The notes beneath the pieces are model-generated. The model saw only the letters and a program-made list of their open reading frames with translations, had not been told where the DNA came from and ran no database searches. The translations under genes were made by a program, and so were the position numbers. This document shows positions 1 to 64,000 of a DNA stretch of 64,000 bases, piece after piece. Numbering within the stretch: position 1 is the first letter of the stretch; every line of letters begins with the position of its first letter. The DNA comes from Monocercomonoides exilis PA203 (Eukaryota; Protista; Preaxostyla): contig LSRY02000013.1 in assembly GCA_001643675.2 (NCBI GenBank), forward strand, positions 682,001-746,000, in the 5' to 3' direction.

Positions 1-21
1 TTCATATTTATTTTTTAACAG

Positions 22-371
22 GTTTACAGATGCCAAGCATCAAGAGTATCTTTCACAAGTTTTGGAGACTTATTACACACACGGGATGATCATCAATGTT
101 CCTTGGACAGGCTTAGACGAAATTAAGGTTAGAATAAGTTTTTGATTCAATTTTCATAATTTCTCTTGCTTTTGAATGAATTTCACAAAAAATATTGCAA
201 TGTTATAATTATATCTTATAATAGAAATTGGCTAAAAAAGCAGAAATATTTTCTGTCAGCTCTCCAAATGTTGAATTTGCACTGAGTGTGTATGTGTGTT
301 CATACCCAAGCTATGTGATATCTGTCTGGATATATTTGATGGCTGTTATTCCAAAGAGAGGCAGATTCTGA
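22..371 (+). CDS. CC2D2A: 3' end of CC2D2A/MKS6-like ciliary transition-zone protein (partial; exons 22-127, 225-371)
   Basis: Manual splice (GT 128..AG 224) gives ...HQEYLSQVLETYYTHGMIINVPWTGLDEIK-KLAKKAEIFSVSSPNVEFALSVYVCSYPSYVISVWIYLMAVIPKRGRF*. This matches the CC2D2A C-terminus (PNVEFALAVYIHPYP..VLSVWIY). Not in the ORF track. Confidence 0.8.
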
Positions 372-963
372 GAGAAACATAATTCATTGAATTTTTTCAA
401 TTATTAATGAGTATTTGGCATTTGTCATTCGATTTCTTGTGGCTCCGAGTCCATATCATCTGATCCATAAATATGATTCATTGAGGAAAAATTAGAAAAT
501 GAAGGGGCGTTTTAATAACATCATTGAAGGATAAATTTGCCACAATTTCGATACTGATGAATTTATTTGCAATTCTTGAAAGAGGCTCCTTTTTCAAAAA
601 ATTTATGAAATTATCAACCTCAAGATCGCCTCTTAAAATGCAAAGTAACTTGCGTTGCTTTATCCAATTATTTGCGATTTCTAGAAAGATGCATTATCTT
701 ATTTGTTTCATCCGAGAGAGTAAATCGAAGTGTATTTTGCATATCTGTTCTATTTTAAAATTTATTACTCTCTCATTTTTTATTTTGTATCCTTTTTGTT
801 GAAATAATGTACATTAGTTAGTTTGCATTTTATTTTTTTGAAAATGCTTTTTAAAAAACTGTGAATCAAAGCATGCATATAAATGAAATAACAAAAATTG
901 AATGAATTTTTGGAAAAGATGTCACTCTTTTAATGAAGGGACAGATCATAATAACATCCAAAA

Positions 964-3542
964 ATGGTGTGAATTCTTTGAATATTCATATTTGTTCAAC
1001 GATATCTATTCTAATATTTTAATTATAATTGTTAGGGAGGAGAACAATCGTCAGGCAAGCCAACGACAACAACTAATGCCTCAACAATTATTTGGACAGA
1101 AGCTGGTCTGACGGACATTCCAAAAGAATCTCTAAAGTTTACAAAAGTGCAGACTATGAATCTTTCATCTAATTTGATAGCTTCGGTACCAGAACATATC
1201 CAGAAACTGAAAAATCTCACGTCACTAAACCTCGCAAATAATTGCATAACTGTCATTCCAAAGTACATTTCAGTTGCATCAAATATTAGATAGTATGAGC
1301 GTTTTGTTTTTCTATAAATTTATTATGAGCGTTGACTTTTTTTCTTTGAATATTTAAGTTTATCTTTATCGAATAACAAGATTCGCTTAATAAGTGAACA
1401 ACTTTGCTATTTACCTCATTTAGAGGTTTTAGATTTAAGTTATAATGAAATTGTTACTCTGCCTGGAAGAATTGGAGACCTAAGAAATTTGAAAGAATTA
1501 TATTTACACTTCAATCTCCTTGTTGATGTTCCTGATTCTTTTGGCGATCTACAACTTTCAAAGCTCACGCTTGATGAGAATCCTCCGCTTTCTCCTGCTC
1601 TTGCGCGATTGTGCGAAGGTGGGTGCGGAGATCAAGCCCGCTTCATCACTTCATTTGTTCGTTTTCGCAGAATCACACAACTGCCAGCTGGCTTTTCTGC
1701 ACAGCTTTCACCAGAGAAAGGCGTACCTTATTTCTACAACATTGACTCCAAAACTTCGTCTTGGATTGATCCGCGCTATTTCATGTTTCTGAACACTCTT
1801 TCGTTTTATGAGAGAAGGCTATTTTCATTTGCAGGGCAGCCTCCATCGATGATGATGCCATTAATTCCAATTTCACAGACTCCAACTTCTTCTTCTCCAA
1901 CATCACCAGCAACACTTGCTCTTCTTTCTTCTCCCTTCGGAACTGTCCCCCAGCCCTCGCTTGCTGTTGCTGCCGCAGCTGCTGTGGCTGCTGCCTCTGC
2001 TTCATCGTCCTCAGCCTTGTATTCATCTGCCTTTGGCTCGTCTGCTGGCTCCTGGGCAGCGGGCAACGGGGCGAATGGGCTGGGTCTTCTGTGTCAGAAT
2101 CCGATGTGCTTGAACCCGTGCGAGTTGGGCTGTGCGAAGCGGATGTGCAGCAAGTGCTGCAACGGAGAAGGGTGCCAGATGCATTCGACTGCGCTGCAGA
2201 AGAAGAAGCACAAGTCGTTCAATGACAGAGCAGCGCAGATGTGGGAGAAGATCACAGCGATGCACATTCCGGAGCCTGAGATGTGGAGAGAGAAGCCTCG
2301 TCTGAAGGTGACGCTGCGGCGCGACCATCTGCTGCAGGACTCGTTCAGAGATGTGATGCGTGCCAACCCCGAACGACTGAAGCTGCGGCTGAACGTGTGC
2401 TACTTCGGGGAGACAGGGCTCGATTACGGTGGGCTGACGAGAGAGTGGTTCACGCTGGTGTCGGAGGAGATTGTGAAGCCTGACTACTGCCTCTTCCGCC
2501 CCTGCGACGGAAACCCCGGAGTGTTCCAGATCAACCCGCATTCGTATGTCAATCCGGCTCATCTCGAATACTTCCGCTTTGTCGGCAGGCTTCTTGCGAA
2601 GGCTCTTTTTGATCGGTTTTTGGTGAATGCTTATTTCACCCCAACGTTCTACAAGGGCATCCAAGGAACACCTGTCTGTTTTGAGGACTTGAAGCTGGTG
2701 GATTTGGAGCAGTACAACTCGCTCAAGTCGATTGAGTCGATGGACGATGTGGAAGACTTATGCTTGACGTTCTCAGCGACGACGATGGAGTTTGGGGAGA
2801 TGAAGGAGATTGACCTGATTGAGAATGGGCGGAACATCGATGTGACGAAGGAGAACAAGAACCTGTTCATCCAGCTGAAAACGCAATATCTGCTGGAAGG
2901 GCAAGTGAAGGAGCAGATGGAGCAGGTGAAGTTTGGCTTCAACGAGCTCATTCCGCCGGAGCTGGTGGCGGACTTCTCTTTGACAGAGATGGAGCAGCTG
3001 CTGTGTGGCAGTGTGGTGATTGACATGAAGGACTGGAAGAAGAACACGAACTATTCGATGTACACAGAGTCCTCGCCGCAAGTCGTGTGGTTCTGGAACA
3101 TTTTGGACTCGATGACGAACGAGGAGAGGATGGGCGTGTTCCAGTTCGTCACTGGGACGACGAAGATTCCGCAGGGAGGTTTGAGGATTTGCATTTATTT
3201 ATTTATTTACAGAAATTATCAAATTTTTCTTTCTTTCTTTTTTTTCTTTTCTTTTTTTCTTTTTTTCTTTTTTCTTTTTTCTTTTTTCTTTTTTCTTTTT
3301 TCTTTTCTTTTTTTTATTTAATTTTGATTTTTTTTCTCTCTTTAGGTTTTGCCAATCTTATTGGAAGCAATGGGCCTCGCAAATTTCTTATTAATAAGCT
3401 GCCTCGTTCCACAGACCATCTGCCTTCTTCGCACACCTGCTTCAATCAGCTGGATCTTCCTGAATATGGTTCACAGGCAGAACTTGAGGAAAAACTGAAA
3501 AAGGCAATTGAATTGGGTTTGACTGGCTTCGGAGAAAAATGA
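964..3542 (+). CDS. NEDD4-type HECT E3 ubiquitin ligase with N-terminal LRRs, one WW domain and a Cys-rich finger (~758 aa; exons 964-966, 1036-1292, 1359-3178, 3346-3542)
   Basis: Frame-consistent GT-AG introns. LRRs ([30 protein letters not shown]), WW (LPAGF...[16 protein letters not shown]), HECT motifs ([25 protein letters not shown]) and catalytic Cys in [15 protein letters not shown]. The ATG-only first exon is less certain than the rest. Confidence 0.9.
3223..3335 (+). repeat. Poly-pyrimidine (T-run/C) tract in the last HECT intron
   Basis: ~110 nt made mostly of T runs broken by single C, inside intron 3179-3345. It explains the spurious poly-Phe in the ORF track. Confidence 0.85.
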
Positions 3543-3874
3543 GAAAGTTTATCTGCGACTGTGTTATTAACGCAGAGATTGCTGCGAAATTGCTTGATGT
3601 CATTTTTGTTTTATCTTTCATATTAAACACGACGCATCATTTCACTTGAGCAAATCATTTTTTTCTTCAATTTGATTTAACTGTTTTCCTTCTACTCTTA
3701 GAAATACTTATTTCTTTTGACTTTTTTAATTTGCACTTCTTTATCTACATTATTTTGAGATTTATTTTGTTTCACTTACTGTTATTTGTGGTTTTTTGAA
3801 TCATAACTTAAATATTATCATAAAATATTGTGTATGGGTTGATCAAAATATTCACATCAAAAGAGATATTTTTA

Positions 3875-4501
3875 ATGGCTGAAATATCTGTGAAAAAATA
3901 TGAGTGCTTGGACCATACAGCAGACATTCAGTTCCATTCTTGTTTGTTTCTTTTTTCTTTGGAATTTTTTTTTTTAGAAATGAAAATTGAAATTATTGAA
4001 AACAGGGGGCAGCACTTTGAAAGAAGCTTTTGAAAATGTATGCAATTTTTTAATCAATTGCTATGTATATTTACAATCATTGTTGTGAATTAAAGATGGC
4101 GTTATGTATGTTCGATTACGTCACAGAAATTGAATATGTCAAAATTAATGATGAGCTTACACATGATTTCGAAGTTTCTGGTCTGTGCTTATTTTTTTTT
4201 TTTTTTATCTAATCATTTTTTAATTTTTCAATTTCAAACAGGACATGACATGCAATCTCTGCTTTTTGCATTTATGGATGAACTTCTGTTTCAATTTTCA
4301 GCAGATTTTTTCACCGTGCGCAAAATTAATATAACTGAATTCGATCGAACAAACTTTAAAATCAAAGCAACCATTGAAGGAGAGACGTTTGATCGGAAAA
4401 GACATCCAATTGGAACGGAAATTAAAGCAATTACTTATTCGAACATGCAAATTCATGAAAAAGAAGAAAAAACTGATATTTTCATGATTGTTGATATTTG
4501 A
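3875..4501 (+). CDS. ZBTB8OS: Archease, RtcB tRNA-ligase cofactor (exons 3875-3941, 4006-4037, 4096-4180, 4242-4501)
   Basis: Spliced product MAEISVKKYECLDHTADIQFHSWGSTLKEAFEN...GHDMQSLLFAFMDELLF...GTEIKAITYSNMQI...IVDI*. The DHTAD, KAITY and terminal DI motifs are archease signatures. Confidence 0.95.
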
Positions 4502-4626
4502 AAAACAAAGACTAAATTAAACAAACACTCATTTCACAACATGAAACACTTCCAACAATTTTAAAAATATTTTTCTTTTGTTAAGTTATTTAAAAAAAAA
4601 ATATTGAGTGAAAAAACAAAATACAA

Positions 4627-6469
4627 TCAAGAAGGTGAAGAATGATGAATTGATTGTGAAAGAATATTCACAGAAGAAGAGTTTGCAAATTGATTTGCAT
4701 ACGGAAGTGAATTCACTGCTTGAGAAGAATTCTGATTGATAATTGAAGCAGTTGCCGAAGCTGATGTTACAGCACCAGCTGAAGCAGAAAGGAATGAAAA
4801 CTGAGACGAAGGCTGTTGATTGGATGCTGGCACAAGTGATATTGTTGTGAGTGGAACGGTGCTGTCGCCTGATGGTAACTGTGTTGAGGTTGTTAAAGGA
4901 AATTCACCTGTTGCAGGAAAGGGATAACTTGTCTGTTGTGTTGGGTTGAAAGATGTGGGAGAGGAGGAGAGAGAAGGAGGAGAACATGAAGGAAATGAAG
5001 CCGTTGGAGACAATATGGAAGTCGGATAAGACGAAGTGGCATTTGCAAATTGAGACATGGCTGCTTCTTCATTTGATGTCGGAATTCCGCCTACAGACAT
5101 TGTTGGTTGTTGAATTGCTTGGCCTTGAGAAGATTGTTGGAGGAGAACCTGCTGCTGTGCTGATTTGTGAGATGGATGGGTGAATTGAGGAAGAGGAGCA
5201 GTGGCAGGCACTTGAGGTGGATGTGTGAGGTAAGGGAAGGTTCGAGGAGTGATGGCAGGAAGACGAGTCTGAGGTGATGCATTTGGCAGAAATGAATAGC
5301 CAGACGAAGGCTGCATAGGAGGAACTGAAGAAGGATATGGAAGAGAAGGTGGAATGTTTGGCTGGAGTTGGGAAGAAAACATGGAGGTTCCTACAGATCG
5401 GTCAGCCGGGAGTGGAACTCCGCTTTGATTTGAAGGAACAGCTGACGTAGAAGATGAAGAAGACGACTCAAGATATTCTGTTCATTATACAAAAAATAAA
5501 TGATTCAGATAAGTATGAAACAGATAGGCAAATCAATGGATAAACATATTGAAATATTTTTTTTTAAAAAAATTGATAAATCAGAAAGCATTTGTTTCAA
5601 ACTTTTCAAAGAATGATGAGATCCTGTATGTAGACGAAATCCAAATATGTTTGGCTTAAGTGATGTTTTGGGTGCAGGAGGAAGATCCAAAGGATATTCT
5701 AGTAAAAATAAATGAGGAAATGAAGATCCTATGAACGCTCCATCGATATCTGCAATAATAAACAAATATTCTTAAGAAAATTAAAAAAAGATTGATATAA
5801 CCTTTATGAACCGACAATGGTGGAGTATATATTTGTTCGCATCGCGGGCAAAATAACTTGAGAACTCCCTTTCCAGGTACATCACTTTCTCCCATTGGAA
5901 GAGCAGATTGAAATTGGCAATGATACCTTGGACATACTCCAAATTCAGACTTTTTATATTTGTCGTACTGAATAAAATAAATTTCATAAAATTGCATTTC
6001 TATAATTGCTAATTTCAAACAAACCATCAGCTTAAGTCCTCGAGGGGTTGTTATAAATCTGGCATGAATTAAATTATATAAAATTTCTGCGGATTCTTCG
6101 ACAGCTCCTTTCTGTTCATCAGTCAAATCGTCTAAAACAATTGAAAAAATACAGAAATAATTTGATAAATTAATTTTAAAAGAAAATAATTATTTGAGAA
6201 TAAATACCGAAATCATCATCTTTTTCATCTAATATCAAATCTAAAGCTCGCTGATAGTGCTCAACTGCATTTGTAAGGCCTGCTAAATTAAATTCATCTT
6301 CTATGTAATCTCTGTCCACTTCGCAAAAAAACTCATTTCCTCTCTGAGAACAAAACCATGGAATCCAATCATCATCTTCTGTGGTTTCTTCCTCTTCCTC
6401 TTCTTCCTCCTCTTCACTTTCTTCGTATGAAGAAAACTCATCATCGCCGCGTAAAGAAGTTCCATTCAT
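4627..6469 (-). CDS. CSNK2B: Casein kinase II regulatory (beta) subunit with long S/P/Q-rich C-terminal tail (exons 6469-6208, 6131-6025, 5967-5802, 5749-5603, 5477-4627)
   Basis: [40 protein letters not shown], zinc finger CPRYHC...[25 protein letters not shown]. All introns GT-AG and frame-consistent. The link to the last exon is inferred. Confidence 0.92.
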
Positions 6470-6693
6470 ATTGCAAATGAAACAATTTAGCTTCAAAAAT
6501 TCTGAAAATGAATTGTTAATGATCTTTTCATAATAAAATTTTGAAAATAATCTTTTTGCTATTTTTCCTTTTAAGGAACTATCTGAAAAATGTGCAAATG
6601 TTTCTTTATTTGTAAACCAATTAAACAATTTTTGCTATTTTTTGATCCTGAAAATCCATCTTTTGAAACAGATCAGAGTGAGATCAAAAAGAC
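6470..6693. promoter_or_regulatory. Probable bidirectional promoter, CK2-beta / RPL36A
   Basis: Head-to-head ATGs only 224 bp apart. CCAAT at 6617-6621. GATCA upstream of each ATG on its own strand. Confidence 0.55.
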
Positions 6694-7175
6694 ATGGTTT
6701 ATATTCTTCAGTTGTTTTTTATTTAAATTAATTTTTGCTTGATTTGCTACCTTAAATTTATCTTATTACTGAAACTGCAATTTATGTTTGAACATTGATA
6801 AGGTTAACATTCCAAAGAGAATTAGAACTTTTTGCCCAAAACTCAAGAGGCATACCGTTCATAAGGTTATGCAATACAAGAAAGGTGGTGTTTCTCCACA
6901 TAAATTGGGAAACAGACGTTATTACAGAAAACAACAGGGCTTTGGTGGACAGACAAAGCCTATTCTTCACAAAAAGGCAAAGACAACAAAAAAGATTGTG
7001 TTGATGCTTGAATGCACCGAAAGTGGATGCAGGTATTTATAAAAATCTTTTCTTCATTTATTTCATCTGAACTTCGTTTTCAAATGTTAGACACACAAGA
7101 GTTTACAAGAGAACAAAGAAGTTGGAACTTGGAGCAGAGAAGAAGACCAAGAAGGGATCCAAAATTTATGGTTAA
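6694..7175 (+). CDS. RPL36A: 60S ribosomal protein eL42 (L36a/L44) (exons 6694-6696, 6803-7032, 7091-7175)
   Basis: [14 protein letters not shown]...[34 protein letters not shown]...[20 protein letters not shown] introns 6697-6802 and 7033-7090. Confidence 0.97.
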
Positions 7176-7504
7176 ATTGCATAATATACTTCATTTCAAC
7201 GTCTACTGTTTATTTTTGATCCATGCCATGTCTCATCTCTTTCGAACAAAGCAAAATTAGGTGAGTATTCCATATATATCCAAATCGAAAAAATCTATTT
7301 CAAATTAATTTTCTCTTCTCCAGTTACTAAACAAAAATTTCCAATTCATAAATGGAAAAAAATCAGATTGTTAACTCACGATTCGAGATGATAAAAAGTA
7401 AACAAAAAGATAAAACAAAATTTTCAAAACGAAAAAGAAAATTTCAAATGATATTTTCAGTTTATAAATTTGTAAATAGTTTGAACTCTCATGGAATAAA
7501 AATT

Positions 7505-10500
7505 TCAATCATCCCAATCACTCGAATCGGAGCTCTCTTCAGCTTTTTTCTTTGGAATAACTTTTTTTGGTTTTGGTATAGCCTTTGGTTTTGGTGCAAC
7601 TTTAAGTTTGTGAATTAATGGCCGCATCGCATCCAACTGCCTCTTCCCAAACTCAATGCTTTCTTTAAGATCTTCTATTTCCTCGTCATCGCTCTCCTCA
7701 TCGCTTTCAAGTCCGGAATCATCTTCATCCTTTTCCGCATCTTTTACATTTGAAGAAGATTTTCCTTTTTTCAGTTTCTGATCCAAGTCTTTCTGCGAAT
7801 ACTCGATTTCCTCATTCAGCAGCTTTTCCCATTCAAACACCACTTTCGGAGAAAGAAGCCTCGCATCAACACACTCAGCCAGAACATCACTCAACAGCGG
7901 AAGCATCTTTGAATGTGTATCGGTTCGTGTGGCCAGTTTAAACACAATGTCCAGCTCGTCATCAGCTCTTATGTATTGCTTGATGTACTGAGAATACAGT
8001 CCAACCTCCTTTTTGATAAATGCCACAGCATTTTCCTTGTCTCCGTTGTTCTTCCTCATAATGTGTGTGGCTTTGCCCCAAATTCCACACAACAGAGCAA
8101 ACGGACAGGTGAACGTGCTTTCGTTCTGACTTCGAATGAACGAGATGATATCTTTCACAATCGCCGCTGCTTTGTCAGTTGATTTCAATGATCCAGGATA
8201 CATCGCAATAATCCGCTTCATTACACTTCGTGTGGAGGTTCCGTCTGATTCCGATGCAGACATGCGATCGTCTGAGAGTGTGCTTTCACCATCGCTGTCG
8301 TCACTGCTCCATTCGCTTTCAGAGTCCTTCGATGATTCGTCTGAACTGCTGCTGCCGAACGACGAGGACGATGTAGATGCAAATGAGTCGTCGCTATCGA
8401 TGTCTGTTTCTTCCTTCGACGATGGCGACAAGTGTGACAGGCTGCTGCTCTCTGTGTCGATAAGAGATTCAGCCTCTTCATCAGAAAAGTCGGAGCTTCC
8501 ACTTCCAGCTCCTTCTAAGGACTGCATGGAGCCTATTGCATCTTCGGCGAAAGAACCCTTTTTGGGTGTTGTTGCAAATGAAATAGCAGAAGCAGCAAGA
8601 GGAGAGAGAGAAGGAGGTGATGTTGAGAGAGTTGACTGAGGATGAGGTGGGTGAAGGTGCGCAGACTGAGATAGATTCATCTCTTTGATAACCGGAAAGT
8701 TGGTAGGAAGATACGTAAGAAGTGACCCTCCCCTTTTGTGAGATGCAAGGAGTGATAGAGAGTTTGGTGACTGCTTGCCCAAGTTAGCTCTTTGCAGCTG
8801 AGAAGAAGACGCAGATGAAGAAGAAGAAGAAAGCTGTCTGGAAGGATCTTTCCTGTCTGATTGCAAAGCTTGCTGAGGAGAAGCAATCCTCGAGTTCTCC
8901 GGCAACGTCTCATTTGAACTGATGTTGTTCAGGAAAGAGATGACTGTTCCTTTTTTCAGCACAGAATTACGCTGGATGCGGCAGTAGGCGCAGATGATGG
9001 TGTCTTCTGCCTCCACATCGTTGTCGATGTGCACATTATTCCACACAACACATCGGGTCAAATGCACATTGTCACCAATGGAACATCCACTTCCGATTGT
9101 AGTCTCTTCAATTTTCGCGTTTTTGCCAATTCGAGTTTTGCTGCCGATCAAACAGCACTGGCCAATTGTGGCAGTTCTATGGAGAGAATTGGAGGATTTT
9201 TCAAATAAACACATTCAGAACAGAATTAATTATGTCAAGACAAAAATTGAAATAAAAAATAACATATGGTAAATTTATACAAAGAAATTCAATTGTTTCT
9301 GAACCTGTCAATGTCAACATCCTGAAGCGATTTGTATGTTGAATGCGATGTGGCGATGTATTCACCAAGCGATTTGTCAAAATGCCTGACAATCTTTGCG
9401 ATGCTCCCTGTGCGCGCATAACCCATCTGAACCATCGCATTCAGCGACGATCGGATAGACGAGCGGAATGGAATAGTATCCAATGCTGCTTTCGAAGGAG
9501 ATGATGCGATACTGAATGAGTTTGAGGAGATAAGAGGAGAAGGCCCGCCTGATGTATTTGCCGCAGAAGGAGGGGTCGGAGAAGGAGAAGAGAAGAACGA
9601 TGAAGAGCGGTCATGAAGAGAAAAAGGATCTGGCGAAGTCAGTTTAAATGACGAAGGCGAAGAGCTCAGTGAGGCAAATGGTGGCATTGTGTGGTGATAC
9701 AATGGGGCTCCTTCCATCGCTCTGAATAGAAAGAGCGGGGCAACGTTGCGAGTGGACTGTCCATCCGGCACGAGTGGATACACCCAGCGCCGCATGATGT
9801 CGTGACTGATGCTGATTGTATCTTCGAACGATGTGATGTTGCGGCAGTAGCTCCCTTCAACCACCTTGATGAACAGCTTGTTCCCCACAGGCGATTCCAG
9901 CACAGCTGTGAAAAATTCAGGAAGCGTGCGGAATTCGTATACATCATGGAATTGTGACTGAAACTCCTTTGCACAGATGGCTAGCCAGCATGGGACGATG
10001 TCGTGTCGCAGAATCATTCCACCGTGTGGAAGTGATTCGGAGGAGAACGGTACTTTGGAAAGATGATGATTGACAATTGGTAGTGTTGGTGAAGAAGAAG
10101 ATGATGATGACTCAGAAGATAAAGATAGATCATTTTGAAATTGATTTGACTGAGAAAAAGGTGAAGACGACTTGGAGGGCATTGAATCTCCTTTTCCTTC
10201 TTTTCCTTTTCTTGAATAATCTTTGCTTTTATCAAGTTCATTTTCTTCTTTGTTTCCTTTTTTAGAGACAACATATTTTCCTCTCCATTCTGCAACCAAC
10301 AGTTCTCCTGTTTTTGTACTATATCCTATTGCTAGCTCCAAAGATTTCTTTTGCTGAACAAGAGCAGTTGGTGCTTTGTGAAAAAGAAAAGTTGCCATAA
10401 CATTTGGCTCCTTCAGAGAACTATCATAATAAATGGCTATCATCAAAAAAAACAAAAAAAAAAAGAACAAAAGATTCTTCATACAAGTGAAAATTAATAT

Positions 10501-10939
10501 ATGGATTCAAATTGACATTTGTTATAATTCCTCCATGACAAAAGATAAAATCACTTGTCAAAATTCCGTCTTCAACAATCTTTTTAAAGCATTCTGGTAC
10601 TGTCTTAACATTTGGCGTGTGATGAAAAACGATTTGTGGTGATTCCCAACTACTCCATTGAGATTCCCTTCGAAAATGAAATATTATTGCCATAAATGAA
10701 AATAAAATAAAATATGTAACAGCAAAAGCACACCGTATGTAATCTTGTATTGCTTTATATTTATGGCAAGCAACCACAAAAATTTTTGAAACAGACTGTG
10801 CAGTTAAGAATTCAAGTGTGTAATGAAGGATCGGAACATTGCAAATAGGAATAAGTATTTCGGGGAAATCTAACGACACAGGATTAAAATTGTTTGAAAA
10901 CGAATCGCATATTAGCAACGCTTGAAGTTGCTGAGACAT
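7505..10939 (-). CDS. EIF2B5: Translation initiation factor eIF2B epsilon subunit (exons 10939-10734, 10667-10485, 10420-9305, 9176-7505)
   Basis: N-terminal NTP-transferase-like domain (LQALLICDSF...LIPICNVPILHYTLEFL), DIMRRWVYPLVPD, left-handed beta-helix hexapeptides (IGSKTRIGKNAKIEETTIGSGCSIGDNV), W2-like end (LLSPKVVFEW) and acidic tail. Confidence 0.9.
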
Positions 10940-11097
10940 GTCAGAACAATTTCTTTTCGATCCATCACCAATATAAAAATATTAAGAATAGAGAAAAAAA
11001 TAAAAGTGTTGATTGGCAGGCTTACAACATTTCTGAAGCTATAAGTCGCTATTACTTCATGATAAAATTAAAACGCAAATATATTGCCAATGGGATA
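10940..11097. promoter_or_regulatory. Probable bidirectional promoter, eIF2B-epsilon / VPS9 gene
   Basis: Divergent starts 120-160 bp apart. CCAAT/ATTGG at 10968, 11012 and 11087. Confidence 0.45.
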
Positions 11098-14000
11098 ATG
11101 ACGAATCCTTTCGTTGTTGCTTTGATGACTGATAGAAGTTTATCAACATTTGCATTATCTTTAACGGCAGGTTCTGTGATATTTGTTCCTCCATCAAAAT
11201 CTATACAATTATGTGATTTAGACATGGAATTCATACGAATGCATGTAGGCATTCCTTCAGGTAAAAATAAATCAATTTTTTATACAATGTCTGGAGCAAC
11301 TGTTATTGTAAATGATGAATTTGCAATTGTTCGTGATTTGCTGAGCCAAAATTCTAATAGTAGCTTTAGCAAAACTGACCATCTAAAAGTTCGCGAGACA
11401 GAAGTTTCTGTTTTGGGAAGAGGAAAATTCTATCTTCTTTCCCCATCTCATCAAAAGCTCGGTGAAATACCACGCGCGTCAACTTTTTACGAAAACGTTC
11501 ACGAAGTTTCTATGATTTTTATTGAGTCACCTCTCACTGAACTTCCTCAAATGATTCGATTTTCAAGAAGAAAGCAGATGACAAAAAATATTCATCTTTC
11601 AACTATAAATACAGAATTGAGGTATTTGTTGAGAATTCCAATTAAGCCTCAAGCCCCTAGATCATTTTCATCGTTACTATTTTTCCCGCCTCCACCTCCT
11701 GCAGTTTCTCATCACATTGTCATCAATGGATCCTCTGTTGAGGCAGAAAGTGATGATCTTTTAACTTTCTTTCCCAAATCATTGTTTGGATTTGAGCACT
11801 CTTCTTCTGCAAACCCACTGTCTGCATCGACCACGCTTGCTGGACGTATTTCAGGTAAAGGAAAGCAGACGCAGCTTATGCCGTTTTCTCATTTCCTTCC
11901 TCGTCCTCTGGAAACTCCTGAGGAGAAGCGAGAACGTGAATGGAAGACTGAAATACTTCAAAGAGTGAAGGAAAGAGAAAAGAAGAAGCAGAATAGAGAG
12001 GTCAGAGTTCTTGAAGCTGTCGCTGAGAGAAAGAGAAGACAGGAAAAAGAGTGGGCAAGGCGAGTAGGCAGAAACGAGGAACAGACAGAAGCAGACGAAA
12101 AGGAGGAGCAGCGCATAATCGTTGAAAGAGCACAAGAGAACGAAAAGCTGCTGCGACTGAAGAAGATGGTGAGAGCGAACCAATTGATGGGAGCGGTGCA
12201 CTGGATAAGCATAAGAGGCAATGAGAAAGCTGGCTCGGACACTTCTATTGAAACGGCAAACAGACAGAAGGAAGAAACCTGCAGCATTTCTGATTCAAAA
12301 GGAGAACAGCCGAAGAATGTCAATTCTATTGATGAAAAAGGCAACGACAGTTGTGCCAACTGGTCAGACGAGTCATCATTCGATGAAGAAACACACAAAA
12401 TCCCAAAGAAAAGGAAAGAGTTTGTAGCTGAACTTGAAGAATTTGATGAAGAAAACGACATTTTGGAAGAGCTGGAAGTGGAAGAGATCCGAATGCTGAT
12501 GAAACAGGAAGCCATCAAAGAAAAAGAAAGTGGGAAGGACGCTGGATTATTGGCAGACTATGAAGGAGCCTATGGAGACGAGGCAGATGAGTCAGCCGAT
12601 GAAAACCTGACGCTTGTTGATGTGGTCAGTGCTAGTGGTGGTTGGACAGAAGATAACGGGGCAGAAGTAATTTTGAGTGCAACAAGAAGCTTTCTGAAGG
12701 AGAAAATGATACAAAGCGGAGAGATATCATCAACTGAACATTCACTTTTACCGGCAGATGGAACACATATGAAAGCGAGCGGAGCCAAAAATGGGCAAAA
12801 CGGTGAAGTTTCAGATTCAAAGAACTTTGAAAGCGGAGAAAAGGAAAACGAAGATGATGAAGAAGATGAATGTGATGAAGAGCGAATGCGCAAAAGGATG
12901 CTTGAAAGAAAGAAGGAAAGAAGTGAAAGAATACAAAAAATGAAAAATGACTATCGTTTTCTGATAACAGGAGAGGTGCTGGACGTGTGGGAGAAGAAAG
13001 GTGAAAGCGAAGATGGTTCAGAAGAAGAAGGTTCCAATGCAGAAGGTGATGACATTGAGAAAGAGAGCGACCTTCTCACCAATCTTTTGAGTGGTGTGAC
13101 AGCTGATGATTCGGACAGCTCATCTTCGGAGGCAAAGGAAAAAGATGCTGAAGAGCATGCATTGAATGAAGATAAACCTGTGAAGAAGAATGACTCATCC
13201 GAAGACAGTACACATCAGCTTCATTTTATCTCTGTTCAAATAGGCTCTCTTTTAGCAACATTTTCAAAGCCATCAAACGGGGCGAAAAGGAAAAGTAAAT
13301 CCAACAAAAAAGCGAGCAGTTCGTTTGAGAAAAGACAAAAGAGATTGATTCGCAGGAATTCATATTTGCCAGCCAGCACAAAAGGAAGATTGCGAATGCA
13401 AAGGAGTGATGTCAGTGATAACTTCAGCAAAGCAGACTGTCTTTCGTCGTTGGATTCGCTTCAGGACGATTTCTCAGAAAATGTTGTGAAGGCGAGGAAA
13501 TGGAGCTCTGTTCCTGCACCTCGCTCGCAAAGATCCAGACGCAAGCACAGTTGCAATGAAACTAAGGAAATGCGCTATTCAGTGAAAAAAAGAGAGAGAA
13601 AGCTTCCGTCTCCTTTCGCTTTGCTTTCGTCTGAAAGAAGCAGCATTGGTAACTCGGTTCCTCAGCTGGATTATCTCTTCGGAAACATCCTTCTTCCGCC
13701 TTTTGTGTGGAATCACATTCATTTTCTGACATCCTTGATACAATATCATTCTTCATTGGATGTTTGTCTTGATTCTCAAAATGCTTCTTTTCCTAATTCT
13801 TCTGCTATTCCACAAAACTCTGAAAGAATTGCACCTTCGCCTCTTTCCAAAGCATACGCACAGTCATTTCATAGTTGCATTGACGAATTCAGCAATATAA
13901 ATGACTGTTCTTGCGCTTCAGAGGAAGAAGAAGAAGATCAACATTCTCATTCAAACATTTCGGTTCCTCGTTCATTGGAGCCATTTGTTTCATCTTTTAT

Positions 14001-17000
14001 CAATGCAAGTCAGCTTGCCTTTCATTGCCTGTCTTTCCTCTTCCGCTCACCAACAAAACGAGACTCAGTCAAAGAACAGCCAACTTCAAATGGTTACCAA
14101 AATTATTCAATGAAACCGTCTTCATCTTTTTCTTCACTTTCGTCGTCAGCAACTTCAACGAACGGTCCATATTTTTCATCTGATTACAACAATTCCTCTT
14201 ATTCCGCATCGACTTCTTCGGTTCCAACCTTCTCTGACTGTTTTCCTTCGTCTTTCCTTGCTCCTCAGCTGATACACAACTCTACCCTGTTCTTTGACCC
14301 GTCCAATGGAAAGCCTTTGATAACCCCTTTAACAGTTGGAATTCGACACATCTTGTTTTCTTTCCACAGATGGCTTCACAGACGAGTTTTGAGCGAAATT
14401 GATAAGTTGAAACAAAAAAAATTGCAGAAAATGCAGAAAAGAATGCAAAAACAAAGATTGAAGCAAATGTCAATTTATAATTCTGACTGTTCAGTTGATG
14501 AAGAAGGCAAATCAGCCAACGATTTGGGTATTTCTTCAACAAAATGCGAAACTTCTTCTTTTTCACAAAATAACACTCGTTCCTCATCGACAAATCAACC
14601 AAATGCGAATCCTTCTCACACAAAATCAACAAAAAATTCTGATTTCTTTGAACGTGACTCGCTTCCTTTTGACGTTGCGCATTGCGTTGAATCTCTCCTT
14701 CTATGTCCATTTAACGATTCTGTTATATCAACAACATCATTTGCTTCTGCTGACTGGTCACTTTCTCGCCTTTTCTCGTCAGTTTCGCAGCTTCTTCCAT
14801 CTGCTTTTGGCATCTCTCCTTTCATTCTTTCATCACAGGATGCGAAAGATGCTAAAAGGATGATTGAAAAGCAGAAACCAGATAAAAAATACAATCTAAG
14901 TAATAAAACGGTCTCTGAAGCAAACAACTCACATTCATCCAACAGTAACATTGCGTCAACCACAAAAAGTGGCAGCTTCAAAGCTTCTTCAACGAAGCAA
15001 TGCCATCTCTGGCTGAAAGCCATCACACTTCTGCAAGAGTTGCATTTGGAGCCGACTCCAAGTGGCATATTGAAGAAGATGTGTGAAGCGATGAATGCTC
15101 TGGGATGGATGATCCGAAAGGCAGAAGAAAGGGAACAGAAGGAAAAAGAAAGACTGGCTGTGGAGTCGAGACAGAAAGAGAAGCAGTCGAGTTCTGCAGA
15201 TTCGCAGAACAGCACTTCTCAAGCGCAGTCTCCCGTTCCCTCTCCTTCGCCAACGCCTTCTCCTTCTCAATCACCCTCGCTTGTGTCTGCTGATGATCTT
15301 CTGCCTCTGCTGCTCTACACAATCATTCAGGCGAATCCTCCAAATCTTGTGACAGCAGCTTGTTTCACTGCAACATTTTGGATTCATCTGGATTCAAAGA
15401 ATCTTGCGGGATCGAAATGGCACACTCTGTTTGCACATCTCGTGGGAGGTGTTCAAATGGCTGCTTCTGTTCATCAGATGGTTGGCGAGGAACTGATTGA
15501 TGCAAATGAAGAGTCAATTAAAGAGGAAAATTCGGAAATAAATTTGGAGATGGAAAAGGAAATAGAAGGAGGGAAAATAACGTGTTCAGTTAATCGGAGG
15601 GAAAAAATAACAGCAAAAGAGGCTATTTCTGCAGCTGGGTTTGACGTAAGTGAGAGAAGGCTGATTGATTTGCTTCTTTTTCATTCAAAAGAACCTAATG
15701 AAAAACCGAAGGCTTCTAATTTGCAGAGTATTGATCAAAAAGATGCTATTATCGCTTCTTCTGCTGAAAATTTTAAAACTGAAGAAAAAGTAGTTGAGGC
15801 TGATGCATCGGAAAACTCACAAAATGAATTGAAATGTTCAAATGAAGAAAAAGAAGCTGAAAACAAGCAAAAGGATCAAATTGAAAAGAAAAAAGATGAG
15901 GTTACAAAAAATACGGCTGTAAGTTTTGCTTATTATGCTGTTGAAAATGATACCTTTACGAATTCTATGCAACCTCTAAATGAAGATACAGGCATTCGAA
16001 GCGAGATTAATGAAACAGAAGCAACAGCTGATGAAGAAATATTTAGCAATGCGCAAAAAGAAAATGATGATATTGGCGAAAAATCTGCTCAAGAAATTTC
16101 GACCGATTCTATTCTGGAGACAGCTGTCAGTTCGACATTTAACGATTTAAGTGATTCTTCGGTCGATCATCAAACAGAAGATTGCTCCATTACAAAAGTG
16201 GACATCAAAAATAATTTTGTTGAAATGCCTCAAAAAGAAAATGAAAAATACAAAACAGCAAATGAAAATGATTCAATAGTTGAAGGCAAAGATACTTTTG
16301 AAGAGTTTCAGCCATTGCTTTTTGATGACTATGCAATTGAGAATCAAGATGCAAAAACAAACAAGGAAGAATTTAAAGATGAAAAAGAAATATTGGAGAC
16401 TCTTGTGAATACAGCAAGCATTGGATTTTGCAAGTTTCATTCAAAAAAAGCAACCTCTGATCAAATAAAAAGAAAGGAAGAAATTGAGCAAGTTATGCAG
16501 CAACAAGAGGACAACGAAAAAAGCGAAAACGATAAAATCGATATAAATTCCACGAGTGAAAAATCATCGTCATCTGAAAATGTTCCCCCAGGGAAAGTGG
16601 CTGAGGGAGAGAGTAATGAAGAAGATAAGAATGTTTCCGCTCCAGAAAAAAAGCATGAGATTGAAGAGGAAGCTGCAAAAATACAATATGAACAAGATGA
16701 GCTTCATTCAGTTCTGCACATAGACCTTCCCTTTGTTGAACCAAAATCAAATGTTGATTGTGCAAACGATATAAATCATTTGGAAGATAATGCAGATTCA
16801 AAGCTTTATTCCTTTGAATCAGGAAAAGAAGTCTTCATTGAAGATAACAAAAATGCAATTCATTCAAACGAAAACCAAACTTCGAAACTTTTGGAAGATA
16901 AAAATGTTTCGGTTGATATTGTCGAAAGCATTTCACCAGAAAACGAGTTAACAACAGAAAAGAAACCTGTGACTTTGCTTGTCGAACAGAAAACTTCAGA

Positions 17001-17988
17001 AATTCAAGAAACTTCTATTTTGAATGATCTGCCTCATGAAAATCCAATAACTCGGTTGGAAAAAGCAAAAACTGTTGATTTTGCAGCAGAGTTTCATGAA
17101 GATTTAAGGCAAATCAACGCAAATAGTGAGAATTGCACTGAAAATATGAATTCTTCGCCATCTGAGACAAAAGATAATGTTGAAAATTTTTATGAAGCTT
17201 CAATTCAACATCCAGAAATTTTGGAAGGCAATGGAGTAGCTGTTGATCATCCAGAAGATTCATCTTTATCTTCAAAGTCTTTTTTGTCTTCTGTTAGTAA
17301 TTCTTCTTCAACTGATAATTCGATAGTGTCAAAGGCTGAGAGCAATTCCACTGAGACTGAAGAGAAACAAAATGAGCATGAAGAAGTTAAAACACCGCAA
17401 AAGCCTACTACAGGTATCTTTATTCGAAAATTGTTAGGACGTTTTGGGAGAAAGGCACAAGAAACTTTAGATAATGAACAGGAAAATTTGATTGATGAAA
17501 ATCTTAAAGATACAGAAAAGCAAGGGGAAGCAAAAGATGTTGAGAAAGTAAAGAATGAAAAGAAAAATGCAAAAGAAGAGAAAATGAAGCAAAAGAAAGA
17601 AGCAAAAGAGAATGAAAGCAAGGTTAAAGCAGTAGAAAGCAATGAACTAACACCAGAAGAAAGATCCAACATATTCTATATGTTAGGGCAAAAGAGACTT
17701 CAAATGATGAAAGAAAAAATGGAAAAAGAAAGGCATGCTAATTCTGTTCATTCTTTTGGAGTTCAGCCCTCTTCTGTAGCTGCAACAAAATCGCTTCCAT
17801 TTTCTCTTCCACCATCGAAGCAGTTTTACGAAACTGACCAAGGGCAAACTTCAGTCCACTTTAACATAAATGCTCCAGCCAGTCTTCCCCCGAAACCTTC
17901 TGTTCCTCCTCCACCTCCGCCTAAAAGTTTGATTTCTTTGCCTTCAGACTGTTCTCCTATTAAAAAATATTCTCAAAATTATGATTGA
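11098..17988 (+). CDS. Large intronless VPS9-domain Rab GEF with VARP/ANKRD27-like N-terminal domain (~2296 aa; alternative ATG 11059)
   Basis: VPS9 motifs WLKAITLLQELHLEPTP and SADDLLPLLLYTIIQANPPNL. N-terminus NPFVVAL...IFVP...TFYENVHEVSMIFIESPL resembles the VARP N-domain. The remainder is low-complexity E/K/S-rich. Confidence 0.75.
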   Translation: MTNPFVVALMTDRSLSTFALSLTAGSVIFVPPSKSIQLCDLDMEFIRMHVGIPSGKNKSIFYTMSGATVIVNDEFAIVRDLLSQNSNSSFSKTDHLKVRETEVSVLGRGKFYLLSPSHQKLGEIPRASTFYENVHEVSMIFIESPLTELPQMIRFSRRKQMTKNIHLSTINTELRYLLRIPIKPQAPRSFSSLLFFPPPPPAVSHHIVINGSSVEAESDDLLTFFPKSLFGFEHSSSANPLSASTTLAGRISGKGKQTQLMPFSHFLPRPLETPEEKREREWKTEILQRVKEREKKKQNREVRVLEAVAERKRRQEKEWARRVGRNEEQTEADEKEEQRIIVERAQENEKLLRLKKMVRANQLMGAVHWISIRGNEKAGSDTSIETANRQKEETCSISDSKGEQPKNVNSIDEKGNDSCANWSDESSFDEETHKIPKKRKEFVAELEEFDEENDILEELEVEEIRMLMKQEAIKEKESGKDAGLLADYEGAYGDEADESADENLTLVDVVSASGGWTEDNGAEVILSATRSFLKEKMIQSGEISSTEHSLLPADGTHMKASGAKNGQNGEVSDSKNFESGEKENEDDEEDECDEERMRKRMLERKKERSERIQKMKNDYRFLITGEVLDVWEKKGESEDGSEEEGSNAEGDDIEKESDLLTNLLSGVTADDSDSSSSEAKEKDAEEHALNEDKPVKKNDSSEDSTHQLHFISVQIGSLLATFSKPSNGAKRKSKSNKKASSSFEKRQKRLIRRNSYLPASTKGRLRMQRSDVSDNFSKADCLSSLDSLQDDFSENVVKARKWSSVPAPRSQRSRRKHSCNETKEMRYSVKKRERKLPSPFALLSSERSSIGNSVPQLDYLFGNILLPPFVWNHIHFLTSLIQYHSSLDVCLDSQNASFPNSSAIPQNSERIAPSPLSKAYAQSFHSCIDEFSNINDCSCASEEEEEDQHSHSNISVPRSLEPFVSSFINASQLAFHCLSFLFRSPTKRDSVKEQPTSNGYQNYSMKPSSSFSSLSSSATSTNGPYFSSDYNNSSYSASTSSVPTFSDCFPSSFLAPQLIHNSTLFFDPSNGKPLITPLTVGIRHILFSFHRWLHRRVLSEIDKLKQKKLQKMQKRMQKQRLKQMSIYNSDCSVDEEGKSANDLGISSTKCETSSFSQNNTRSSSTNQPNANPSHTKSTKNSDFFERDSLPFDVAHCVESLLLCPFNDSVISTTSFASADWSLSRLFSSVSQLLPSAFGISPFILSSQDAKDAKRMIEKQKPDKKYNLSNKTVSEANNSHSSNSNIASTTKSGSFKASSTKQCHLWLKAITLLQELHLEPTPSGILKKMCEAMNALGWMIRKAEEREQKEKERLAVESRQKEKQSSSADSQNSTSQAQSPVPSPSPTPSPSQSPSLVSADDLLPLLLYTIIQANPPNLVTAACFTATFWIHLDSKNLAGSKWHTLFAHLVGGVQMAASVHQMVGEELIDANEESIKEENSEINLEMEKEIEGGKITCSVNRREKITAKEAISAAGFDVSERRLIDLLLFHSKEPNEKPKASNLQSIDQKDAIIASSAENFKTEEKVVEADASENSQNELKCSNEEKEAENKQKDQIEKKKDEVTKNTAVSFAYYAVENDTFTNSMQPLNEDTGIRSEINETEATADEEIFSNAQKENDDIGEKSAQEISTDSILETAVSSTFNDLSDSSVDHQTEDCSITKVDIKNNFVEMPQKENEKYKTANENDSIVEGKDTFEEFQPLLFDDYAIENQDAKTNKEEFKDEKEILETLVNTASIGFCKFHSKKATSDQIKRKEEIEQVMQQQEDNEKSENDKIDINSTSEKSSSSENVPPGKVAEGESNEEDKNVSAPEKKHEIEEEAAKIQYEQDELHSVLHIDLPFVEPKSNVDCANDINHLEDNADSKLYSFESGKEVFIEDNKNAIHSNENQTSKLLEDKNVSVDIVESISPENELTTEKKPVTLLVEQKTSEIQETSILNDLPHENPITRLEKAKTVDFAAEFHEDLRQINANSENCTENMNSSPSETKDNVENFYEASIQHPEILEGNGVAVDHPEDSSLSSKSFLSSVSNSSSTDNSIVSKAESNSTETEEKQNEHEEVKTPQKPTTGIFIRKLLGRFGRKAQETLDNEQENLIDENLKDTEKQGEAKDVEKVKNEKKNAKEEKMKQKKEAKENESKVKAVESNELTPEERSNIFYMLGQKRLQMMKEKMEKERHANSVHSFGVQPSSVAATKSLPFSLPPSKQFYETDQGQTSVHFNINAPASLPPKPSVPPPPPPKSLISLPSDCSPIKKYSQNYD

Positions 17989-18240
17989 AAAATAATTTTT
18001 TTTAAAGCCAATTTGTACGTAATTTTTTGCTTTATGAATTTTATTTCATTCAATATTTTCTACCATTTTTCTTTAAATTTTAGTTCTTCCTAATTTTTTT
18101 TTTTAATTTTTTTTTTCATGAGAATGGAAGACTTTTAATGATATGGAAACCGAAAAAGTTTGGAACAAATCGTAGTATTTTTTAAAGAAACAAAAATTTG
18201 ATCCCAATGTTTTGCTTTAGTATCAACTTTTAAATGGGAC

Positions 18241-19350
18241 TTTTTCCTTTATTGGCCCTTTTTTTTGTAATTGCTTGCCAACTACTGAAAAACGCTGATT
18301 GGCTTTCTGTACTTCAAAAAAACCTTTTTTTACAAGTTTGACACAATTTATTTACTGTTTGTTTTTTAATTTTTTTTCATAAGTGTTTGAGAAATTTCGT
18401 TTTTTTGTTGAATTTGAAAGGACTATTATCAGCCAACCAGGCAACACCCAAGAAATTGGGAACATGTTTTTATATAGCATTTGCTTTGAACTATTAATCA
18501 TTAAATTCTTTTTTTCACAAACACTTTTTTCTTGTTTTTTTTTCACATTTCAATTTTTATTTCGACATGCAAGAACAAAACTGATTATTTCTTAGAAAAT
18601 ATGATTAAATGAAAAAATAAAAATATGACCTATCAAATAAACACTTTCATAATAATGTGTATTAAAGATTGAGTTGTCTAAATTTTTTTGTAAAGTTCCT
18701 TCAGTTGAGTTTTCAAATAAAATAAAAAATTCACATTTCGATCAAATTTTTGTTCCCATTTCTGAAATTTCATAGAAAAGTCTATGATAGCGTTATCAAG
18801 TTTTTTCTTCTTTAATGGTGAAGTTTAGTGAGTGAGAACCGAAATTTGATCGAAATGTGAATTTTTTATTTTATTTGAAAACTCAACTGAAGGAACTTTA
18901 CAAAAAAATTTAGACAACTCAATCTTTAATACACATTATTATGAAAGTGTTTATTTGATAGGTCATATTTTTATTTTTTCATTTAATCATATTTTCTAAG
19001 AAATAATCAGTTTTGTTCTTGCATGTCGAAATAAAAATTGAAATGTGAAAAAAAAACAAGAAAAAAGTGTTTGTGAAAAAAAGAATTTAATGATTAATAG
19101 TTCAAAGCAAATGCTATATAAAAACATGTTCCCAATTTCTTGGGTGTTGCCTGGTTGGCTGATAATAGTCCTTTCAAATTCAACAAAAAAACGAAATTTC
19201 TCAAACACTTATGAAAAAAAATTAAAAAACAAACAGTAAATAAATTGTGTCAAACTTGTAAAAAAAGGTTTTTTTGAAGTACAGAAAGCCAATCAGCGTT
19301 TTTCAGTAGTTGGCAAGCAATTACAAAAAAAAGGGCCAATAAAGGAAAAA
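18241..19350. repeat. Inverted repeat, 509-bp arms (18241-18749 / 18842-19350), 92-bp spacer
   Basis: Mirror ORF pairs sum to 37591. Arms are reverse complements with no mismatch found by eye. Imperfect pairing extends to about 18222/19369. Confidence 0.95.
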
Positions 19351-20103
19351 CTCCCATGAAATAGTTGATTCGGTGTTGCTTCATGGATTTTTATAATGAG
19401 TAATTTAAGATTAGGTTATTGCTTATTAACAAAATTTTTGAAAAAAATATATTTGTGAATATTTTTGAATGAAAAAATAAAAAATATTAATTAAAGGAAC
19501 TTGTGAGGTATTTCACCTGTCCGTTTTTTCAAAATTCAAGAGAAGATTGGTTATAATTTAGGCTGCAAATAATCACATTTTTTCTAACATCAAAAAAAAA
19601 ATTTCTTATTTTTTTTTGTTATTTCATCTGTAATAATCACTCCAAAATCGCGAATAATCACTAAATTTAAGAAAACGATAGGTATTTTTCTTCATTGGTT
19701 CTTTTGACATTTCAACTTGCCTATCAATTGAGAATTCACTCTTCGTTTTAAAGCATTGACTTCCAGTCTTAGCAAAAATAATGCTTGTTTTATCAGATTT
19801 GATTATTATTACAATATTATTTTTCTTTTGTGGAAATATTGCAATTATTTCTTTTTCGTATTGGAAATTTTTTATTCCTTCTTTTTTATATCTGCCACTA
19901 AATATTCTAGCTCCCAAGAGAACAAAAGAAATGTATTTGTAAAAAGAAAACTTTCTTAACTTTTTATTAATAATTCCAAAAACAATTTTTTTATTCATTG
20001 ATTTTTTAAAAATCGATCTTAAATCTTAGCGTTTGTTTTTTAAAATCAAAGAAAAGCTCACATTTCAACATGCTTTTAATTTTGAGTGTTTTAAATATTG
20101 TTA

Positions 20104-20509
20104 TAGTTAGTGTTAATAATGGTGGACACTTTCAAAATCTGTGGACAGTCGAATTTTCTCAACAACAATTGATAGTTGCATTTTGACAATTAGCCCGATT
20201 ATTTCCTTATTGAATACAAACTCATGTGAATTGTTTTAATAATTTATCCAACACAGTGAAAAATAACTATTCTTATTTTTTGTTTTTGGAGAAACTCGGA
20301 GAAATAAGATTCTCCGGGTTTTTCCGAAAAATAAAATTGCATCTTTCTTTTTTCTTGGAAGCAAGTTGTTTCATTTTTCTATAACTTTTAAGTTCATATG
20401 CATTGAGGAAATAATTGGGCTAATTGTCAAAATGCAACTATCAACGGTTGTTGAGATCACACAACTGTCCACAGTTATTGAAAGTGTCCACCATTATGAA
20501 CACTAACTA
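20104..20509. mobile_element. MITE (Tc1/mariner-pogo type), ~120-bp imperfect TIRs, TA target duplication
   Basis: TA|TAGTTAGTGTT...AACACTAACTA|TA. 17 mismatches in 120 bp of TIR. GTGGACA repeated twice per TIR. Small central hairpin at ~20284-20330. No ORF. Confidence 0.8.
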
Positions 20510-20938
20510 TATTGTCATTAATAATTTTTTTTTGACATTTTAAACTTCGTTTTTTTTATTATTTGTTCCATTTCACAAAATTTCGACAAATTGAAGTTTT
20601 AATATGAATGAACGAGATTTTTCGTAATTCTAAACGCGGAAATATGAATATAATTAACAAAAAAGGATTCTAAAAATGAATAAAACATCAATTTTATTTA
20701 TGATCGTGATTATTATTCAGAAAAACTTGCATTTGGATAATTTTTGTTTCTTTTACTTCAAACTAAGTGATTTTGATTTAAAATTTCTGTAATGAACATA
20801 AATATCATTTTTTCAAACATTTTTCAACATTGGTGTTTATTTTCGAAGTCATAACTTTTTTCTGTGTGATGATTTTCAAAATGTTTTATTCCTTTGGAAA
20901 AGAATTCTCCATTTATTGAGCAAAAAATATAGGACATC

Positions 20939-21280
20939 GCACACAATACCGGACAAGATCAATTTCACAATAACCACAAGAGGAATAATTCTGATAATTT
21001 TTATCAAAATATACACCATCAATACAAACTCAATTGATAAACGAGACTTTCAGGACAGCTTCGCTTGAGCTCAGAAAAAATAAATGTCGAAATTTCGGAG
21101 AAATAGAATTTTGAGTTTATCAAAGATTTCGATATTAATTTTTTCCGAGCATAAACGAGGAAGAAATGAAAGTCTTGTTTATCAAATGTGTTTGTATTGA
21201 AAAGATATATTTTGATAAAAATTATCAGAATTATTCCTCTTGTGGTTATTGTGAAATTGATCTTGTCCGGTATTTTGTGC
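20939..21280. repeat. Inverted repeat, 75-bp arms (20939-21013 / 21206-21280), 192-bp spacer
   Basis: Arms are reverse-complementary with one mismatch (GCACAcAATACCGGACAAGATC...ATCAAAATATA). Confidence 0.9.
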
Positions 21281-23633
21281 AATATCTGTAATCCACAAGG
21301 AAAATAAAGTTATTCCATGTTATTTTTGTTATTACACGTATCTTTATTTATATCACAAATCTGATTCGTGCAAAGAGATATGGGACGAAATATTTTGCTT
21401 TATGAATTTAGTCCCATTTTCCTCTAACAAATATTATTCTCAAATTTTGGATTTTTCTGTTAATATTTGCATAGTTTAGTTTGATTCATAATGAAATGAA
21501 TGAATGAAAAGGTTAGAACAAATTTCAATTTATTTCATAATTGCAAAAATATTATCCCATATTTTTTATTTGAACCATAAAAAATGTTCTGATAACTGTA
21601 AAATCCAAATAAAACCTTATTGTTAATACAGCATCGAAAAAGAAAAGTGCAGAACTACTCCATTCTTTTTTGCGATGAAGATGCAGAAACAAAAGAATTG
21701 AAAGCGAGGGCTTCTTTAACTGAAGGAGCATTGTCAAATCCTCATTCAATCAGTGCAGTTCAACAGCCAGATCAAACAAAAAATTCTGAAGAAAGGCAAC
21801 ACATAAAAGAAGAGTCCGCCAGCAGTCCCCTTTTGAACAGTCAGAACAAAACTGCTGTCAACAGCGAAGCAGATGTTAATTCCTTTGATAAAACACCACA
21901 AACACTGTGCTCAACAATAGAGAAGATGTCTTTGAGTTCTCCATCATATTTTTGCCAACGTTATCTTCAGTAGTCAATGTGTCATATTTGCCTTTCCAAG
22001 TGAAGCCAATGATATTTCATTGATTTCGACAATTTTCCAAATCCACATTCCATTCCATTCCGATTTGCATTCTTCTTTGAATATGTTTCCATTTCCATTG
22101 TAACTTTATCAGATTTTTCGAAAATGCATTGGTTGCTTTTTAACATTGAAAAGCAATATTTTGAACATCACTTGTACATCAACCACGTGACATTCATCAC
22201 AAGGTATAAATCATTGATTCGTAAATTCTGTTCAATTGGTTTTCTCATTCTCCATCATCTTTTTACATATTTTAGCACGAGATATTTTGAAGATACACCA
22301 ATTTTATTTTTTTGAAATACACACAATTTTATCAGAAAAGCGCTGGCTTTGGCGAGAATTTGCATTGATGGGAATTGCTTGGGAAGAAAAGATAACATAA
22401 TTGGAGCACAAGGAAGAGAGCGAAGAAAAAGAAGAAAAAGAAGAAAATTGAAAAGAAAGTGAAAGGATGAGGTTGATGAGAAGAAGAAGAAAGAGATGGA
22501 AGCAGGGCCAATACAGAACGGAAAGCGAAGAACAAGAAATTGGAAAGGAAGAAGAGTTGAATGGGGTTATTAGTGTTTTGTAAAGAGAATATTTAGCTGG
22601 CAAAGAAGGACAAATTGTGTTTGTGTTTGTTTGCAGATTAATATTGATTTTTTTGAATGATGAAAAATTGAAGAAATGTGAAATATGAGAAACGATAGAA
22701 TCAATTTTAATTTTTCATTTATTTTGGAAAATGTATTTTTGAGAAATAATTACAACACATTTTATTCTTTTATTTGGTTTTTTTTAAATCTTTTTGAATT
22801 TCTTCTTTCCTTTTTTTAAAAAGAATATGAGAAGAGAAGGTTCCATTGCATATTCTCTCAATTGGAACAAAGGATTTCTTGAAAGGCATCTTTTCTCAGA
22901 AAAAAAAGCAGATGAGTATTTTTGAATAACAAACATTGGTTGTTTGCACTGATTGGATAAATATGCAAAATTGAGAAGGAGCAAGAATGCGGGTGACAAA
23001 TAAAGTAGAAGAGGTTGTTTGGATGTTTGGAGCAAAGAAGAAGGCGAAGAGGAATGAAAAAGAGAGGAAATGAAGAGAAGAAGAGGGAAGAGAAGAAGAG
23101 GAACTTTTCAATGAAATGATGTAAAAGTTGGAGGAAAGTTGTGAAGAGAGAGCAGTTGATCAGCAGACAAGTGGAAGAAAGAGAATGTGGATGAAGAAGA
23201 ACCCATCATTTAAGAGCAATTGGAAAGGATTTATTTTATAATTCGAAACAACACATTCAAATGGTGATTTTGAGATCATTTTTTTGGATGAGAGATTTTC
23301 ACCTTTTTGTGCTTTTATTCGACAGCAATTTATTTTAAGAAAAGGTTTTTTTTTTTCATCTTTCATTCAATTTTAACTTTTCATTTTATTTTATTTTTTG
23401 AAGTGAAAGAATTTCATGTGCATCAGCAAATACCGATTCATGCCTGACAAAAACCAATGAAGCTGCATGCTTTGGATATGCACCATATGTATTTCAAAAG
23501 CCCACAAAATGATTGTAACAAGAAGAATTTTTTCAATTTTCCATTGTGATAAAAACCATTATTTATTTCTATTTGATCATTCAGAAAAAAATAAAAATTT
23601 TCAACTCAAAATTGACTTTCATTCCTCTTGAGA

Positions 23634-26600
23634 ATGCTTTTGTTCCTTTTTGCATGTTTGATTCTTGGAAATACATTTGAAGCACAAGATGTCTCTGGAA
23701 TTGCCATATTTCAAAACAAAGGTATTCTTTCGAATTGTTATTTTTTCAATTATTCTCTTTATTTGGGTTCAGGTTATTCAAATGATGCACAATATCTGTC
23801 AGAGACCGATAGCAATTATATATTTGAGCAGAATGCATTATTAGAAGTGAAAAGATTACAGTCAGGACTTTCTACAGTGAAAAACACTATTTTGGGATTC
23901 CGCAATTCTACAGTTGGACTGAAAAATGTGGCAATTGAGCATTCTTCTTCAACATGTGTGCTGATAACAGACAAGTCGAATTTGATGTTGGATTCCTGCA
24001 TCTCTCACCAAAAATTGGAATCTCCGTTTTTTTTGCAAAGTGGGGCAATCTGCCTTTCAAACATGAGCGTAATACACCAAAAGAATGTTTATTCACCCGG
24101 CCTCATATTTTCATCTGATGATTCAAGTGTTGCCATTTTGAGGAATTCCATCATCACAGATCTGGCTGTATCCTCTTCAGGCTATTTCCTGTTGTCTGGA
24201 AAGAGCCAAAGTGAACAGATTGATAATTGTGCCTTCAGGAACATGTCAGTGAAATTAGACAATGGCAATGATTGGAACGTGGAACATTCATGCTTGTTGA
24301 GTTCAATGGATAACTGCTTCATTTATTTGTGTGTGAATGCCTTTGAAGGAGGGATCTCAAGTGGATCCTTTTCTTCAGAGAAATTTATCTGCAAAAACGC
24401 AACAATAAGCGACGGGAAAAGAGAAATGAATGCTCTTGAGAAAAAAGGACAAATGAACTTAACAAATAGCCAATCCTTTTCATTGTGTGAATGGGTTGAC
24501 TGCACCGCACCACAAGGAGGTGCTCTTTATGTTCATGACAATGAAAATGCAACTCTCAGAGTTGAGAATTCTTCCTTTTTGAGATGCAATGCTTCCTCGG
24601 CAAGAGGAGGAGGAATGTATACATTGAAAATCGCTGAATGCATTGTGCTCCATTCCACATTTGTTCAATGTTCTGCTGAAACAAGCAGTGGCTACGGAGG
24701 CGGAGGAATTTCATCAGAATATGTTGATGCACAGACAATGGTTGATGATTGCTCCTTTTATAACTGTTCTTCTAAAGTTGATGCAGGAGCAATGTTTCTT
24801 CGAACGACAAAAACAGACAAACAGAAAGAATGCATTATTAATTCATATTTTGATAACTGCCGATGCAATAGATCAACTGGAAATGTAGGTGGAGCAATAG
24901 AACATTGGGAATGCACTGATCAAGTAATTATTTCAAATTGTTTTTTTTGTCATTGCTATTCAATGCAGGGAGCAGGAGCTGTTGGTATATTAATTAATAG
25001 TTACAATCACGGAATATTGTTTTATTACTGCTTTTTCCATAATAATACATGCGTTGCAGGGGGTCATGATATTGTTCTTTATAATTCAACATCAAACAAC
25101 ATTGATCCCACATGCTATTCAACAAGGAATACATCAAACAGAGTCAGCACAGATTATTCTAAAACTGTTGATAAAAGCGAATGGCTTAGAAACGATTTTG
25201 GAATAATGAGATATGTCTCCTCAGTGCAAACAGAACCTTGTACAACTGATGCATATGCATGTGGGCTGAACGAAAGCTATCCTTGTGGAACTATCAGGCA
25301 TTGCTTGACTCAGCTTATTCCTGATATTGTCACAGATATTGAGATACTCACAGGAACGATCACAGAAACCAAGAATGTGGATTGCGGAATTAACACTTTC
25401 ACAATATATGGCCAAAGTGATTTGAGTTCAACAGTTCAAATAGAATTTGAAGCATCTGGTTTGTCTCTTTTTTCTGTATCAGCGGGAACATTGACCGTAA
25501 ATAACCTTGCCCTTGTGCATGACTCAGCACATGCAAATAATCGAGCTTCGAGGCTATTTGAGATCACTGGAACAGGAGAGATGCATATAAGTGGGCTGAA
25601 CATATCTGTTGGGAGCGGACAATCATCAGAAACAGCGTTCACCACTGAGCTTATTAATGTTCAGAGTGGGATGTTTCAGATGGAAAATGTGAACTGGGCA
25701 AAGACCATCTCCACTTTTTCGTTGTTTTCGCTTTCTTCGACAAACGAAATTTCATTGACACTTTCAGAATGTGCCTTCAGTGGAATTGAAAGAACAACCA
25801 GCGGAGCAGCTGTGATGTCGTTTTCTAATGATAAGGCAAATATCGATCTGGATTCTTGTTCATTTTTGGAATGTGGAAGCAGAACTTCAGCTGATGGAGG
25901 ATCGATGATGCTATGTGCCGGAGAAGTGAATGAAGTGAAAGTGAAAGGCGGGACCTTTAATGAGTGCTATTGCTCAGCAACAGATGGCCTTGGGGGAGGA
26001 ATCCTTCTTCGATTGATGAAGGAAAATCCAAATTTCCTGATTTCTTCTTCCTTTGGCACAAACACAGCCAAATGGGGGAATGATATCTTCGTCTTATCAC
26101 CAAATCTGGAAATGACTGCAAAATCAAAAAAGATCTCGTGCGTTACAGATTCATTGGATTCTGTTGACAAAGTGCAGGGATATGACAATGGAAATACGAC
26201 TATGGAAATCCCTCTGTGCATCTATCTCCTTCCAATTCCAGAAGAAATACATGTGAGCAGCACCGAGGCATCTGACCATTCCCATTGTGGAATTGTCCAA
26301 TTCCCTTGTTTGACAATGAAGCACTCCCTCACAAGGCTTACAGGTGAAAAGAAAGTTGCTGTGAATGGAATAATTTTGATAAGCGATGAATTGGCCTTCT
26401 CTGATCAAAAGCATGAAATCCGAGGAAATGATGATCAAAGTGGTTGGACGGTGTCTGATGCAAGTTCAATTTCCAATTCAGCGATGATAACAGCAAGTAC
26501 TGAAACAGAATTATCAACACTTATCTTTTCTCTTCCTCCTACTCTTTCATCACACTCCATTTTTATTTCTTCTTCTTCGCAACTGACTTTGTCTCGTTGT

Positions 26601-29600
26601 TCTTTAACTCTTCAAGATTCTTCATCAGAATTGGTATCCTTATTCTTATCCATTGCCTCAGGAATCCTGACAATTGATTCGTTTTCTGCTTCGTCTATCA
26701 CCGTGAGTGAAAATCCATTGATCTCATTGCCTGGAAGTGACTCAAAGGCTGAGTTAACGAGCAATCAGTGGTTGAACATGACGAACTGCACTTTTTCTGA
26801 AATCGAAAGAGCAGCTGGAAGTGGAAGCTGTGTTAGCGTTGACAACAGCGATGATGAAAATACGAACACACAAATAAATATTGAAGAATGCATTTTTGAT
26901 GAATGCTCTGTGCTGAATGATGGAAGCAGAGGAGGGGCAATCAATGCTCAGCTGAAAGGGAATACTCAATTGAACATTATTTCATGCACATTCACAGGAT
27001 GCACAGCACCAACTGGAGAAGAAGGGAAGACTGGCTTTGGGGGAGGAATGGCACTGAAGTTGATTGATGATGGTTCTTCGTTTGTGATCTTATCACCTGT
27101 TTTTGAGGCAGACAAGCCAAATGTTGCAAAATATGGAAATGATCTCTTTGTTGAAGCATTCAACTTGACAAAGAGCATCACAAACACCTCACTTCCATTT
27201 GTATCTGGGCATCTTGCTGATGTTTCATTGAATTCCATGAGAGGCTTTGATGGGAGTGATACAATGAATGCCATTCCATTGATGTATTTCTGGCTTGCAA
27301 TCAGCTCAGAGATATTCATTGGATCTGAAGGAAGAGATACGCGTGCCTGTGGGTTCTCAGATTATCCCTGTCTTTCAATTGATTATTCTTTGGATCGATT
27401 GCCAGGAGGAAGTGAAAAGAATATAACCATCATTGGAAAAGGAATTCTTCAGAAAAGTGTTGAACTCTGTGGAATCTCAATAAAATCGGATGTTACAAAT
27501 AAATGCTCTTTGGAATGTCACTCATCGCTTGAAGGAGCAGAAGGAGCAGCAATGAAGATATCTGGAATAACCAATTTCGAACTGATAAAGTTTGTTATTC
27601 CATCTTCATTCACAAGTGGAGTCAATTATTTGATGCATGTTGACTCAAGCGATGGGTCGTTGACTGTGAAAGACTGTTCGTTCACAAAAAATGAAGAAAG
27701 CGGAGAAGAAATAATCAACTATGGGTTGATCAAGGCAGATGGAGGCACAGTCCAATTGGAATTGGTGTCAATTCAATCGCTATCTTTTTCACATGATGTT
27801 ATTTCTGTGTTGTCAGCAACAATATTGAACATCAAAAATCTGACGACGAAGAATATTGAGCTGGATGGGGCAAGTGGATTGAGGATTTCAAAGAGTTCAG
27901 GGAGAGAGAAAAATGAAGCTGAACAAGATGTTGTTATTGAGTGGAGCATATTCGAAGAAGTCACTCAAAACACAACTGATGATATTCCCATCATTCGGAA
28001 TTACAATGATGAGCCTTTGAAAGTTGCGATTCGAAACACAACGATGAAGAAGTGTGGCGGAACGAGGTGTGGAAAGGGAGGAGGGATGTTTTGTGTGTTG
28101 AATGAGGGAGGAAGCTTCGACTGCTCATTTTGCACGATTTCTGAGTGCTTCTGCTCCACCATTGGAAGAGGCGGCTGGCTGTTTCTGGAGTGTTCCTCGA
28201 CAGTTGAGCAGCCTCTGAATTTTGTCCTTTCGAATATCACATTCAGAGATAACTCTGCATTGAGAGGGAGAGATGCGTATGTGAGATGCCACTCAATCGA
28301 TTCACAAATAATTGACGAACAATTCTTGCTGGATTTCAGAGCACCGTTTGTGAAAGAGCTGGCGATATGGGGATGCACAACAGATTCGTTTGTTGGGGAA
28401 GAAGATCTTTTGCTGAGGGTTGTGAAATACCAGAGCGAGACGATATTTGTGTCTTCTGTTTCTGAAAATCATACAGACAGCAAGCAATGCGGAGAGTTCA
28501 ACATGCCTTGCCAATCATTGGATACGGGAGTTCAACATATCATTCCTTCATCATATTCTCAACTGCTAATCTCAAAAGAAACAGTTGTTGTTGGGGAATG
28601 CGAAGCGAAGGATGTGATCATCCGCTCACTTCAATCTCCCACAGCTGCTTTGGTTCATCTGAACTCAACAATAACCAACGATGGCAGTATTGTCACAACT
28701 TCAGAGAATGTTCGGATTGAGAAATTGAAATTCAACTTTGGGAAGTCATTTTGTTATTCTGGAAGTTCTATCATTCATGAAGGAAGTGGCGAACTATCTC
28801 TTTCAATTGTTGATTTTTCTTCAATTGGAGAGATAAATAGCATTGAAACTGTTGTTCTGAATTCAACCTTGTTAAGCGTCGAAAGTGGAATTTTTCACAT
28901 TGACAACTGCTCAATTTCAATGCTTTCATTCCAGAAGCCTTCATTTCTGTTAAAAGGAGATGAGACAAATATTACAAATGTGAAACTGGAACAAATTGAA
29001 TCAACAACAGATGTGTTTGAGATTGGGCAGTGCAAAGAAGTTGCATTTAATTGGGTTGTGGCTGATGAAGTGGAGCTGTCTGAGGGCTGCATCATTGCGA
29101 TTCATGGTTCGAATTCAGGAACAATTTCGATTGGAATTTCCTCATTCAACAACTGCTCAAGGAATTCGGAAGGATCTTCTGTTCTCTCTGTTTCTTCAGC
29201 TTCAGCACAAATAACATTTTCAAACTGCTCTTGCACGAATTGTATTTCATTGTCTGAAAAAGGAAGTGTTGTGGAGGTGAGCAATTCAACGAATGTTTTG
29301 ATGGATTCATGTCGATTTGTTGGAGTTTTTGAGAAAGAAATTGATAATGACAGAATTAATTCTTTTGAAGAAATCTGCGAATGGAGTGGATCACTTGTTC
29401 ATTCAGCGAATTCTTTATTGATGATGAAGGATGTGACAATATCGAATTCTTCATCAGGTGGATTTTCAGTTTCCGCTGGCAGTGTGACGATTGAGAAAGG
29501 AGAGTTTATGAACAACAATCCATTCATTGGAAAATATCCATCGGTGAGAAGAAACATTATTTGCTCAGATTCTGCTTCACTGACTATTTCCAGTTTGAAA

Positions 29601-31360
29601 GGAGGAGATGGATTGAAAGATAATTCTTCTCTTTGGATTTTGAATGATGGATGCACCCTTGGTGGAATATCAGGAGAAAGATCATCTCCTTTCTTCATTC
29701 CAAAGCACGAAGAGGCATCTCTCATTGAAAATGGAAACAATGTTTCAATGAAATTCAAAGGAGCACTTCTTCTTCCTTGTGATTTGTCATTCAGACTGGT
29801 GTATAAAACAGGGGATGTGGAGTTGGTTGAGACATATCCTTTTGAGGAAGACAGTTTTATATCAGAAACGGAAGTGATTGGAAGAATCCCATCAGAAAAT
29901 ATTTCAACGATTGCAGATGAAACAGAGGTGTCAGTGATGATTCTGTTTGGAAAACAATTGGCTGCTACTTCTTCACAGATTCTGAAGAACAGAAGTGAGT
30001 CCAAGGAGGATGGAGATAAAAGAATTGTTGAAGGAGGAAAAGAAAGAAAATCTTATTGGTTGCTAATTGTGATCATTATGGCTATTGTTCTATTGATTGT
30101 TCTGATTGTTTCTGTTATTCTTGCAGTCAGATGGAGAAAGGCAAAGAATGAAGCAGAAGATCTGAGAGAGATTGTGAATGATAACATCAGAAAGGATCCG
30201 AAGGCATTCGAGATGGTAACAATGGAGATGTCGCCAGAAGAGCAGTGGAGGAGAGCTGAGAGGGAGGCTGAGAAGAAGAATGAGGAGAGGATGAAGAAAA
30301 GAGTATATGCGAAAAGCCTTCAGCATTCAGAGTCATCTGAGCATTTGCTGGCTGAGAGTGGATCGACTGAATACATCCTGGGAAAAGATTCAGACAAGAT
30401 CCCTGAATGGATGCTGGAGAAGGTTGATGATGAGGAAGAGAAAAGAAAGAGATCTCCTTCACCATCCATTTCATCCACTTCATCCACAGACACATCAGAC
30501 ACAGAGTCCACTTTTGTTCGGAGGGAAGATCTGTGCCCAACCACATCATCGATGTCGAATCTGGTGGATGCAATCGCATGCTCATCACCTCACGAGAAGC
30601 TGATTGTGGACTTGAGGGATTCACTGTTCATGTTGCTTCATGGAAGGAACGAGAAGAAAGAGATGGCGATTGGGAGTGTGAAAGAAAGGGAGATGACAGC
30701 TGCCCAAATCTTGTTCTGGGTAGCTAATCTAGCACTCCACTCCTTTGATGAGATGGAAAACAAGCTTCAGTCACTTGCCAATCTGAGTCCACATATTGTG
30801 CTGTTCTCCGAACACATGGTCATCTGCATTGTCATGCATTCAGACCTTTTATCAGATAACTCTGATTCATCATCGATCTCATCATCAACTGTTATCACGT
30901 CTGCAAGTGATGATGATGATGATGAAAGTGACTCCCTTCCCTCATCCGCCTTTGAGGATGAAGATAGCTTCAAAAAAGAGTGTTTGAGGTGGAAGGCACC
31001 AGAGCTGCTGATCAACAAGAACATGGGGGCAACAAAGAAGTCGGTGGTGTTCTCGATCGGGATGATGCTGTGGGAGTGCCTGACGCTCCAGATCCCGTTC
31101 GGGGAGCATGAGGCTGTGATTGCTGGAGACAAGATTGCAAAGGAGAGGCTTTGAGCATGTGCGGAAATACTGCAAGCACATTCTCTTTGGTCGTCAGCGA
31201 ATGCCTCTCCTTTCAGCCTTCCAACCGGCCTTCGCTCGTCTCCATTTCGAGAGAGTTCTTTCAGAAGTTCCCCGAGTCGGCCAAGCTCCCCACAATGACT
31301 GACGCACTCTTCACAAACCAGCAATCTGCCATCAGCAGAAACAGCTGCTGCAGCTATTAG
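23634..31360 (+). CDS. Giant single-pass surface receptor-like protein A: signal peptide, beta-helix-type repeat ectodomain, TM, degenerate kinase-like tail (~2575 aa; 1-nt frameshift at 31139-31141 as assembled)
   Basis: MLLFLFACLILG signal, GGA[LI]/FxxN motifs, four CGxxxxPC modules, TM YWLLIVIIMAIVLLIVLIVSVILAV, kinase C-lobe motifs RWKAPELL and SVVFSIGMMLWECLTLQIPF. ORF 31151-31360 supplies the last 69 aa that are in frame in the mirror copy. Confidence 0.85.
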
Positions 31361-34300
31361 TGTTTGCTTTTCTCATTCCATCACAAGCATCGCCATCGTT
31401 CACACCCCTCGTATTCATCTCTTAATCTCTCTCTTTTTTCTTTTTTGCTTTTGGCGAATAATTACAAGAAAGAATGAAATAAGCGCTGCCCATGGCCTCT
31501 GAAGGCTTTCTTTTCTTTTCTTTTCTTTTCTTTTGTTTCTGTTGCCTCCAAACAGGGCTTGGCATTTGCCAGCCAGAGTCTGATGTTTGCGTTTTTCTGT
31601 GTTGTTTTTTCACTTCGCTCGAAAGTGATTTTTCACAACCACTTTCGTTTTATTGCTTGTAAATCCACTTCAAAATGGAAAGACATCGAGCCAAATGATT
31701 TCTGAAATCCTTTGATCTTCCTCTGTGAATTGCCTTCTTCTCTGAAATGAATGATCCCTGAAAAATAAATCCCAGCATCCTTGCTTTGACTCAGCCAAGA
31801 AATCAAAATCAAAAATGTAATTCCACTTTCACCTGCGCAAAAACCCAGAATGCACCTTTCTCAGCCTTGGCCAAATTTCTAGAGTCATGCCAAGATGACT
31901 TTTTTTTATTCATTCAAAACATGAAATATGTCAATATAAAAATCGTTGAGATAAAAATAACAGCAAACGATGTGAAAGGAAATGGCACTCAAGGAAATGA
32001 GAGGCTTCAAATAAGTTCCATCAAAACGAAGAGAGAAACACTCTGGAATTTATTTTTTTTATTGAGAGCTCATTGCCTCCTTCTTTCAAACGATTCAAGA
32101 CATAAGGCAAGAAGCTGAGTCATCTTGTGCATTCTTGCAGCGATTGCACCCAGCATCTTGCATTCCCATTCCATCCCAAAATAACTGCATTCCCCAATGA
32201 AAAATTCCCACCTCTATTAACATGGCACAGATTCACAGAGTATCCCCTTCCACTTTGTCATCCTTTTTGAGTTTCGTCATTGATCATCAACAAGGCACTT
32301 TCAGCCGAAGCATAAATATCTCTTCCCTTTTGAAATAGAAACGCGCTTTCGCTGCCAATGACACAAACAAAAATTAGGCACTCAAGCTTCAGCTTTCAAT
32401 TAACTTGCGATGCTCCAGGGGGAAAATGAAATAAAAAAAAATGTAATTGTGAACCAATGGAACATTTGCTGGCCATTTCTTGAACGCTCCAACTTGATCT
32501 GAACATCGCTTCTCTGCTTCCATTTGCATCATCCCTTGTTTCCAGTTTGAAGAATCTGTTATCACTACAGCTCCGCGCCCTCCAATCAACACACGTACCT
32601 GCTAGTTGGATGCATGCCCGCCAAAAAATGAGCTGTTTTTCTTTTTCCCCATATCCTTTTCCTTCCAGAATCTGTCTTTAAGGTATAGCAACGATACAAA
32701 TACCGAAGCACGCAAAATCATTTGTCGGCAAGCGCATCAGATGATCAATGTCAATTTCAGTTCTTGTTCATTCAGCCATTTTCTTTGCTTTTCGCAGGCA
32801 AACATCCCTCGCATTTTTGCTTTCCACAAAATGTGACATGGCGCCTGCACATTTTGGAGGGAAAAAAAAATTAAAAGGAAAAGTGCCAATAAAAGCAAAC
32901 TGAACTGGATCCTCTTCAGTTGGCCATTTCCCAAACGATTTTTCTGCCAATATGGCTCTTATGGAATTTCTCAACAAAAAAATTCTAAAAAAGAAAAGAG
33001 CTGGTCTTTTCAACAAAAGCATCCTTTCCATTCATAAAAATTCCAAACCTCTTTTTTTCCTAGCACCTGCAATGCATTCAATATTTTTATGTTCAGATCC
33101 TCAAGCAGAAGCAAAGGAGGGACTCTTTTTCCATTTTTGGGGAAAAAAATAAAACAACAAAAAGGCATTTCATGCTCGATATCGGACAGTTCCAAAAGAT
33201 TGCATGCCTTGAGATAAACTTTATTGCTTTATTGCGAGCAGTGTCTTTCTGTGCTGGCACCAGCCATTCCCTCGTTTTTTGAGTCATCGAAAAGAATCTC
33301 CACAAAAATGAGGGGGAAAAAATAAAAGAACATTATCATCTGACATGAAAATAGCTTTTGCTCAGTGGCTTCTTGCAACGGTCGCTCATCGCCAAACAAC
33401 CACAGTCCGGCACACACAAATTGATAGGAAAACAAAAATCATCTTCCAAATGACACGCTCTCCCCACAAATTGCAGACTTTGCTCAACGCTTAATTTCTA
33501 TCAAATCCAGCAGCTTAGCATGTTCATCCGTTTTTGTGCCGCCTAAGAGCAAATGCACGTTTTTTTGTTCTCAATTTTTGATTTTGAAGAAATAATTATT
33601 CGTTGATCATTTCGCTTCCAAATCCTTAAAACAAAGTGTGCATATTTATTATTAAAATGCAAATATTACAGCAAATCAATTTATTATCTGTAGGCTTTGA
33701 TGCAAAATGAAAACATTCTAGAGAATGAAAAATTAATTTATTTCTAATAAAAATCATGTAAAAAGTCATTGAATTTTCAAAAGATGAATATTAAAATTTG
33801 ACTTTTGAAAAAGAATATTTTCACAATTAATTTTTATTTTTATAGAACAATTATATTGACATTCTTTCAAAGTTAATAAGTGAAAAGATTCAAAAAATGA
33901 AAAAAAAGATCAAAATATAATAAAAATATTTCTTTTTGATGAGTGAGACAGAAGAGGAAGTGAGGATGTGGCTAAACGTAATCGGTATGTATGGAGTAGG
34001 CGTCACTTCACTGATTCAAAGATACGTTGATGGACACCTACACAATTCTAGAACTGGAATCGGTATTGATTTCAAATCAAAAAATGTTTCTGCTGATGAT
34101 AAAAATGTTCAGGTGTATTTTATTGATGTTCCTTTCAATCATCTGACTTTGATTCCGAGAGTTTATTTTCGAGTGTCAGATGCTTGCGCACTTGTCTTCA
34201 GACTGTCGTCGCGTGATTCTTTTGATTGCTTGAAAGAGATGAAAAAAAAGATAGACAACTTAATGGCGAATGCTTCGAGTGATTGTCCGCTTATCGTTAT

Positions 34301-34603
34301 TGGAAATGGAAGTGATCAGAGGGAGCATCGGGCTGTCAACCGATTCGAGGTGGAAGACTGGTGCAAAAAAGAGGGATTTTGTGGGTATTATGAGGCGTCA
34401 GCAGAAACAGGAGAGAATGTGGATGAGGCATTCACAGAGATGGTACGGCTGGGTTTGGATTACCACGAATCCAAACCCGTTGAAGCAGATGAGGCTGTTG
34501 CAGAGAAGCCATCTGCCAAAAACGAGAAAACATCATTCAAATGTTTTCTGATGTGAAATAGAGGATTTCTTCAATTAATTTTTTATTTATTTAATATTAT
34601 TTA
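30138..34603 (+). repeat. Left arm (4466 bp) of 9.3-kb palindrome
   Basis: Every ORF here has a mirror in 34970-39435 (coordinate sums 69572/69573). Differences found: one substitution (30179/39394) and two homopolymer indels (31139-41, 33560-66). Confidence 0.97.
33939..34556 (+). CDS. Divergent Rab-family small GTPase (Rab7/Rab32-like), degenerate G-motifs, CaaX end; copy 1
   Basis: Ras-fold pattern with Rab motifs IGIDF, YFR, EASAETGENVDEAF. G1 GMYGVGVTS, G3 DVPF, G4 NGSD. Ends CFLM. Intronless, 205 aa. Confidence 0.85.
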   Translation: MSETEEEVRMWLNVIGMYGVGVTSLIQRYVDGHLHNSRTGIGIDFKSKNVSADDKNVQVYFIDVPFNHLTLIPRVYFRVSDACALVFRLSSRDSFDCLKEMKKKIDNLMANASSDCPLIVIGNGSDQREHRAVNRFEVEDWCKKEGFCGYYEASAETGENVDEAFTEMVRLGLDYHESKPVEADEAVAEKPSAKNEKTSFKCFLM

Positions 34604-34969
34604 TAGTTGGGTGCAAAACCCGCACTTGTGCAAAAACCCGCACACTTAACATTTTCTTTCGAAATACTCTTCCACTTTTATATATGTAAAAGCGTTTGGC
34701 ATTTTGATGCCACCTGTACCTTTTTTTTGTCCAATATTAAGTATTTCGAATGAAAAATCAAAAACAAAAATATTTGATCAAAAGATCAAAAAAGATCAAA
34801 ATTTTTAGTTTTTGATTTTTCATTCGAAATACTAAAAATTGGACAAAAAAAAGTCACCGGTTGCATTAAAATGCTAAACGCTATCAAATATATGAAAGTG
34901 GATGAGTATTTCGATAGAAAATGTCAAGTGTGCGGGTTTTTGCACAAGTGCGTGTTTTGCACCCAACTA
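34604..34969. mobile_element. Fold-back MITE (366 bp) at the palindrome centre
   Basis: TA|TAGTTGGGTGCAAAACCCGCAC...GTGCGTGTTTTGCACCCAACTA|TA. ~176-bp arms with ~19 mismatches and a 14-nt loop (34780-34793). Doubled GTGCAAAA(A)CCCGCAC subterminal repeat shares CAAAACCCG with the pogo TIR at 51685. Confidence 0.75.
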
Positions 34970-37900
34970 TAAATAATATTAAATAAATAAAAAATTAATT
35001 GAAGAAATCCTCTATTTCACATCAGAAAACATTTGAATGATGTTTTCTCGTTTTTGGCAGATGGCTTCTCTGCAACAGCCTCATCTGCTTCAACGGGTTT
35101 GGATTCGTGGTAATCCAAACCCAGCCGTACCATCTCTGTGAATGCCTCATCCACATTCTCTCCTGTTTCTGCTGACGCCTCATAATACCCACAAAATCCC
35201 TCTTTTTTGCACCAGTCTTCCACCTCGAATCGGTTGACAGCCCGATGCTCCCTCTGATCACTTCCATTTCCAATAACGATAAGCGGACAATCACTCGAAG
35301 CATTCGCCATTAAGTTGTCTATCTTTTTTTTCATCTCTTTCAAGCAATCAAAAGAATCACGCGACGACAGTCTGAAGACAAGTGCGCAAGCATCTGACAC
35401 TCGAAAATAAACTCTCGGAATCAAAGTCAGATGATTGAAAGGAACATCAATAAAATACACCTGAACATTTTTATCATCAGCAGAAACATTTTTTGATTTG
35501 AAATCAATACCGATTCCAGTTCTAGAATTGTGTAGGTGTCCATCAACGTATCTTTGAATCAGTGAAGTGACGCCTACTCCATACATACCGATTACGTTTA
35601 GCCACATCCTCACTTCCTCTTCTGTCTCACTCATCAAAAAGAAATATTTTTATTATATTTTGATCTTTTTTTTCATTTTTTGAATCTTTTCACTTATTAA
35701 CTTTGAAAGAATGTCAATATAATTGTTCTATAAAAATAAAAATTAATTGTGAAAATATTCTTTTTCAAAAGTCAAATTTTAATATTCATCTTTTGAAAAT
35801 TCAATGACTTTTTACATGATTTTTATTAGAAATAAATTAATTTTTCATTCTCTAGAATGTTTTCATTTTGCATCAAAGCCTACAGATAATAAATTGATTT
35901 GCTGTAATATTTGCATTTTAATAATAAATATGCACACTTTGTTTTAAGGATTTGGAAGCGAAATGATCAACGAATAATTATTTCTTCAAAATCAAAAATT
36001 GAGAACAAAAAACGTGCATTTGCTCTTAGGCGGCACAAAAACGGATGAACATGCTAAGCTGCTGGATTTGATAGAAATTAAGCGTTGAGCAAAGTCTGCA
36101 ATTTGTGGGGAGAGCGTGTCATTTGGAAGATGATTTTTGTTTTCCTATCAATTTGTGTGTGCCGGACTGTGGTTGTTTGGCGATGAGCGACCGTTGCAAG
36201 AAGCCACTGAGCAAAAGCTATTTTCATGTCAGATGATAATGTTCTTTTATTTTTTCCCCCTCATTTTTGTGGAGATTCTTTTCGATGACTCAAAAAACGA
36301 GGGAATGGCTGGTGCCAGCACAGAAAGACACTGCTCGCAATAAAGCAATAAAGTTTATCTCAAGGCATGCAATCTTTTGGAACTGTCCGATATCGAGCAT
36401 GAAATGCCTTTTTGTTGTTTTATTTTTTTCCCCAAAAATGGAAAAAGAGTCCCTCCTTTGCTTCTGCTTGAGGATCTGAACATAAAAATATTGAATGCAT
36501 TGCAGGTGCTAGGAAAAAAAGAGGTTTGGAATTTTTATGAATGGAAAGGATGCTTTTGTTGAAAAGACCAGCTCTTTTCTTTTTTAGAATTTTTTTGTTG
36601 AGAAATTCCATAAGAGCCATATTGGCAGAAAAATCGTTTGGGAAATGGCCAACTGAAGAGGATCCAGTTCAGTTTGCTTTTATTGGCACTTTTCCTTTTA
36701 ATTTTTTTTTCCCTCCAAAATGTGCAGGCGCCATGTCACATTTTGTGGAAAGCAAAAATGCGAGGGATGTTTGCCTGCGAAAAGCAAAGAAAATGGCTGA
36801 ATGAACAAGAACTGAAATTGACATTGATCATCTGATGCGCTTGCCGACAAATGATTTTGCGTGCTTCGGTATTTGTATCGTTGCTATACCTTAAAGACAG
36901 ATTCTGGAAGGAAAAGGATATGGGGAAAAAGAAAAACAGCTCATTTTTTGGCGGGCATGCATCCAACTAGCAGGTACGTGTGTTGATTGGAGGGCGCGGA
37001 GCTGTAGTGATAACAGATTCTTCAAACTGGAAACAAGGGATGATGCAAATGGAAGCAGAGAAGCGATGTTCAGATCAAGTTGGAGCGTTCAAGAAATGGC
37101 CAGCAAATGTTCCATTGGTTCACAATTACATTTTTTTTTATTTCATTTTCCCCCTGGAGCATCGCAAGTTAATTGAAAGCTGAAGCTTGAGTGCCTAATT
37201 TTTGTTTGTGTCATTGGCAGCGAAAGCGCGTTTCTATTTCAAAAGGGAAGAGATATTTATGCTTCGGCTGAAAGTGCCTTGTTGATGATCAATGACGAAA
37301 CTCAAAAAGGATGACAAAGTGGAAGGGGATACTCTGTGAATCTGTGCCATGTTAATAGAGGTGGGAATTTTTCATTGGGGAATGCAGTTATTTTGGGATG
37401 GAATGGGAATGCAAGATGCTGGGTGCAATCGCTGCAAGAATGCACAAGATGACTCAGCTTCTTGCCTTATGTCTTGAATCGTTTGAAAGAAGGAGGCAAT
37501 GAGCTCTCAATAAAAAAAATAAATTCCAGAGTGTTTCTCTCTTCGTTTTGATGGAACTTATTTGAAGCCTCTCATTTCCTTGAGTGCCATTTCCTTTCAC
37601 ATCGTTTGCTGTTATTTTTATCTCAACGATTTTTATATTGACATATTTCATGTTTTGAATGAATAAAAAAAAGTCATCTTGGCATGACTCTAGAAATTTG
37701 GCCAAGGCTGAGAAAGGTGCATTCTGGGTTTTTGCGCAGGTGAAAGTGGAATTACATTTTTGATTTTGATTTCTTGGCTGAGTCAAAGCAAGGATGCTGG
37801 GATTTATTTTTCAGGGATCATTCATTTCAGAGAAGAAGGCAATTCACAGAGGAAGATCAAAGGATTTCAGAAATCATTTGGCTCGATGTCTTTCCATTTT

Positions 37901-39435
37901 GAAGTGGATTTACAAGCAATAAAACGAAAGTGGTTGTGAAAAATCACTTTCGAGCGAAGTGAAAAAACAACACAGAAAAACGCAAACATCAGACTCTGGC
38001 TGGCAAATGCCAAGCCCTGTTTGGAGGCAACAGAAACAAAAGAAAAGAAAAGAAAAGAAAAGAAAGCCTTCAGAGGCCATGGGCAGCGCTTATTTCATTC
38101 TTTCTTGTAATTATTCGCCAAAAGCAAAAAAGAAAAAAGAGAGAGATTAAGAGATGAATACGAGGGGTGTGAACGATGGCGATGCTTGTGATGGAATGAG
38201 AAAAGCAAACACTAATAGCTGCAGCAGCTGTTTCTGCTGATGGCAGATTGCTGGTTTGTGAAGAGTGCGTCAGTCATTGTGGGGAGCTTGGCCGACTCGG
38301 GGAACTTCTGAAAGAACTCTCTCGAAATGGAGACGAGCGAAGGCCGGTTGGAAGGCTGAAAGGAGAGGCATTCGCTGACGACCAAAGAGAATGTGCTTGC
38401 AGTATTTCCGCACATGCTCAAAGCCTCTCCTTTTGCAATCTTGTCTCCAGCAATCACAGCCTCATGCTCCCCGAACGGGATCTGGAGCGTCAGGCACTCC
38501 CACAGCATCATCCCGATCGAGAACACCACCGACTTCTTTGTTGCCCCCATGTTCTTGTTGATCAGCAGCTCTGGTGCCTTCCACCTCAAACACTCTTTTT
38601 TGAAGCTATCTTCATCCTCAAAGGCGGATGAGGGAAGGGAGTCACTTTCATCATCATCATCATCACTTGCAGACGTGATAACAGTTGATGATGAGATCGA
38701 TGATGAATCAGAGTTATCTGATAAAAGGTCTGAATGCATGACAATGCAGATGACCATGTGTTCGGAGAACAGCACAATATGTGGACTCAGATTGGCAAGT
38801 GACTGAAGCTTGTTTTCCATCTCATCAAAGGAGTGGAGTGCTAGATTAGCTACCCAGAACAAGATTTGGGCAGCTGTCATCTCCCTTTCTTTCACACTCC
38901 CAATCGCCATCTCTTTCTTCTCGTTCCTTCCATGAAGCAACATGAACAGTGAATCCCTCAAGTCCACAATCAGCTTCTCGTGAGGTGATGAGCATGCGAT
39001 TGCATCCACCAGATTCGACATCGATGATGTGGTTGGGCACAGATCTTCCCTCCGAACAAAAGTGGACTCTGTGTCTGATGTGTCTGTGGATGAAGTGGAT
39101 GAAATGGATGGTGAAGGAGATCTCTTTCTTTTCTCTTCCTCATCATCAACCTTCTCCAGCATCCATTCAGGGATCTTGTCTGAATCTTTTCCCAGGATGT
39201 ATTCAGTCGATCCACTCTCAGCCAGCAAATGCTCAGATGACTCTGAATGCTGAAGGCTTTTCGCATATACTCTTTTCTTCATCCTCTCCTCATTCTTCTT
39301 CTCAGCCTCCCTCTCAGCTCTCCTCCACTGCTCTTCTGGCGACATCTCCATTGTTACCATCTCGAATGCCTTCGGATCCTTTCTGATGTTATCGTTCACA
39401 ATCTCTCTCAGATCTTCTGCTTCATTCTTTGCCTT
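34970..39435 (-). repeat. Right arm (4466 bp) of 9.3-kb palindrome
   Basis: Reverse complement of 30138-34603. Confidence 0.97.
35017..35634 (-). CDS. Divergent Rab-family small GTPase; copy 2, identical protein
   Basis: Translation identical to 33939-34556. Confidence 0.85.
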   Translation of the reverse strand: MSETEEEVRMWLNVIGMYGVGVTSLIQRYVDGHLHNSRTGIGIDFKSKNVSADDKNVQVYFIDVPFNHLTLIPRVYFRVSDACALVFRLSSRDSFDCLKEMKKKIDNLMANASSDCPLIVIGNGSDQREHRAVNRFEVEDWCKKEGFCGYYEASAETGENVDEAFTEMVRLGLDYHESKPVEADEAVAEKPSAKNEKTSFKCFLM

Positions 39436-42400
39436 CTTCCAGCGAACAATGAATATTACTGCAATAATTAAAATGAGGAGAAGAACAATAGCCATAATGA
39501 TCACAATCAATGCCCATGATGATTTCCCTTCTTTTCCTCTTTCAGCAATCCTTTCATCTCCGCTTGTCTGAGACTCACTCTTGTTCTTCAGAATGAATGA
39601 ATCAGTTGATGATGGAGCATCCATTTTTCCAAACAATATTGAAACAGTCACCTCTGCTTTCTCTTCAGCGTCACGAATTGATTTTGAAGGAATCATCCCC
39701 CAAGCTTCATCCTCTGAGACAAACCCTCCAGATTTGAACTCGTATTGCTCCACCAACGCCTCAGAACGAATGGCTGTTACAACTCGAAACGACAAGTTGC
39801 AAGGCAGAAGAAGTTGCCCTTTGAATATCACTTTCAATTCTGTTCCTTTTTCTTCCATCTTCACATTTTCCAAAAAGGGAACAAACAGAGGAGATTTTCT
39901 TTCTTGAGCCATCCCGCTCAGTGTGCATCCTTCGTTCAAGAGCCACAGCGATCCGTTCTTTTCCTGCCCGTCTCCTCCTTTCAGGCTCACAACATTGACA
40001 GTTCCGCTTCCTCCACACGCAATGTTCCTTCTTGCTGAAGGGTATTTCTCGATCCCCGGATCATTTAGCATGAATTCGCATTTCTCGATGAGCAAGTGTC
40101 CGCCCGTTGCAGTTACACCTCCTTTTGGAAAGTTCTTGATTGTGGTTTCCTTCATGGTTGCATTGCTGTTGGCAAACGAAACAGCTGAGGTTGTCCATTG
40201 GCAAATGCCTGCTTCTCTGCCGTTTTCACTTTTTCCTGAATGAATCAAGTCACCTCGAAGCACGTTCCAATATAACGTCACATTGCTGCATTCCGCAAAA
40301 GTCATCACGCTTCCTGCCTCAGACTTCGACGAGGCATTGGAATAAGAGCAATTCGCCAAATAAATCCCTCCCTTGAATGATAAACAAGCAATGACTCCTT
40401 CCTCCTGCTGTGCAGATGAAACATTGTCAAATGACACATCTTTGAGTTCAACACTTCTTTCGCCTCCGCTCTTTGGCTGCTCAGAAAATGATTGCTCCCC
40501 TTCAATCAAAATGAAAGTGCCTTTGTTCAGAACAACATGATCCACTTTCATTTCAGAGAGAAGCACACAGCCATCCAAATGAGCGACTCGGATAGACGCT
40601 TCAGCAGAAAAGTGCATGTGAGATATTTTTATCTGAGAAGCTGTGACTTGCCCATCCTCGATTGAGATGAGTGTTAGTCCGATTGCCTGAGCGCTGATTT
40701 CTTCCTGTGATTGGGCAAAGCTGCATACAAGCAACGACAGGCTTCCAGAACCTGCTGTGAGCAAAATGTGGTGTGCTGAAGAAAAGTCTGAGCCAAAGAA
40801 AAACTCAATCTTCGAGACAGAAACGCTTCCTGCAGTTGATATAATGCTGGCTCTTGTGTGAGGAATATCGGGGAATATGGTGAGTTTCGAGGGATCTTCC
40901 TTTCGAGATGCGATTGAAAGATCTTCGAGATCCATCTCCTTTTCGACAAACGACTCGCCATCCACCAGAAGTCTGCTTTCCACATCGTTTGTCAAATGGC
41001 TGAGTGCATAGCCGATTGTCAGGCACGGGAGCTTCAGTGTTCCGCACTGCCTGTCGTTCTTCCCGTTGCTGGAGGGAGCGGATGACAGGATGATGGTGTC
41101 TGCCTGGTGGATTGTGATGAAGTCCATCAGATTTGTGTCGCACTGGTAGTTTGTGAAGTCGATGCCGTAGATAGCATTCAACCGCGTGTATGCAGTTTCT
41201 CGCAAGTCAAAGCAGAACTGTGTCTCGTTGATCTGATTCTCGATGTCAACACACTCCACAAACACATCATTCCCCACTTTTGCGCTGTTTCCTTTGAATG
41301 TCATCTTCTCAAACAGGAATGAGAGGGCGCCTCCAAAACTGGTGCAGATGAAAAGCCCTCCTCCTTTTCCGTTGTTGTTGCTGCATCCGCACTGAATCAC
41401 TGACGACTTGCTCATCGACAGCGCTCCTCCACTCTGAAGCTCCTCAAAGGCTCCTCCGCCTCTTTCAGAGCCAACTGCCTTGCACGAATCGAAAGTGCAT
41501 CCGCTGATTGATATCGCCGAGGCGCAGCCAGATGAGCTGATGATTGCAGGCCCGTTGCCATTCCGAGTGATCAGCTGGAATGTGGAGTCTTTGATGGAAA
41601 CAGAGCAGTCAGCAGCATTCTCCTTTTGATATGAGCGAGAAACTATTTTCACAAAACTTTCGCCAGAGAATGTGCATCCCGAAGCCACAAGATGCTGCAT
41701 CGCACAATCGCATCCGTTGCTGATCGCAAACACCCCCATCTCCGACATCACATTCTCAACTGACAGATTCGAAACATTCAGCACTCCACCTTCCATCAGC
41801 AAAAAGCCAACCTTCGCTGGAGCATCTCCACGAGTCTCAGTGGAAAACGAGCAATCGCTCATCTCAATCAGCCCACTTTTCCCAACGATGGAAAACAGCT
41901 GTTCGTTGCAAAACCCTTCCGACAGTGCAACCGCAATCCTGTTGAGCTTCAATATTCCCTCATTGTTTATAACAGGGTCAGTTCCACTTTCTGTCTTGTT
42001 TGCAAATATCAGCTTCCCTAGACTTTGCTCTTCTGTTTCGTCATGCTCAATAACATGGTTGGAGAGCACGAACGAGTCCTGCACAATTGTCTCATCTGCT
42101 ATTTTTATCCACTTCTGAGGAGCGCCTTCGTCCATCTGCCTCATCCCTTTCCACATGCTCCTGCACGGATCCTCTTCGTTTCCGCATCTCATAATATCGT
42201 ATCCACCAGAGCTCACAAATATTGTTTGGCTTGTGTATGTCTCCAAGAAACGGAGCAGGGTGGTGTCTTCCCAGACCAAATCTCTTCCACAAAACAGCAG
42301 CACGTCTTCTCTGCTTTTCCTGAAGTCAAAGCAGAGTGTTGAGAGTGTCACACTTTTGTTCAGATTGCCTGCCGAGATGAACATGTTTTTCCCTATCTGC

Positions 42401-45400
42401 GCCTTGTGACCAGCAAATGAAACATCTTCTCCAAAAACAAAAGGATTTTCCGTTGAGGAACCTTTGGATTCAACAAATATAAACCCTCCTCTCCCATGTT
42501 CTTCAGAGCAACCACAGCCAACCGTTTCTGTCTGGCTCATCGAAAATGTTGCTTCATTCAACAGCTCCACGCAAACAGCACCTCCCTTCTGACTCGACTT
42601 TGCAGATATCGACGAAAAATTGCATCCGATTATTTCACACGAAGAATTCAGTTGGACAGGCGTTGACGAGAAAGACAGCGAAGAGAAATCACAATTCAGC
42701 AACTGAACGTCACCTGCTTCAGAATGAATGAGGCAGAACTCCAAGTCTGATGCGCTGTTTCTGTTGAAGGTGCATCCATTGAGCGAAAGGCAAGAATCGG
42801 CTGATTCAGAGTGGAGAAGAATATTTTCGTTGTTTGTGAAAGAAGAAGGAAGCGAAAACTGAATCATTTCCAACTTCAATTCTTTCGAGTTCTGAATAAT
42901 AGATTTTTTCTCTTCGCTTGCTTCCATGGCATTCTCGAACAGCACCACACACCTCTCATCTGCCCTGTTGGACATCACTCTGAGCGATGAGAGATCGTAA
43001 TGATTTTTGATATTTCCCCTTGAATCAATCCGTATCACTCGATCATGTGCTTCCAAATCGATGTTTTCATATCCTCTCCAAAATGTCTGGCAAGGGAACT
43101 CTGCACTTCCACATCCCAAAATGTCCATTCCACCCCTTGAAACAAGAATCGAACTCTCCTTCCTTTGGATCAAGAACAAGAGAAGATCAACAGCTGATCC
43201 TTTCAGCAAAACATTATCTGTGCCTTTCAAATCAACAATGTTTTCGTTTTTCTCGTTCTGCAGCTGAAACGCAAACCTTTGTCTCACAGCAGATGCATTC
43301 ACATCTGTGCTCAAAACAAACATGTCATTCCCTTCGAAGGCGCAATTGTCTGCAAATGTTATTTCTGTCAGTTTGATGTTCAGCAGGGGATTCTCTGAAA
43401 TGTCCAAATACAGCCCGCCTCCTCTTCCGTGATTCGCGTTTGCAGAACACGAGCTGATGCTTGTCCCGTTGATCTGAACATCGCTTTCTCCCTCAACAGA
43501 AATAAGCCCACATCCGCCGTTCCCTCCTTCGTTCGTGCAGTCTGTCATGCTCGTCCCATTCTTCCAGTTCAGGATCTTCACTTTCTTCAGCACAGCAAAC
43601 CCACCATTCCCAAATGAGCAGTTTGTGCTTCTCAATTCATTCAGCAAAACCTCTGTTCCGCCTTCTCCAACAAGCATTCCAATTCCGCTTGATCGGATGT
43701 TGCTCACTTCCATACTGTCAAAAGTGCAACCAGCTTCTCCGCTCAAAAAGATTCCGCAATCAGCATTGAACTTCATGTTCTTTACGATCACTCCATCGAA
43801 TGAGATCTTTCCTCCCCTTCCTGTTATTATCCGCATGTTTGTCTCTACAGATGCTTCTGGATCAGCACTTCCAAATGAACACCCCACAAAATATGTTGTG
43901 CCCACGCAAACTTCTACCAGTTCAGTGAAATCTGATGTTTGAGGCAGCTCAAATCCAATCTTCGAAAATGTCAGTGTTGTGAGTGCAGTGCCAACAGCCA
44001 TCTTCAAGTGCCCCTCTTTTGTCACAATTAGCTGGCTCCCGTCATCTCCTTTCCCTTCAATCGTCATCGGATCGTTATCTCTCTCTATTGCTCCCCTCAA
44101 TTCGCAAGAAGAAATAATCTGCAGAATGCGCTTGTCCTCGGTCATTTTCCCAGAAGCGAGCCAAAGCTCGTTGCAAGGATAATCGTCTGCGCCACAGCCG
44201 TCTGTGTGGCCATTGAGCGTGTTGACATAAATGATTTCGTCAGGTCTGGGAAACAGGTATTTCAGAAGCGTGTCTGTTCCGTCCGGAAATGTTGGATCAA
44301 TCACCCACATCGTTTTCTCCTCCTGGCCTTCTGTGGCTGATCCTGACCATTTATTTCTGTCAATCGTCATCCGCGGAGTGGGGCACACAAGATACACATC
44401 GTATCCCAGCATCGCATCGTTGCTCAGGAATTTGTTGTTTTTCATCGAGTATCCAACCTCGCTGCTCAAAAACTCGATGTGCATCCCTCCGCCCAGACCA
44501 TCCGCTTTCTTCACTTTGCTCTCTTCAACTGTGTTGTTGTTGAACTGCAGCTCCCCATTGGCAGACACACTTGTGATGATGCTTCCACCTTTCGAGCCAC
44601 TCGCCAAGCAGCTGATTGCTGTGAATGAACAAAAATTCACACTCAAACTCTTTCCGGCTCCAACTCTCCCCGTAACCACCACTCCCTTTCCTTCGTTCCT
44701 CGTCAAAAGACTGAAGTTGCTCTTTTCAACTGTTGCACTCGACAATTCTTCAACGAATAAGACCCCGTGGTTCCCAAACTGTGCTGGGCCAGACACATTC
44801 GAGTTTTTCATTTCCACATGGCTGCAGGACTTGGCAGCAATCAGCCCTTCGACTGATCCTGTTTTCAGGTTGTTCCACTCCACATCTTCAAGGGTGCATC
44901 GGCTGGTCTCCCCGCTCAATTCAACCACTGGTGCTCCCAGCAGTTCTATTTCGTTCAACACCCCCCTCAGAATATGGAGGGCACCACCTTTCACAATCAC
45001 ATATCCAAAGTCAATCTTCTTCGATTGTGTGTTCACCGAACAATCAATCAGAGAAAGAGCAGAGCCAGTGCAGAGAAACAGGCATTTTCTATTAACTTCC
45101 GTGAATGCTGCAGAAACATTGAATGTTATTCCGCTGAAGTTCACAACATTTCTCGTTTCGACAAGTCCTTCTCCTTCTCCTGATCCATCAGGCAGAATAT
45201 TTATCAGTGTTCCGTTTGCCTCTGCTTCAATGTCCATCACTTGCGAACTCAAAACAATTGGATTCACAAAGCAGAAATGATCTTTGAGTGTCAAATGTGC
45301 CTTTGAATTCCCAAATCTGATCAAGCAGCCATACTGAAGTGTTTCACATGGATAATCAGAAAAACCACATCCTGTGTAATCAAAGCCGTTTTCTTCTGCT

Positions 45401-48400
45401 CTGCCAATGAAGCAAGGCTCCTCAAATGCTCGGAAATACAGAACAATTGGAATGTGGAATTCTTTATTTGTTGTGCTTCTCTCAAATCCCATCATATCTT
45501 CATCCAAGATAGTCTCTGTTTTGAAGCACTGCAACCAATTGCTGACAATCTGGCTCAGATCTTCTCCATCAACAAACAGCTGCTTTCCTTTCCAAGCATT
45601 GCAGCCACTGAATGAGATATCATCGAATGTGAGGCTTCTGAAGCTTTCGTGCAAACAAAGATACATCGCACCTCCCAATCCATTTCCCACTGATTCGCGA
45701 TCTTCTGAAGGCACTATGCAGTTCTCAAAAGATATGCTTTTCACGCAAAGTGTATTTCCGCTCCCAACATTCGCCATGATTCCTCCGCCTCGAATTCCAT
45801 TCCCCTCATCACATGAACCAGTGAAGTTGCATCTTTGGATTGTGATGCTTTTCCCATCGCCATTTGCCTCATTGAGATAAAAGCATCCACCGTCTCCATT
45901 TATCCTCCTCATTCCAGTCAAGCTGCTGTTCTCAATCTCTATTGAATTGTAATTGTCTGCAAAGATCGGCGAAGTTGTGAAAGTTGTTGCCTTTTCCATT
46001 TTGAATCCACTGATCAGAAGATCCCCGCTTTCAACAAAGATCACATTGAAGGAAACAGGATCATTTGCATTTTCTGAAGAGAATTCCACACAACAGTTGG
46101 AGATGGAAAGCGACGATGAAGAGAAAAGAAAGGATTTTCTTTCAGCTGCAAACGACCTTTGCACATTCAGTGACAGATTTGAAAGTGAAAGAGAAGAAGA
46201 GCACACCACAAATCCATCCTGTGTGGCTCTGCCTGTGTCTCTGACTGAAACAGGCACAAGTGTTTCAGAATAGACATTCACTGATGTTGAAGAGATCGCT
46301 ATTTCATGTTGAATTGTTGAACTTGAAACGACCTTGATGCTGTTTAACGAGCTGTTTATTCGATTTTCAATGCAGTAATCTATTGAGAAGCAGCCAAAAG
46401 AGGGAAACCCGCAGTGTGTGTGATCAGCTCCATTGTTGCTGTCAGTGATAATTTGTGATTGAAGAATACAAAGATACACATGCAGAGGAATGACTGGAGA
46501 AGCACTTCCATTTTCACTCCCGCTCAGAAGCAATGCGTCTGTTGGCAGTTTCGTTGAATCAAAAAATCCAATTGAAGACGAATTGATCATTTGGGAAAGC
46601 AAAATCCCACTCTCGCACCAGACAAACACATCCTTTCCATATTCAGCATTGTTCTGCATTTCCTTTGAAAATACAACTTCATTCCATATTTCAAAAGAAG
46701 AAGATGCCACATCACAGCGAATGCACATTCCGCCTCCTTTTCCACCAGATCCTTCTTCGCTTGGTGCACAACATTCCTGAAAGCAAGTTGAGCCATTCAC
46801 AATTAGAACATCATTCTCTCCCAGCCAGGCACACACTCCTCCTCCTTCTCCCCCTTCCTCACAAACACAGCAATCACTGAAACAGCATCCATCGATTGCA
46901 ATCTCCCTGTTTCTGTTGCTTGCCAACAAATTGTTCTTCGCAACCGAAATGCACACTCCATTTCCAGACATCCTCTTGATGCTGCTCATGTTGCATTCAT
47001 CACAGCTCAACCCTCCAGATCCATCCAATGTGATCAACGAAGCAGAACAAAATATCACTTGTGAAGCTGTGGAAAACCGGTTCAAAAGCAGGCTCCCGCT
47101 ACTTATCTTTATGAATCCAAAACCAAATTCTGTGTTTCCAGTTGATGCACATTTCAGCGAGCAATCAGTCATCGCAAGCTCCTCAGACTGGCACAGCAGA
47201 AAATAAGAATGCTGTCCAAGCAGTGAGGATGCTGAAAAACTCAGATTCGAAAGGGAGGTTGCAATCTCAACAGCGACCATTCCTTCAGACGCATTTGTTC
47301 CTTCGCTCAACACTTTTATTTCTCTGCCTCTTGTGGGACTTTTCACCTCCCATGCATTGACATTAAATGTCAGGGATTCAGTCCATTCAAAGTTCTGGTT
47401 CAATGTGATGTATCTTTTGCCATTGGAAAAGCGAAGTGCAGCAGCATATCCAATGCTTCCACAGGGATAGTTGGCTGTGCCACAACCAGAGAAATCTCTG
47501 TTTTTTGATCCCCCGACAAGGGCTGTTCCAGAGAATGTCTGAAGATATGCAAGAAGTGGAACAGGGTCTTCCCTGCACTGCTCTTCAAAGCCCATCAGAT
47601 CATCGTCGCTCATCCCTGATAGTGAAAAGTTCAATGAGATCCTTGTTATTGAAGAGCTCAACGAAATTGCATCAACAAACAAGCTGTCTCCCATCCAAGC
47701 TTTGCATCCGCCAAACATCACATCGCGTATTGCAAAGTTTGATGAGAGTCCGGCCAACTTCAAATGCATTCCGCCTCCTTTCCCTTTGTTGATGATATCT
47801 TGTGGCACTGTGCATTCCTCCAATTCAATTCTTTTTGTGGAGCCGATTGTCACTTTCCCACCAGCATCAATGATGCAATTGATAGATCCACCATTCCCTT
47901 TGTTGCACATGCACCTTTCGAATTTCAGCTCATCCAAATTCAGTTCGTCTCCAGAAGTCAAAGTCACATCAAAAACTGATCCGCTTCCTTCATTTCTCGT
48001 GATGTGTCTGAAAGTGGTATTCTGAAAAGTGAAGCAATGCAGCGTCGATGACTCAATGCGGAGAGCAGACACATCGGAAAACATCATGGACTCGACAGTT
48101 GTTTTTGACATGTTCAAATGGCCAGTGGAAATAGATGCAAATGCTGTTGTAAATGGGGTTATTTGAGACGACTCGGCAGATATTTTGCATGAGACAATCA
48201 CAAGCTCTCCAGAAGCGGAGGAAATGGAGAATAATGGCAGAGATGCAGATGCAGAAGAGTTCCTGATGATGGCCAATCCTGTCAGGAAAGCATATCCCGA
48301 TGATATTTGGAAAAGAGCGTTGCTGCTTGAAGAACTGGCACTTAACTTTGTTCCAAAATTGGTTGAGCCCTCAAACGAAAGATACTTTGAGTCAACCAAA

Positions 48401-50112
48401 AGTGACTGCTCCACATAAGCTCCAGCATTAATGTTGATATGAGCTGGACGATCTTTTCTTGTTGAAGCAGCACCACTGACAGAGTTGCACACTGTCAAAC
48501 AGGGAGAATTCTTCCATCCACACAATGCAACATCTCTTCCAGAAGTGTCAACGAATATTTCAGTTTTCCTCATCCAAACGCTTTTATCACCACTAACTTC
48601 AAAAACAAGACGATTGGTGGAGGAAAAGCTATTTGTCAAGCAATTCTTGAATTGGCTTTCTTTCAACACATTTTGCCATGGATTTTTAACACAGATATCT
48701 TTTCCATCACCGTTGGCATCACAATCAACAAACAAGCAAAAAGAAAGTGAACTGTAATGCGTCAAAGTTATTTCTCTTGAATCAAAACAGATGGCACCAC
48801 CAACAGTTGCATTTGCACAGCAATTCTCGAAGACAATGTTTGAATATGATATTTTTGCACCTTCCCCATTCCAAATAGCTCCTCCTCCGTTACAATATAT
48901 GTGACTGCTTGTTTCAAAACAGTTAATAAATGAGCTATCCGATATGAGATCTTCATCAGAAAAACCTGAATGAATGTGGCAACAGCCCCCTCCCCAGAGT
49001 GCTTCACAATTTGTCATGTTGTTATTCTGGATAGTTAAAGATCCTGTTCCTACACATGGAGCAATACATGATGCATAGCCAGTAGTTTTGATGCTGAAAA
49101 AAGTGTTGTTAATTGAGTTCATAAATTTGTAATTAACAGCCCATAAACATTGAGAATTTGTTGAATTTCTGAAGTCTGTATTTTTGACAATCACAAAACC
49201 AGTTGAATTATGAGTTATGACTGAGCCGATTGAGTTCTCATACAAGCAATTATCCACAAGTGTGTTCTCTGAGCCTGTGTGATTTATTTTTGAACCAATT
49301 GTTTTGGAGCACCTCAAAAATGTCGAATTAAAAAGATTTAGCTGCCCATCTGATACTTTTGGTACAATACAGCTTTCTGTTGGGCTGGATACAGATGAAA
49401 CAGTGCTGGATGACAATGAGAAAAATGCACAAAATTTGTCATTTGTACCTCTCTCAGGATGTTGTTGGGATATGTTCAGGAAGGAGCTGGATTGCATCGA
49501 AATGAAGCTCAAAATGGAAGATTGGACAAGTGGCTTTGAATCGCACAACGAAAAAGAAGAAAATGTCGAGTCTGCTATTTCGAGTCTGCTTTGACAATCT
49601 TGAAATGCACCTTCTGGATGAAACGAAACCAACGAAGGAAAAAGTCCATTCGATCGAGACAGAACCAAAGACAAATTGAGCAGCCGAATGGATCCACATC
49701 TGGAATGAATGAAAGCGTCAGCTGATGGCTTTGGTGAAGAGAACGGGCAACTTCTGACAAAAAAGGTTGATTGACCAAATAAGGATGCAATCTCTTTTCC
49801 TCCAACTGAATCGAAATGAATATTCAAGCAGCATATGGATGAATTGCAAGATGCAATCGACGAAACAACTAAAGTGTGGCAAAACACCTCTCTCGTATTC
49901 ATTTTGGTTGGGAAAGCCACCATTCTTCTCTCGGCGCTTTCATCAGATGTTGATTGACTTTCTTCAGATATTCTCGGGCATCCAACGGAATTGCATATCG
50001 ATGAAGTTTTTTCGTATCTGCCAAGTGTTGTTGTGCTTTGCCTGTTTTCATGTGTTTCGCATTGTGTGATTTCGATAAAGAAGCACAAAACAGAAAGAAA
50101 AACAAATAACAT
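38212..50112 (-). CDS. Giant single-pass surface receptor-like protein B (~3966 aa), same family as A
   Basis: Uninterrupted 11.9-kb ORF. Signal MLFVFLSVLCFFIEITQC (ATG 50112), eight CGxxxx[PG]C modules, TM WALIVIIMAIVLLLILIIAVIFIV, tail identical to A, ending CLSFQPSNRPSL...SCCSY. Confidence 0.88.
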   Translation of the reverse strand: MLFVFLSVLCFFIEITQCETHENRQSTTTLGRYEKTSSICNSVGCPRISEESQSTSDESAERRMVAFPTKMNTREVFCHTLVVSSIASCNSSICCLNIHFDSVGGKEIASLFGQSTFFVRSCPFSSPKPSADAFIHSRCGSIRLLNLSLVLSRSNGLFPSLVSFHPEGAFQDCQSRLEIADSTFSSFSLCDSKPLVQSSILSFISMQSSSFLNISQQHPERGTNDKFCAFFSLSSSTVSSVSSPTESCIVPKVSDGQLNLFNSTFLRCSKTIGSKINHTGSENTLVDNCLYENSIGSVITHNSTGFVIVKNTDFRNSTNSQCLWAVNYKFMNSINNTFFSIKTTGYASCIAPCVGTGSLTIQNNNMTNCEALWGGGCCHIHSGFSDEDLISDSSFINCFETSSHIYCNGGGAIWNGEGAKISYSNIVFENCCANATVGGAICFDSREITLTHYSSLSFCLFVDCDANGDGKDICVKNPWQNVLKESQFKNCLTNSFSSTNRLVFEVSGDKSVWMRKTEIFVDTSGRDVALCGWKNSPCLTVCNSVSGAASTRKDRPAHININAGAYVEQSLLVDSKYLSFEGSTNFGTKLSASSSSSNALFQISSGYAFLTGLAIIRNSSASASLPLFSISSASGELVIVSCKISAESSQITPFTTAFASISTGHLNMSKTTVESMMFSDVSALRIESSTLHCFTFQNTTFRHITRNEGSGSVFDVTLTSGDELNLDELKFERCMCNKGNGGSINCIIDAGGKVTIGSTKRIELEECTVPQDIINKGKGGGMHLKLAGLSSNFAIRDVMFGGCKAWMGDSLFVDAISLSSSITRISLNFSLSGMSDDDLMGFEEQCREDPVPLLAYLQTFSGTALVGGSKNRDFSGCGTANYPCGSIGYAAALRFSNGKRYITLNQNFEWTESLTFNVNAWEVKSPTRGREIKVLSEGTNASEGMVAVEIATSLSNLSFSASSLLGQHSYFLLCQSEELAMTDCSLKCASTGNTEFGFGFIKISSGSLLLNRFSTASQVIFCSASLITLDGSGGLSCDECNMSSIKRMSGNGVCISVAKNNLLASNRNREIAIDGCCFSDCCVCEEGGEGGGVCAWLGENDVLIVNGSTCFQECCAPSEEGSGGKGGGMCIRCDVASSSFEIWNEVVFSKEMQNNAEYGKDVFVWCESGILLSQMINSSSIGFFDSTKLPTDALLLSGSENGSASPVIPLHVYLCILQSQIITDSNNGADHTHCGFPSFGCFSIDYCIENRINSSLNSIKVVSSSTIQHEIAISSTSVNVYSETLVPVSVRDTGRATQDGFVVCSSSLSLSNLSLNVQRSFAAERKSFLFSSSSLSISNCCVEFSSENANDPVSFNVIFVESGDLLISGFKMEKATTFTTSPIFADNYNSIEIENSSLTGMRRINGDGGCFYLNEANGDGKSITIQRCNFTGSCDEGNGIRGGGIMANVGSGNTLCVKSISFENCIVPSEDRESVGNGLGGAMYLCLHESFRSLTFDDISFSGCNAWKGKQLFVDGEDLSQIVSNWLQCFKTETILDEDMMGFERSTTNKEFHIPIVLYFRAFEEPCFIGRAEENGFDYTGCGFSDYPCETLQYGCLIRFGNSKAHLTLKDHFCFVNPIVLSSQVMDIEAEANGTLINILPDGSGEGEGLVETRNVVNFSGITFNVSAAFTEVNRKCLFLCTGSALSLIDCSVNTQSKKIDFGYVIVKGGALHILRGVLNEIELLGAPVVELSGETSRCTLEDVEWNNLKTGSVEGLIAAKSCSHVEMKNSNVSGPAQFGNHGVLFVEELSSATVEKSNFSLLTRNEGKGVVVTGRVGAGKSLSVNFCSFTAISCLASGSKGGSIITSVSANGELQFNNNTVEESKVKKADGLGGGMHIEFLSSEVGYSMKNNKFLSNDAMLGYDVYLVCPTPRMTIDRNKWSGSATEGQEEKTMWVIDPTFPDGTDTLLKYLFPRPDEIIYVNTLNGHTDGCGADDYPCNELWLASGKMTEDKRILQIISSCELRGAIERDNDPMTIEGKGDDGSQLIVTKEGHLKMAVGTALTTLTFSKIGFELPQTSDFTELVEVCVGTTYFVGCSFGSADPEASVETNMRIITGRGGKISFDGVIVKNMKFNADCGIFLSGEAGCTFDSMEVSNIRSSGIGMLVGEGGTEVLLNELRSTNCSFGNGGFAVLKKVKILNWKNGTSMTDCTNEGGNGGCGLISVEGESDVQINGTSISSCSANANHGRGGGLYLDISENPLLNIKLTEITFADNCAFEGNDMFVLSTDVNASAVRQRFAFQLQNEKNENIVDLKGTDNVLLKGSAVDLLLFLIQRKESSILVSRGGMDILGCGSAEFPCQTFWRGYENIDLEAHDRVIRIDSRGNIKNHYDLSSLRVMSNRADERCVVLFENAMEASEEKKSIIQNSKELKLEMIQFSLPSSFTNNENILLHSESADSCLSLNGCTFNRNSASDLEFCLIHSEAGDVQLLNCDFSSLSFSSTPVQLNSSCEIIGCNFSSISAKSSQKGGAVCVELLNEATFSMSQTETVGCGCSEEHGRGGFIFVESKGSSTENPFVFGEDVSFAGHKAQIGKNMFISAGNLNKSVTLSTLCFDFRKSREDVLLFCGRDLVWEDTTLLRFLETYTSQTIFVSSGGYDIMRCGNEEDPCRSMWKGMRQMDEGAPQKWIKIADETIVQDSFVLSNHVIEHDETEEQSLGKLIFANKTESGTDPVINNEGILKLNRIAVALSEGFCNEQLFSIVGKSGLIEMSDCSFSTETRGDAPAKVGFLLMEGGVLNVSNLSVENVMSEMGVFAISNGCDCAMQHLVASGCTFSGESFVKIVSRSYQKENAADCSVSIKDSTFQLITRNGNGPAIISSSGCASAISISGCTFDSCKAVGSERGGGAFEELQSGGALSMSKSSVIQCGCSNNNGKGGGLFICTSFGGALSFLFEKMTFKGNSAKVGNDVFVECVDIENQINETQFCFDLRETAYTRLNAIYGIDFTNYQCDTNLMDFITIHQADTIILSSAPSSNGKNDRQCGTLKLPCLTIGYALSHLTNDVESRLLVDGESFVEKEMDLEDLSIASRKEDPSKLTIFPDIPHTRASIISTAGSVSVSKIEFFFGSDFSSAHHILLTAGSGSLSLLVCSFAQSQEEISAQAIGLTLISIEDGQVTASQIKISHMHFSAEASIRVAHLDGCVLLSEMKVDHVVLNKGTFILIEGEQSFSEQPKSGGERSVELKDVSFDNVSSAQQEEGVIACLSFKGGIYLANCSYSNASSKSEAGSVMTFAECSNVTLYWNVLRGDLIHSGKSENGREAGICQWTTSAVSFANSNATMKETTIKNFPKGGVTATGGHLLIEKCEFMLNDPGIEKYPSARRNIACGGSGTVNVVSLKGGDGQEKNGSLWLLNEGCTLSGMAQERKSPLFVPFLENVKMEEKGTELKVIFKGQLLLPCNLSFRVVTAIRSEALVEQYEFKSGGFVSEDEAWGMIPSKSIRDAEEKAEVTVSILFGKMDAPSSTDSFILKNKSESQTSGDERIAERGKEGKSSWALIVIIMAIVLLLILIIAVIFIVRWKKAKNEAEDLREIVNDNIRKDPKAFEMVTMEMSPEEQWRRAEREAEKKNEERMKKRVYAKSLQHSESSEHLLAESGSTEYILGKDSDKIPEWMLEKVDDEEEKRKRSPSPSISSTSSTDTSDTESTFVRREDLCPTTSSMSNLVDAIACSSPHEKLIVDLRDSLFMLLHGRNEKKEMAIGSVKEREMTAAQILFWVANLALHSFDEMENKLQSLANLSPHIVLFSEHMVICIVMHSDLLSDNSDSSSISSSTVITSASDDDDDESDSLPSSAFEDEDSFKKECLRWKAPELLINKNMGATKKSVVFSIGMMLWECLTLQIPFGEHEAVIAGDKIAKGEALSMCGNTASTFSLVVSECLSFQPSNRPSLVSISREFFQKFPESAKLPTMTDALFTNQQSAISRNSCCSY

Positions 50113-50629
50113 GGATTTATGAAAAAGCACATAATGGGAGAAATTTGGTTGAAAAAACCATAACTGGTTGAAAAAAAAATCAAACAATTCAGAAATTATT
50201 ATCAGAACTTTGTGGAAGAAAAAAACATCGATAAGAGAAATTTTCTGTTTTTATTTTTAATTGTAATATCAAAATTATCAACAAAGAAATATTTAATAAG
50301 AAAATAAGATTTGAAATAATGGTTTTCAGTGTTCATTCTTGAAATTTTATTAGTTTTGTTTCAGGAGAAAAATGGGGGAAATGCGTTTATTTCAATTTCA
50401 GGAAAGCGCTGTAATTTTACAATGAAGTTTCTGATTATGTGGTTCATTCGATAAAAAAACGCTCTTTTTCACTCAAGTTCAGAACAAATCACTCTTCTCA
50501 GTGTGAATAATTTTTGAAAAAAGTATTATTGAAATATTTCTTCTTTCAACAAACTCATTTCTATTTTCATTTCATCAGAAATCACTCCTCTGACACAAAA
50601 AGATTTCGCATTCAGTCGTTTTTCTTCTT

Positions 50630-51119
50630 CCTCCTTCTCACCGTCAACTCCTTCACTGCTAACCCCGCCAGCTGTGTCCTCTCCTCTGCTGCCTCCCCTG
50701 CCCTCTCCCTCTCCCTCGCCAACTGCACCATCACCAACATCAACTCAGAACAGTTGAGCCAACAAACTGCCACAGATGGCGGATGCATCTCATTCTCCTC
50801 ATCTGCCCCTGCCAACACATTTTCAGTGAGCAACACAAATTTCTCCACCTGCTCTGTGAGCGAGGATACAAGTTCTGGAGGAAGAGGAGGTGCTCTCATG
50901 ATCGAGTACAAGGATGATTCAGAAGTGTCGGAATCATCCTTTTCCATCACCAATATCGTGTTTTCTGCCAACAAGGCCAGCGTCGGAAGAGATGTGTATT
51001 TTGTGTGTGAATCATTTGTCGCTTCTGTGAAAGAGCCCTTGTTCGCCTTCATGAGAAGCATCACTCAGAAAGACAACTCGGTTGTTGGACATGATAGAAC
51101 AGAAGTATTTAGTGATTGA
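50630..51119 (+). pseudogene. Orphan fragment of the same beta-helix ectodomain family
   Basis: DGGCISF...GGRGGALMI...FSANKASVGRDVYF matches the second half of the repeat module in A and B. No ATG, signal peptide or TM. Confidence 0.65.
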
Positions 51120-51684
51120 AATGCCCATTAATTCAAATTTCTCAACGAGAATACAGCTGACAATGAATACATGGAAAGCATACTTGAAATCAAAGAAATG
51201 TATTGCTGGCTATCAAAGACGTCCTGCAAGAGGACACAAAACTCGATGGGTCTTCTGAAGAAGGTGAAGAACGTTGGCAAATAATATTGAATGAGCAGAC
51301 AAATTGTGGATTTATGTGCAAATGAAGGCAAAGTCGAGGAAAGTTATAGAGATGGCACACAAAATATAAGAAAACATCTCACATGTGCATTTGATGAAAT
51401 TAACATTGCTTCTCGGGCATTTATTCTCTTCTTTCATGGAATTTTTCTTCAAAAATGAAGTTTCAAATAAATAAGTTTACCTCATCGTTTCATCTTCTGC
51501 GACTTTTTGAAGGCATGTGGCCTTGCGAAATCTCTCGAAAACCATTACTGCAACTGTATGTTCAAAGAAATCTTTTTAAACCTTGCTCTTTCTATTTTCG
51601 GCGTTAACTTCAGTTTTGAAATGAAAAAGCCAGAATAAATCAACTTTTTTGTTGAGCTCAAGCCGATCGCCTTTTCTCGGATTA

Positions 51685-53869
51685 TAGACAGGGACAAAAC
51701 CCGGGACAAAGACAAAACCCGGGACACTTCAGTCTTGAATAATTTTTTTGTATGTTTATTTAAAACAATTCCAAATCAAAAAACAATTCTTTATTAACTT
51801 TTTTGATTTTATCTTTTGAATGCCTGCTAAAAAATTTGTCTCTTCAATAAGAAATAATATCAAATAGGATGATCAAACTTCCATAAATCATATGAAAAAA
51901 GCAAACGTTTCTTCGCCTCTCGTTTCCAATAAATAATCTCCTATAAAGGCCTCAGCAGAGTTTCGCCGTCTCCCTTCAAAAGTGGAAAAAGTTGATTATC
52001 TTCTGAAACAAGATGGAATCAAACATTCAGATCTTGTGAAAGATAAAATTATTACTCATTCTTCCATTTACCGGCATATGGCTTAAAAAAAAGCAGGGCG
52101 TGATCATCAATATACTAGCAGACCAGGATTATTTAATAAAGAAGAAATAAAAGAAATTGAAGACTGTGCAAGAGCTCAAATATCTTCTTCCAATAAATAA
52201 ACAGTTTCTGATATAATAAAATTCGTGTGATTTATTTGATTATGATTTTTAATCTGTGTATTTTTTTGATAGGCAGAAAACGTTATGATGAAAAAAATAA
52301 GAAAAGCGTTCCATCTTTGGAGTGTCACAAAATTAACACAAAATGGGCTCGCAGGATAACAAAATAAAAGCGGATTTAAAAAACATTTAAAACCAACAAA
52401 CATAGACATTCATCGACTTTAAGTCTCGACCATTGAAAATTTGAGAAATTGGTTTGGTCTATTTAATAATGCAATCGATGATTATCATATTTCTTCAGAT
52501 TTGACAATCAATATGGATGAGACCAAAGTTACCATGAAACAGTCAGAAGATGAAATTGGAGTCACAAAAGAAACTCAGCATGCTCTCTTGCTAGAAGTCC
52601 AGCGAAGGAAAAATGCGACATTATTTTTTTCAATTTTTGCCGATGGAACATCACTGGATCCTGTGGTGTTGTGGCCATCTCGAGAAAATTTGAAGGAATT
52701 AAAATTCCATCGGATAAACTATATCAAAGACGGGACAGGTTGGATGAGCAAATATGATTTAGAAAAAAAATATGATCGAAGATTTTTTTCCAAAAATAAA
52801 TGAGAAATGAGGAGAACTACACTGGCTATCTTCTTATACACTAATTATTCTCGATGGTCATTCTTCTCGACTTTGCCAACCTGTTATTGCTTGGGGCAGG
52901 AAACACAACATCCATCTTCTAATTCTTCCGTCCCACACTACTCACCTAACGCAACCTTTGGATAGGTTCGTTTTTGCGCATTTTTAAAACAGCTTGAAAC
53001 GTGCATTTTTGATCCCTTCTGATTCATCAATTTCTTCGTATAGAAAAGCATTAATTCCAGCTGTATCAGAAGCTGTCTGCGACTCTCTATCTCCGAGAAT
53101 AGTGAGAAAGTCATTTGAAGCTTGTAAAATTTATCCATTCGATCCATCTGTAGTCTATCAGTGTCTTCCCAAAATCTCAGAAAAATTCGAAAACGTGAAT
53201 GAATTAAATTGCTCAGGGTTCACAAATAATATCAGTATGAAACTAATCACTGGAGACACTTTTTACGAAAGCAATTCAGTTCAATTAGAGAAAAAGAAGA
53301 AAAGTTTCACAATTCACTCTGATACTCAACACGAAATCTCAAAAATTTGGAAAAAGGTGTCATCTGATATTATTCACACAAGCTCTGACATTTCTGTCCC
53401 TGATGAAAGTATCAACTTTCAAAATCAAAGAAAGAAAACAATATTTCGCGAAGAGGTTCCTATCGAAATGTCTTACACAACGAAAGATCGAGATATACAT
53501 AAAAAATACTTCGGAAGAAGAGATGCTGTTCCCAAGCGAGAAAAGGATAAGAAAGAAAACTTCAGAGAGCAAATGGGGTTCTGTTTTTGATCACAATTCA
53601 TAATTCTTTTGATGAGTTGAAAGTTATTTCTTTTGAAATGTTAACTGCTATTTCTTTCAATTTTGAACAGTCTTTTTTTTCGGTTCCTCTTTTGATCTCT
53701 TGCTTCTTTTCTATCATATCATTGGGGAATACAAAACAAACAATTATCAAATGCTTGTTCTTTTCCTTTTCTTGAAATTTTTGTATTGAAAAGGTGATTA
53801 ATAAATAATCTAAGTGTTTTTCAAAGAAAAGAAACCTGCTCCAAATGTCCCTGGTTTTGTCCCTGTCTA
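51685..53869 (+). mobile_element. Fot1/pogo-like DNA transposon (2185 bp), decayed
   Basis: 24-bp TIRs TAGACAGGGACAAAACC[C/A]GGGACA (51685-51708 / 53846-53869), TA duplication (51683-84, 53870-71), extra 16-bp direct repeat at 51711-51726, internal DDE_1 transposase remnants. Confidence 0.92.
52441..53590 (+). pseudogene. DDE_1 (pogo/CENP-B family) DD35D transposase, frameshifted
   Basis: INMDETKV, FFSIFADGTSLDPVVLW and GWM, then after a frameshift LIILDGHSSR...LPSHTTHLTQPLD (35 residues between D2 and D3), then a stop/frameshift and IVRKSFEACKIYPFDP. The N-terminal part upstream of 52441 is too decayed to delimit. Confidence 0.9.
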
Positions 53870-54966
53870 TAATACAGAATCTCTTCCATTTTCACATAAT
53901 TTCAGCAGAAATTCCACAATGGAATTAACATTTCTTTTTGCGTTTCCAAATTGATATTGAAGGAGAAACCTGCTGTTGGGAATGGGGGTGGTTGAACGAA
54001 ACTGAAATAAATGTATTTTTTGTGTCCCATCAAAGTCAGTTTTGAAAATGATGAAGATAAAATGAAAGAAAATGAATATCTTTAAAAGATATTTCACTAT
54101 CCACACATGAACAAAAAAATAAAAATCGAGTATTTTAAAATGATTGATTTGCTGGGGCGAAGGAAAAAATGAAGAATATTTGACGGTTTAATAAATCGGC
54201 TCTGACGATTGAACTGCTCAAATTCATCAAAAATACAATCTTCAATCAAATATAAAGTTAGATGGAGAAACAATAAATACGAAGAAGACGATGACGAAGA
54301 AGAAGAAAATTTCGGAGAAATAGAAGAAGGAGAAGAAGATGATGACGAATATCAAGTTGATGATGAAACACGTGTTGAATGATCAGAATGCAACACAATA
54401 ACAACATTTGCAAACCATGTTCTTGCAATGGTATTGCTGAAGAAAGATTAAAAGAAGAAATTGAAGCTGAAAAAGAAATAATGTGAATATAATCTGATGA
54501 TGCTCTTTGGATGAACTGGGCGACACATGCGAAAAAAACTCATCTGAAGAAAATGCAAACAAAATGAAGAAATTCGAATTTCATTGCGGCCAACAGCAAC
54601 AAGAGAAGGAAAATTTATTTTGTGTCGCAACATGAGAATTTGTTGGCTATTCAAACAACAAATACTCAAATACGAAGAAGGCGTTCTTCTCATCAGCCAA
54701 CAAAAAAATCGTCAATGAAACTATCGAAGGAGAAAGGAAGAAACAAAACAACACAAAAAAATGATGCTTGAAATGGATTATCTCTTTGAAATACATTCAA
54801 AAAGATTGAATAATATCGGGACAAAAAATCAATAAAAAATTTGACAAGAAATTAAAAGGATCTTGCGTGATTCGCACCTGAGACACTTCGCGATGTGTAA
54901 ATGAAGCCTCAACAGCTAGACCCTTCTTGCATCACAAGGGGTTATGTAGAAAACAATTCTTATACT

Positions 54967-55077
54967 AAAAACCCAAACCCAAACTCTAATCAAAACTTAA
55001 ACCCAAAAAAAAAAATAAAAAAATAAAAAAAAAAAAATAAAAAAATAAAAAAATAATAATAATAACAATAACAAAAA
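54967..55077 (+). repeat. A-rich tract: (AAACCC)-like units, then A-runs broken by T, then (AAT/AAC)n
   Basis: Seen directly. Confidence 0.75.
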
Positions 55078-55624
55078 ATCTTCAATTTCTGATTAAAACC
55101 CAAAAATTAAAAATTGGCGAGATTAATTGTGTCATAAATGTTGAATTGACGAAATATTCAATGATCTGTTCCAAACTTTTAATGTTAACCAATAAATTCA
55201 ATCAAGATATTTTCGTGCAATATAGAAAACAAATATATTTCATAAAAGAGAAAAATCTTTGAAAGAACGGTGCGTAACGTGAAACATAAAACCAAAAATT
55301 CAATCCCTGAAGAAAAGGACAACATTCGTTCGTAATAAATTATGAGAAAAAAATTGAAAACATAATTTGGTATATTATTTGTCTAAATTCAAATTGGTTG
55401 CAAGTGAAAAAATAAAGTGAAAAACAAAATTTTCTTTGTTTTATTCTTTATGTTTTTTTCAAACGTTCGATAAATAAAAATTTGTTCTGTTTGAAAGATA
55501 TTTTAAATAAAATTACAATCTATTTGAAAAATTTGACCTTTTCTAATAAGACAGTAAAAAATTTCTATTACCATACTAAATTTCACAGAAGAATTCTAAT
55601 TTATGAGTTTCCCTTTTTTTTCAG

Positions 55625-58600
55625 AGAATCTTCCTCCACTTCATGCAGCATGCGCTGCAGGTGATCCTATTGTTGTTAAGTCATTAATTGATTCGGGAGC
55701 AGATGTTCATGAATTTGATTTTTCTGGACAAACACCACTTCATTATGCTTGCACTGTTTTCCCATTTGTATGCTTTCAATAATTTAAAAAATTCAATAAG
55801 TTTTGCTTCATTTATATTGCTAATTCAGGAAAAACGAAGAGATAAAGGACGGTCACTTATCATACGACTTCTTATGTCAAAAGGAGCAAATCCTCATGTT
55901 GAGGATGGAAATGGTGCTCAGCCAATTCATTATGCTGCAAGATTCAGACTTTTGAAATGCCTAAATATTTTAAAGATTGATGGATCTTTTCAATATGATC
56001 ATTATGGTGAAACACCTCTTCACTGCGCTTGCGAAGAATATCCTTTTCAGAATGATATATTTTCAAATTCTGAAGCTAATTCACTTTCAGATGACACAAT
56101 CTTAAGTTGGATTAATCCAGAATTTAAAGGATATTCAGAACTTCGCCATTTACAACTTCTATTCGAAGACAATCATTGCATTTGCCATCAATTTACAAAT
56201 GATGAGAAAGAAAAAACATGTATGCTTTGCTTAAATGATTATCAAGGATGGAAACCTATTCACTATACGCTCCTTGGACACAAATCTAAAACGGGCATTG
56301 ATTTGAATAATTTTTCTCAAAATCATTTTTGTGGGGAGCAAGCTATCGTCAATCGAGTAAATAAATCGGCAGTTGAATCCACAGCATCATTGCCAAGCAA
56401 AAAATATCCACGCATACGAGGAAACACAATAATTTCAAGCAAAATTTCGAATGCTTCAAATTCCAAAACTATTCCATGGTTTGCTTGTGTGATGCAATTT
56501 CTTGTATTGGATCGTCATGTTGACATTAACACTCCAACTGAATGCACTTTATCCACTCCGCTGCACATCGCTGCAAGTCATAACAATCTGCTTGCTGTCA
56601 GAGTTCTTATTTTGATGGGGGCAAACATCTTTCTCTTTGACAAGGAAGGATATTCACCCTTTCACGTGGCATGTCGAGCAGGCGCAGCTTCTGTTGTCTC
56701 CTTTTTCCTTGCCAACGCCTCTTCGACTTCAATTTATTCAAACAGAATATTTTGCTCGCTTGTCTCGCAGCACAACGAAGAATCTCCGCTTCAGCTGGCT
56801 GTTCGATCGAGAAACACGCAGACACTGATGTCAATTCTGGAACAGACGAAACAAATGAAATCTTCAAGCAACAATTGCCAAAGCGAATCAGCTCATTCCT
56901 CCTCCTCCTCCTCCTCCTCTTCCTCTTCAAATGAAAAATTAAAAAATACCTCTAAAAGCGATGAAAGAGATGAAAGCAATGAAAGCAATGGAAGCAATTC
57001 AGCCATTCACATTCAAAAAGAAGGGCTGATAGAAGCTGCCATTGTGAGCAGCCGCGCTGTTCTGCCTGAAATGCTTTCAGCGATCATTTCTTGTAACATC
57101 AACAACAACAACAACAACAACAACATTAATAATAATAATAACAGCATCAGCGGCAGAGTCGATTTATGCACAGCCACTGATCCACGCACAGGCGACACGC
57201 TTCTCTGTGTGCTGGCCAAAGTCGACGATGCCAACATCGAAGGCAGTCCCCTCTGCTGTGATCCGCTTGCCCATATCAGCCTCGACGGTGCAGGCAGAGC
57301 GGAGCTCGGGGAAGAAAAGCAATGCGGCGAGGACCACGAAAGTGACGACGGGGCGTGTGTGTTTCCGGAGGGGAGGTTTGGGCAGCAGACAAGAATGAGA
57401 TACTCAAATGATGCGATGGACGACAGAGAGCAGAGGAGAATGCAGATGCTGCGGGGCGGAGGCGCCAGAGGGCTTTTGGGGAAAAACCCAGGCAGCTCAT
57501 CGTCATCGTCGTCGTCATCATCATCTTCTTCTTCTTCGACATTGTATTCAAACAGCACAGAAGTTGAAGCAGAAGAACAGACAACTGCGCAGATCATTTC
57601 GTTCCAGTCTTCGGCGCGTCCACCGAAAACTGCGCCATTGAGACGCCGCCCTGTCAACCATAGCTCGTCTCCCTTTCCTCTTCCTCTGTCTTCTTCTTCA
57701 TTGGCCATCTCCTCTTCCTCTTCTGACAACGATGATGATGATGATAATGAAGGAGGAGGAGGAGGAGGATGCACTAAGCAGCCAACTCAACCAGAAGTTC
57801 TGTTCTCTTCGTCTGATTCGTCTCTGCTCTCATTCAAGCCAGCGCGTGCTCCATTAACAGACACCCAGCACTTTCAAAGAGTGCGTCCGCATCCGAAGCG
57901 CGCAGCAAACAACAGACAGAACGAAGGGTGCTCATCTGCAATGGACTCTTCATTCAGCACATTCGGAACAGATACAGCTGCTGCACAATTAGGAAAAGGT
58001 AATAACATCAATAACGGTGAAAATGCGAATGCAAATGCGAATGAAGATTCGTTTCAATTGGTTCAGATTGAAGAATCAGGTGTGGAACATCCATTTCATT
58101 CTTCTTCTTCGGCTTCGGCTTCTTCGTCAGTTGCAACAATCTTTCAACAACCTTCTTCAGATTCGTTTTCTCCTTCTTTTTCTCTGCCACTGCATCAGGT
58201 GGAAGAGGAAGAAATAACAATAGACGATCTACCCACCCTTCTACCACCTTCACACGAAATGCCTCAAAATGGACAAAATGAACAAGATCAACAACGAAAT
58301 GAACAACAAGGTCAACAACAACAGCAACAGCATCCATCAGCCATCTCACCACACATCACTCACTCTGCTCATTTCCCTTCTGAAGCATCTGCAACACCGT
58401 CTGCCTTGCCAGGCAGCTCAAAGGCATCTCATCTTTCTTCACCTCACCTCCAGCAGAACATGCACTCCTCCTTCAATTCACCATTCCCCTCATATCGCCC
58501 TTCGCCTTCTCCCACCTTCCACCTCCTCTTCCACCCTTCCTCCACAACACCCACTGAACTCTCCACCGTTTTGCCGCAGCGCCAGCGGCGAGGCCATTTC

Positions 58601-61600
58601 TACTCGCCTGTGTCTCCTGGCCACCCAACGTTCTCTTCCTTCTCTCTCTTCCACCGCTTCCCTTCTCATTCTTCGTTCCCGCACATCCCTTCCCCTTCAA
58701 CTCCTTTTGTCCCTTTTGCACCCACACTTTTCGATCCTCCTTTGCAAACAATCGCCGAAAGCAAGAAAAACAGCATTGTTCTTCTGACCCGTGTTCTTGT
58801 GGCAGATTTAGGTGCTTCACCGTTCAGCTGCAATTTCAGTGCTGACTCGTCTATTCACATTGCTCTGCGGAGGATGGCTGCAGAGTGCATCAAGCAGAGG
58901 ACGATCAAGTGCAATGAGAAGAAGAAAGAGCAGGAGAAGAGGCAGAGACATGCGGATAACAACAACAGACGCAGGCAGCGAGCTGTGAAATTCCAGCACG
59001 AAAATGGCTTGCCGAATGAAGAAGGCTCGTCATCTCAAAGCAAAATGGAGAAATTAAGCTCGAATGACAAAATAGATTATAGTGCTTTGTTTGAAGATGA
59101 TGACAAAGTGTTTGAGTTTTCTGCTGATAACATGCACAAGCTGTATGAAAGTTCAATACTTGAGCCAACACTGCCAACATTCTTTGCGACGCTTATCAAA
59201 ATAGAAGATGAAATAGAAGCCAAAGGAGAAGAAGACAAACAACAGAAAAGCAAACATGATTCTTCTCAGCATCTAAAGAAAGACCACACGGTGAAATCAG
59301 CAAAAAATGCCACAAATCAAAATTCTTCTTCTTCACTCTCCAAACCGCTTTCCTTTAACAACTCATCTTTTTTCCATCATCTCAGCTCTTATGACAAATA
59401 TGGCCTGAATGCGCTTCACATGGCGTCTCTTTGTGGAAACATCCCTTTTCTTGCCTATCTCCTCCACAAAGCACACATCCCAGTCACTTCACTCACACAC
59501 CCCCACTTCGACTCCTCGCCTCTTTCCTTGAAACTTCAAGAGCTCATCCACAGCCGCTGCCCCACAGCCCCTTCTCCTCCTTCCATTTGGTCACTCAACC
59601 AGACGCCAAACTTCTTCCCTTCGTCTTTCTCGCCTGCAGAACAAGCACCTCAGCAGTCGGTGAAGTTGAGGCCGTTGCCTTTCTTTCTCACGGGAAGCGA
59701 CACAACTCTGATGTGTGCTGTCCACACTGGCAGTCTTTACACAGTCAGCTTTTTGTTGCAATACGCAAAGAATTCATTGGATGGCCAAATGGTTAATGTG
59801 AAAGTACTTGCACAAAATATCAGTTCAGAAAAGGAGTTTGAGTTTGTGAGTGAAAAGGAAAAGAATGAAGAAGGAGGAAAAGGAGAAAGAGAAGGAGGAG
59901 ATGAAGAAGAACGGATAAAAGATGAGAAACCAATTCCACTGAGAAGCGCTGCTTCGACTTCTGAACAAAATGATAATGATGAAGACAATAAAACAGAAGA
60001 GTCATATTCAGTGAGTGCATATTTTGCTTATCTGACAGTTCAAAATAACGATGGAGACACAGCTTTAGAGGTATTTATATTGTTCTTTATTAAAAATTAA
60101 AAAAAAAAAAACCTGTTTCATTTTTATTTATTTATTTATTTATTAATTTATTAATTTATTAATTTATTAATTTATTAATTTATTTATTTATTGAATTCTG
60201 TTGTGATTAGATGGCAAAACGAATGAAGCACTTCAACATAGCTGAGTACATTGAGCAAGAGATTCGATCTCTTTCTGCTAAAACAGACAAACAACAATCT
60301 CAGCAGCCAACTACTCTTCATTCATCTGAAGACACCTCCTTCAATCAAAAACAAGAACAGCTCAAACATAATTTTTTTCGTATTGTCACCAGAAAGCTCG
60401 GCTCAGAGAAAGAAAACAAAAACATTAAAGAAGAAAAGCCAATGAATCATGGCCATTCGACATATGATCTGACAGATGCACAGCACGTGTATGTTTACGA
60501 AGTGCGGAACCCGTTTGGCTTTTCGGAGAATTCTGAACAAAACAGAATATGCCCATCGATGCTTTCCTTCCTTCCTCTTCTCCATTCTCTTCACAAGTCA
60601 TTCCCTTTTTCCTCAAATCCCAACAAAAACTCTTCTGTTTCGTCACTGAATGATCCGAAAGAGCTTTTGGATGCCTTTCTCCCTCAAACTGCTGGCGATG
60701 CTCTTCAACTGTCTCAACTGCGCTGTCTCAACCACCGCTCCCTCATTCACCACATCCTCTTCACTCGCCATGCGAACGTGATAACTTCCATCATCTCTCA
60801 CATATTTGCGGCTTGTGGCAATAACTCAGATGCAGTTAATAAATCCTCTCATAAAGCACTGGCAAATAGCACTCTTGACTCAAATGCTTATTCTCTGAGT
60901 TTATTCAGGCATTTCTTTGTTGACGAAACGGATTCATTTGGCTGGTCTCCTCTTCATTATGCCGTTCTCATAGGTGATTCTTCAATTGATCCGTCTCAAC
61001 AACAACAAGAAGAAGATCAAACAGCAAATAACACTCTTCTTTCTCTTCTTTTCTCATATTTGCCACCAAATCTGCCTAAAGTCAATAAACTCGACATCTT
61101 CCAAGACATTTCTGAGTCTCCACTCTTGCTTTCTGCTGCGCTTGGCTGTCATTCTTCATTCATTTCACTTGTTTCACCCTCAAATCACAACACCATTTCT
61201 TCTGATGAACTTCTATCTGCTTTGACACATCACTCTATGTCGCATCATGGAAACACCTCAATTCATTATGCTGCATTTCACGGCCAGCTCTCTTTCCTCC
61301 ATTTCATCCACTCAACCCTTCTGGATGAAGAAGATGATGTTCCTTCTCAATTGAATGATGAGTCTTCTCCTTCAGAACCCAATAAATCAGAAATTCTTTC
61401 TATGTTTTCTGAGCAGAATGAATGTGGAGTCACTCCTCTGATGATGGCGTGTGCTATGTGCCACTCTGAAGTTGTATCATTTCTTCTCAAAGAGCCCATT
61501 TTGTGCGATCCAACTGTTGTGGATTCGAATGGCCTGTCTGCTTTGCATTGGCTTCTGCTTTCACCTGTTGTCGATTCATTTGCCAAAGAACAGTCTGATT

Positions 61601-64000
61601 CGTCTTATTCATCGTCAAGTGAAGCAGCAAAAAATGAAGATAAACAGCAAAAGATTTCTGTTGAATCATGTTGCGAGAATATTCCAGAGAAATTCACAGA
61701 TGATCATTCTGTATTAGATCTCTTCTTACAACCTCATTGTCTTCCTGTGATCAGCCACCCTCTTTTTTCTTCGTTCAATCAGAAAAGTGCATTGAAATAT
61801 CATCAATGCTCTTCTTGTTCCAAAGATGTTTATCAATCCAGAAAAAGACCATCTTCTCCAACACAAAGGACCATTTCAAAAATCTCTTATTTGCTATTTG
61901 AAAGAATGAAGCAGAAGAATTCTGAGCTTTCATTTTTGTATGAAAATGAAGAAAGTGCAAACTTGCTTTTATCTCTTGCCATCTACAATGGCTGTGAAGA
62001 TCTTATCACAACGCTGCTGGAAGATAGAAATTTCATTTCTCATCTTTTCCCATCATCTTCAAAAGTCAACGAACCATCCAAACAAAAAGCCTCTTCAATT
62101 CAAAAGGAGACTGTTTCGACTCTTTCGTCGACACTCTTCGACTTATTCTCACCCCCTTTTCAACATCTACCTTTCAACGTGATTTCAGTTCCTTCATTTT
62201 TGAAAAAGATTATTCATCCGTCGTTTATTCCGCCTTCCCTCGAAAGGAATCTGCCTTTTCTGCATCTGATTTGTGAGTCAAACGCTGCTATTTCAACAAA
62301 CACAATAAAAAGAATCATTTCTTCAAACCTTTCTTTTCTCTATCAAATAGACAACGATGGAGGCACAGTTCTGCACGCAGCTGCTATCTGTGACAGAGCT
62401 TTTGAGCTGTTTCCGCTCTTTTTGGAATCCCTTCGCTCTTCTTGTTCACAGTTTTTAGAGCAAAGTGAAGAGGAAGATGATTCAAGCAATTCAATTGAAT
62501 CACTCTCAAACAAAGTGATAATATTCTTTTTAACTCTGAAAGATCACCTCGGCAGAACACCATTTCATTTGGTGACAACATTGCCTGCTTTATCAACATT
62601 GATTTCTGCTCTTCTTCAAGCAATGTGTTCTTTGGATCCAACATCAAACAATATATCGTTAACTACAGAGGAACGCCATGCTCCAGCGCAGAGGTTAACC
62701 AAAGATCAAATGAAGCTTTTGATGGGCTTTTTTTGCTTTGAGAAAGATCACGATGGAAATTCTGTTGTCCATCACTGCGCAGCTGTTCAAGATCACTCTC
62801 TTCTTTCATTTCTCATTCAATTTCTTGACGCATACGATGCAGAGCTAAGCGATAAATCAGACAAGGATGAAGAACAAAACGAAGAAGGTGCTATTACTAC
62901 AACTGAACAAGAAGGCTCTCACGAAGAAACAGAAAGGAAGAATTCTTCTGCGAAGCTTATGAGCAAATGCCTCAACACGATGAATATGAATTCTCACTAC
63001 CCGCTTCATCTTTTGTCAAGCTCAGATTGCACCTCATTCTCTTCAATATCCTCATGTTCTCCACCAACTACTGTCATCACATGCTCTCCATTTGAAATTG
63101 CTCATTTGAGATTTATCACTTTAATGGTCACTTTTGATCTTCTTCTTCAGCATGGAATTGATGTGAACAGCGGAAGTTTATTAACTCAAGAAATCAAAGC
63201 AGATGGAGAGGAAAGCTTCCTTAGCAATCAGCCATCTTCTGACAATCTGTCTTTTCAGCAGCCTTTCAATCAATCGCCCGACGTTTCTTTCCCTTTCGCA
63301 AAACAGCAGTCAATCATAACATTTCCTCTCAACTTTGATCATCAGACACCTCTTCACACAGCCATCCGAAACAAATGCTTCACATCCACTTTGATTTTGG
63401 TATTGAGAGGCGCTCTGCTGACAGTGCCAGATGGATACGACGACACAGCTGAAGATCTGTTGGAAGGTGATGGTGAAATGCAGGTGGCGGTTGTGCTTGG
63501 CTCGATGATAAGGAGCTTTAATGAGTGTATCGATGAAGGAAATGGGGAAGAGTTCGAAAAGCTGATGGAAACACTGATGTCGAAAATTGATGAGCAAAAT
63601 GGAGTTGTTTGTGTTGATGAAGACGAAGGAGAAGAGGAAGATGGCTTGACTGTCTCAGATGATTCAGATCAAGACGAGTTCGATTTTCATCAAATTGAAT
63701 CAAGTTGCAGTGAAATAATAGATAATAAGATGTCTGGCTTGAGTTCAGAGGAAAATAAATCACCAACAAAACGCCCAGCTCACAGAACAAAAAGAAGTTT
63801 AGCCTCTCGCATTGACTATCAACACAAAAAGCTCCGTTCGACAGGCGAATTGTTCGTCGTTTCGACTCAACAGCTCTGCCGTGCTATTTTGCTGTGCTGC
63901 ACTGATTTGGATGGAAACACGCCTCTTCATCGCTGTGTGCAGTGCGGATACGAAGATATGATTGAGCCACTTTTGCGGAATCATCTGGGCAGCGTCAATG
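55625..64000 (+). CDS. Giant ankyrin-repeat protein, partial, >2700 aa (exons 55625-55767, 55829-60070, 60211->64000; 5' exon(s) uncertain, possibly ~55250-55327)
   Basis: Many ANK motifs: PPLHAAC, GQTPLHYAC, GETPLHCAC, STPLHIAA, GYSPFHVAC, GWSPLHYAV, GVTPLMMAC, GNTPLHRCV. GT-AG introns 55768-55828 and 60071-60210. The last exon appears open to the window end, so it is missing from the ORF track. Confidence 0.88.
60123..60182 (+). repeat. Intronic microsatellite (TTTA)5 followed by (TTAATTTA)5
   Basis: Seen directly in intron 60071-60210. Confidence 0.85.

Follow-up and report, generated by a model that had tools for sequence, protein, structure and literature searches.

The 9.3-kb mirror-image repeat in the Monocercomonoides exilis PA203 assembly was confirmed in the assembled sequence of the window (the whole stretch of DNA analyzed, 64,000 nucleotides of contig LSRY02000013.1), and the MITE at its centre probably served as a hinge for the copying of an extra 0.9 kb, by TIR-anchored fold-back or gap repair within a palindrome that was already there. 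The initial annotation had credited this element with seeding the entire 4.5-kb duplication, a role that could not be upheld given sister loci on the same contig that are inverted around a MITE-free centre. The history reconstructed here would account for the identical cytoplasmic tail found on two giant surface receptors whose ectodomains are unrelated, and also for the doubling of a Rab-like gene.

An inverted-repeat scan and base-by-base mirroring placed the left arm at 30138..34603 (forward strand) and its mirror, the right arm, at 34970..39435 (reverse strand), each 4466 nt long. The arms differ by one substitution (30179 on the left vs 39394 on the right) and two homopolymer indels and by nothing else, the indels being T7 on the left (33560-33566) for T6 on the right and A3 on the left (31139-31141) for A4 on the right, a count to be read with the proviso that polishing in multi-copy regions, described by the authors of the assembly as under-polished (PMC8767320), can erase or create small differences between arms. 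Between the arms lies a fold-back MITE of 366 bp (34604..34969) with TAG...CTA ends and without any ORF reaching 50 aa, the halves of which are 89% complementary and fold as single-stranded DNA into a single hairpin (-155 kcal/mol, z = -34). Its asymmetric 14-nt loop (34780..34793) is the axis of the entire palindrome. The two halves differ at 19 of 176 nt, compared to a single substitution over the 4466 nt of the arms (Fisher p = 7e-27). The geometry first proposed for this region, namely two 4466-bp arms with three differences and a drop in identity confined to a 366-bp centre with ~89% complementary halves, was thus reproduced. An Rfam search of the window returned no match.

The left arm contains the cytoplasmic tail of receptor ORF1, ~2.5 kb devoid of long ORFs and the first copy of the Rab-like gene. 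ORF1 (23628..31154, forward strand) encodes a protein of 2508 aa with a beta-helix-like ectodomain, a TM helix and a degenerate kinase-like tail; ORF2 (38212..50187, reverse strand; 3991 aa) has a different ectodomain. The outer ends of the arms do run in frame into two different receptor genes, as originally described: the ectodomains of ORF1 and ORF2 share 25-42% protein identity, whereas their tails are identical, starting just past the TM helix. As assembled, ORF1 stops earlier than ORF2 owing to the A3/A4 difference at 31139-31141 and, with A4, would end at ~31360. Hundreds of genes share the receptor tail, with 83-86% identity at the DNA level. Flanking the arms, an outer transition zone of patchy similarity (29979..30137, forward strand, mirrored at 39436-39594) covers the codons for the TM and juxtamembrane region; ORF1/ORF2 homology goes no further than this zone, DNA similarity being absent beyond ~29979. 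The first copy of the Rab/Ras-like small GTPase gene (33939..34556, forward strand) ends 47 nt short of the MITE and encodes 205 aa with an altered P-loop and a C-terminal CFLM; it matches Pfam Ras (E = 1e-25) and is annotated as 'putative Ras family' (Monocercomonoides exilis). The second copy (35017..35634, reverse strand) has the same sequence, and an exact-protein look-up of the Rab-like protein retrieved no occurrence outside the present contig.

The palindrome of the window (locus W) belongs to a set of at least four palindromic loci on the contig (W, A, B and C) that are built from the same arm unit, consisting of the receptor tail and ~3.5 kb downstream and present in 13 copies on the contig. 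In an identity matrix and tree of the 13 arms, the two arms of a same locus paired with each other (100% identity in W and A, 99.8% in C, 98.3% in B), arms from different loci were 89-95% identical, and W was nested among its sister loci. Self-alignment of locus A covered at least 6.9 kb at 99.9% identity and could be extended to at least 7.9 kb at 100%; that of locus C covered at least 6.7 kb at 99.6%, and that of locus B 3.84 kb at 97.7%. Because arms are 97.7-100% alike within A, B and C as against 89-95% between loci, conversion appears to operate without any MITE, and we infer from this pattern that arm-to-arm gene conversion keeps both arms of each palindromic locus near-identical. Such conversion had been put forward only as an alternative, and as an explanation of the near-identity it held up well. 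Arm identity ends where the receptor genes lose homology, just past the TM helix.

The centres of A, B and C are asymmetric, homologous to one another and free of the MITE, each comprising a 285-nt A-rich spacer (S) and an 886-nt segment (U) that carries the Rab-like gene, with the same inner boundaries in all three loci. S also comes after G and H, two single arms of the short type, and in inverted orientation after U in D. Compared to A, B and C, where U is single-copy, W lacks S and harbors U twice (33719..34603, forward strand, and its mirror at 34970..35854, reverse strand), both of its arms being of the long type that runs through U up to the MITE. Since A, B and C display the same inverted layout around a MITE-free centre, ~3.58 kb of each W arm would already have been inverted-repeated, and the inverted arrangement, to judge from these sister loci, is older than the central MITE; only the inner 886 nt with the Rab-like gene would represent a MITE-associated novelty of the W arms. 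The possibility that spacer S is a degenerate MITE was rejected by alignment. The arm unit was likewise rejected as a giant-TIR transposon, since its full-length copies all reside on one contig with no terminus in common and its outer ends enter complete, different receptor genes.

The element at the centre of the window is a genuine dispersed MITE. Its family yielded 86 strand-matches with identities of 72-95%, which fall at ~45-50 places spread over more than 25 contigs, with flanks differing from place to place; the dispersed copies with unrelated flanks that had been set beforehand as a test were thus found. Relative to the family consensus, the halves of the W copy bear 6 and 13 private changes, none of them common to both; they have thus decayed independently and are older than the identity of the arms. 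The proposal that the hairpin predates the duplication therefore stood with respect to arm identity, but not with respect to the inverted layout, which A, B and C suggest to be the older of the two. Flanks were inspected in 20 of the ~45-50 copies. A direct TTA or TAA target duplication was seen in L004, L005, L006, L011, L012, L013 and L017; L019 and L020 show it with a single mismatch. Comparison of these ordinary copies corrected the earlier description of the element as TA-flanked to a 3-bp TWA duplication and led to the rejection of a TA (Tc1/mariner-type) duplication. The PIF/Harbinger domain DDE_Tnp_4 (PF13359) has at least 147 matches over the cut-off in the genome. Many copies of the MITE carry private substitutions common to both halves, which suggests hairpin-templated correction.

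At W, the trinucleotides bordering the MITE are TTA and TAA, and thus reverse-complementary rather than direct. The same reverse-complementary TWA was observed in L002, L003 and L007, the flank palindromes of W and these three copies measuring 4466, 727, 361 and 26 nt, respectively. The MITE therefore sits on a palindrome axis in 4 of the 20 copies inspected, and none of these four has kept a direct TWA duplication. L002 is a perfect palindrome reaching a 14-nt loop, with a nested repeat of ~270 bp in either arm, a repeat lacking from typical members of the fold-back family around it. In those members the centre, to judge from the query positions that the two arms reach (289 vs 297-301), is asymmetric; its ~200 nt are missing from L002 rather than split by the MITE. 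The flanks of both L002 and L003 are themselves members of fold-back repeat families.

That the duplication at W reads TTA/TAA and is not direct argues that, beside the MITE, one flank was replaced by a reverse-complemented copy of the other, with the caveat that ordinary arm conversion could erase a single mismatch in the target duplication, making this test alone not decisive for W. The doubling of U, the absence of S and the reverse-complementary target duplication, each set against A, B, C or ordinary copies, all support W as the derived state. In the reconstruction that we favor, the ancestral unit would have consisted of convergent giant receptor genes with a common cytoplasmic tail and ~2.5 kb of downstream sequence, the arms being held apart by a unique 1.17-kb centre made up of S and U with its Rab-like gene. 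At every palindromic locus, arm-to-arm conversion would have proceeded up to a point just past the TM helix, where receptor homology ends. In the W lineage, the AT-rich sequence separating S from U would have received a fold-back MITE of the Tourist-like kind (PIF/Harbinger-type, TWA-duplicating); the empty site is placed approximately, the S/U boundary being low-complexity AT. When a break later arose on the S side, the two inverted halves of the MITE would have supplied the inner homology for its repair: the end left by the break would have paired with the opposite half inside its first 16 nt, synthesis would have moved outward, first across the target duplication and then through U into the arm, and the new strand would have been captured through homology in the already existing arm. 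Such a repair would have erased S, doubled U together with its gene, placed the palindrome axis in the MITE loop and left TTA/TAA where a direct duplication (TTA/TTA or TAA/TAA) had stood, while the inner MITE halves retained their old mismatches. A like event, with a switch point at differing depths in the MITE, may have shaped L002, L003 and L007. Fold-back copying of the opposite flank at the MITE, as initially envisaged, is thus consistent with the inner 886 nt, the TTA/TAA duplication and the loss of S, but not with the remaining ~3.58 kb.

We consider it unlikely that one MITE-primed fold-back made the whole 4.5-kb arm de novo, with no earlier inverted repeat and with resolution in the tail of the convergent receptor. 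The uniform identity of the arms from the MITE out to 30138, and the exact coincidence of their ends with the point from which the receptor tails can be aligned, would suit such an event, and the conservation of the tail in hundreds of genes could have supplied the homology needed. The inverted layout with an S+U centre appears, however, to be ancestral, as seen in A, B and C and in the remnants D, G and H, W is nested in the arm tree, and MITE-free palindromes that are equally identical render a single de novo event unnecessary. Quite unlikely, too, is the reverse order of events, wherein a spacer-less U|U palindrome arose first, the MITE was drawn to the tip of its hairpin or cruciform, and conversion made the target duplication symmetrical. 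Insertion at such a tip would fit the axial position of the MITE in 4 of 20 copies and the fact that L002 and L003 lie in already existing fold-back repeat families; yet it requires two steps, and nothing supports the first, in which S would have disappeared and U been doubled in the absence of inner homology. It also sits poorly with the 19 mismatches of the W halves vs one in the 4466-nt arms, with the lack of a direct TWA duplication in any palindromic copy, and with the missing, not MITE-split, centre of L002.

Very improbable, finally, is an assembly artefact, in which the symmetric centre would stem from a Nanopore read that is a fold-back chimera or from a repeat that was collapsed or wrongly joined. 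The assembly was built with Canu from ONT reads, and both arm indels are ONT-typical homopolymer differences (PMC8767320). A template/complement chimera would nonetheless be perfectly symmetric at the turn, where we find 19 differing sites and an asymmetric loop; the palindrome occupies an interior position on a contig of 1.86 Mb, the genes to its two sides are not the same, and the asymmetric centres of the sister loci cannot come from fold-back reads. Read evidence, all of it short-range, consisted of Logan unitigs from four runs of one sample, aligned to 29201-35200. An exact short-read, non-ONT unitig (2016 run) covers 34923-35042 and hence the right MITE/arm junction; the diagnostic left junction was not among the unitig pieces listed for this sample. 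At 33560-33566, all exact-matching short-read unitigs from all four runs have T6, and the T7 of the left arm is for this reason probably an assembly error, with the appearance of a Nanopore consensus error. Unitigs with an extra A at 31138 bear 3-5 further differences and may come from paralogues.

Returning to repair through the MITE, we tentatively propose that fold-back MITEs are recurrent hinges in M. exilis, where break repair via their paired halves may copy the opposite flank and so make or extend palindromes. If so, hinge palindromes would range from tens of bases to many kb, and receptor clusters would gain duplicated neighbour genes and identical signalling tails on unrelated ectodomains. 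This would constitute a transposon-dependent path to gene duplication and domain sharing, visible genome-wide by its reverse-complementary target duplications, and the TWA duplication turned reverse-complementary would provide a signature for scoring such events across the genome. W itself would represent a naturally fixed hairpin-primed inverted duplication that can be reconstructed, the MITE-free 'before' state surviving on the same contig. Palindrome homogenisation by gene conversion, as read from the pattern of arm identity, would likewise operate in an oxymonad.

The two published M. exilis genome papers mention neither MITEs nor palindromes. Like Tourist-like MITEs, which are non-autonomous PIF/Harbinger elements, the 366-bp element is non-coding and AT-rich, has inverted halves spanning its full length, generates a 3-bp TWA duplication in ordinary copies, occurs in dozens of dispersed copies and shares its genome with DDE_Tnp_4 transposase domains; it differs from them in that many copies have private substitutions in both halves. 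The arms of the ampliconic palindromes of primate Y and X chromosomes are reportedly kept identical by arm-to-arm gene conversion, as Rozen et al. are said to have described in 2003. The M. exilis loci resemble these in being inverted repeats that carry genes and enclose a short unique spacer, and in an arm-to-arm identity (97.7-100%) far above that seen between loci (89-95%). Their arms, however, measure 4-8 kb rather than tens to hundreds of kb, are set in a protist receptor-gene cluster, and end inside genes, such that two ectodomains share one converted tail.

The Tetrahymena rDNA palindrome is a further case of inverted-repeat-primed fold-back duplication. Fold-back inverted duplications primed at short inverted repeats have been described in yeast (PMC7467729) and human (PMC3907307) and as ODIRA (PMC4689423). 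W is akin to such duplications in that its axis is an inverted repeat whose loop survives as an asymmetric spacer, that its two flanks are reverse complements of each other, and that the sequence on the putative broken side (S) is gone. In contrast to them, W is small and interstitial, is neither a dicentric chromosome nor a terminal duplication, and would have been resolved by homology in an earlier inverted repeat; its proposed priming repeat is a transposon, and it became fixed in nature, not under laboratory selection.

An inverted-repeat scan of the window revealed three collinear arm segments about a centre near 34786, and base-by-base mirroring of 30138-34603 against 34970-39435 (4466 nt each) yielded only three differences, namely a substitution (30179 versus 39394), T7 versus T6 at 33560-33566, and A3 versus A4 (31139-31141, mirror 38431-38434). 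The near-identical arms described in the initial annotation were thereby borne out, as was the drop of identity inside the central element: the halves of this 366-bp centre (34604-34969) differ at 19 mismatches about an asymmetric loop of 14 nt, a contrast of 19/176 in the centre to 1/4466 in the arms (p = 7e-27). Folding of the centre as single-stranded DNA gives a single long hairpin (-155 kcal/mol, z = -34). Beyond 30138, similarity between the two sides is patchy until ~29979 and absent farther out. The palindrome is thus real at the sequence level. Two more small fold-back elements (20102-20511 and 20933-21286, self-complementary at 74% and 82%) sit within the AT-rich 18-24 kb of the window (GC 25-31%).

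Also in line with the initial annotation, the arms run into two different paralogous genes, the convergent giant receptor ORFs ORF1 (23628-31154, 2508 aa; left arm) and ORF2 (50187-38212, 3991 aa; right arm), whose ectodomains share only 25-42% protein identity and no DNA similarity. Both end in a degenerate kinase-like C-terminus, and the arm boundary falls directly past the TM helix. The A3/A4 difference, which may be a homopolymer error of ONT sequencing or a true truncating indel, causes a frameshift in ORF1, such that it ends 68 aa before the otherwise identical tail of ORF2. The PA203 ONT assembly was generated with Canu and polished with Nanopolish and then ten rounds of Pilon, its authors stating that multi-copy parts were polished more poorly (PMC8767320); weaker polishing of this kind fits the two arm-to-arm differences in homopolymer length. 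Since T6 was present in all exact unitigs spanning 33560 (Logan short-read unitigs, one sample), the T7 of the left arm is probably an error. Compared with 8 paralogous arms (30138-33600), the ORF-free 2.2 kb 3' of the receptor gene is 90-95% identical between loci and the coding tail (30138-30870) 84-87%, the ORF-free part thus being equally or more conserved; conservation reaches 97% over the final ~300 nt of the kinase-like domain.

The central element proved to be a true MITE, with about 45-50 dispersed copies of 72-95% identity on >25 contigs and in mutually unrelated flanks; a lack of such copies would have spoken against the MITE-seeding model of the initial annotation. In ordinary copies, a direct TTA or TAA duplication of 3 bp lies outside TAG/TGG...CTA/CCA ends (L004, L005, L006, L011, L012, L013 and L017; one mismatch in each of L019 and L020), which refutes the TA-type flanking duplication originally proposed and marks the element as Tourist-like, of the PIF/Harbinger type. 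Genome-wide, the PIF/Harbinger transposase domain DDE_Tnp_4 has at least 147 matches above the Pfam cut-off; many lie within open frames of 300-590 aa, and they are frequently clustered locally (e.g. C62:192-235k, C22:115-133k). Relative to the family consensus, the window MITE has six private changes in its left half, 13 in its right half and none shared, and the two halves have thus decayed independently. Elsewhere in the family (L002, L006, L008-L012, L019, L020), the halves of one MITE share private substitutions and pair in the half-tree, which suggests hairpin-templated correction or regeneration of the element out of one half.

Thirteen copies of the 4466-nt arm were found (~88-92% identity), every one on C7, the contig that holds the window (C7:682001-746000); the receptor tail (the arm's first ~1 kb) has 83-86% matches to hundreds of genes. 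Besides the window, inverted pairs occur at three loci: palindrome A (C7 598001-614997, L031 and L032; arm at least 7.9 kb, arm-to-arm identity 99.9-100%), palindrome B (about 653-662k; 3.84 kb, 97.7%) and palindrome C (about 290-306k; at least 6.7 kb, 99.6%). In total, A covers at least 17 kb and may reach farther. A tree built on the 3.46 kb common to the arms groups them locus by locus into pairs, with a difference of 5-10% between loci. That arms are so much closer within than between loci requires arm-to-arm gene conversion, the alternative raised initially, which, on sequence comparison, appears to act without any MITE. A, B and C share one order: a short arm to ~33700 (window numbering), an A-rich spacer of 280-325 nt (S), the reverse complement of a segment U, and a long arm. 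S, homologous across the three loci, was ruled out as a MITE; it also lies downstream of single arms G and H and, reversed, downstream of U in the remnant D. Because this architecture is common to A, B and C and S accompanies the G, H and D arms, the asymmetric S+U centre is ancestral, a threefold independent origin of identical inner boundaries being implausible.

U (33719-34603, 886 nt) contains a Ras/Rab-like ORF of 205 aa, found at the end of each window arm (33939-34556 and 35017-35634; Pfam Ras, E = 1e-25) with its stop 47 nt from the MITE; no long ORF lies in the ~2.5 kb separating it from the receptor tail in either arm. Its product exactly matches the record 'putative Ras family [Monocercomonoides exilis]', has an altered P-loop with valine for the conserved lysine (GVGVTS) and ends in a CaaX-like CFLM. 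The ORF is intact in both window copies, B and D (dN/dS 0.37-0.57, window versus B and D copies) but is interrupted by in-frame stops in A and C; it may encode a pseudo-GTPase under some constraint.

Both window arms are of the long type, running through U up to the MITE, and S was not found within the window. The derived changes here would therefore be that S has been lost, that U and the Rab-like gene in it have been doubled, and that a MITE occupies the axis. The trinucleotides flanking this MITE, TTA and TAA, are reverse complements rather than a direct duplication, as they are in three other copies with palindromic flanks, L007 (26 nt), L003 (361 nt) and L002 (727 nt). The switch point within the MITE differs from case to case, mirror symmetry being perfect until 16 nt inside the element in the window (flank 4466 nt), until 104 nt in L003 and to the 14-nt loop in L002. 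The latter is a perfect 1.8-kb palindrome (L002:774-2587; C6:240338-242151) whose MITE sits inside a fold-back repeat of a different family. In typical members of that family the centre is asymmetric (~205 nt), and a nested repeat of ~270 bp, present identically in both L002 arms, is missing; one arm was thus copied onto the other. This nested repeat is very abundant (>1000 first-look candidates). These end products are seen directly; for their formation, we infer pairing, synthesis and capture. After a break adjoining the MITE, the broken half would pair with its own inverted partner, synthesis would proceed outward across the opposite flank until the newly made strand was captured through homology farther out, provided in the window by the 3.58-kb arm already present.

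The initial interpretation is partly supported: the true MITE stands and so, probably, does its alternative of arm conversion. The proposal that a one-step fold-back on the MITE created the whole 4.5-kb duplication is disfavoured by the ancestral architecture, A, B and C sharing inverted arms about an S+U centre that is free of MITEs. If instead a perfect palindrome had formed first and the MITE had later inserted precisely at its centre, an unsupported first step would be required and direct duplications would be expected, none of which is seen at the palindromic copies. An assembly artefact is unlikely given a centre that is asymmetric through the turn, a structure internal to a 1.86-Mb contig and the asymmetric centres of the sister loci; a unitig from 2016 short reads also matches the right MITE/arm junction exactly (34923-35042), although the same junction is expected in an S-MITE-U structure.

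The MITE-primed copying favoured here within an existing palindrome would leave the inverted target duplication as a simple sequence signature, and the sister loci provide a useful internal control for the locus as a whole. The window locus would combine two known processes in a new way, gene conversion between palindrome arms and hairpin-primed fold-back. The MITE-primed copying is of the same class as inverted-repeat-primed fold-back duplication (PMC7467729, PMC3907307, PMC4689423) but, unlike the known cases, is interstitial, transposon-primed and nested inside an older palindrome.
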